Source of the DNA: Stegostoma tigrinum
Taxonomy: Eukaryota
DNA length: 64,000 nucleotides
Assembly (NCBI RefSeq): GCF_030684315.1
Contig: NC_081391.1
Location: forward strand, 20,916,629-20,980,628
Direction of reading: 5' to 3'
The translations under genes were made by a program, and so were the position numbers. Of this stretch, positions 1-64,000 are shown one piece after another (the first letter of the stretch is position 1; every line of letters starts with the position of its first letter). The notes beneath the pieces are model-generated. The model worked only from the letters and a program-made list of their open reading frames with translations. It was not told the DNA's origin and ran no database searches.

Positions 1-702
<702 letters not shown>

Positions 703-2789
703 GAGGGGTCAATAATGTGTATGTTGTACATAGTGACATAATGCTAGTAACTTGGTTGTGCTCTGAGCAAATCAAAATAGTGTTCACCATGGAACTGAGT
801 ACTTTGTATAATTTCACAGCTGTTTCTGGCTCTTGGTATTTCTATTTGACTTCTGATCATGAAATCTTCTTCTGTTATTTCTGATTAACCTTTAATTCAA
901 TGCCTGCCCCAGTAGTTTGCTCCTCTCTTCTCTGTAGCAATTCAGTAGGCAACTGATGTAGTGGAAATCCCACAAGTGTTCTTTTTTTTTTCTGGGGCTA
1001 GTAAACAGTTTTGGACTGACAAACACTTTTTCAGGGCCAAGGGCCAGCTTCTAGTCATACCTTGACTGAGACCAGAACCCTGCCTAAACATTTGGAACTG
1101 AACTGGAGCCCTGCCCTGTGCCATGTTCAGTCTCACTGGAATAAGCAGCTGCAGGAAATCTCAGGTTTGGCTGCACCTGTGGAAAGAACTGTTCAGTCCC
1201 AGGACCAGAGACACATCATTTCCTGCCAGATGTTGCCACACCTGTGAGTTTTTCTACCAATTTGTTCTACCACCTCAAATCTAATGATTTGAGCATACAT
1301 TCACGTTTCAAAACAGGAATATAAAGTGAAAAAATTTAGCATTGAAGATGCACTGATCTTTTTATCCTCTTTAGATAAGCAATTGCTACAAATGGTTTCT
1401 CTCCCATTTCCTTTGCTCCTTTATCACTGGTGGAAGGAATGAGTCTAATGGCTGCCTGTAAGAGAATGGGAAAACTTGTTTTCGCTTGTCTCAGGCTCTC
1501 GCTCATGTGCTCTCCAGAGAGAATGACCTGTTAGTCAAGGCAGCAGTGCCCACCTTCGAGCTCATGTGGCACAACTTCGATCAGTGCTCTGCAACATAAA
1601 GATGACAAATGCCAAGTACACCAGGTGAAAATAAAGCTAGAACCCAAATACCACTAGGAGAAATCAGCAGTTCCAATATTTAGCTCTATTTTCAATGAAA
1701 TCAGCTCTCCTGCTCTCAAGTGCCCTGCATGTGACAACACATGCACTGCTCTGTGCCTGCCTAGTTCCTGATGCTCGGGTGGATGTCTGAGCTGACAGCA
1801 TTTATTATCAATTTCAAACTGCCCCAAGGCCAGGTCAGAGGTGCACACATCGCTAAGGTTACAGGGTCATATGCAGGCCAGGCTTGGTAAGGATGGGTTT
1901 TTGACACTGAATTGAATGCTCCTCATTACCTTCTTAATTCCAGAGCGGTGTCAGATAGAATCAGGAGATCAGGCCAACACTCCAGAAACTTGATGGCCTC
2001 CAGCTCCAAGCAATGACTGTCAAGCTCATTATTAGGTTCTTATTGCCAGAAGAGAGTTGTTCAGACAGAATCAGGTCAACGGGTATCGGTCCAACACTCC
2101 AGGAGCTTAAGAGCCTCCAGCTCAGAGCAGCCGCGAGATTCATTCTTTCCACCACTGACACACAGGGACTACAATATGTGCCGTCTAACAAATGCTGTAG
2201 AAATCCACCAAATCTTCTTAGACAACACCTTCCAAAGCCCCCATTCATCCAGAGTTGGTGGATCAAAATGCTGGAATTCCCTCACCAGGCGCATTGGGGA
2301 TCTGCCTCCACTAAATCAACAACAGTTCAAGAAGGCAAGCCGCCACATTCGCTAATCTAATGTTAGGCCTGATCTCAGACCAGTTCAAATATTTCAGCGT
2401 GGAGGTTCTTTTGTTCTAGTTCAAACATATCTGGAGTGAACAGTTCTAGCAGGTTGGACCCAAAGATGGTTATGCACAGAATTTCTGGAATGCCCCCGGA
2501 CAGAAAGTTAATGGGTTATTATGATAATACTTTGCCCAAGCCCTTCTGTGTAGAAATGTAAAGGATGTCTGTGCTTCAAGTTTCAAAGTGGATTAATGCA
2601 TTTGACAGGGTAGAGAGAGAGATCCTGCTTCTTTTCAATCCTCATCTAGGACTAAGAGTGGGAAATATGATTACATTCCTCGCATTAGAAGTAAATCATC
2701 TATGATAAAGCCAAAAACAGCTTCGTTTTGGAGAGGATAATATGTGAATCAGCAGATACATTTTTATTTGGTAAGATTTGATGTTGCCA

Positions 2790-3565
2790 ATTGCTTTCCA
2801 ATTTGAACATGAAAGATGAATGCATTTTGCTTGAACAAACCTAGAAAGACAAAACAAGCTCGATGTTACAATTCTGAGGCGAGTACAAGAGCAGAGGGAC
2901 TTTGGGTTTCAAGTATGTCATTACTGGAAAGTGGCTGAGCGGGACAAAGCTACTATGAGAAGGCTTTTGTGAAATGTGTGTTTTCAAATGGACGCAGAGA
3001 GTATAAAAGCGAAGAATAGATGTTACACCTGTACAAATCATGGGTTAGACCACATGTGCAGTGTTGTGTTTAGTTCTGGGCATGGTATTTAAGGAAGGAC
3101 TTTAAAGCCCTGGACAGAGTTCAAAGCCCACTTACAAGAATGACACCAGGAATGAGGGATTTTAGATACAAGGAAAGATGAAAGAAATTGGGGTAAATCT
3201 CCTTGGAGCATAAATGTTTAAGAGGTGACTCTGTTGAAGGGATCAAAATAATGAACAATTCTGTCAGGGTAAAGGAGAATATTCTGTTTTCACCAGTTGA
3301 TTATGGCAGTGATGAGGGGTCACAATTTGTCAGTAATGGAGCTCTGAGATGAGGACAAACCTCTCTATTCAGAAGGTTGTTAGGATTTGGAATGTGATGC
3401 CTGGGAGAGTGGCGGAGGTAGATCCCATAGGTGGCTTCAAAACAAGAGCTGGATATATACTTGGGAGTGACGAATATAGAGGGTATAGGGCTGGAGAGGG
3501 GGACGAGGTGGGTAGCTCTTTCGGAAGCCGATACGAACATGATGGGCTGAATGGCCTCTGTTGTT
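2790..3565 (+). mobile_element. Old decayed CR1 LINE 3' end (ancestral part of the spacer)
   Basis: Degenerate CR1 ORF2 C-terminus (gagtataaaagc..gttagaccaca..gttctggg..agagttcaa..agaatgacaccaggaatgaggg) ending in gggctgaatggcctc. Boundaries approximate. Confidence 0.7.
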
Positions 3566-3922
3566 AAAAATCCTCTGAATGTCCACCCAGGAACTTATGT
3601 AAATTTTGGGTTTGTGTTCCTCTCAGTCTTAAATATCCAACCCAGTCCTCTTACATCAGGATACCCTGATCCTGGACTCCCCCATCATTGGGAACATCCT
3701 TCCTGTCCTTGCCCCGTCTGATCCTGTCACAGTTTCAATTGACCCAGAGCCAATTTTTAACTTTTCTGTCTCATATCCCAGCACAACAGGCAGAGAAACT
3801 GACACCTCTTCTTCATTTAGTCCCTTGTGTAGTTGGTTACAACAACCTTAATTTAGAAACAAAATGTTCAAGCTTTTTTCAAGCCATATGCAGTTTTTTA
3901 TTTTAAAAAAAGTCAAGTAATT

Positions 3923-4012
3923 TATGAAGAAGGGTCCAGACCCGAAACATCAGCTTTCCTGTTTCTCTGATGCTGCTTGGCCTGCTGTGTTCATCCAGCT
4001 CGACACCTCATT
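3923..4012 (+). mobile_element. Decayed Penelope-type pLTR remnant (paralogue at ~51560-51650)
   Basis: atgaagaagggtccagacccgaaacatcagctttcctg..gatgctgcttggcctgctgtgttcatccagc aligns by eye with 56817-56893. Confidence 0.7.
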
Positions 4013-4659
4013 ATACAGATGCCCTATTGACCTGATTGAGTGCTGCAGCAGGTTTGAGATGCTGAATGGAACACCATGCATCTCCAAGTTCTACACCAAG
4101 CCACCAATCATCTGGCGTTGGGAACATAGCTCCACGTTCCCTCCCTAACAGGAGTATGGATTTGCCTACACCAAATGGGCAACAGTAATGCAAGAAGGCA
4201 AGTCACCACATTCTCTAACTAATGTTAGCCCTGATCTCTGAGGGGTTCAAATATCTCTGGATGGACAGATTTTTTTGAAATTGTCAAGTTCCTGTTCAAC
4301 CACAGCCGGAGTGCACAGTTCTGGCAGGTTCGACCCAAAGATGGTTATGCACAGAATTTCTGGAAGTGACCTGGACAGAGAGATGGTCAATTTATGATAA
4401 TGGCTTGTCCAGTCCCTCTGTGCAGAAGGTTAAGGGATGGCTGTAACTGATATTTTTCACAGGATTAATGGATTTGACAGGGTAGAGAGGAAAGAACCCA
4501 TTTCTTCTCAATGATCATCTCGGACTGTGCGTAGAATGGGATTACAATCTTCACATTAGAACTGCATCATCCAGGATAATGTCAAAAACAATTTCTTTGT
4601 GGAAAGGACAATATCTGCACGCACAGATATTTACTGCACAAGGTTTGATGTTGCCAATC

Positions 4660-5410
4660 ACTTTCCAATTTCAACAAAAAAGAGTGATGCATTTTCGTCG
4701 AAGAAACACAGAAAGACAAAACAGGCTCGATGTTACAAATCTGATGTGAGTACAGGAGCTCAGACTTTCGGTTTCAAGTATGTGATTATCTGAAAGTGGT
4801 CAGGCAGGATGAAGCTGTTATTAATGGAGATTGAGCCACTTATGTGAACCTTGTGTTTTCAAATTGAGGCATCGAGTATAAAAGCAACGAATTGATGTGA
4901 CACCTCTACAAATCATTGGTTAGACCACATTTCCATTATGTACTCAGTTCTGGGCGTGGCATTCAAGGCAGGACATGAAAAACTTCAAGAGTTCAAAGGA
5001 GATTTATTAGAATGACCCCAGGAATGAGGAATTTTAGATAAATGGAAAGATTAAGGAAAATGGGGTAAATCTCCTTGCAGGCGACCTTGTTGACGTGATC
5101 AAAACTATGAACAATTTTGATAGAGTAAACACGATATTCTGATTTCAGCAGTTGACTTGTCAGTGACAAGGGGTCACAGTTTGTCAGTGGGGGAGATCAG
5201 AGTGAAATGGGAAGAAACCTCTTTGCTCAGAAAGTTGTTCGGATTTGGAATGTGCTGCCTGGGAGAGTGACGGAGGTCGATTCCATGGGTGGTTTCAAAA
5301 CAAGAGTTGGATATGTCCTTGGAAGTGACGGATTTAGAGAGTGACAGAGATAGGGCTGGAAAGTGGGACTAATCAGGTAGCTCTTTCAGAAGCTAATACA
5401 GGAACGGTGG
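4660..5410 (+). mobile_element. Old decayed CR1 LINE 3' end (spacer copy)
   Basis: Paralogue of 2790-3565. Boundaries approximate. Confidence 0.65.
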
Positions 5411-6076
5411 GCTGAACGGCCTCCTGTTGTGAAGAACGCTCTGAATTTCCACCCAGGAAATTCTGAGAGTTTGGGGATGGGGTTTGAATTCCACCTGTAG
5501 AAGGCACCTTGAATGTGGGAAAGCTGTACCACATCAGCAGAGACATGGTCCTTTACACAAGGTAGACCCAGTTCCACTGGCAAAGAAATGTTGACTGGGG
5601 ATCCCCCCACTGCTGGCCAACACCCACTGTCACAGCCAACGATCGCACACACCTATCTTCCACCTGGATGGCCGCTGGGGACTGGTTTTGCATTGCACTT
5701 TATCAGGACCCTCCCCTCGATCGTACCGTCCTGGGTGGCCCTGCCAGGAGGTGAAATCCTCTTCAGGTATCACTCTGAGAACCAACAGAACACTCGAGGC
5801 TCTCCATCACTGCGAGGTGACAATCCACAGGCAGGAGCTGGAGGCAGGGAGATTCTGCTCAGGTACAGACCCACCACAGAATCGGAGAATTGTTATGGCA
5901 CAGCAGGAGGCCATTCGGTCCTTTTAGCCTGTACCTGTTCTGGTTGTTTTCTAAATCTGCCTGTAGAGATGATTTAAGAGCTCTGGATCTGGTAGGAACT
6001 TGTACCAAGGCCTCCTGGTCCACAGCTAGGGACATTACCCCAAACCACAAGACCCTGGCTGCGCTGGTTGCACAAA

Positions 6077-6400
6077 CATAGAATCATAGAAAATAAATGT
6101 TGAGTCGGCCATTCATCCCTTCCAGCCGGCTCTGCCATTCCATGTGATTGTGGCTGATTCCAGAACTCAGCACCATATTCTCACCCTCTCTGCAATCCCC
6201 TTTGATCCAGCCCTCAAAGCTCTCCCCAATTCCTGTTTTGGCTTCAATCCTTTTCTGTGGCAGAGAATTCCACAGGTTCCACCACCCCGCCCCCCGAGGT
6301 GAAGAGATTTCTCCTCCCCTCAGTCCTAAATGTATTCTTAGATTGCAAACCCTGGTCCTGGCCTCCCCCATAATCAGGAACATCCTTCCTGTCTTTTCCA
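6077..6400 (-). mobile_element. Antisense CR1 3'-tail fragment upstream of the promoter (also ~16870, ~23685, ~45080, ~59430)
   Basis: catagaatcatagaa..cggccattc..ggcagagaattccacagg..gtgaagagatttctcctc; the minus frame reads LWNSLPQK, typical of CR1 3' ends. Confidence 0.6.
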
Positions 6401-6654
6401 CAGCTGACACTGTTATAATTTTCTATGACCCAGAGACAATTTCCCAACTTTCTTTCCCAAATCCCAGCACAACAAGCTGAGAAACTGATGCCCCTCTTCC
6501 TCATTGAATCCCTCATGCAGTTGCTCACAACCACCTTAATTAAAAAAAATGAGAACTTTTCTCAAACCAAATCACCTTCTTTTAAAAAAGAACCAAATGA
6601 CCTATGACCTGAGTGAGTGGTGCAGAAGGTTTGAGATGCCGAATGGCCTCCTGC

Positions 6655-6850
6655 TGTTCCAATCACAGAATAACCATCCAGACCTGGCTCTCATCTCCAC
6701 TTCTGATCAGCTCTGCTTAACACACCCTCCCCCTCTCTCTCATTGGTGCCTGTATGCATGGGTCATTCCTGATTGGCCAGCAGCAACTGTCAGTCATCAT
6801 CAGTTCTGCCTCTCTGTGTGACTGCAGGATGGTCCCAGGACTATAAATAC
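6655..6850 (+). promoter_or_regulatory. Proximal promoter of copy 2: CCAAT, CACCC, two inverted CCAAT boxes and TATA
   Basis: CCAAT 6659, CACACCC 6721, ATTGG 6742 and 6772, TATAAAT 6842 (77 nt before the ATG). The block is near-identical in copies 3, 4, 5, 9 and 10, and in copy 8 apart from the TATA box. Confidence 0.7.
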
Positions 6851-6918
6851 AAGAGCCTGTGGGAGAGAGAGACTTAGTTCTAGAGTTTTCTTGGTGCTTG
6901 TGAGCAGGAATAGTGAAG

Positions 6919-9059
<2,141 letters not shown>

Positions 9060-10119
9060 GTGGGGTCAATAATATCTGTTGTACATGGTGACCTCATTCT
9101 CGTGAATGGCTTTGGTTGTGCTCTGAGCAAATAAAAGTAGTGTTCACCATGGAACTGAGTACTGTGTCACTTCATAGCTGCTTCTGGTTGCTGTTTTAAC
9201 ATGTGATCACAAAATGGATTTTGTTCTTTGACAACCTTTTTGATTCACTGCCTGCCCCAGTAATTGGCTCGGTGTTTGCTTCTGCTGAGCGTCTGTCTGT
9301 AGGGATTGAGTGGGCAATCTTGTCCTTGGAAATGCCACAACTGGCAAACATCTGCATTGCAGACAATGCCACAACAAAATCTGTCCTCCGCTTCCCCAGG
9401 ACAATTTTTCAGGACCAGCTTCTGGTCAAAACCATGACTGAAATCTGTCCTGTGCCTTAACAATTGGCATTGCCAAGGCCTGTCCATTCATTCAATCTTC
9501 AGCATTTTTGGAAAAACCAAGCTGACACTGGAAACCTGGAACAAAAGCTGCTGGGAAATCTCAGGTTTGGTAGTGAGAAGTGTTGAACAGAACTGGGACA
9601 TGAGACACGTGTTTATCTCTTGACTGATTTTGTTGGCAGGCCATGAGGTGTTTTCCACCTACTTGTTCTCTTGCTTAAATCCTACTGACTTTAATAGGTC
9701 ACAAAATTCCTCATTAGAAGAATATAAAGTTGACCAATCTTGCAAGGTACACCTGCTTTTCTGCACTTGCTTACTATTTACATGTTTCCTGAGCTAGAGA
9801 AGTGGTTTCTCTAGTATGTCCTTTCCATTCAGTAGAGTGAAAGCTTTAGGCTTGGTGTCATATACTGGCCAGACCAGGTAAGGATGGCAGTTTGGCAGTT
9901 CCCTCCCCTGAATGACTTCAGTGAAAAGGATATTTTATTCAGACTAGGAATTGCATGCTCATTTTTAGGTTCTTAATGCCCGAAGAGAGTTTTTCACACA
10001 GAATCAGGACAATGGGCATCAGTCCCACACACCAGAAGCTTAACAGTTGCCAGCTCAGAGCAGCCACGAGATTCACTCCTCCCATCACTGACACACAGGG
10101 ACTGCCGAATGGCCTCCTG

Positions 10120-10318
10120 CTGTTCCAATCACAGAATAACCATCCAGACCTGGCTCTCATCTCCACCTGTGATCAGCTCTGCTTAACACACCCTCCCCCT
10201 CTCTCTCATTGGTGCCTGCATCCATGGGTCATTCCTGATTGGCCAGCAGCATCTGTCAGTCATCATCAGTTCTGCCTCTCCATGGGTGAGTGCAGGATGG
10301 TCCCAGGAGTATAAATGC
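10120..10318 (+). promoter_or_regulatory. Proximal promoter of copy 3
   Basis: Same CCAAT/CACCC/ATTGG/ATTGG block; TATAAAT at 10310. Confidence 0.7.
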
Positions 10319-10383
10319 AGAGCTTGTGGAAGAGCAACTCACTTCTTGAGTGGTTTTGGTTTTAGTGAGTAGTAATTGTAAAG

Positions 10384-13286
<2,903 letters not shown>

Positions 13287-14419
13287 ATGGGGTCAATATC
13301 TATATCTGTTGTACATGGTGACTTAATTCTTCTAAATGACTAGTTGTGCTCTGAGCAAATTAAAATCATGTTCACCATGGAACTGAGTACAGTGTTGTAT
13401 TTTCATAGCTTCTGGTTCTTGGAGCTTTGTGTTTTAACGTCTGATCATCAATCCTTTGTTCTTTGTGACAACCTTGGATTCAATGCCTGCCCCAGTAACT
13501 TGATCAGTGTTTGATTTCTGCTGTGTCTGGGGATTAAGTGGGTAGTCCTTTGATTGGAAATTCCATAACTGGTAAGGTTGTTGACAGATAAATCAGCATT
13601 ACTGACAAGTACTCACAGGGACAAGTTTGCAGGACCAGCTTCTAATCAATACACACACTGAAATCATTCCTTTGCCTAAAGGTTAGGCACTGATCTAATG
13701 CACTGCCCTTGGCCATGTGTTTGGGTCTCTTTTTAAATAAGCAGTTTCTAGAAACCAGGATCAAAACCTGCTGGGAAATCTCAGGTTTGGCAGCATTGGG
13801 AGGGAGAAGGGTTGAACAGAACCTGGACATGAGACACGTGATCATCTCTTGATTTTGATTTTGTTTTTGTGTTGACTGACAGTGAGGTGTTTTCCAGCAA
13901 CTTGTTGTAAGGCCTAGATGTTACTGACTTTAGTAGATTGTACAATTCCTCCTTTTAAAGAGTAATATACACTGCTTTGCTGCAGGTTTTACCCTTTTGA
14001 TAAGCAATTGCTTATGTCACTGTTCCACGAGCTGTTGAATTAGTTTCTTCGGTATTTCCTTCTTAGATGTAGGAGAAAGAAAAATCTACCTTGTCTTAGA
14101 ATGCTAATGACTAGGAACTGCCTTGGGAATGAAGCAGTGCCCACCTTGTTCCCTGTGTGATAATTTCTATTACTACCTTGCAAAGAGGTGACAAATACTG
14201 CAGATGCCTGGTGGAAAATCAAGCTAAAATGCAAATACCATGTACAGAAATCAGCAGTTCCAATTTTTACCTTTGTGTTCAATTTTCAAGCAGATCAGCT
14301 CTCCTGCTGTCGACTGGCTGACCTGTGACTCCACACAGAGCACTGTGGGGGCCTAATCACTATCAATCAGCCCTGAATTACAATGTCACTGGTTTGTGTA
14401 AGTGCTTTAACAGGATCAG

Positions 14420-14985
14420 GATATCACTGACAGGCAGCATTTATTATCCATCTCTGATTCCCCACCCAGCCCATGAGTAATTCAAATTAAAACCCTTTCT
14501 GCTGTGGGGTTACACATAGGCCAGATCAGGTAAGGATGGCAGTTTATTACAAACAAGGACATTAGTGAACCAGAAGAGGCTTGTTTGGACCCTGTCTTCT
14601 GGAATGAGAATGATGTCCGTGAAATTCAGTGATGTCAGACAGACTCAGGATAACAGGTAGCAGTCTAACACTCCAGAAGGTTGACAGCCTCCATCAAACG
14701 AGTAGCCACTCTCGTCAATCCTTCCACCACTAACATACGCAGAGACTGCAATATATACCATCTACCAAAGCTCCTTGGACAACTTCTTAAAACCATAACT
14801 ACTTTCCATCGGACAAGGGCTGCAGATATGTAGGAACACCACGCATCTCCACGTTCTACACCAAGCCACCGATCACCCGGCGTTGGAATCGTAACCCCAC
14901 GTTCCCTCCCTAACAGCAGTATGGATTTGCCTACACCAAATGGGCTACAGTAATGCAAGAAGGCAAATCACCACATTCTCGAAAC
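14420..14985. mobile_element. Decayed shark-type non-LTR retroelement 3'-end fragments in opposite orientations (repeated after nearly every gene)
   Basis: ggccagatcaggtaaggatggcagttt..ggacattagtgaaccag followed by ..accatcta..ggacaagggc..ggaacacc..caagaaggca..caccacattctc. Paralogues at ~1780-2350, 21230-21815, 27840-28410, 34690-35265, 41385-42000, 49410-49990, 56950-57540 and 63650-64000. Family not assigned. Confidence 0.45.
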
Positions 14986-15429
14986 TAATGTTGGCCCTGA
15001 TCTCTGAGGGGTTCAAATACCTCTGGATGGAGAGGTTTTGGTGAAATTGTCAAGTTCCTGTTCAACCATAGCCGGAATGCACAGTTCTGGCAGGTACGAC
15101 CCCAACAATGGTGATGCACAGAATTTCTGGAAGTAACCTGGACAGAGAGATGGTTAATTCATCATAATGGCTTGTCCAGTCCCTCTGTGTAGAAGGTTAA
15201 GGGATGGCTGTAATTGATATTTTTCGGAGGATTAATGGATTTGACAGGGTAGAGAGGAAAGAACCCATTTCTTCTCAATGATCATCTCGGACTGTGCGTA
15301 GAATGGGATGACAATCTTCACATTAGAACTACATCATCCAGGACCATGTCAAAAACAGTTACTTTGTGGAAAGGACAATATCTGCACGCACAGATATTTA
15401 CTGCACAAGGTTTGATGTTGCCAATCACT

Positions 15430-16220
15430 TTCCAATTTCAAGACATAAAAAAAGTGAGTAATGCATTTTCGTAGAAGAAACACAGAAAGACAAAACAGGC
15501 TTGATGTTACAAATCTGATGTGAGTACAGGAGCTCAGAGACTTTCGGTTTCAAGTGTGTGATTATATGAAAGTGATCAGGCAGGATGAAACTGTTATTAA
15601 TGGAGATTTAGCCACTTATGTGAACCTTGTGTTTTCAAATTGAGGCATCGAGTATAAAAGCAACGAATTGATGTTACACCTCTACAAATCATTGGTTAGA
15701 CCACATTTCCATTGTGTACTCAGTTCTGGGCGTGGCATTCAAGGCAGGACATGAAAAACCTCAAAAGAGTTCAAAGGAGATTTATTAGAATGACCCCAGG
15801 AGTGAGGAATTTTAGATACATGGAAAGATGAAGGAAAATGGGGTAAATCTCCTTGCAGGTGACCTTATTGAGAGGTGACCTTGTTGACGTGATCAAAACT
15901 ATGAACAATTTTGATAGAGTAAACACGATATTCTGATTTCAGCAGTTGACTTGTCAGTGACGAGAAGTCACAGTTTGTCAGTAGGGGAGATCAGAGTGAA
16001 ATGGGAAGAAACCTCTTTGCTCAAAGTTGTTCGGATTTGGAATGCGCTGCCTGGGAGAGTGACGGAGGTGGATTCCATGGGAGGTTTCAAAACAAGAGTT
16101 GGATATGTCCTTGGAAGTGACGAATTTAGAGAGGGGCAGAGATAGGGCTGGAAAGTGGGACTAATCAGGTAGCTCTTTCAGAAGCTAATACAGGAACGGT
16201 GGGCTGAACGGCCTCCTGTT
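15430..16220 (+). mobile_element. Old decayed CR1 LINE 3' end (spacer copy)
   Basis: Paralogue of 4660-5410; a residual frame reads KVVRIWNALPGRV. Confidence 0.65.
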
Positions 16221-17449
16221 GTGAAGAACGCTCTGAATTTCCACCCAGGAAATTCTGAGAGTTTGGGGATGGGGTTTGAATTCCACCTGTGCAAGGCACC
16301 TTTAATGTGGGAAAGCTGTTACACATCAGCAGAGACATGGTCCTTTACACAAGGTAGACCCAGTTCCACTGGTAAAGAAATGTTGACTGGGGATCCCCCC
16401 ACTGCTGACCAACACCCACTGTCACAGCCAACGATCGCACACACCTATCTTCCACCTGGATGGCCGCTGGGAACTGGTTTTGCATTGCACCTTATCAGGA
16501 CCCTCCCCTCGATCGTACCGTCCTGGGTGGCCCTGCCAGGAGGTGAAATCCTCTTCACTTATCACTCTCAGAACCAACAGAACACTCGAGGCTCTCCATC
16601 ACTGCGAGGTGACAATCCACAGGCAGGAGCTGGAGGCAGGGAGATTCTGCTCAGGTACAGACCCACCACAGAATCGGAGAATTGTTATGGCACAGCAGGA
16701 GGCCATTCGGTCCTTTGTACCTGTGCCTGTTCTGGTTGTTTTCTAAATCTGCCTGTAGAGATGATTTAAGATCTCTGGATCTGGTAGGAACTTGTACCAA
16801 GGCCTCTTGGTCCAAAGCTAGGGACATTACCCCTAAACCACAAGACCCTGGCTGCGCTGGTTGCACAAACATAGAATCATAGAAAATAAATGTTGAGTCG
16901 GCCATTCATCCCTTCCAGCCTGCTCTGCCATTCCATGTGATTGTGGCTGATTCCAGAACTCAGCACCATATTCTCACCCTCTCTGCAATCCCTTTTGATC
17001 CAGCCCTCAAAGCTCTCCCCAATTTCTGTTTTGGCTTCAATCCTTTCCGGTGGCAGAGAATTCCACAGGTTCCACCACCCCGCCCCCCGAGGTGAAGAGA
17101 TTTCTCCTCACCTCAGTCCTAAATGTATCCTTAGATTGCAAACCCTGGTCCTGGCCTCCCCCCTAATCAGGAACATCCTTCCTGTCTTTTCCACAGCTGA
17201 CACTGTTATAATTTTCTATGACCCAGACACAATTTCCCACCTTTCTTTCCCAAATCCCAGCACAACAAGCTGAGAAACTGATGCCCCTCTTCCTCATTGA
17301 ATCCCTCGTGCAGTTGCTCACAACCACCTTAATTTTTTAAAAATGTGAAACTTTTTTGAAACCAAAAAGACTTCTTTTAGAAAAGAACCAAATGATCTAT
17401 GACCTGATTGAGTGGTGCAGAAGGTTTGAGATGCCGAATGGCCTCCTGC

Positions 17450-17647
17450 TGTTCCAATCACAGAATAACCATCCAGACCTGGCTCTCATCTCCACCTCTG
17501 ATCAGCTCTGCTTAACACACCCTCCCCCTCTCTCTCATTGGTGCCTGTATGCATGGGTGGTTCCTGATTGGCCACCAGCAACTGTCAGTCATCATCAGTT
17601 CTGCCTCTCTCTGTGTGACTGCAGCATGGTCCCAGGACTATAAATAC
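17450..17647 (+). promoter_or_regulatory. Proximal promoter of copy 4
   Basis: Same block; TATAAAT at 17639. Confidence 0.7.
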
Positions 17648-17715
17648 AAGAGCCTGTAGGAGAGAGAGACTTAGTTCTAGAGTTTTCTTGGTGCTTGTGA
17701 GCAGGAATAGTGAAG

Positions 17716-20122
<2,407 letters not shown>

Positions 20123-22259
20123 ATGGGGTCAATATCTATATCTGTTGTACAAGGTGACCTCATTCTACTAAATGACTAGTTGTGCTCTGAGCAAATTAAA
20201 ATAGTGTTCACCATGGAACTGAGCACAGTGTGTAATTTTCATAGCTTCTGGTTCTTGGAGCTTTTTGTGTTTTAATGTCTGATCATCAATCCTTTGTTCT
20301 TTGTGACAAGCTTTTGATTCAATGCCTGCCCCAGTAACTTGATCAGTGTTTGATTCTGCTGTGTCTGGGGATTGAGTGGGCAATCCTTTTATTGGAAATT
20401 CCATAACTGGTAAGGTTGTTGACAGATAAATCAGCATTACTGACATGTACTCACAGGGACAAGTTTGCAGGACCAGCTTCTAATCAATACACTGACTGAA
20501 ATCATTCCTTTGCCTAAAGGGTAGGCACTGATCTAATGCACTGCCCTTGGCCATGTGTTTGCATCTCTTTTAAATAAGGAGATTCTGGAAACCAGGAACA
20601 CAACCTGCTGGGAAATCTCAGGTTGGGCAGCATTGGTAGGGAGAAGGGTTGAACAGAACCTGGACATGAGACACTCAATCATCTCTTGATTGACTTTGTT
20701 GCCTGACAGTGAGGTGTTTTCCAGCAATTTGTTCTCATGCCTAGATGTTAGTGATTTTAGTAGTTTGTAAAATTCCTCCTTACAAGACTAAGATACAATG
20801 CTTTTCCACAGTCTCTTTTTTCTTTGACATAAGCAATTGCTCATGTCATTGTTCCCAGAGCTAGGGAATTAGTTTCTTCAGTATTTCCTTTATACATGTA
20901 GGAGAAGGAAAAATCTACCTTCTCTTAGAATGCTAACGTCTAGGAACGGCCATGCGAATGAAGCGGTGCCCACCTCGTTCCCTGTGTGATAATTTCTATT
21001 ATTACCCTGCAACGAAGAGGTGACAAATACTGAGGATGCCTGGTGGAAAATCAAGCTAAAATACAAATACCATGTGCAGAATCGGCAGTTCCAATTTTTA
21101 CGTTTATTAATCTTCAGCAGGAGAGCTGATCTGGCTGACCTGTGACTCCAAACAGTGCACTGTGGTGGCCTAATCACTATCAATCAGCCCTGAATTACAA
21201 TGTGACTGGTTTGTGTAAGTGCTTTAACAGGATCAGGCTATCACTGACAGGCAGCATTTATTATCCATCTCTGATTACCCACCCAGCCCATGAGTAATTC
21301 AAATTAAACCCCTTTGCTCTGCCTGTGGCGTTACGCAAAGGCCCGATCAGGTAAGGATGGCAGTTTCTTACGAACAAGGACATTAGTGAACCAGAAGAGG
21401 CTTGTTTGGACCATCTCTTCTGGAAAGAGAATGATGTGCATGAAATTCTGTCAAGTCAGACAGTATCAGGATTACAGGTGGCAGTCTAACACTCCAGAAT
21501 GTTGACAGCCTCCAGCAAACGAGCAGCCACTTTCGTCTATCCTTCCACCACTGACATACGCAGAGACTGCAATATATACCATCTACCAAATGCTGTAGGA
21601 ATCCACCAAAGCTCCTCAGCCAACTTCTTAAAACCGTAACTACTTTCCATCGGACAAGGGCAGATGATATGTGGGAACACCACGTTCTACACCAAACCAC
21701 CGATCAGCTGGTGTTGGAAACATCGCTCCCAGGTTCCCTCCCTAACAGCAGTATGGGTTTGATTACACCAAATGGGCAACAGTAATGCAAGAAGGCAAGT
21801 CACCACATTCTCTAAACTAATGTTGGCCCTGATCTCTGAGGGGTTCAAATACCTCTGGATGAAGAGGTTTTGGTGAAATGGTCAAGTTCCTGTTCAACCA
21901 CAGCCGGAGTGCACAGTTCTGGCAGGTTCGACCCAAAGATGGTTATGCACAGAATTTCTGGAAGTAACCTGGACAGAGAGATGGTTAATTCATGATAACG
22001 GCTTGTCTAGTCCCTCTGTGTAGGAAGTTAAGGGATGGCTGTAATTGATAATTTTCAGAGGATTAATGGATTTGACAGGGTAGAGAGGAAAGAACCCATT
22101 TCTTCTCAATGATCATCTCGGACTGTGCGTAGAATGGGATGACAATCTTCACATTAGAATTACATCATCCAGGATAATATCAAAAACAATTTCTTTGTGG
22201 AAAGGACAATATCTGCGCGCACAGATATTTACTGCACAAGGTTTGATGTTGCCAATCAC

Positions 22260-23033
22260 TTTCCAATTTCAACAAAAAAAAGTGAGTAATGCATTTTTGT
22301 CGAAGAAACACAAAGTCAAAACAGGCTCGATGTTACAAATCTGATGTGAGTACAGGAGCTCAGCGACTTTCAGTTTCAAGTATGTGATTATCTGAAAGTG
22401 GTCAGGCAGGATGAAGCTGTTATTAATGGAGATTGAGCCACTTTTGTGAACCTTGTGTTTTCAAATTGAGGCATCGAGTATAAAAGCAACGAATTGATGT
22501 TACACCTCTACAAATCATTGGTTAGACCACATTTCCATTATGTACTCAGTTCTGGGCGTGACATTCAAGGAAGGATGTGAAAAACCTCAAAAGTGTTCAA
22601 AGGTGATTTATTACGATGACCCCAGGAATGGGGAATTTTAGATACACAGAAAGATTAAGGAAAATGGGGGAAATCTCCTTGTAGGTGACCTTATTGACGT
22701 GATCAAAACTATGATCAATTTTGTCAGAGTAAAGCAGGATATTCTGATTTCAGCAGTTGACTTGTCAGTGACGAGGGGTCACAGTTTGTCAGTAGGGGAG
22801 ATCAGAGTGAAATGGTTAGAAAACTCTTTGCTCAGAAAGTTGTTCGGATTTGGAATGTGCTGCCTGGGAGAGTGACGGAGGTCGATTCCATGGTTGGTTT
22901 CAGAACAAGAGTTGGATATGTCCTTGGAAGTGACGAATTTAGAGAGTGACAGAGATAGGGCTGGAAAGTGAGACTAATCAGGTAGCTCTTTCAGAAGCTA
23001 TTACAGGAACGGTGGGCTGAACGGCCTCCTGTT
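22260..23033 (+). mobile_element. Old decayed CR1 LINE 3' end (spacer copy)
   Basis: Paralogue of 4660-5410. Confidence 0.65.
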
Positions 23034-24262
23034 GTGAAAAACGCTCTGAATTTCCACTCAGGAAATTCTGAGAGTTTGGGGACGGGGTTTGAATTCCACC
23101 TGTAGAAGGCACCTTTAATGTGGGAAAGCTGTTACACGCCAGCAGAGACATGGTCCTTTACACAAGGTAGACCCAGTTCCACTGGCAAAGAAATGTTGAC
23201 TGGGGATCCCCCCACTGCTGACCAACACCCACTGTCACAGCCAACGATCGCACACACCTATCTTCCACCTGGATGGCCGCTGGGGACTGGTTTTGCATTG
23301 CACTTTATCAGGACCCTCCCCTCGATCGTACCATCCTGGGTGGCGCTGCCAGGAGGTGAAATCTTCTTCAGGTATCACTCTGAGAACCAACAGAACACTT
23401 GAGGCTCTCCATCACTGCGAGGTGACAATCCACAGGCAGGAGCTGGAGGCAGGGAGATTCTGCTCAGGTACAGACCCACCACAGAATCGGAGAATTGTTA
23501 TGGCACAGCAGGAGGCCATTCGGTCCTTTGTGCCTGTACCTGTTCTGGTTGTTTTCTAAATCTGCCTGTAGAGATGATTTAAGATCTCTGGATCTGGTAG
23601 GAACTTGTACCAAGGCCTCCTGGTCCACAGCTAGGGACATGACCCCTTAACCACAAGACCCTGGCTGCGCTAGTTGCACAAACGTGGAATCATAGAAAAT
23701 AAATGTTGAGTCGGCCATTCATCCCTTCCAGCCTGCTCTGCCATTCCATGTGATTGTGGCTGATTCCATAACTCAGCACCATATTCTCACCCTCTCTGCA
23801 TTCCCTTTTGATCCAGCCCTCAAAGCTCTCCCCAATTCCTGTTTTGGCTTCAATCCTTTTCTGTGGCAGAGAATTCCACAGGATCCACCACCCCGCCCCC
23901 CGAGGTGAAGAGATTTCTCCTCACCTCAGTTCTAAATGTATCCTTAGACTGCAAACCCTGGTCCTGAACTCCCCCATAATCAGGAACATCCTTCCTGTCT
24001 TTTCCACAGCTGACACTGTTACAATTTTCTATGACCCAGAGACAATTTCCCAACTTTCTTTCCCAAATCCCAGCATAACAAGCTGAGAAACTGATGCCCC
24101 TCTTCCTCATTGAATCCCTCATGCAGTTGCTCACAACCACCTTAATTAAAAAAAATGTGAAAACTTTTCTCAAACCAAATTGACTTATTTTAAAAAAGAA
24201 CCAAATAACACACGACCTGAGTGAGTGGTGCAGAAGGTTTGAGATGCCGAATGGCCTCCTGC

Positions 24263-24460
24263 TGTTCCAATCACAGAATAACCATCCAGACCTGGCTCTC
24301 ATCTCCACCTCTGATCAGCTCTGCTTAACACACCCTCCCCCTCTCTCTCATTGGTGCCTGTATGCATGGGTGGTTCCTGATTGGCCACCAGCAACTGTCA
24401 GTCATCATCAGTTCTGCCTCTCTCTGTGTGACTGCAGCATGGTCCCAGGACTATAAATAC
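24263..24460 (+). promoter_or_regulatory. Proximal promoter of copy 5
   Basis: Same block; TATAAAT at 24452. Confidence 0.7.
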
Positions 24461-24528
24461 AAGAGCCTGTGGGAGAGAGAGACTTAGTTCTAGAGTTTTC
24501 TTGGTGCTTGTGAGCAGGAATAGTGAAG

Positions 24529-26800
24529 ATGGTTTCCCAAGTGTGTCAGAACTACCACAAGGACTGTGAGGATGCTGTTAACAAGCAGATCAACCTGGAG
24601 CTCTATTCCTCCTATGTTTACCTCTCCCTGGTGAGCTTTGTGGAATTGAAGCCTGTGCTATGATAGTGTTGACCTGTTTGGTTTTTATGCTGAGTTAATG
24701 AATTAGCTGTATCATGTATTATTTTCTGTGGCCCTTCCCCTGTTGCAATCTAGTGCAGGTCTTATCACTGACTCTCTGTTCAAAACTTGACCACTGTCTT
24801 CATGTCCAACTGGCTCCTGGATGTGGATGCCCAGCTTGCTGTCTCTGGACAATGTAACCCTTGGTGATTTTTTCATCTAACTCTGGAGGGATGATCTGGT
24901 CTTGGTCAATAATTAATTTTTGTAAAACTTTGGTTGTATTCCTTTTCTCAACAAAAGCTTTTCCTGACACAAATATACTCCTTTTTTAAAACCTTGCCCT
25001 ATTCACCGGACTGTCTTGTGCTCAAGATGTCAAGTTCCCTGAACTAAAAGAACAGCTGCTGCTAGACATTAAACACTAACAAAAATAGCTAGAAAAGCTC
25101 TACAGAGCTGGAAGAAATCCAAGCTCTGGGTCCATTGACCCTTTCTCAGAAGTGGCTTTGAGCTATGCAATGTGAGGAAAGGGGCACATTTTCAGACTAT
25201 GTATGTGTTTTTTTTTCTTTCTCTCTAACAAAGCAGTTAAAATTCTGTGGAGTGGGTGGTAGGACACTGCGGTTATTCAGGTGGGTGATAGTGATAATGA
25301 GACTGCTGACTGAGCTTTCTGGTTGTGTTAATGAACACATGTCCCTTCATTCAGTTGGACAGGGGCCGAACTGGTCTCCACCTCCTGAACAATAGTGTTT
25401 CTAACCTGCAGAGCAGGGATGTCTAATGGCTCTAGACAGCTCTCCCCTTCATCATCCATGGAAGGTGACTTCCTGCTTTGTCTGTTTTTTTAACCACTTA
25501 AATGTGGAATCCAGATGGTGCCCAGGTTAGTTCCAGAGTGAGGAGTGTCATTCATGAATTTCAGACAGTTTCCTTTTAGCCTCTCTCTTCCCACAGTTCT
25601 CTTACTTTGACCGGGATGATGTTGCCCTGCATCACTTTGCTGAGTTCTTCAAGGAGCAGTCCCATGAGGAACGGGAACACGCTGAGAAACTGATGGCATT
25701 CCAGAATAAACGTGGAGGTCGAGTCATCCTGCAGGACATCAAGGTTAGATTCTGAAGCCTTCTGTTTGCAGCTTTTTGTGAGCAGCTACAATCGACTGGT
25801 ATCTCCATCTATTTAGCTTTAGCCTTGAACAAATACTGTGTGAAGGGGAGGGTGTTCACCAAAATAGGATTCCTTTAGGTTGAAAGGAAATACTCTGCAC
25901 TTATGAGGGCAATTGAGAGGAACCAGAATAGTGAGTAGATATCAATGTGAATGACTCTCCTTCAGACAGAATGAGGTAACAAAAGCTAAGACAGGAAATT
26001 GTTGCACTGTGGAAAGTAGCAGTGTCCAGCCTTTCTGAATCTGGAAGATGTTTCTAACACCACAATAGTGAAGCCAGGAACTACTTCCATTGGTACCTAT
26101 TCTCTGCATGTGAATTCTGAGAATCTACATTAACAGTAGAATGTGTTTAGAAAATTTGTTATTCCCTCAGTACAAAATCTAGTTGTCTTCAAATTAAAGT
26201 TGGTTTGCAGTACCTCCCCTACAATGATGAGGGATAACTAACTGATCAGATGTAGACTAATGATACAACTGCCTGCTGAACTGTGCTTTCTGTTCCTGCT
26301 TCCCTCCCTCCAGAAGCCAGAGCAGGATGAGTGGGGCAGTGGTCTGGAGGCAATGCAGAGAGCTCTGCAGATGGAGAAGGATGTGAACCAGAGTCTGCTG
26401 GATCTGCACAAACTCGCCTCTGGCCACACTGACCCTCATGTGAGTTTGTAAACTTTCTTCTTGGAAGAAAGTGGTGTGTTTGTGCACTCTCTGGGTAAAA
26501 ATCCAATTACCTTCTCCCAGCCTCCTGCAGGCTGTTAAAACAAACTTACAAATGCATCACCTCAGTGGACCTCCACCTGGTTGTGATGGTCACATCTGTC
26601 ATGGGGGTCACTTTCAGACACTTTTGATCCTCTGGATTAATTTTCTCTTCCAGCTGTGTGACTTCCTGGAGAGGCAATACTTGGATGAGCAAGTGAAGAT
26701 GATCAAGAAGCTGGGAGATCACATCACCAACCTGAAGAGACTGGGAGCCCCTGACAATGGCATGGGAGAGTACCTGTTTGACAGGCTCACACTCGGCTGA
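24529..26800 (+). CDS. FTH1-like: Ferritin heavy/middle-subunit-like, copy 5, 173 aa
   Basis: Exons 24529-24630, 25597-25743, 26314-26439, 26654-26800. Open frame (exon 1 ends YLSL, protein ends RLTLG*) with ferroxidase ligands intact. TATA 24452, ATTAAA 26869. Confidence 0.93.
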
Positions 26801-28878
26801 ATGGGGTCAATAATGTGTATGTTGTACATGGTGACATAATGCTAGTAACTTGGTTGTGCTCTGAGCAAATTAAAATAGTGTTCACCATGCAACTGAGTAC
26901 TTTGCATAATTTCACAGCTGCTTCTGGCTCTTGGTATTGCTGTTTGACACCTGATCATGAAGTGTTTTTCTGTCTGATTAACCTTTGATTCAATGCCTGC
27001 CCCACTGGCTTGCTCCTTTTCTCTTGTTTGTAGGAATTAGGTGGGCAATCCTTGTAGTGGAAATTCCACAAGTGTTCAGTTTGGGTTTTTTTGGCTAGTA
27101 AGCAGTGTTGTATTGACTTCTTTATTCCAAACCAGCTTCTGGTCAATATCTTCAGTGAAACCAGCCCCCTGTCTCAATGTTAGACACTGCCCTTGCAAAT
27201 GTTTAGGTCTCTTTTGTAAATAAGCAGGGGCAGGAAATAGCAAGTTTGGGGAGCATCTGTGGAGAGAAAACTGTTCAGTCCCAGGACCCAAGCTTTCCAG
27301 CAATTTTGTTGTCGCACTTCAAATCTAATGATTTGAGCATACATTCACTCTTTTTTTGGAACAGGAATATATATAGCAGAACATCCAGCATTTCAGATGC
27401 ACTGATCTTTAGCATTTAGATAAGCAATTGTGTCCAGATCTGGGAAATTGGTTTCTCTCTTTTGCTGCGGTGGTGGAAGGAGTGAGGGCAGTGGCTGTTT
27501 GTAGGAGAATGGCAAAGTTTGTTTTCTTGTGTATCAGTCTCTCTGCTTCTAGACAATGATCCTGATTAGGTAATGAAGCAGTCCCCACCTTCGAGCCCCT
27601 GTGGTAGAACTTCTATCACTTCTCTGCAGTCTAAGGACGCCAAATGCTCATGACACCAGGAGAAAATAAAGCTCGAACCCAAATGCCACTGGCAGAAAGC
27701 AGCAGTTCCTATTCTTAGCAAGGAAATAAGCTCTCCTGATGTAGATTGACTGACTGGAATGTACCTACACCTGCAGAGCACTCTGGCTGCCTAATTACTG
27801 ATGCTCAGGGGTGACAGATTCCTTTAGAAAAAGGATGAGGATGTCTCTGAGCTGACACCATTTATCCATTTCCGATTGCCCCCCGCCAAAGCCAGGTCAG
27901 AGTGTCACGCTTTGCTGTGGTTGCAGTGTCATATGCAGGCCAGACTAAGTAAGGATGCATTTTTTGACACTGAATTTAATGCTAGTCATCAGTTTCTTAA
28001 TTCTAGAACTCCAGAGAGTTGTTGCACAGAATTAGAAGATCAGTCCACCACTCCAGAAATGTGATGGCCTCCCGCTGCCACCAGCCACGAGATTCATTCT
28101 TTGCACCACTGACACACACAGAGTACACTGTGTACTGCCTCCCAAAAGCTGCAGAAATCCACCATCGCTCCTGAGACAATACTTTCCATAGCCCTAATTA
28201 CGTGCCATGGGAGAAAAGCATCTGATACAGGGGAACACCACCCCCTCTAACTACTCCACCAAGCGACATGCCATCCTGAGTTGGAAACGTGACCCGCCAT
28301 GCTCCAGGGTTGGTGGATCAGAATCCTGGAATTCCCTCACTCAGAACATTATGGATCTGACGACAGCAAATAGGCAACAGCAATTCAAGAAGGAAAGCTA
28401 CCACATTCTCTCATGGTGAGCCTGATCTCAGACCGGGTCCAATACCTCGGGATGGGCCTTCTTTTGTGAAATTGTCAAGTCCTAGTTCAACCCCATCTGG
28501 AGTGCACTATTCCAGTAGGTTCAATCCAAAGATGCTTATGCACAGAATTTCTGGAATGAACCTGGGCAGAAAGTTAATTGGCTACGATGATAATAGTTTT
28601 CCCAAGTCTCTCGGTGTAGAAGTGGAAGGGATGTCTGTGCTTGAAATTTACAAGTGGATTCATGGATTTGATAGGGTAGATAGAGAGATCCTGCTTCTTT
28701 TCAATTCCATTCCAGGACCGAGAGTGGGGAATATGATTACATTCCTAGTAGTAGAAGTAAATCATCCATGATAAAGCAAAAAACAGCTGCTTTTTGGAAA
28801 GGATAATATGTGAATGAGCAGTTAGATATTTATTCGGTAAGATATTGATGTTGCCAATCACTTTCCCATTGCAACATA

Positions 28879-30040
28879 TGACCAAACAGGTAGATGAGAG
28901 AAAACCGGTTGATGTGGTGTATATGGATTTCGGCAAGGCTTTCGATTAGGCTATTGTACAAAATACGGAGGAATGGGATTGTGGGAGATATAGCAGTTTG
29001 GATCAGAAATTGGCTTGCTGAAAGAAGACAGCGTGGTGGTTGATGGGAAATGTTCATCCTAGAGACCGGTTACTCGCGGTGTACCGCAAGGGTCGGTGCT
29101 GGGTCCACTGCTGTTTGTCGTTTTTATAAACGTAGAAGGATGGGTTAGTAAATTTGCAGACGACACGAAGGTCGGTGGAGATGTGGATAGTGACGAAGAA
29201 TGTTGTAGGTTACAGAGAGACGTAGATAAGTTGCAGAGCTGGGCTGAGAGGTGGCAAACGGAGGTTAATGCGGACAAGTGTGAGGTGTTGTACTTTGGTA
29301 GGAGGAACCGGAAGGCAAAGTACTGTAAGATTCTTGGTAGTGTAGATGAGCAGAGAGATCTCGGTGACCATGTACACAGATCCTTGAAAGTTGCCACCCA
29401 GGTTGACAGGGTTGTTAAGAAGGCATACAGTGTTTTAGCTTTTATGAATCCAGGGATCATGTTCCGGAACCAAGAGGTTATGCTGCAGCTGTACAAAACT
29501 CTGGTGCGGCCGCACTTGGAGCATTGCGTACAATTCTGGTCACCGCGTTATAAGAAGGATGTGGAAGTTTTGGAAAGGGTGCAGAGGAGGTTTACTAGGA
29601 TGTTGCCTGGTATGGAGGGAAAGTCTTACGAGGAAAGGCTGAGGGACTTGAGGCTGTTCTCGTTAGAGAGAAGAAGGTTGAGAGGTGACTTAATTGAGAC
29701 ATATAAGATAATCAAAGGGTTAGACAGGTTGGATAGGGAGAGCCTTTTCCCTAGGACGGAAACGGCGAGCACGAGGGGGCATAGCTTTAAATTGAGGGGT
29801 GAACGATATAGGACAGATGTCAGAGGTAGTTGCTTTACTCAGAGAATAGTAAGGGTATGGAACGCTTTGCCTACAACGGTCGTAGATTCACCAACTTTAA
29901 GTACATTTAAGTCGTCATTGGACAAGCATATGGACGTACGTGGAATAGTGTTGGTTAGATGAGCTTCAGATCGGTATGACAGGTCGGCACAACGTCAGGG
30001 CCGAAGGGCCTGTACTGTGCTGTAATGTTCTATGTTCTAT
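28879..30040 (+). mobile_element. 5'-truncated CR1-clade LINE (RT C-terminal part and 3' tail)
   Basis: ORF 29096-29962 contains [49 protein letters not shown] (CR1 ORF2). The 3' tail is tgttctatgttctat. TSD AACATA at 28873-28878 and 30041-30046; an empty site is visible in the paralogous spacer at ~50441. Confidence 0.92.
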
Positions 30041-30046
30041 AACATA

Positions 30047-30797
30047 AAAGATTAATGCATTTTGGTTGAGAAACATAGAAAGACAAAACAGGCTCGATGT
30101 TACAAATCTGAGGTGAGTACGGGAGCAGAGGGACTTTGGGTTTCAAGTATGTGATTATCTGAAAGTGGCCGAGCGGGACTAACCTGCTATGAAGAAGGCT
30201 TTTGTGAAATGTGTGTTTTCAAATAGATGCGGAGAGTATAAAAGCGAGGAATAGATGTTACACCTCCACAAATCATGGGTTAGACCACATTTGCAGTACT
30301 GTGTTCAGTTCTGGGCATGGTATTTAAGGAAGGACATTAAAGCCCTCGACAGAGTTCAAAGGGCATTTACGAGAATGACACCAGGAATGAGGGATTTTAG
30401 ATACAAGGAAAGATGAAGGAAATTGGGATAAATCTCCTTGAAGCATAGTTGATTAAGAGGTGTCCCCGTTGAAGTGACAAAAATAATGAACATTCTGGCA
30501 GGGTAAAGGAGGATACCCTGTTTTCACCAGTTGATACGGCAGTGATGAGGGGTCACAATTTGTCAGTAAGGGAGCTCTGAGATGAGGACAAACCTCTCTA
30601 TTCAGAAGGTTGTTAGGATTTGGAATCTGATGCCTGGGAGAGTGGCGGAGGTAGATCCCATAGGTGGCTTCAAAACAAGAGCTGGATATATACTTGGGAG
30701 TGACGAATATAGAGGGTATAGGGCTGGAGAGGGGGACTAGGTGGGTAGCTCTTTCGGAAGCCGATACGGACATGATGGGCTGAATGGCCTCTGTCGT
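30047..30797 (+). mobile_element. Old decayed CR1 LINE 3' end, host of the younger CR1 insertion
   Basis: Paralogue of 2790-3565, resuming after the AACATA TSD. Confidence 0.65.
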
Positions 30798-31247
30798 TAA
30801 AAATCCTCTGAATGTCCACCCAGGAACTTTTGTAAATTTTGGGTTTGTATTCCTCTCAGTCTTAAATGTCCAACCCAGTCCTCTTACATCAGGATACCCT
30901 GATCCTGGACTCCCCCATCATTGGGAACATCCTTCCTGTCCTTGCCCCGTCTGATCCTGTCACAGTTTTCTATGACCCAGAGCCAATTTGCCACCTTTCT
31001 GTCTCATATCCCAGCACAACAGGCTGAGAAACTGACACCTCTTCTTCATTGACTTCCTCGTGCAGTTTGTCACAACCACCTTAATTTAGAAACAAAATGT
31101 TAAAGCTTTTTTCAATTGCCAGTCATCATCAGTTCTGCCCTTCTCTGTGTCAGTGCGGGATGGCCCCCAGGAGTATAAATACAGAGCTTGTCGGGGAGCA
31201 ACTCAGTTCTGGGGTGGTCTTGGTTTTAATGAACAAGGCTAGTGATG

Positions 31248-33653
31248 ATGGCCTCCCAAGCGTGTCAGAACTACCACAAGGACTGTGAGGATGCTGTGAA
31301 CAAGCAGATCAACCTGGAGCTTTATTCCTCCTATGTTTACCTCTCCATGGTGAGACTTGTGATCTTGAATGGTCTATTTCAGTGTTAGGGCTGTGATATG
31401 ATTGTACTGAGCCTTTAAGTGGCTTCTTGCTCAATGATTTAGTACTACCATATATCTTGTCTGTTGTCCTTCCTGGAATGAATCCAGTGAGTGCTCTTAA
31501 TGCTAATTCTGTAGCAATTTTAAGCTTGTCTTGTGTTGGAGCTGGCTCTTGTCTAGGAGTCCCCAGTATGTTGTAATTCTGGGCAGAGCACATTTTTGGT
31601 GCTGAGGGATGGCCTGGTTCTGCTTCTTAATTCAACTCCTCCTTCCATGTTGATATCAATGGCCCATTTATATTTGAAATCATTTACATCCTTGTGGAAG
31701 CTTGCATCAGTCCAAATCTAACTTTTTATATCTTGTCCTTTTAATGAAGCCTTTTTTTTAATAAACATCCTAACTGTGATTAACTACTGGAAATAAAAGA
31801 CTAAAATGAGCTGCTGGAAAAGCTTAGTGGGTCTGGTAGGATCTGTGGTGAGAAATCAGTTCCTGTTTTTGGTCCGGTGACCTTTCCTTCATGGTTTTTA
31901 GTTGCTACTTATGAGGAGCAGACTTTTTCCACTCCCAAGATGGATTATCTGGAACAAAAATCAGTCACTGTCTCTTGTGCAGATGAGGTGTTAGGACAGT
32001 GGGGCTAAATCAGATGAGTGATGTTGGTAATGTGAGGAGCTCAGATTTCAGCTTCTCTTGGTCAACATGCACATGTCCCTTCGTTCTGTTGGACAATGCC
32101 CTGATTGGCTTCCAGCACTGGGTAATAGTGTTTCTGACCTGCAGTGCAGGGATGTCTAATGCCTGTTGCCAGCTGTGACCGTCACCGTGCACTGTCTCAC
32201 CAAGTCACCGACCAGGGGTTGTAGCGGGTGCTACTTAATCTTTATTTCTAGATGTTTGAACAAATATCTGTCTAGTTTAGTTTATGGATGACCATAAATG
32301 TAAATACCTGTCTTCTTACTGTCCATCTAACTTCCATTTCGTGAGCAAAACCAAGCTGAATTGAGTGAAATTTACTTCCCATTTTGTCTGTTTGCAGTTC
32401 TCTCTCTTTGACCAGGATGATGTTGCCCTCCATCACTTTGCTGAGTTCTTCAAGGAGCAGTCCCATGAGGAGCGGGAACACGCTGAGAAACTGATGGCAT
32501 TCCAGAATAAACGTGGAGGCTGAGTCCTCCCGAGGACATCAAGGTTGGATTCTGAGAATGTCTGTCTGTTTGCAGCTTTTTGAGCAGCTACAATCGACTG
32601 GTATCTCCATCTATTTAGCTTCAGGATTGATCAAATACTATGTCAAGGGCAAGTTGTTCACCAAAACAGGATTTGTTTAGGGAAAAGGGAAATACTTTGC
32701 ATTTGTGACTCAATAGCAGAAGGCAATTCAGATGATCCAGGCTACTGGATGGTGAGCACATGTCCCTGTATGTGACTCTATATGGACAAGGTGAGGTAAC
32801 AAAAGGTAAGGCTGAGAACTTGCAGCTACAAAAAGCAGCAGCATCCAACCTCACTACATCCAGAAGAGGTTTGTAATGCCTTGGGACCATTCTGGTCACT
32901 ACATCAAACAGTAAAGCAAGGGATTACTTCCATTGCGACTGATTCTAGATACGACTTCTTTCAGAATTCACAGTAACAGTGGGATATGTTAACATTTCTT
33001 TATTCTCAGACCAGCATAAAATCTAGAGGGTTTTTGTATCCAAGTAAAATTTTTTGTCTGAATGTAACCCCTGGAAATGATGAGGGATAACTAACTGATC
33101 AGATGTAGACTAATGATACAACTGCCTGCTGAGCTGTGCTTTCTGTTCCTGCTTCCCTCCCTCCAGAAGCCAGAGCAGGATGAGTGGAGCAATGGTCTGG
33201 AGGCAATGCAGAGAGCTCTGCAGATGGAGAAGGATGTGAACCAGAGTCTGCTGGATCTGCACAAACTCGCATCTGGCCACACTGACCCTCATGTGAGTTT
33301 GTAAACTTTCTTCTTGGAAGAAAGTGGTGTGTTTGTGCACTCTCTGGGTAAACATCCAATTACCTTCTCCCAGCCTCCTGCAGGCTGTTAAAACAAACAT
33401 ACAAATGCATCACCTCAGTGGACCTCCACATGGTGGTGATGGTCACATCTGTCATGGGGGTCACTTTCAGACACTTTTGATCCTCTGGATTAATTTTCTC
33501 TTCCAGCTGTGTGACTTCCTGGAGAGGCAATACTTGGATGAGCAAGTGAAGATGATCAAGAAGCTGGGAGATCACATCACCAACCTGAAGAGACTGGGAG
33601 CCCCTGACAATGGCATGGGAGAGTACCTGTTTGACAGGCTCACACTCAGCTGA
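31248..33653 (+). pseudogene. Ferritin H/M-type pseudogene, copy 6
   Basis: Exons 31248-31349, 32398-32543, 33167-33292, 33507-33653. CGA>TGA at 32521-32523, then a 1-nt deletion (ctcccgaggac vs ctcctgcaggac). The upstream CCAAT/CACCC promoter block is deleted. Confidence 0.9.
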
Positions 33654-35732
33654 ATGGGGTCAATAATGTGAATGTTGTACATGGTGACATAATGCTAGTA
33701 ACTTGGTTGTGCTCTGAGCAAATTAAAATAGTGTTCACCATGCAACTGAGTACTTTGCATAATTTCACAGCTGTTTCTGGCTCTTGGTATTGCTGTTTGA
33801 CACCTGATCATGAAGTGTTTTTCTGTTCTGATTAACCTTTGATTCAATGCCTGCCCCACTGGTTTGCTCCTTTTCTCTTGTTTGTAGGAATTAGGTGGGC
33901 AATCCTTGTAGTGGAAATTCCACAAGTGTTCAGTTTGGGTTTTTTGGCTAGTAAGCAGTGTTGTATTGACTTTTTTATTCCAAACCAGCTTCTGGTCAAT
34001 ATCTTCAGTGAAACCAGCCCCCTGTCTCAATGTTAGACACTGCCCTTGCAAAGGTTGAGGTCTCTTTTGTAAATAAGCAGGGGCAGGAAATAGCAGGTTT
34101 GGGGAGCATCTGTGGAGAGAAAACTGTTCAGTCCCAGGACCCAAGCTTTCCAGCAATTTTGTTGTCGCACTTCAAATCTAATGATTTGAGCATACATTCA
34201 CTCTTTTTGGAACAGGAATATATATAGCAGAACATCCAGCATTTCAGATGCACTGATCTTTAGCATTTAGATAAGCAATTGTGTCCAGACCTCGGAAATT
34301 GGTTTCTCTCTTTTGCTGCGGTGGTGGAAGGAGTGAGGGCAGTGGCTGTTTGTAGGAGAATGGCAAAGTTTGTTTTCTTGTGTATCAGTCTCTCTGCTTC
34401 TAGACAATGATCCTGATTAGGTAATGAAGCAGTCCCCACCTTCGAGCCCCTGTGGTAGAACTTCTATCACTTCTCTGCAGTCTAAGGACGCCAAATGCTC
34501 ATGACACCAGGAGAAAATAAAGCTCGAACCCAAATGCCACTGGCAGAAATCAGCAGTTCCTATTCTTAGCAAGGAAATAAGCTCTCCTTATGTAGATTGA
34601 CTGACTGGAATGTACCTACACCTGCAGAGCACTCTGGCTGCCTAATTACTGATGCTCAGGGGTGACAGATTCCTTTATAAAAAGGATGAGGATGTCTCTG
34701 AGCTGACACCATTTATTTATCCATTTCCGATTGCCCCCCGCCAAAGCCAGGTCAGAGTCTCACGCTTTGCTGTGGTTGCAGTGTCATATGCAGGCCAGAC
34801 TAAGTAAGGATGCATTTTTGACACTGAATTTAATGCTCCTCATCAGTTTCTTAATTCTAGAACTCCAGAGAGTTGTTGCACAGAATTAGAAGATCAGTCC
34901 ACCACTCCAGAAATGTGATGGCCTCCCGCTCCCACCAGCCACGAGATTCATTCTTTGCACCACTGACACACACAGAGTACACTGTGTACTGCCTCCCAAA
35001 AGCTGTAGAAATCCACCATCGCTCCTGAGACAATACTTTCCATAGCCCTAATTACGTGCCATGGGAGAAAGGCATCTGATACAGGGGAACACCACCCCCT
35101 CTAACTACTCCACCAAGCTACATGCCATCCTGAGTTGGAAACGTGACCCGCCATGCTCCAGTGTCGGTGGATCAGAATCCTGGAATTCCCTCACTCGGAA
35201 CATTATGGATCTGACGACAGCAAATAGGCAACAGCAATTTAAGAAGGAAAGCCACCACATTCTCTCATGGTGGGCCTGATCTCAGACCGGGTCCAATACC
35301 TCTGGATGGGCCTTCTTTTGTGAAATTGTCAAGTCCTAGTTCAACCCCATCTGGAGTGCACTGTTCCAGTAGGTTCAATCCAAAGATGCTTATGCACAGA
35401 ATTTCTGGAATGAACCTGGGCAGAAAGTTAATTGGCTACGATGATAATAGTTTTCCCAAGTCTCTCGGTGTAGAAGTGGAAGGGATGTCTGTGCTTGAAA
35501 TTTACAAGTGGATTCATGGATTTGATAGGGTAGACAGAGAGATCCTGCTTCTTTTCAATTCCATTCCAGGACCGAGAGTGGGGAATATAATTACATTCCT
35601 AGCAGTAGAAGTAAGTCATCCATGATAAAGCAAAAAACAGCTGCTTTTTGGAAAGGATAATATGTGAATGAGCAGTTAGATATTTATTCGGTAAGATATT
35701 GATGTTGCCAATCACTTTCCCATTGCAACATA

Positions 35733-36894
35733 TGACCAAACAGGTAGATGAGAGAAAACCGGTTGATGTGGTGTTATGGATTTCGGCAAGGCTTTCGATT
35801 AGGCTATTGTACAAAATGTGGAGGAATGGGATTGTGGGAGATATAGCAGTTTGGATCAGAAATTAGCTTGCTGAAAGAAGACAGGGTGGTGGTTGATGGG
35901 AAATGTTCATCCTGGAGACCAGTTACTCGCGGTGTACCGCAAGGGTCCGTGTTGGGTCCACTGCTGTTTGTCATTTTTATAAACGTAGAAGGATGGGTTA
36001 GTAAATTTGCAGACGACACGAAGGTCGGTGGAGATGTGGATAGTGACGAAGAATGTTGTAGGTTACAGAGAGACGTGGATAAGTTGCAGAGCTGGGCTGA
36101 GAGGTGGCAAACGGAGGTTAATGCGGACAAGTGTGAGGTGATGTACTTTGGTAGGAGGATCCGGAAGGCAAAGTACTGTAAGATTCTTGGTAGTGTAGAT
36201 GAGCAGAGAGATCTCGGTGACCATGTACACAGATCCTTGAAAGTTGCCACCCAGGTTGACAGGGTTGTTAAGAAGGCCTAGAGTGTTTTAGCTTTTATGA
36301 ATCCAGGGATCATGTTCCGGAACCAAGAGGTTATGCTGCAGCTGTACAAAACTCTGGTGCGGCCACACTTGGAGCATTGCGTACAGTTCTGGTCACCGCG
36401 TTATAAGAAGGATGTGGAAGTTTTGGAAAGGGTGCAGAGGAGGTTTACTAGGATGTTGCCTGGTATGGAGGGAAAGTCTTACGAGGAAAGGCTGAGGGAC
36501 TTGAGGCTGTTCTCGTTAGAGAGAAGAAGGTTGAGAGGTGACTTAATTGAGGCATATAAGATAATCAAAGGGTTAGACAGGTTGGATAGGGAGAGCCTTT
36601 TCCCTTGGATGGAAACGGCGAGCACGATGGGGCATAGCTTTAAATTGAGGGGTGAAAGATATAGGACAGATGTCAGAGGTAGTTACTTTACTCAGAGAAT
36701 AGTAAGGGTATGGAACGCTTTGCCTGCAACGGTCGTAGATTCACCAACTTTAAGTACATTTTAAGTCGTCATTGGACAAGCATATGGACGTACATGGAAT
36801 AGTGTTGGTTAGATGAGCTTCGGATCGGTATGACAGGTCGGCACAACGTCAGGGCCGAAGGGCCTGTACTGTGCTGTAATGTTCTATGTTCTAT
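35733..36894 (+). mobile_element. Duplicate of the 28879-30040 CR1 LINE (copied by segmental duplication)
   Basis: Same element, same TSD AACATA (35727-35732 and 36895-36900) and same flanks. The ORF is split by a stop at ~36279. Confidence 0.92.
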
Positions 36895-36900
36895 AACATA

Positions 36901-37651
36901 AAAGATTAATGCATTTTGGTTGAGAAACATAGAAAGACAAAACAGGCTCGATGTTACAAATCTGAGGTGAGTACGGGAGCAGAGGGACTTTGGGTTTCAA
37001 GTATGTGATTATCTGAAAGTGGCCGAGCGGGACTAACCTGCTATGAAGAAGGCTTTTGTGAAATGTGTGTTTTCAAATAGATGCGGAGAGTATAAAAGCG
37101 AGGAATAGATGTTACACCTCCACAAATCATGGGTTAGACCACATATGCAGTACTGTGTTCAGTTCTGGGCATGGTATTTAAGGAAGGACATTAAAGCCCT
37201 CGACAGAGTTCAAAGGGCATTTACGAGAATGACACCAGGAATGAGGGATTTTAGATACAAGGAAAGATGAAGGAAATTGGGATAAATCTCCTTGAAGCAT
37301 AGTTGATTAAGAGGTGTCCCCGTTGAAGTGACAAAAATAATGAACATTCTGTCAGGGTAAAGGAGGATATCCTGTTTTCACCAGTTGATACGGCAGTGAT
37401 GAGGGGTCACAATTTGTCAGTAAGGGAGCTCTGAGATGAGGACAAACCTCTCTATTCAGAAGGTTGTTAGGATTTGGAATCTGATGCCTGGGAGAGTGGC
37501 GGAGGTAGATCCCATAGGTGGCTTCAAAACAAGAGCTGGATATATACTTGGGAGTGACGAATATAGAGGGTATAGGGCTGGAGAGGGGGACTAGGTGGGT
37601 AGCTCTTTCGGAAGCCGATACGGACATGATGGGCTGAATGGCCTCTGTCGT
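36901..37651 (+). mobile_element. Old decayed CR1 LINE 3' end (duplicate of 30047-30797)
   Basis: Near-identical to 30047-30797. Confidence 0.65.
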
Positions 37652-38101
37652 TAAAAATCCTCTGAATGTCCACCCAGGAACTTTTGTAAATTTTGGGTTT
37701 GTATTCCTCTCAGTCTTAAATGTCCAACCCAGTCCTCTTACATCAGGATACCCTGATCCTGGACTCCCCCATCATTGGGAACATCCTTCCTGTCCTTGCC
37801 CCGTCTGATCCTGTCACAGTTTTCTATGACCCAGAGCCAATTTGCCACCTTTCTGTCTCATATCCCAGCACAACAGGCTGAGAAACTGACACCTCTTCTT
37901 CATTGACTTCCTCGTGCAGTTTGTCACAACCACCTTAATTTAGAAACAAAATGTTAAAGCTTTTTTCAATTGCCAGTCATCATCAGTTCTGCCCTTCTCT
38001 GCGTCAGTGCGGGATGGCCCCCAGGAGTATAAATACAGAGCTTGTCGGGGAGCAACTCAGTTCTAGGGTGGTCTTGGTTTTAATGAACAAGGCTAGTGAT
38101 G

Positions 38102-40242
38102 ATGGCCTCCCAAGCGTGTCAGAACTACCACAAGGACTGTGAGGATGCTGTTAACAAACAGATCAACCTGGAGCTCTATTCCTCCTATGTTTACCTCTCC
38201 ATGGTGAGACTTGTGATCTTGAATGGTCTATTTCAGTGTTAGGGCTGTGATATGATTGTACTAATCATTTACATCCTTGTGGAAGCCTGCATCAGTCCAA
38301 ATCTAACTTTTTATATCTTGTCCTTTTAATGAAGCCTTTTTTTTAATAAGCATCCTAACTGTGATTAACTCCTGGAAATAAAAGACTAAAATGAGCTGCT
38401 GGAAAAGCTTAGTGGGTCTGGTAGGATCTGTGGTGAGAAATCAGTTCCTGTTTTTGGTCCGGTGACCTTTCCTTCATGGTTTTTAGTTGCTACTTATGAG
38501 GAGCAGACTTTTTCCACTCCCAAGATGGATTATCTGGAACAAAAATCAGTCACTGTCTCTTGTGCAGATGAGGTGTTAGGACAGTGGGGCTAAATCAGAT
38601 GAGTGATGTTGGTAATGTGAGGAGCTCAGATTTCAGCTTCTCTTGGTCAACATGCACATGCCCCTTCATTCAGTTGGACAATGCCCTGATTGGCTTCCAG
38701 CACTGGGTAATAGTGTTTCTGACCTGCAGTGCAGGGATGTCTAATGCCTGTTGCCAGCTGTGACCGTCACCGTGCACTGTCTCACCAAGTCACCTACCAG
38801 GGGTTGTAGCGGGTGCTACTTAATCTTTATTTCTAGATGTTTGAACAAATGTCTGTCTAGTTTAGTTTATGGATGACCATAAATGTAAATACCTGTCTTC
38901 TTACTGTCCATCTAACTTCCATTTCGTGAGCAAAACCAAGCTGAATTGAGTGAAATTTACTTCCCATTTTGTCTGTTTGCAGTTCTCTCTCTTTGACCGG
39001 GATGATGTTGCCCTCCATCACTTTGCTGAGTTCTTCAAGGAGCAGTCCCATGAGGAGCGGGAACACGCTGAGAAACTGATGGCATTCCAGAATAAACGTG
39101 GAGGCTGAGTCCTCCTGCAGGACATCAAGGTTGGATTCTGAGAATGTCTGTCTGTTTGCAGCTTTTTGAGCAGCTACAATCGACTGGTATCTCCATCTAT
39201 TTAGCTTCAGGATTGATCAAATACTATGTCAAGGGCAAGTTGTTCACCAAAACAGGATTTGTTTAGGGAAAAGGGAAATACTTTGCATTTGTGACTCAAT
39301 AGCAGAAGGCAATTCAGATGATCCAGGCTACTGGATGGTGAGCACATGTCCCTGTATGTGACTCTATATGGACAAGGTGAGGTAACAAAAGGTAAGGCTG
39401 AGAACTTGCAGCTACAAAAAGCAGCAGCATCCAACCTCACTACATCCAGAAGAGGTTTGTAATGCCTTGGGACCATTCTGGTCACTACATCAAACAGTAA
39501 AGCAAGGGATTACTTCCATTGCGACTGATTCTAGATACGACTTCTTTCAGAATTCACAGTAACAGTGGGATATGTTAACATTTCTTTATTCTCAGACCAG
39601 CATAAAATCTAGAGGGTTTTTGTATCCAAGTAAAATTTTTTGTCTGAATGTAACCCCTGGAAATGATGAGGGATAACTAACTGATCAGATGTAGACTAAT
39701 GATACAACTGCCTGCTGAGCTGTGCTTTCTGTTCCTGCTTCCCTCCCTCCAGAAGCCAGAGCAGGATGAGTGGGGCAATGGTCTGGAGGTGATGCAGAGA
39801 GCTCTGCAGATGGAGAAGGATGTGAACCAGAGTCTGCTGGATCTGCACAAACTTGCCTCTGACCACATAGACCCTCATGTGAGGTTTTATCCCTTTCCTG
39901 GAAGAAAGTGATCTGTTTGTGTACTTCCAGGGTGGGGAATCCAATTATTTTTCTATCTGCCTCCTGCAGGATGTTTAAACAAAACCTTGTGAAGGCATCA
40001 CTTGCATGCCCCTCCCCCATAGTGAGGTGATGGTCACTTCTGTCATGGGAGGTCACTGACATTTTTTGATCCTTGTTGGATTAATTTTGTCTTCCAGCTG
40101 TGATTTCATGGAGAGGCACTACTTGGATAAGCAAGTGAAGATGATCAAGAAGCTGGGAGATCACATCACCAACCTGAAGAGACTGGGAGCCCCTGACAAT
40201 GGCATGGGAGAGTACATGTTTGACAGGCTGCCACTCCGTTGA
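38102..40242 (+). pseudogene. Ferritin H/M-type pseudogene, copy 7
   Basis: Exons 38102-38203, 38983-39129, 39753-39878, 40098-40242. Same TGA as copy 6 at 39106-39108, plus a 2-nt deletion at the start of exon 4 giving TGA at 40101-40103 and several extra substitutions. Confidence 0.9.
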
Positions 40243-42637
40243 ATGGGGTCAATATCTATATCTGTTGTACATGGTGACCTCATTCTACTAAATGACTAGT
40301 TGTTCTCTGAGCAAATTAAAAGAGTGTTCACCATGGAACTGAGTACAGTGTGTAATTTTCATAGCTTCTGGTTCTTGGAGGTTTTTTGTGTTTTAACATC
40401 TGGTAATCAAATCCATTTTCTGTTCTTTCTTGCAACCTTTGATTCAATGCCTGCCCCAGTAATTTGCTCGGTGTTTGCTTCTGCTGAGCGTCTGTCTGTA
40501 GGGATTGAGTGGGCAATCTTGTCCTTGGAAATGCCACAACTGGCAAATATCTGCATTGCAGACAATGCCAGAACAAAATCTGTCCTCAGCTTTCCCAGGA
40601 CAATTTTTCAGGACCAGCTTCGGCTCAAAACCATGACTGAAATCTGTCCTGTGCCTAAACATTAGGCATTGCCAAGGCCTGTCCATTCATTCAATCTTCA
40701 GCATTTTTGGAAAAACCAAGCTGACACTGGAAACCAGGAACAAAAGCTGCTGGGAAATCTCAGGTTTGGTAGTGAGAAGTGTTGAACAGAACCGGGACAC
40801 GAGACACGTGTTTATCTCTTGACTGATTTTGTTGCCAGGCCATGAGGTGTTTTGCACCTACTTGTTCTCTTGCTTAAATCCTACTGACTTTAATAGGTCA
40901 CAAAATTCCTCATTACAAGGATATAAAGTTGACCAATCGTGCAAGGTACACCTGCTTTTCTGCAATTGCTTACCATTTACATGTTTCCTGAGCTAGAGAA
41001 TTGTTTCTCTGGTATGTCCTTTCCATTCAGTAGAATGAAAGCTCTGCTTTCTCCCTGACAATGCTAATGACTATGGCCTCTATTAGGCAATGAAGCAGTG
41101 CCCACCTTCTAAAGCATCTGCTGTAACTCCTGTCCTTGCTCTGCAATGCAAAGGTGACAAATGCTGAGGACACCTGATGACAATAAAGCAAAAACCAAAA
41201 TACCACTTGCAGAAGTCAGTAGTTCCAATTTCCTTTACATTTAATTGTGAAGAAAATCAGCTTTCTGATGTAATCTGGCCTCCATGTGGCTCCACACACG
41301 CTGCATTGGGTCTAGCTCATTGCTGTCAATCACAATCAGTCACTGGTTTCTAATGGGTGACCACTGACAATTCCTTGACAGGATAAGGATGTCACTGACC
41401 AGGCAGCATTTATCCTCTGTCTGAACTGCCCATGGGCCCATTAGTCAACTACAGTGCTTTAGGCTTGGTGTCATATACTGGCCAGACCAGGTAAGGATGG
41501 CAGTTTGGCAGTTCCCTTCCCTGAATGACTTCAGTGAAAAGGATATTTTATTCAGACTAGGAATTGCATGCTCATTTTTAGGTTCATAATGCCCAAAGAG
41601 AGTTTTTCAGACAGAATCAGGACAATGGGCCTCAGTCCCACACTCCAGAAGCTTAACAGTTGCCAGCTCAGAGCAGCCACGAGATTCACTCCTTCCACCA
41701 CTGACACACAGGGACTGCAATGTGTACTATCACCAAATGTTGCAGAAATCCACCAAAGCTCCCTAGACAACACCTTCCAAAGCCCCCATTACTTGCCATG
41801 GGACAAGGGCAGCAAATACATGGAACACAACCGCCTCTAAGTTCTACACCAAGCCATTCACCATCCTGAGTTGGAAACATGGTCCCATTCCCCTAGTGTG
41901 CTGGATCAGAATCCTGGAATTCCCTCCCTAACAGCATTGGGGATCTGCCTACACCAAATGGGCAACAGCAATTCAAGAACGCAAGCCACCACATTCTCTC
42001 ATCTAATGTTAGGCCTGATCTCCGAGGGTTTCAACTACCTCTGGCTGATGGTTCTTTTGTGAAATTGTCAAGTTCTAGCTCAACCACAGCTGGAGTGCTC
42101 AGTTCTAACAGCTTCGACCCAAAGATGGTTATGCACAGAATTTCTGGAATGAACTTGGACAGAGAGCTGGTTCATTGATGATAACGGTTTGTCCCAGTCC
42201 CTCTGTGTAGAAGGTTAAGGGATGGCTGTGTTTGAAATTTCAAAGAGGATTAATGGATTTGACAGAGTGGACAGACAGAATCTGTTTCTTGTCTATGGTC
42301 ATTGAGGACTGTGTGCAAAATAGGATTATAATTTTCACATTACAACTAAATCATCCAGGATAGTGTCAAAAACAGCTTCTTTGTGGAGAAGATAATATGT
42401 GCACGTGCTGTTAGATATTTATTGGGTAAGGCTTGACTTTGACAATCACTTTCTAATTTCAACACTAAAAATATGTGAATAACACATTTTGTTTGAGAAA
42501 CATAGAAAGACAAAACAGGCTCAATGTTCCAAATCTGATGTGAGTACAGGAGCAGAGAGACTTTGGGTTTCAAGTATGTGATTATCTGAAAGTGACCAGC
42601 CAAGATGATGCTGTTATTGAGAAGGCTGTGGTGAACC

Positions 42638-43826
42638 AAGCATGTGGATGAGGGAAGGGCAGTTGACGTGGTGTACATGGACTTCAGTAAAGCCTTTGAT
42701 AAGGTTCCACATGGTAGGCTATTGGAGAAAATACAGAGGCAGAGGATTGAGGGAGATTTAGCAGTTTGGATTAGAAACTGGCTTTCTGTGAGAAGGCAAC
42801 GAGTGGTGGTTGATGGAAAATATCCAGCCTGGAGTCAGGTCACTCGTAGTGTGCCTCAAGGATCTGCTTTAGGACCACTGCTGTTTGTCATTTTTATAAA
42901 TGACTTGGACGCAGGCATAGGTGGATGGGTTAGTAAGTTTGCAGATGACACTAAAGTCGGTGGAGTGGTGGACGGGGTGGAAGAATGTTGCACGTTGCAG
43001 GGAGACTTGGATAAACTGCAGAATTGGGCTGAAAGGTGGCAAATGGAGTTCAATGCAGATAAATGTTAGTTGATTCAATTTTGGGGGAATAACAGGAAGG
43101 CAGAATACCGGGTCAATGGAAAGATTCTTGGCAGTGTGGATGTGCAGATGGATCTTGGTGTCCATGTACATAGATCCCTGAAAGTTGTCACCAGGTTGAT
43201 AATGCTGATAAGAAGGCTTACCGTGTGTTAGGTTTTATTGGTAGAGGGATTGAGTTCCGGAGCCGTGATGTCATGCTGCAACTGTACAAAACGCTAGTGC
43301 GGCCTCATTTGGAATATTGCGTGCAGTTCTGGTCACCCCATTACAGGAAGGATGTGGAAGCATTGGGAAAGGTGCAGAGGAGATTTACCAGGATGTTGCC
43401 TGGTCTGGAGCGCAGGCCCAATGAAGAAACGCTGAGGGACTTGGATCTGTTCTCATTGGAGAGAAGTAGGCTAAGAGGGGATTTAACAGAGACATACAAG
43501 ATGATCAGAGGATTAGATAGGGTGGACAGTGAGAGTCTTTTTCCGAGGATGATGACTTCAACTTGTACAAGGGGGCATAGCTACAAATTGCGGGGTGATA
43601 CATTTAAGACATTTGTCAGAGGCAGGTTCTTTGCTCAGAGAGTGGTAAGGGCGTGGAAAGCACTGCCTGCCAATGTAGTTAACTCAGCCACGTTAGGGGC
43701 ATTTAAACAGTCCTTGGATAAGCATATGGATGGTGACGTGATTGTGTAGGAGGTGGGGCTTGGATTAGCTCACAGGTCGGCGCAACATCGAGGGCCGAAG
43801 GGCCCGTTCTGCGCTGTATTGTTCTA
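42638..43826 (+). mobile_element. 5'-truncated CR1-clade LINE, independent insertion from a different subfamily
   Basis: ORFs 42644-43069 (VDVVYMDFSKAFDKVPH..VPQGSALGPLLFVIFINDL..FADDTK) and 43225-43749. Tail tattgttcta. TSD TGAACC at 42632-42637 and 43827-43832. Confidence 0.92.
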
Positions 43827-43832
43827 TGAACC

Positions 43833-44420
43833 TTGTGTTTTCAAATTGAGGCATCGAGCATAAAAGCAAGGAATTGATGATACCCCTCTACAACTCATTG
43901 GTTAGACCACATTTGCAGTGATGTGCTCAGTTCTGGGCGTGGCTTTTAAGGAAGGGCATGCAAGCCCTGGACAGAGTTCAAAGGTGATTTATAATAATGA
44001 CACCTGGAATGGGGAATTTCAGACACACGGAAAGATTAAAGAAATAGCGCTTATTCTCCTTGGAGCAAGGAGCACTTGTTGAAGTGATCAAAATTATCAC
44101 CAATTCTGTCAGGGTAAAGGGGGATATTCTGTTTTCACCAGTGGATACGTTAGTGACGAGGGGTCACAATTTGTCAGTGAGGGAGCTCACAGTGAGAGGA
44201 GGAGAAACCTCTTCACTCAGAAAGTTGGTAGGGTTTGGTATGCGTAGCTGACAGGAGTGATGGACGCAGATTCCGTAGGTGGCTTTAGAAAAGCAGCTGT
44301 ATACATATATGGAAGTGGCAAATTTAGAGGGATACAGACATAGGGCTGGAGAGTGGGGCTGCGTGTGGAATGCTTTCAGAAACTGAATCAGGCACGATGG
44401 GCCAAATGGCCTCCTATCAT
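43833..44420 (+). mobile_element. Old decayed CR1 LINE 3' end, interrupted by the 42638-43826 LINE
   Basis: Continues the fossil that starts at ~42460. Confidence 0.6.
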
Positions 44421-45941
44421 TAAAAATCCTCTGCATGTTCCCCCAGGAAATTCTCAGAGTTTGGAGAGGGGCTTTGTACTCCTCTCAGTGGGCACCTGTA
44501 CAAGGCACCTTTAATGTGGGAAAGCTGTTACACATCAGCAGAGACATGGTCCTTTACACAAGGTAGACCCAGTTCCACTGGCAAAGAAATGTTGACTGGG
44601 GATCCCCCCACTGCTGACCTTCACCCACCGTCACAGCCAACGATAGCACACGCCTATCTTCCACCTGGATGGCCGTTGGGAACTTGTTTTGCATTGCACT
44701 TTACCAGGACCCTCCCCTCGATCGTACCGTCCTGGGTGGCCCTGCCAGGAGGTGAAATCCTCTTCAGGTATCACTCTCAGAACCAACAGAACACTCGAGG
44801 CTCTCCATCACTGCGAGGTGACAATCCACAGGCAGGAGCTGGAGGCAGGGAGATGCTGCTCAGGTACAGACCCATCACAGAATCGGAGAATTGTTGTGGC
44901 ACAGCAGGCGGCCATTCGGTCCTTTGTGCCTGTACCTGTTCTGGTTGTTTTCTAATTCTGCCTGTAGAGATGTTACAAAATCTCTGGATCTGGTATGGAC
45001 TTGGACCAAGGCTTCCTGGTCCACAGCTAGGGACATTACCCCTGCATCACAATACCCTGGCTGCACTGGTTGTACAAACTTAGAATCATCGAAAAAAAAT
45101 TGTTGGATTCGGCCATTCAGCCCCCTCCAGACTGCTCTGCCATTCCATGTGATTGTGGCTGATTCCATAACTCAGTCCCATCTTCCCACTCTCTCTCCAT
45201 ACTCTTTGATCCCTTCAGCCCTCAAAGCTACACCCAACTGCTCCTGGAAAACATTCAAAGTTTTGGCCTCAAATGTTTTCTGTGGCACAGAATTCCACAG
45301 GCCCCCCACTCTCTCGGTGAAGAGATTTCTCCTCATCTCAGGCCTAAATGTGTACTTAGGCTGTGACCCCTGGTCCTGAACTTTTCCATCATCAGGAACA
45401 TCCTTCCTGTCTTTTCCACAGCTGACACTGTTACAATTTTCGATGACCCCGAGCCAATTTCCCACCTTTCTTTCCCAAATCCCAGCACAACAGGCTGAGA
45501 AACTGACACTCCCCTTCCTCAATGAGTCCCTTCTGCAGTTGATCACAACCACCATAATTTAAAAACAAAACGAGCAATCTTTTCTCAAACCATATTTACT
45601 TCTTTTAAAAAAGAACCAAATGACCTATGACCTGATTGAGTGGTGCAGAAGGTTTGAGATGCCGAATGGCCTCCTGCTGTTCCAATCACAGAATAACCAT
45701 CCAGACCTGGCTCTCATCTCCACCTCTGATCAGCTCTGCTTAACACACCCTCCCCCTCTCTCTCATTGGTGCCTCTATGCATGGGTGGCTCCTGATTGGC
45801 TAGCAGCAACTGTCAGTCATCATCAGTTCGGTCTCCCTCTGGGTGAGTGCCGGTTGTCTCAGGAGTAGAAACACAACAGCTTTGGGGATTGAGGCCTTTG
45901 TTCCAGAGTTGTCCTTGTGATTGTGAGCAGGAATAGTGAAG

Positions 45942-48329
<2,388 letters not shown>

Positions 48330-50429
48330 ATGGGGTCAATAATGTGTATGTTGTACATGGTGACATAATGCTAGTAACTCGGTTGTGCTGAGCAAATCAA
48401 AATAGTGTTCACCATGGAACTGAGTACTTTGCCTAATTTCACAGCTGCTTCTGGCTCTTGGTATTGCTGTTTGCACATCTGATCATTAAATCCTTTTCTG
48501 TTACTTCTGATTAACCTTTAATTCAATGCCTGCCCCAGTAGTTTGCTCCTCTTTTGTCGGTACGAATTCAGTCAGCAATCAATGTAGTGGAAATCCCACA
48601 AGTGTTCGGGTTTTTTTTCAGTACAACACTGTTTACTAGCCAAACAACTTTTCAGGACCAGCTTCTAGTCAATAGGCAGGGGACTGGTCTCAGTCAAGCT
48701 AAGTGTTGGGAACTGAACTGGAGCCCTGCCCTGTGCAATGTTCAGGTCTCATTGGAATAAGCAGCTGCAGGAAATCTCAGGTTTGGCTGCACCTGGGGGA
48801 AGAACTGTTCAGTGCCAGGACCTGAGACACATTATCATCTCCTGACAGATGTTGCCACACCTGTGACTTTTTCTAGCACTTGGAGTCTAATGATTTGAGC
48901 ATACATTCACTTTGCAAACAAGAATATAAAGTAAAAAAAATTTAGCCTGGAAGATGCACTGATCTCTTTAGCAATTGCTTATCTACAAAGGATACAAGTG
49001 GTTTTGCTCCCATTTCCTTTGCTCCTTTATCACTGGTGGAAGGAGTGAGTCTCATGGCTGCCTGTAAGAGAATGAGAAAACTTGTTTTCACTTGTCTCAG
49101 GCTCTCACGCGTGCACTCGCCAGAGAGAATGACCTGTTAGTCAAGGCAGCAGTGCCCATCTTGGAGCACGTGTGGCACAACTTCTCAGTGCTCTGCAACG
49201 TAAAGATTACATAGGCTAAGAACACCAGGTGAAAGTAAAGTTAGAACCCAAATACCACGAGGAGAAATCAGCAGTTCCAATCTTTAGCTCTTTATTTTCA
49301 ATGAAATCAGCTCTCCTGCTCTCAACTGACCTGCATGTGCCAGCACATGCACTGCTCTGTGCCTGCCTTGTTCCTGATGTTCAGGGGTGACAGTCTCCTC
49401 TATTAAAAGGATGTGGATGTCTCGGAGCTGACAGCATTTATTATCCATTTCAAATTGCCACAAGGCCAGGTCAGAGGTGCACACATCGCTGTGCTTGCAG
49501 GGTCATATGCAGGCCAGGCTCGGTAAGGATGGGTTTTTGACACTGAATTGAATGCTCCTCATTACCTTCTAAATTCCAGAGCGGTGTCAGATAGAATCAG
49601 GAGATCAGGCCAACACTCCAGAAACTTGATGGCCTCCAGCTCCAAGCAATGATTGTCAAGCTCATTATTAGGTTCTATTGCCAGAAGAGAGTTGTTCAGA
49701 CAGAATCAGGTCAACGGGTATCGGTCCAACACGCCAGGAGCTTAAGAGCCTCCAGCTCAGAGCAGCTGCGAGATTCATTCTTTCCGCCACTGACACACAG
49801 GGACTACAATATGTGCCGTTTAACAAATGCTGTAGAAATCCACCAAATCTTCTTAGACAACACCTTCCAAAGCCCCCATTCATCTAGTGTTGGTGGATCA
49901 AAATGCTGCCATTGCCTCACCAGGAGCATTGGGGATCTGCCTCCACTAAATCAACAACAGTTCAAGAAGGCAAGCCACCACATTCGCGAATCTAATGTTA
50001 GGCCTGATCTCGGACCAGTTCAAATATCTCAGCGTGGAGGTTCTTTTGTTCTAGTTCAAACATATCTGGAGTGCACAGTTCGAGCAGGTTGGACGCAAAG
50101 ATCGTTATGAACAGAATTTCTGGAATGCCCCCGGACAGAAAGTTAATTGGTTACGATGATAATACTTTGCCCAAGCCCCTCTGTGTAGAAGTGTAAAGGA
50201 CGTCTGTGCTTCAAGTTTCAAAGTGGATTAATGCATTTGACAGGGTACATAGAGAGATCCTGCTTCTTTTCAATCCTCATCTAGGACTAAGAGTGGGGAA
50301 TATGATTACAATCCTCGCATTAGAAGTAAATCATCTATGATAAAGCCAAAAACAGCTTCGTTTTGGAAAGGATAATATGTGAATCAGCAGATACATTTTT
50401 ATTTGGTCAGATTTGATGTTGCCAATTGC

Positions 50430-51200
50430 TTTCCAATATGAACATAAAAGATGAATGCATTTTGCTTGAACAAACGTAGAAAGACAAAACAGGCTCGATG
50501 TTTCAATTCTGAGGCGAGTACAAGAGCAGAGGGACTTTGGGTTTCAAGTATGTGATTACTGGAAAGAGGCCGAGCAGGACAAAGCTGCTATGAGAAGGCT
50601 TTTGTGAAATGTGTGTTTTCAAATGGACGCAGAGAGTATAAAAGCGAAGAATAGATGTTACACCTGTACAAATCATGGGTTAGACCACATTTGCAGTGTT
50701 GTGTTCAGTTCTGGGCATGGTATTTAAGGAAGGACATTGAAGCCCTCGACAGAGTTCAAAGGGCATTTACGAGAATGACACCAGGAATGAGGTATTTTAG
50801 ATACAAGGAAAGATGGAAGAAATTGGGGTAAATCTCCTTGGAGCATAAATGTTTAAGAGGTGACTCTGTGGAAGTGATCAAAATAATGAACAATTCTGTC
50901 AGGGTAAAGGAGGACATTCTGTTTTCACCAGTTGATTATGGCAGTAATGAGGGGGTCACAGTTTGTCAGTAATGGAGCTCTGAGATGAGGACAAACCTCT
51001 CTATTCAGAAGGTTGTTAGGATTTGGAATGTGATGCCTGGGAGAGTGGCAGAGGTAGATCCCATAGGTGGCTTCAAAACAAGAGCTGGATATATACTTGG
51101 GAGTGACGAATATAGACGGTATAGGGCTGGAGAGGGGGTCTAGGTGGGTAGCTCTTTCGGAAGCCGATACGGACATGATGGGATGAATGGCCTCTGTCAT
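50430..51200 (+). mobile_element. Old decayed CR1 LINE 3' end (spacer copy)
   Basis: Near-identical to 2790-3565. Confidence 0.65.
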
Positions 51201-51714
51201 TAAAAATCCTCTGAATGTCCACCCAGGAACTTTTGTAAATTTTGGGTTTGTATTCTTCTCAGTCTTAAATGTCCAACCCAGTCCTCTTACATCAGGATAC
51301 CCTGATCCTGGACTCCCCCCCCCTCATTGGGAACATCCTTCCTGTCCTTGCCCCGTCTGATCCTGTCACAGTTTTCTATGACCCAGAGTCAATTTCCCAC
51401 CTTTCTGTCTCATATCCCAGCACAACGGGCTGAGAAACTGACACCTCTTCTTCATTGACTTCCTCGTGCAGTTTGTCACAACCACCTTAATTTAGAAACA
51501 AAATGTTAAAGCTTTTTTCAAACCAAATGCAGTTCTTTTTAAAAAAGAGCCAAATAACTTATGAAGAAGTGTCCAGATCTGAAACATCAGCTTTCCTGTT
51601 CCTCTGATGCTGCTTGACCTGCTGTGTTCATCCAGCGCAACACCTTGTTGTACAAATGACCCATGACCTGATTGAGTGGAGCAACAGGTTTGAGATGCTG
51701 AATGGCCTCCTGCT

Positions 51715-51911
51715 GTTCCAATCACAGAATAACCATCCAGACCAGATTATGATCTCCACCTGTGATCAGCTCTGCTTAACACACCCACCCCCTCTCTCTC
51801 ATTGGTGCCTGTATGCATGGGTGGTTCCTGATTGGCTAGCAGCAATTGTCAGTCATCATCAGTTCTGCCTCTCCATGGGTGAGTGCAGGATGGTCCCAGG
51901 ACTATAAATAC
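51715..51911 (+). promoter_or_regulatory. Proximal promoter of copy 9
   Basis: Same block; TATAAAT at 51903. The 5' UTR is shortened by a small deletion. Confidence 0.7.
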
Positions 51912-51957
51912 AGAGCTTGTGGAAGAGCAACTCACTTCTTGAGTGGGAATAGTGAAG

Positions 51958-54913
51958 ATGGCCTCCCAAGTATGTCAGAACTACCACAAGGACTGTGAGG
52001 ATGCTGTTAACAAGCAAATCAACCTGGAGCTCTATTCCTCTTATGTTTACCTCTCCATGGTGAGCCTTGTGACATTGAAGACCTGACCTCAAGTTGAAGC
52101 CTGTGATATATGTGCATTGACTCTCTTAGGTTTATTTTCTTGCCTAGTTTAATGATTTAGTTGTAGCATGTGTTTTGGTCTGTGGCCCTTCCCTGACTGA
52201 ATCCCAGTGAAATGGTTCACACTGACTCTGTTGGAAACTTGAAGTTTGTCTTGTATTGCAACTGACTCCTGGGTGACAATGGCCACTTTGTTATCTCTGG
52301 ACAATGTACTCCTTAGTGACTTTTCTCCTTCCTCTGAAGGGATGAGCTGATGTTGCTGATAAACCTATATTTTCCTTAAATTTGGTTGCAATTTTCTTTT
52401 AAAGAGAAGATTTCCCTGGTGAATTTTTCTATGCAAAATGTACTTGCACTCTTAAAACTTTGCCCCATTCACCAGGCTGCCGTCTGATTTGGCCCTAAAT
52501 GAGTTCGTTCTTTTCTGAAAGAAAAGCAACTGCTGGAAATTAGAAACAGCAACAAAAACAGCTGGAATAGCTTTACAGATCTGGCAGGATTTAGAGAAAT
52601 CAGTTCATGTTTTGGGTCCAGTGACTCTTCCTCAGAAGTCATCCTCCTCCTAGCTATTCAGTAGGAGGAAAGACAAGTGTGGCATGTTTTCACACTCCAA
52701 ATGTGAATTACAGGAGGAAAAAAAACCAGTTAGAACTCAGTGCTGAGTAGATGGTAGGACAGAGTGGGGTTATTCAGGTGGGTGATGTTTGTAATGCTGG
52801 CGCTCACTGCGATTCATGGCTCTGTCCATCCACGTGCTCTTTCTTACAGTGCTGTGTCCTTGATCGGCTGGCTGTGTGTCCTCTCTTTCTTCTATCTTCA
52901 ATGGGAGAAGACCTTCTGCCTGTCTATCATGTTCCAGTAATTAAATGTCCAGTTCTGGTTGCCATACTAATAAAAGGATGTGAATGCTTTGGAAGGGGGT
53001 GCAGAGGAGGTTCACCAGGATGTTGCCTGGTATGGAGGGTGTGAGCTAGGAAGACAGGTTGAGTAGATGAGCATTATTTTCATTAGAAGGTGGCAGATTT
53101 GGGGGTGGGGTCCTGATTGAGCTCCTCAAATTCATGAGGGGTGTAGACAAGGTGGATAGCAAGAAGCTTTTTCCTTGAGTGGGGAACTCAATTACTAGGG
53201 GTCATGAGCTCAAAAGTAAGAGCAGGGAAGTTTTTTTTTTCAGGGAAGATTGGGTGAGATTCCTTTCAGTGTGGAAACAGGCCCTTTAGCTCAGTGCACA
53301 CTGGCCCTTGAAGCATCCCACCCAGACCCATTCCCCTATAACCCCCATACCTTGGAATGCGACGGGCAATTTATCATGTGGATATGTTTGGAAAGCTCTT
53401 TACGCAGAGGTTGGAGGGTGCCTGGCACACATTGCCTGTGGAAGTGGTAGATGCAGTCACACTAGTGTCTTAAGATCTATCTGGACAGGTACATGGATGG
53501 GCAGGGAGCAAAGGGATAGAGACCCTATGAAAATAGATGACCAATTTGAGACCAGATGTCGCTCGGTGCAGCCTTGGAGGGTCAAAGAGCCTGTTCCTGT
53601 GCTGCAGCTTTTTTGTCCTTAAATGTGGAATCAAGATGGTGACTGGGTTAGTTTCTGGTTGAGGAGTGCCATTGAATTTCAGATACACTTCCCCTTCCTG
53701 CCTGTTTCTTCCCCCACAGTTCTCTTACTTTGACCGGGATGATGTTGCCCTGCGTCACTTTGCTGAGTTCTTCAAGGAGCAGTCCCATGAGGAGCGAGAA
53801 CATGGAGAGAAGCTGATCACATTCCAGAATAAACGTGGAGGTCGTGTCCTTCTGCAGGACATCAAGGTTGGATTCAAAATTTTTTCAGCTCAATACAATG
53901 GACTGATATCTCAATATGATCAGGTTCAGGATTAGACAAATACTGTGTGAATGGGAGGTTGCTCACCACAATAAGATTCCCTTCACTAAAAAGAAACACT
54001 TTTGCACTTGTGATTGAACAATAGTTGGCAATTGTGATAATCCAGTATTCTGGATGGTGAGCAAATATCGGTGTCTGCTGCAGCTTTGGACAAGATGAGG
54101 TGTCAAAAGGGAAAACAGGTCTTTCAGGTGCTGAATTCATCAGAATGAAGCCTTTATACATCTAGAAGATGTTTCTGATGCCTTGAGATCACTCTGATCA
54201 CAGCCTAGCAGGATCTGTTTAGAAATGTCCCCTTCAAGAACAGTACCAAATACAGCATGTGTTTTACCAAGGTCAAGTTGGCCTGTAGTACCTCCTCTAC
54301 AATGATGAGGGATAACTAACTGATCAGATGTAGACTAATGATACAACTGCCTGCTGAGCTGTGCTTTCTGTTCCTGCTTCCCTCCCCGCAGAAGCCAGAG
54401 CAGGATGAGTGGGGCAGTGGCCTGGAGGCAATGCAGAGAGCTCTGCAGATGGAGAAGGATGTGAACCAGAGTCTGCTGGATCTGCACAAACTGGCCTCTG
54501 GCCACACGGACCCTCATGTGAGTGTGGTGTATTTAAAATCTGGGTTTTTGAATAAAAACAGGGATCAGACACTTGGTCCTTTTTGTTCGCCACAAGATCT
54601 CATTTGACATTGTGGAGGGTTTTCTTGGGTTGTACCAAGATCCTCCTGTTTCTAAAACTGAGCACTTTCTCGTGTGTATTTGGCAATCTCCATGACATCA
54701 CTTCACTGTTCGGTCTCCCAATCTGCATTTGGTCAGATTTAACCAGTTCCCCTCTTTGCTTTCCAGCTGTGTGACTTCCTGGAGAGGCACTACTTGGATG
54801 AGCAAGTGAAGATGATCAAGAAGCTGGGAGATCACATCACCAACCTGAAGAGACTGGGAGCCCCTGACAATGGCATGGGAGAGTACCTGTTTGACAGGCT
54901 CTCACTCAGCTGA
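51958..54913 (+). CDS. FTH1-like: Ferritin heavy/middle-subunit-like, copy 9, 173 aa
   Basis: Exons 51958-52059, 53720-53866, 54392-54517, 54767-54913. Open frame ([14 protein letters not shown]). TATA 51903, ATTAAA 54986. Introns closely match copy 3. Confidence 0.93.
52940..53615 (+). mobile_element. CR1 3' fragment in intron 1 of copy 9 (shared with copy 3)
   Basis: Paralogue of 11340-11990 at the same intronic position. Confidence 0.7.
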
Positions 54914-56090
54914 ATGGGGTCAATACCTATATCTGTTGTACATGGTGACCTCATTCTACTAAATGACTAGTTGTGCTCTGAGCAAATTAAAATAGTGTTC
55001 ACCATGGAACTGAGTACAGTGTTTTATTTTCATAGCTTCTGGTTCTTGGAGCTCTGTGTTTTCATGTCTGATCATCAATCCTTTGTTCTTTGTGACAACC
55101 TTTGATTCAATGCCTGCCCCAGTAACTTGCTCAGTGTTTGATTCTGCTGTGTCTGGGGATTGAGTGGGCAATCCTTTTTATTGGAAATTCCATAACTGGT
55201 AAGGTTGTTGACAGATAAATCAGCATTACTGACATGTACTTGCAGGACCAGCTTCTAATCAATACACTGACTGAAATCAGTCCTTTGCCTGAAGGGTAGG
55301 CACTGATCCAATGCACTGCCCTTGGCCATGTGTTTGGGTCTCTTTTTAAATAAGCAGATTCTGGAAACCAGGAACACAACCTGCTGGGAAATCTCAGGTT
55401 TGGCAGCATTGGGAGGGAGAAGGGTTGAACAGAACCTGGCCATGAGACACGTGATCATCTCTTGATTTGATGTTGCGTTGCCTGACAGTGAGGTGTTTTC
55501 CAGCAATTTGTTGTAATGCCTCGATGTTACTGATTTTAGTAGATTGTACAATTCCTCCTTTTAAAGAGTAATATACACTGCTTTTCTGCAGGTTTTTCCT
55601 CTTGATAAGGAATTGCTTATGTCACTGTTCCCAGAGCTCGGGAATTAGTTTCTTCGGTATTTCCTTTTTATACAGGTAGGAGAAAGAAAAATCTACCTTG
55701 TCTCAGAATGCTAATGCCTGGGAACTGCCTTGGGAATGAAGCAGTGCCCACCTTGTTCCCTGTGTGATAATTTCTATTATTACCCTGCAAAGAGGTGACA
55801 AATACTGCAGATGCCTGGTAGAAAATCAAGCTAAGATACAAATACCATGTACAGAAATCAGCAGTTCCAATTTTTACCTTTGTGTTCAATTTTCAAGCAG
55901 ATCAGCTCTCCTGCTGTCGACTGGCTGACCTGTGACTCCACACAGTGCACCGGGGTGGCCTGATCACTGTCAATCAGCCCTGAATTACAATGTCAGAGAT
56001 AATGGGAACTGCAGATGCTGGAGATTCCAAGATGATAAAATGTGAGGCTGGATGAACACAGCAGGCCAAGCAGCATCTCAGGAGCACAAA

Positions 56091-56126
56091 AGCTGACGTT
56101 TCGGGCCTAGACCCTTCATCAGAGAG
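56091..56126 (-). ncRNA. Mirror-image minimal hammerhead ribozyme motif in the left pseudo-LTR
   Basis: The reverse complement of gacgtttcgggcctagacccttcatcag (56095-56122) gives the same core as 56817-56844. Confidence 0.6.
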
Positions 56127-56812
56127 GGGGATGGGGGGAGGGAACTGGAATAAATAGGGAGAGAGGGGGAGGGGGACCGAAGATGGAGAGCAAAGAAGAT
56201 AGGTGGAGAGGGTGTAGGTGGGGAGGTAGGGAGGGGATAGGTCAGTCCAGGGAAGACGGACAGGTCAAGGAGGTGGGATGAGGTTAGTAGGTAGCTGGGG
56301 GTGCGGCTGGGGGTGGGAGGAAGGGATGGGTGAGAGGAAGAACCGGTTAGGGAGGCAGAGACAGGTTGGACTGGTTTTGGGATGCAGTGGGTGGGGGGGA
56401 AGAGCTGGGCTGGTTGTGTGGTGCAGTGGGGGGAGGGGATGAACTGGGCTGGTTTAGGGATGCAGTGGGGGAAGGGGAGATTTTGAAACTGGTGAAGTCC
56501 ACATTGATACCGTATGGCTGCAGGGTTCCCAGGCGGAATATGAGTTGCTGTTCCTGCAACCTTCGGGTGGCATCATTGTGGCAGTGCAGGAGGCCCATGA
56601 TGGACATGTCATCAAGAGAATGGGAGGGGGAGTGGAAATGGTTTGCGACTGGGAGGTGCAGTTGTTTGTTGCGAACTGAGCGGAGGTGTTCTGCAAAGCG
56701 GTCCCCAAGCCTCCTCCCCACCTACACCCTCTCCACCTATCTTCTTTGCTCTCCATCTTCGGTCCGCCTCCCCCTCTCTCCCTATTTATTCCAGTTCCCT
56801 CCCCCCATCCCC

Positions 56813-56848
56813 CTCTCTGATGAAGGGTCTAGGCCCGAAACGTCAGCT
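56813..56848 (+). ncRNA. Minimal hammerhead ribozyme motif in the Penelope pseudo-LTR
   Basis: CTGATGA (56817-56823), aGGG-tctagg-CCC (stem II), GAAA (56837-56840), CGTC^ag. This matches the CUGANGA/GAAA core with a palindromic stem III, as known in PLE hammerheads. Confidence 0.6.
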
Positions 56849-57989
56849 TTTGTGCTCCTGAGATGCTGCTTGGCCTGCTGTGTTCATCCAGCCTCACATT
56901 TTATCATCCTGAATTACAATGTGACTGGTTTGTGTAAGGGCTTTAACAGGATCAGGCTATCACTGACAGGCAGCATTTATTATCCATCTCTGATTACATT
57001 ATCCATCTCTGATTACCCCCCCCCCCCAGCCCATGAGTAATTCAAATTAAAACCCTTTGCTGTGGGGTTACACATAGGCCAGATCAGGTAAGGATGGCAG
57101 TTTCTTACAAACAAGGACATTAGTGAACCAGAAGAGGCTTGGTTGGACCCTGTCTTCTGGAATGAGAATGTTGTGCGTGAAATTCAGTGATGTCAGACAG
57201 ACTCAGGATAACAGGTAGCAGTCTAACACTCCAGAATGTTGACAGCCTCCATCAAACGAGTAGCCACTCTCGTCAATCCTTCCACCACTGACATACGCGG
57301 AGACTGCAATATATACCATCTACCAAAGCTCCTTAGACAACTTCTTAAAACCACAACTACTTTCCATCGGACAAGGGCTGCAGATATGTAGGAACACCAC
57401 GCATCTCCACATTCTACACCAAGCCACCGATCACCCGGCGTTGGAATCGTAACCCCACGTTCCCTCCCTAACAGCAGTATGGATTTGCCTACACCAAATG
57501 GGCTACAGTAATGCAAGAAGGCAAATCACCACATTCTCGAAACTAATGTTGGCCCTGATCTCTGAGGGGTTCAAATACCTCTGGATGGAGAGGTTTTGGT
57601 GAAATTGTCAAGTTCCTGTTCAACCACAGCCGGAGTGCACAGTTCTGGCAGGTTCGACCCAAAGATGGTTATGCACAGAATTTCTGGAAGTAACCTGGAC
57701 AGAGAGATGGTTAATTCATGATAATGGCTTGTCCAGTCCGTCTGTGTAGAAGGTTAAGGGATGGCTGTAATTGATATTTTTCGGAGGATTAATGGATTTG
57801 ACAGGGTAGAGAGGAAAGAACCCATTTCTTCTCAATGATCATCTCGGACTGTGCGTAGAATGGGATGACAATCTTCACATGAGAACTACATCATCCAGGA
57901 CCATGTCAAAAACAGTTACTTTGTGGAAAGGACAATATCTGCACGCACAGATATTTACTGCACAAGGTTTGATGTTGCCAATCACTTTC

Positions 57990-58780
57990 CAATTTCAAGA
58001 CATAAAAAAAGTGAGTAATGCATTTTCGTAGAAGAAACACAGAAAGACAAAACAGGCTCGATGTTACAAATCTGATGTGAGTACAGGAGCTCAGAGACTT
58101 TCGGTTTCAAGTATGTGATTATCTGAAAGTGATCAGGCAGGATGAAACTGTTATTAATGGAGATTTAGCCACTTATGTGAACCTTGTGTTTTCAAATTGA
58201 GGCATCGAGTATAAAAGCAACGAATTGATGTTACACCTCTACAAATCATTGGTTAGACCACCTTTCCATTATGTACTCAGTTCTGGGCGTGACATTCAAG
58301 GCAGGACATGAAAAACCTCAAAAGTGTTCAAAGGAGATTTATTAGAATGACCCCAGGAGTGAGGAATTTTAGATACACGGAAAGATGAAGGAAAATGGGG
58401 TAAATCTCCTTGCAGGTGACCTTATTGAGAGGTGACCTTGTTGACGTGATCAAAACTATGAACAATTTTGATAGAGTAAACACGATATTCTGATTTCAGC
58501 AGTTGACTTGTCAGTGACGAGGGGTCACAGTTTGTCAGTAGGGGAGATCAGAGTGAAATGGGAAGAAACCTCTTAACTCAGAAAGTTGTTCGGATTTGGA
58601 ATGTGCTGCCTGGGAGAGTGACGGAGGTCGATTCCATGGTTGGTTTCAGAACAAGAGTTGGATATGTCCTTGGAAGTGACGAATTTAGAGAGTGACAGAG
58701 ATAGGGCTGGAAAGTGGGACTAATCAGGTAGCTCGTTCAGAAGCTATTACAGGAACGGTGGGCTGAATGGCCTCCTGTTG
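57990..58780 (+). mobile_element. Old decayed CR1 LINE 3' end (spacer copy)
   Basis: Near-identical to 15430-16220. Confidence 0.65.
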
Positions 58781-60009
58781 TGAAAAACGCTCTGAATTTC
58801 CACTCAGGAAATTCTGAGAGTTTGGGGACGGGGTTTGAATTCCACCTGTAGAAGGCAACTTCCATGTGGGAAAGCTGTTACACGCCAGCAGAGACATGGT
58901 CCTTTACACAAGGTAGACCCAGTTCCACTGGCAAAGAAATGTTGACTGGGGATCCCCCCACTGCTGGCCAACACCCACTGTCACAGCCAACGATCGCACA
59001 CACCTATCTTCCACCTGGATGGCCGTTGGGAACTTGTTTTGCATTGCACTTTATCAGGACCCTCCCCTCGATCGTACCATCCTGGGTGGCGCTGCCAGGA
59101 GGTGAAATCTTCTTCAGGTATCACTCTGAGAACCAACAGAACACTCGAGGCTCTCCATCACTGCGAGGTGACAATCCACAGGCAGGAGCTGGAGGCAGGG
59201 AGATTCTGCTCAGGTACAGACCCACCACAGAATCGGAGAATTGTTATGGCACAGCAGGAGGCCATTCGGTCCTTTGTGCCTGTACCTGTTCTGGTTGTTT
59301 TCTAAATCTGCCTGTAGAGATGATTTAAGATCTCTGGATCTGGTAGGAACTTGTACCAAGGCCTCCTGGTCCACAGCTAGGGACATTACCCCTTCACCAC
59401 AAGACCCTGGCTGCGCTGGTTGCACAAACGTGGAATCATAGAAAATAAATGTTGAGTCGGCCATTCATCCCTTCCAGCCTGCTCTGCCATTCCATGTGAT
59501 TGTGGCTGATTCCATAACTCAGCACCATATTCTCACCATCTCTGCATTCCCTTTTGATCCAGCCCTCAAAGCTCTCCCCAATTCCTGTTTTGGCTTCAAT
59601 CGTTTTCTGTGGCAGAGAATTCCACAGGTTCCACCACTTCGCCCCCCGAGGTGAAGAGATTTCTCCTCACCTCAGTTCTAAATGTATCCTTAGACTGCAA
59701 ACCCTGGTCCTGAACTCCCCCATAATCAGGAACATCCTTCCTGTCTTTTCCACAGCTGACACTGTTATAATTTTCTATGACCCAGAGACAATTTCCCAAC
59801 TTTCTTTCCCAAATCCCAGCACAACAAGCTGAGAAACTGATGCCCCTCTTCCTCATTGAATCCCTCGTGCAGTTGCTCACAACCACCTTAATTAAAAAAA
59901 ATGTGAAAACTTTTCTCAAACCAAATTGACTTCTTTTAGAAAAGAACCAAATGACCTATGACCTGAGTGAGTGGTGCAGCAGATTTGAGATGCCGAATGG
60001 CCTCCTGCT

Positions 60010-60206
60010 GTTCCAATCACACAATAACCATCCAGACCTGACTCTCATCTCCACCTCTGATCAGCTCTGCTTAACACACCCTCCCCCTCTCTCTCATTGG
60101 TGCCTGTATGCAGGGGTGGTTCCTGATTGGCCAGCAGCAACTGTCAGTCATCATCAGTTCTGCCTCTCTCTGTGTGACTGCAGGATGGTCCCAGGACTAT
60201 AAATAC
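60010..60206 (+). promoter_or_regulatory. Proximal promoter of copy 10
   Basis: Same block; TATAAAT at 60198. Confidence 0.7.
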
Positions 60207-60274
60207 AAGAGCCTGTGGGAGAGAGAGACTTAGTTCTAGAGTTTTCTTGGTGCTTGTGAGCAGGAATAGTGAAG

Positions 60275-62554
<2,280 letters not shown>

Positions 62555-64000
62555 GTGGGGTCAATAATATCTTTGTTTATGGTGACATAATCCAAATAAT
62601 TTGGTTGTGCTCTGCGCAAATTAAAGTAGTGTTCACCATGGAACTGAGTACTTTGCATAATTTCACAGCTGCTTCTGGCTCTTGGTATTGCTGTTTGACA
62701 CCTGATCATTAAATCCTCCTGTTATTTCTGATTAACCTTTGATTCAATGCCTGCCCCAGTAGTTTGCTCTCTTTTTTTCTCTTGTCTATAGGAATTAAGT
62801 GGGCAATCCTTGTAGTGGAAATTCAGTGTTGAGTCTGTGGTGTTTTTGGGTTTGGCTTGTAAGCAGTGTTGTACTGACAATCAATTTTTCAGGACCAGCT
62901 TCTAGTCAATACCCTGATTGAGCAGCCCCCTGTCTAAATGTTTTTCTGAGCTAGAGCCCTTCCCTGTGCTATGTTTAGGTCTCGTTGAGATAAGCAGCTA
63001 CCGGAAATCTCTGGTATGGCAGCATCTGTGCAGGGGAAACTGTTCTCGGTCCCAGGACCTGAGACACATCATCTTTTGACAAGTGTTGCCAGACCGGTGA
63101 GGGTTTTCCAGCAATTTGTTCTTTCACTTGGAATTTAATATTTGTGCGTACATTCACTCTTTCAAACAGGAATACCAAGTAAAACATTTAGCATCAAAGA
63201 TGCACTGCTTTTTTCAGTTTTTTTTGATAAGCAATTGCTCCCACAAGTAGGGAATCGGTTTCTCTCTCCTTTTCCCCTTTCTGCCTTAGCAGTGGTGGAA
63301 GGACTTTGTCCAGTGGCTGCATCTTGGAGAATGGCAAAATCAGCTTTCCCTTGTATCAGTCTCTCTCGTCATTTAGAATGACCTGTATTTGGAAATGCAG
63401 CAGTGCGCACCTTGGAGCCCATGTGGTAGAACTTCTAGCATTGCTCTGCAATGCAGAGATAACAAATGCCAAGGGCACATGGTGAAAATAAAGCTGGAAC
63501 CAAACTACCACTGGCAGAAAACAGCAGTTCAGATTTTTACCTTATTTACAATGAAATCAGCGCTCCTGCAGCTGACTGCACATGTGCTGCACTATGGCTG
63601 CCTAATTTGTGATGGTCTCCTTTTATTAAAAGGATAGTGTTTATTCTCCATGTCTAATTGTCCCAAGGCCAGGCCAGAGTCAAACAATTACTGTAGTTGT
63701 AGGGTCATATGCAGGCCAGACCAGTTAAGGATGGGTTTTTGGCACTTAAGCTAATGATTAGCATTAAGTTAAATCCAGAGTGTTGTTAGGAGAACAGTCC
63801 AACACTCCAGAAACTTGATTGGCTTCCATCTCCAAGCAGCCACTGGATTGCCTCTTTCCAACACTAATGTGTGGGGACTGCAATGGGTATCACCTCCCAA
63901 TTCCTATACAAATCCACCAAAGCATTCTAAAGCCCCTATTACTTGCCATGGGAGAAGGATATCTGATACATGGGAACATCACGCTCTGTAATTTCTACAC

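Follow-up and report, generated by a model that had tools for sequence, protein, structure and literature searches.

The iron-responsive element (IRE) counts as a defining feature of the mRNAs of vertebrate cytosolic ferritins, and in salmon the H chain and the M chains (M1-M3) all carry one, according to the accessible text of the source (PMC4117605). Repression of an IRE-bearing ferritin mRNA lasts until iron has reached a high level, and in human L-ferritin the loss of this control leads to hyperferritinaemia-cataract syndrome (PMC11719527, sections available). Ferritins without the element have been described as well. Most sponge ferritins have an IRE and many atypical invertebrate ferritins lack it (PMC8395497), human FTMT is outside IRE/IRP regulation (PMC7760355), and the yolk ferritin of snails, a protein of reproductive tissue, is IRE-less beside IRE-bearing somatic ferritins (PMC10799875), as far as the accessible parts of these papers state.

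In sharks, ferritin genes have been found in large numbers. A preprint on the Greenland shark (10.1101/2024.09.09.611499) reports, in the portion accessible, 155 FTL-like and 179 FTH1-like copies, more than 85% of the ferritin copies appearing full length, and describes an ancient expansion with clusters syntenic with the great white shark, the largest of them expressed ovary-specifically; the words "IRE" and "iron" do not occur in its main text. The available text of a second Greenland shark preprint and of the catshark genome paper yielded no ferritin passage. Fish ovarian follicles are rich in ferritin transcripts, and amphibian eggs contain ferritin (PMC1488847, in part).

The window analyzed here, a stretch of 64,000 nucleotides (64 kb), contains ten ferritin genes arranged in tandem, head-to-tail and all on the + strand, with zebra shark proteins as their nearest relatives (Table 1). 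The protein of copy 9 is 100% identical to the partial Stegostoma tigrinum protein XP_059496416.1 over its 170 amino acids, and copies 4 and 7 each show 99.4% identity to other proteins of that species. Exon 1 is present in nine of the ten copies, copy 0 being truncated by the window start. Each gene has the four coding exons and three introns of animal cytosolic ferritins, with GT-AG introns in 9/9 copies. Intact 173-codon frames are found in six of the ten (copies 2, 3, 4, 7, 8, and 9) and the other four (0, 1, 5, and 6) are broken; among these is copy 1, which had been quoted as an example in the original prediction and turns out to be a pseudogene. Copy 7 combines an intact frame with changes in the TATA box and the poly(A) hexamer, and is possibly a silenced or weak copy. 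Blocks of 3-7 kb repeat through the window in a mosaic pattern with 89-95% identity, as would be expected from unequal crossing-over.

Table 1. Ferritin copies of the window and promoter features of copy 1; positions count from the first base of the window.
Feature	Position	Strand	TATA box	Predicted start	ATG	Remarks
Copy 0	1..702	+				starts in exon 2 at the window edge; small deletions in exons 2 and 3; frame broken
Copy 1	6919..9059	+	6842	6876	6919	pseudogene; in-frame TAG at codon 54 (7937-7939)
Copy 1, exons	6919-7020, 7880-8026, 8564-8689, 8913-9059	+				
Copy 1, inverted CCAAT boxes (two)	6742..6776 (6742, 6772)	+				
Copy 1, E-box CANNTG	6784-6789	+				in 9/9 copies; two inner bases variable
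Copy 1, 16-nt block	6791-6806	+				invariant in 9/9 copies
Copy 1, TATA box	6842..6848	+				
Copy 1, initiator match (YYANWYY)	6874..6880	+		6876		
Copy 1, predicted 5' UTR	6876..6918	+				43 nt; no IRE; no stable fold (z +0.80)
Copy 2	10310..13286	+	10310	10341	10384	173-codon frame intact; ferroxidase His62 changed to Arg
Copy 3	17639..20122	+	17639	17673	17716	intact
Copy 4	24452..26800	+	24452	24486	24529	intact
Copy 5	31174..33653	+	31174	31205	31248	pseudogene; TGA at codon 76 (32521-32523) and 1-nt deletion; CCAAT boxes lost
Copy 6	38028..40242	+	38028	38059	38102	pseudogene; TGA at codon 76 (39106-39108); 2-nt deletion at exon 4 start; CCAAT boxes lost
Copy 7	45866..48329	+			45942	frame intact; TATA mutated to TAGAAA; initiator match lacking; AATCAA in place of the poly(A) hexamer
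Copy 8	51903..54913	+	51903	51934	51958	intact; 24-nt predicted UTR
Copy 9	60198..62554	+	60198	60232	60275	intact; UTR identical to that of copy 1

As far as the sequence can tell, an IRE is absent from this ten-gene array. On the whole 64 kb, Rfam gave no match at the gathering score and 14 matches up to an E-value of 10, with no IRE family among them; a search up to E 10 of positions 6780-6960 alone, the 181 bases around the start of copy 1, returned no IRE either. Neither a match to the covariance model IRE_I (RF00037) of at least 34 bits nor any IRE match up to E 10 was obtained. The same search called IRE_I at 53.3 bits (E 1.5e-10) in the control contig L001, a fish ferritin transcript that is H-chain-like as judged from its N-terminus. 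A rule-based scan, with the variant loops of SIREs, recovered 200 of 200 planted hairpins as well as the element of the control contig. The scan looked for a bulged C, a five-pair stem and a CAGWG loop, following the criteria given in the accessible part of PMC8466369. No canonical-loop IRE with an unpaired C8 and the first lower-stem pair was found on the + strand of the 64 kb, and the four variant-loop matches, against 3.7 ± 1.9 in shuffled sequence, include none less than 1.2 kb upstream of an ATG.

Between the TATA box and the ATG, the word CAGTG is absent from all nine copies with exon 1, and no CAGUGH or CAGAGH loop on a 5-bp stem is found there in any of them. In copies 2, 5, 6, and 8 a CAGAG sits between the TATA box, which it closely follows, and the predicted start, and in copy 7 one lies within the UTR; none of these words has the C bulge and stem. 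The claim that the nine copies have no CAGTG loop or C-bulge hairpin is thus borne out both by Rfam, the check suggested with it, which found the control L001 and no IRE on the 64 kb, and by the rule-based scan, with controls working.

When the lower pair was waived, a bulged C with at least four of five upper-stem pairs was seen at 6 of the 248 CAGWG words on the + strand (shuffles, 3.8 ± 1.9). The next ATG lies 1.2-4.8 kb downstream of these six, and demanding the first lower-stem pair removes them all. The hairpin at 49745-49775, with a CAGAGC loop at 49758 and 5/5 stem pairs, was set aside as a chance structure, having no lower pair at the bulge and lying 2.2 kb upstream; in its homologues at 2123, 10056, and 41669 the stem is broken. 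A degenerate relic of an IRE in the UTR was likewise rejected: when the control IRE (L001:55-90) was aligned locally to the stretch from TATA to ATG of each of the nine copies, its scores stayed in the range of shuffles. P was 0.10-0.68 in eight of the nine copies and 0.028 in copy 8, at a place 5' of the predicted start, a value that falls short of significance when 18 tests are allowed for, and the best score across the window, 28, equals that of shuffles (27-29). A metagenome scan returned four ferritin loci, none of them shark-like (51-70% identity), with an IRE called in one of the four. On a ferritin contig from the metagenomes (L002, 10-40) there is a CAGTG loop with four of five stem pairs, no bulged C and no Rfam call.

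The promoters point to a start close to the coding sequence. In copy 1 the TATAAA at 6842 lies 77 nt before the ATG at 6919, as had been claimed, and the claimed range of 55-77 nt holds for the nine copies (77, 74, 77, 77, 74, 74, 76, 55, and 77 nt for copies 1-9, copy 7 being measured from its TAGAAA). Among the 24 TATAAA words on the + strand, an initiator follows at +28 to +35 in eight, which are all eight of the ferritin promoters with an intact TATA box, and in 0 of the other 16; the chance per site is about 0.07, and the copies, being related, represent about three independent types. The distance from the initiator A to the ATG is 43 nt in seven of the eight and 24 nt in copy 8, where 19 nt have been deleted, and the 43-nt spacing is kept despite UTR types that are just 59-85% alike. 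Transcription likely starts at this TATA-proximal initiator, giving a predicted leader of 24-43 nt. The UTR length of about 30-50 nt put forward in the original prediction agrees with the 43 nt of seven copies and is too long for the 24 nt of copy 8.

Upstream of the TATA box, two inverted CCAAT boxes are found in seven of nine copies and are missing in copies 5 and 6, both pseudogenes. A FIGLA-type site is one possible identity for the conserved E-box. In the promoter set read, nine promoters of one species, mean identity across copies is 0.82 for the promoter block, 0.69 for the UTR, 0.64 for the start of intron 1 and 0.96 for exon 1. Shuffled sequences fold as well as the UTRs (z -1.1 to +0.8), and a conserved alternative hairpin was rejected on a consensus energy of -0.42 kcal/mol over seven copies. 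A conserved RNA element would produce the opposite pattern to such a variable and unstructured UTR. In copies 5 and 6, homology to the other promoters starts exactly at the E-box (31113 and 37967), and both pseudogenes have an out-of-frame ATG 19 nt upstream.

The start at the initiator is a prediction, and the main start might lie elsewhere, with mRNAs that begin upstream, outside the window or with an element split by an intron, and that carry an IRE or a non-canonical IRP-binding structure. An AG with a tract of 61-83% pyrimidine is present within 130 nt of each ATG, a range that overlaps the low end of that of true acceptors (67-94%). Against such an arrangement, the TATA box and initiator occur together in 8/9 copies, and copies 5, 6, and 8 have no counterpart of the acceptor-like site found 11-18 nt upstream of the ATG. 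The intergenic DNA between neighbouring copies lies wholly in the window, and therefore an upstream exon or distal start located there cannot supply an intact canonical IRE; none is present in the intergenic or intronic DNA of the window. The upstream exon or distal start with an IRE that the original prediction named as its counter-case is thus, for an intact canonical element, not possible inside the window. We regard a hidden upstream element as the least probable of the readings weighed here.

Transcript data bear on the same question. Four sequencing runs out of 22 (X1, X2, X4, and X6; putative RNA) were compared with positions 57000-62900, which hold copy 9 and 3.3 kb upstream of it; stretches lacking coverage were given no weight, and read depth was not used for ranking genes. 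One contig each in X1, X4, and X6 bridges all three introns at about 96% identity to copy 9, and no splice joint among those listed for the four runs enters exon 1. The contigs of X1 and X4, which come from two studies with two organism codes, agree with the UTR over its final 19 nt, and their ends lie 28 nt (X1) and 22 nt (X4) upstream of the ATG; as a start cannot be read from contigs, these ends are a weak hint of a TATA-proximal one. The X6 contig starts inside the coding sequence, and X2 gave fragments only. All three spliced contigs have a longer C-terminus than the window copies and so derive from related paralogues, not from these copies. A second, more divergent ferritin contig in the same runs covers exon 2, and its loose ends are similar to the second elasmobranch clade introduced below.

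The proteins have features expected of cytosolic ferritins. With residues numbered as in the accessible text of PMC4117605, the ferroxidase residues E24, E58, E59, H62, E104, and Q138 are all present in five of the six intact copies (3, 4, 7, 8, and 9), copy 2 having R62; the nucleation residues E54 and E61 are present, position 141 is Met, and the protein has 173 amino acids. Near-identical proteins carry the ferritin domain PF00210, and the best solved-structure match of exon 2 is frog M ferritin (E 1e-22). The reading frame 5' of the ATG closes after five codons in 9/9 copies, so that neither a signal nor a transit peptide is expected and a cytosolic location is predicted. The six intact frames are under purifying selection, with a pN/pS of 0.25 over their 15 pairs.

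To place the array among ferritins, two quick maximum-likelihood trees of 69 and 41 rows were made, with SH-aLRT values alone as support and leaving out the four pseudogene copies (0, 1, 5, and 6) as well as gene models that are long or fused. In both trees the array copies fall in a shark-only clade (SH-aLRT 99) with members from Heptranchias, Pristiophorus, Heterodontus, Scyliorhinus, Mustelus, Carcharodon, Cetorhinus, and carpet sharks. The FTH1 orthologues of tetrapods, teleosts and cartilaginous fish, including skate and chimaera, form a separate clade (SH-aLRT 95-96) outside of which the array copies lie, and a further clade of shark and ray ferritins (SH-aLRT 95-97) stands apart from both. 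The array copies do not group with the frog or teleost M chains in these trees, whose deep branches lack resolution and which hold no mammalian FTL. By this placement the array belongs to a third ferritin clade, amplified across sharks, and its genes are not FTH1 orthologues; FTH1, taken as the reference in the original prediction, is not the appropriate one. The clade is large, with 127 member sequences in one 90%-identity cluster and 69 in another.

In Scyliorhinus canicula and Heterodontus, the second elasmobranch ferritin is on a sequence of equal length to that of the amplified-clade members, and in Heterodontus the two kinds have near-adjacent accessions. Equal lengths and near-adjacent accessions suggest linkage, and with it that the amplified clade arose by local duplication from the second elasmobranch ferritin locus. 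The proteins P0105, P0172, P0145, and P0157 are members of this second clade. It is a possible parent of the array and a candidate for an IRE-bearing somatic partner.

The array could also be mostly a decaying surplus of unequal crossing-over, its lack of an IRE a side effect with little physiological role. Four of ten copies are indeed broken, copy 7 is without the TATA consensus and the poly(A) hexamer, copy 2 has lost His62, and the duplication blocks are a mosaic. Such decay is at odds with the low pN/pS among intact copies, with promoter motifs more conserved than the adjoining UTR and intron, with a clade that spans Heptranchias to carpet sharks, and with the full-length state reported, in the text available, for most Greenland shark copies (10.1101/2024.09.09.611499); we consider it quite improbable.

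Taken together, we favour, at about two chances in three, the reading that these are third-clade, amplified shark ferritins without an IRE, with a TATA-proximal leader of 24-43 nt and IRP-free translation, which most likely serve as an ovarian or egg store. Since there is no IRE in the predicted 5' UTR or upstream in the window, repression by IRP1/2 is unlikely. The IREs of salmon H and M chains and of most sponge ferritins make the absence likely a derived state, and the introns kept by the genes argue against a loss by retrotransposition. A single DNA-level change at the 5' end, probably preceding the amplification, would have removed the IRE. The short capped leader would be beyond the reach of IRP1/2, so that translation would track the mRNA level, and output would be set by gene dosage and a tissue-specific, probably ovarian, promoter with its CCAAT boxes, E-box, 16-nt block and TATA box. 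Unequal crossing-over would meanwhile turn the copies over by birth and death. "Escape from iron-dependent control", as the array was first described, is apt for the IRE/IRP route, given the predicted UTRs and the upstream DNA of the window, and overstated as a broader claim. Government by copy number, proposed with it, is conjectural in an array where four of ten copies, the quoted one included, are broken.

The ovarian role is most likely by analogy with the expression seen in another species, the Greenland shark. A growing oocyte or follicle would build empty ferritin shells before iron arrives, at a time when an IRE-bearing mRNA would be repressed. The 3' UTRs are short, with the poly(A) hexamer, mostly ATTAAA, 66-73 nt past the stop codon. 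No CPE precedes this hexamer in 10/10 copies, and an oocyte-type 3' UTR is thus not evident. The word TGTACATG or TGTACATA, which we take to be Pumilio-site-like, is found about 21-24 nt past the stop (e.g., at 9080) in eight of ten copies.

The genes may instead encode general stress or antioxidant ferritins with broad somatic transcription, like fthl27 of the hadal snailfish, whose 14 copies are high in most tissues according to the accessible text of PMC10746142, and not an ovarian store. The spliced contigs of clade members, found in three of four runs, come from samples of unstated tissue, and expression beyond the ovary may therefore occur. Speaking against a somatic stress role are the ovary-specific expression of the largest Greenland shark cluster (10.1101/2024.09.09.611499, in the portion accessible) and the promoters themselves, which within 400 nt of the ATG have no ARE, AP-1 or HRE consensus in 9/9 copies and an MRE consensus in just 2/9. 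We hold this role to be unlikely.

A more specific form of the favoured reading is that sharks have a dedicated egg-provisioning ferritin, which arose when an ancestral gene lost its IRE, in a single event, and acquired an oocyte promoter, and which was then amplified and kept in at least a hundred copies across lineages. We advance this tentatively, as a possibility with the odds somewhat against it. If true, these genes would be a vertebrate cytosolic counterpart of snail yolk ferritin, loading very large eggs with iron independently of IRPs, and the unexplained expansion of shark ferritins could be read as maternal iron supply rather than in terms of longevity. As a natural, conserved and amplified group of intron-bearing ferritins without an IRE, they would show that this control can be dropped where programmed bulk synthesis is needed.

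Several other elements are located in the window. An inverted repeat pair at 56028-56226 and 56713-56911 (199 bp, 99% identity, spacer of about 490 bp) is likely a young non-autonomous DNA transposon or a fold-back element. An open frame of 299 codons at 29063-29962, with related pieces in other spacers, reads, we presume, as the C-terminal part of a CR1-type LINE reverse transcriptase. Rfam matches to the C/D-box family sR1 recur in intron 2 of six copies (e.g., 33073-33134); they score 20-31 bits where the gathering score is 45, and are probably due to chance and repeated with the duplication.

When the array is compared with known ferritins, the Greenland shark expansion is the nearest. Large tandem ferritin clusters are common to distant sharks, and great white shark proteins fall in the clade of the array; in contrast to the naming of the preprint (FTL, FTH1, in the text available), the array copies lie outside FTH1 in our trees. 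The array likely belongs to this ovary-expressed expansion, with an orthology to the preprint's cluster suggested by tree and not by synteny. The hadal snailfish offers another tandem amplification of a ferritin in a fish, and differs in that its 14 copies of fthl27 are recent and broadly expressed (PMC10746142, in part). Vertebrate M-type ferritins (frog M, teleost middle subunit) share with the array the four exons and the same ferroxidase and nucleation residues (E54, E61). Unlike salmon M1-M3, which have an IRE in the source as available (PMC4117605), the array copies are IRE-less, and their Met141, 173 amino acids and lack of grouping with M chains set them further apart.

Similar to FTMT, the array represents a vertebrate ferritin with an intact ferroxidase centre outside IRE/IRP control, by prediction in the case of the array. 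In contrast to FTMT, an intronless retrocopy without TATA or CCAAT boxes and with a mitochondrial targeting peptide (PMC7760355, in the sections accessible), the array genes have three introns, TATA and CCAAT boxes and no N-terminal extension, and are amplified in tandem. The yolk ferritin of Lymnaea and Biomphalaria resembles the array in having no IRE, as do the predicted UTRs here, and is unlike it in being secreted, with a signal peptide and a 42-aa insert (PMC10799875, in part) that the shark proteins lack; the two are of separate origin and their likeness is one of functional analogy only. The shark ferritin expansion and IRE-less ferritins such as FTMT and snail yolk ferritin are therefore each already known, and to that extent the novelty first seen in the locus is reduced. 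Their combination is unreported in the literature searched, of incomplete coverage, in which no account of IRE-less shark ferritins was found. What appears to be new is a vertebrate ferritin that is intron-bearing and predicted to be cytosolic, keeps its ferroxidase centre, and is amplified many-fold without an IRE.
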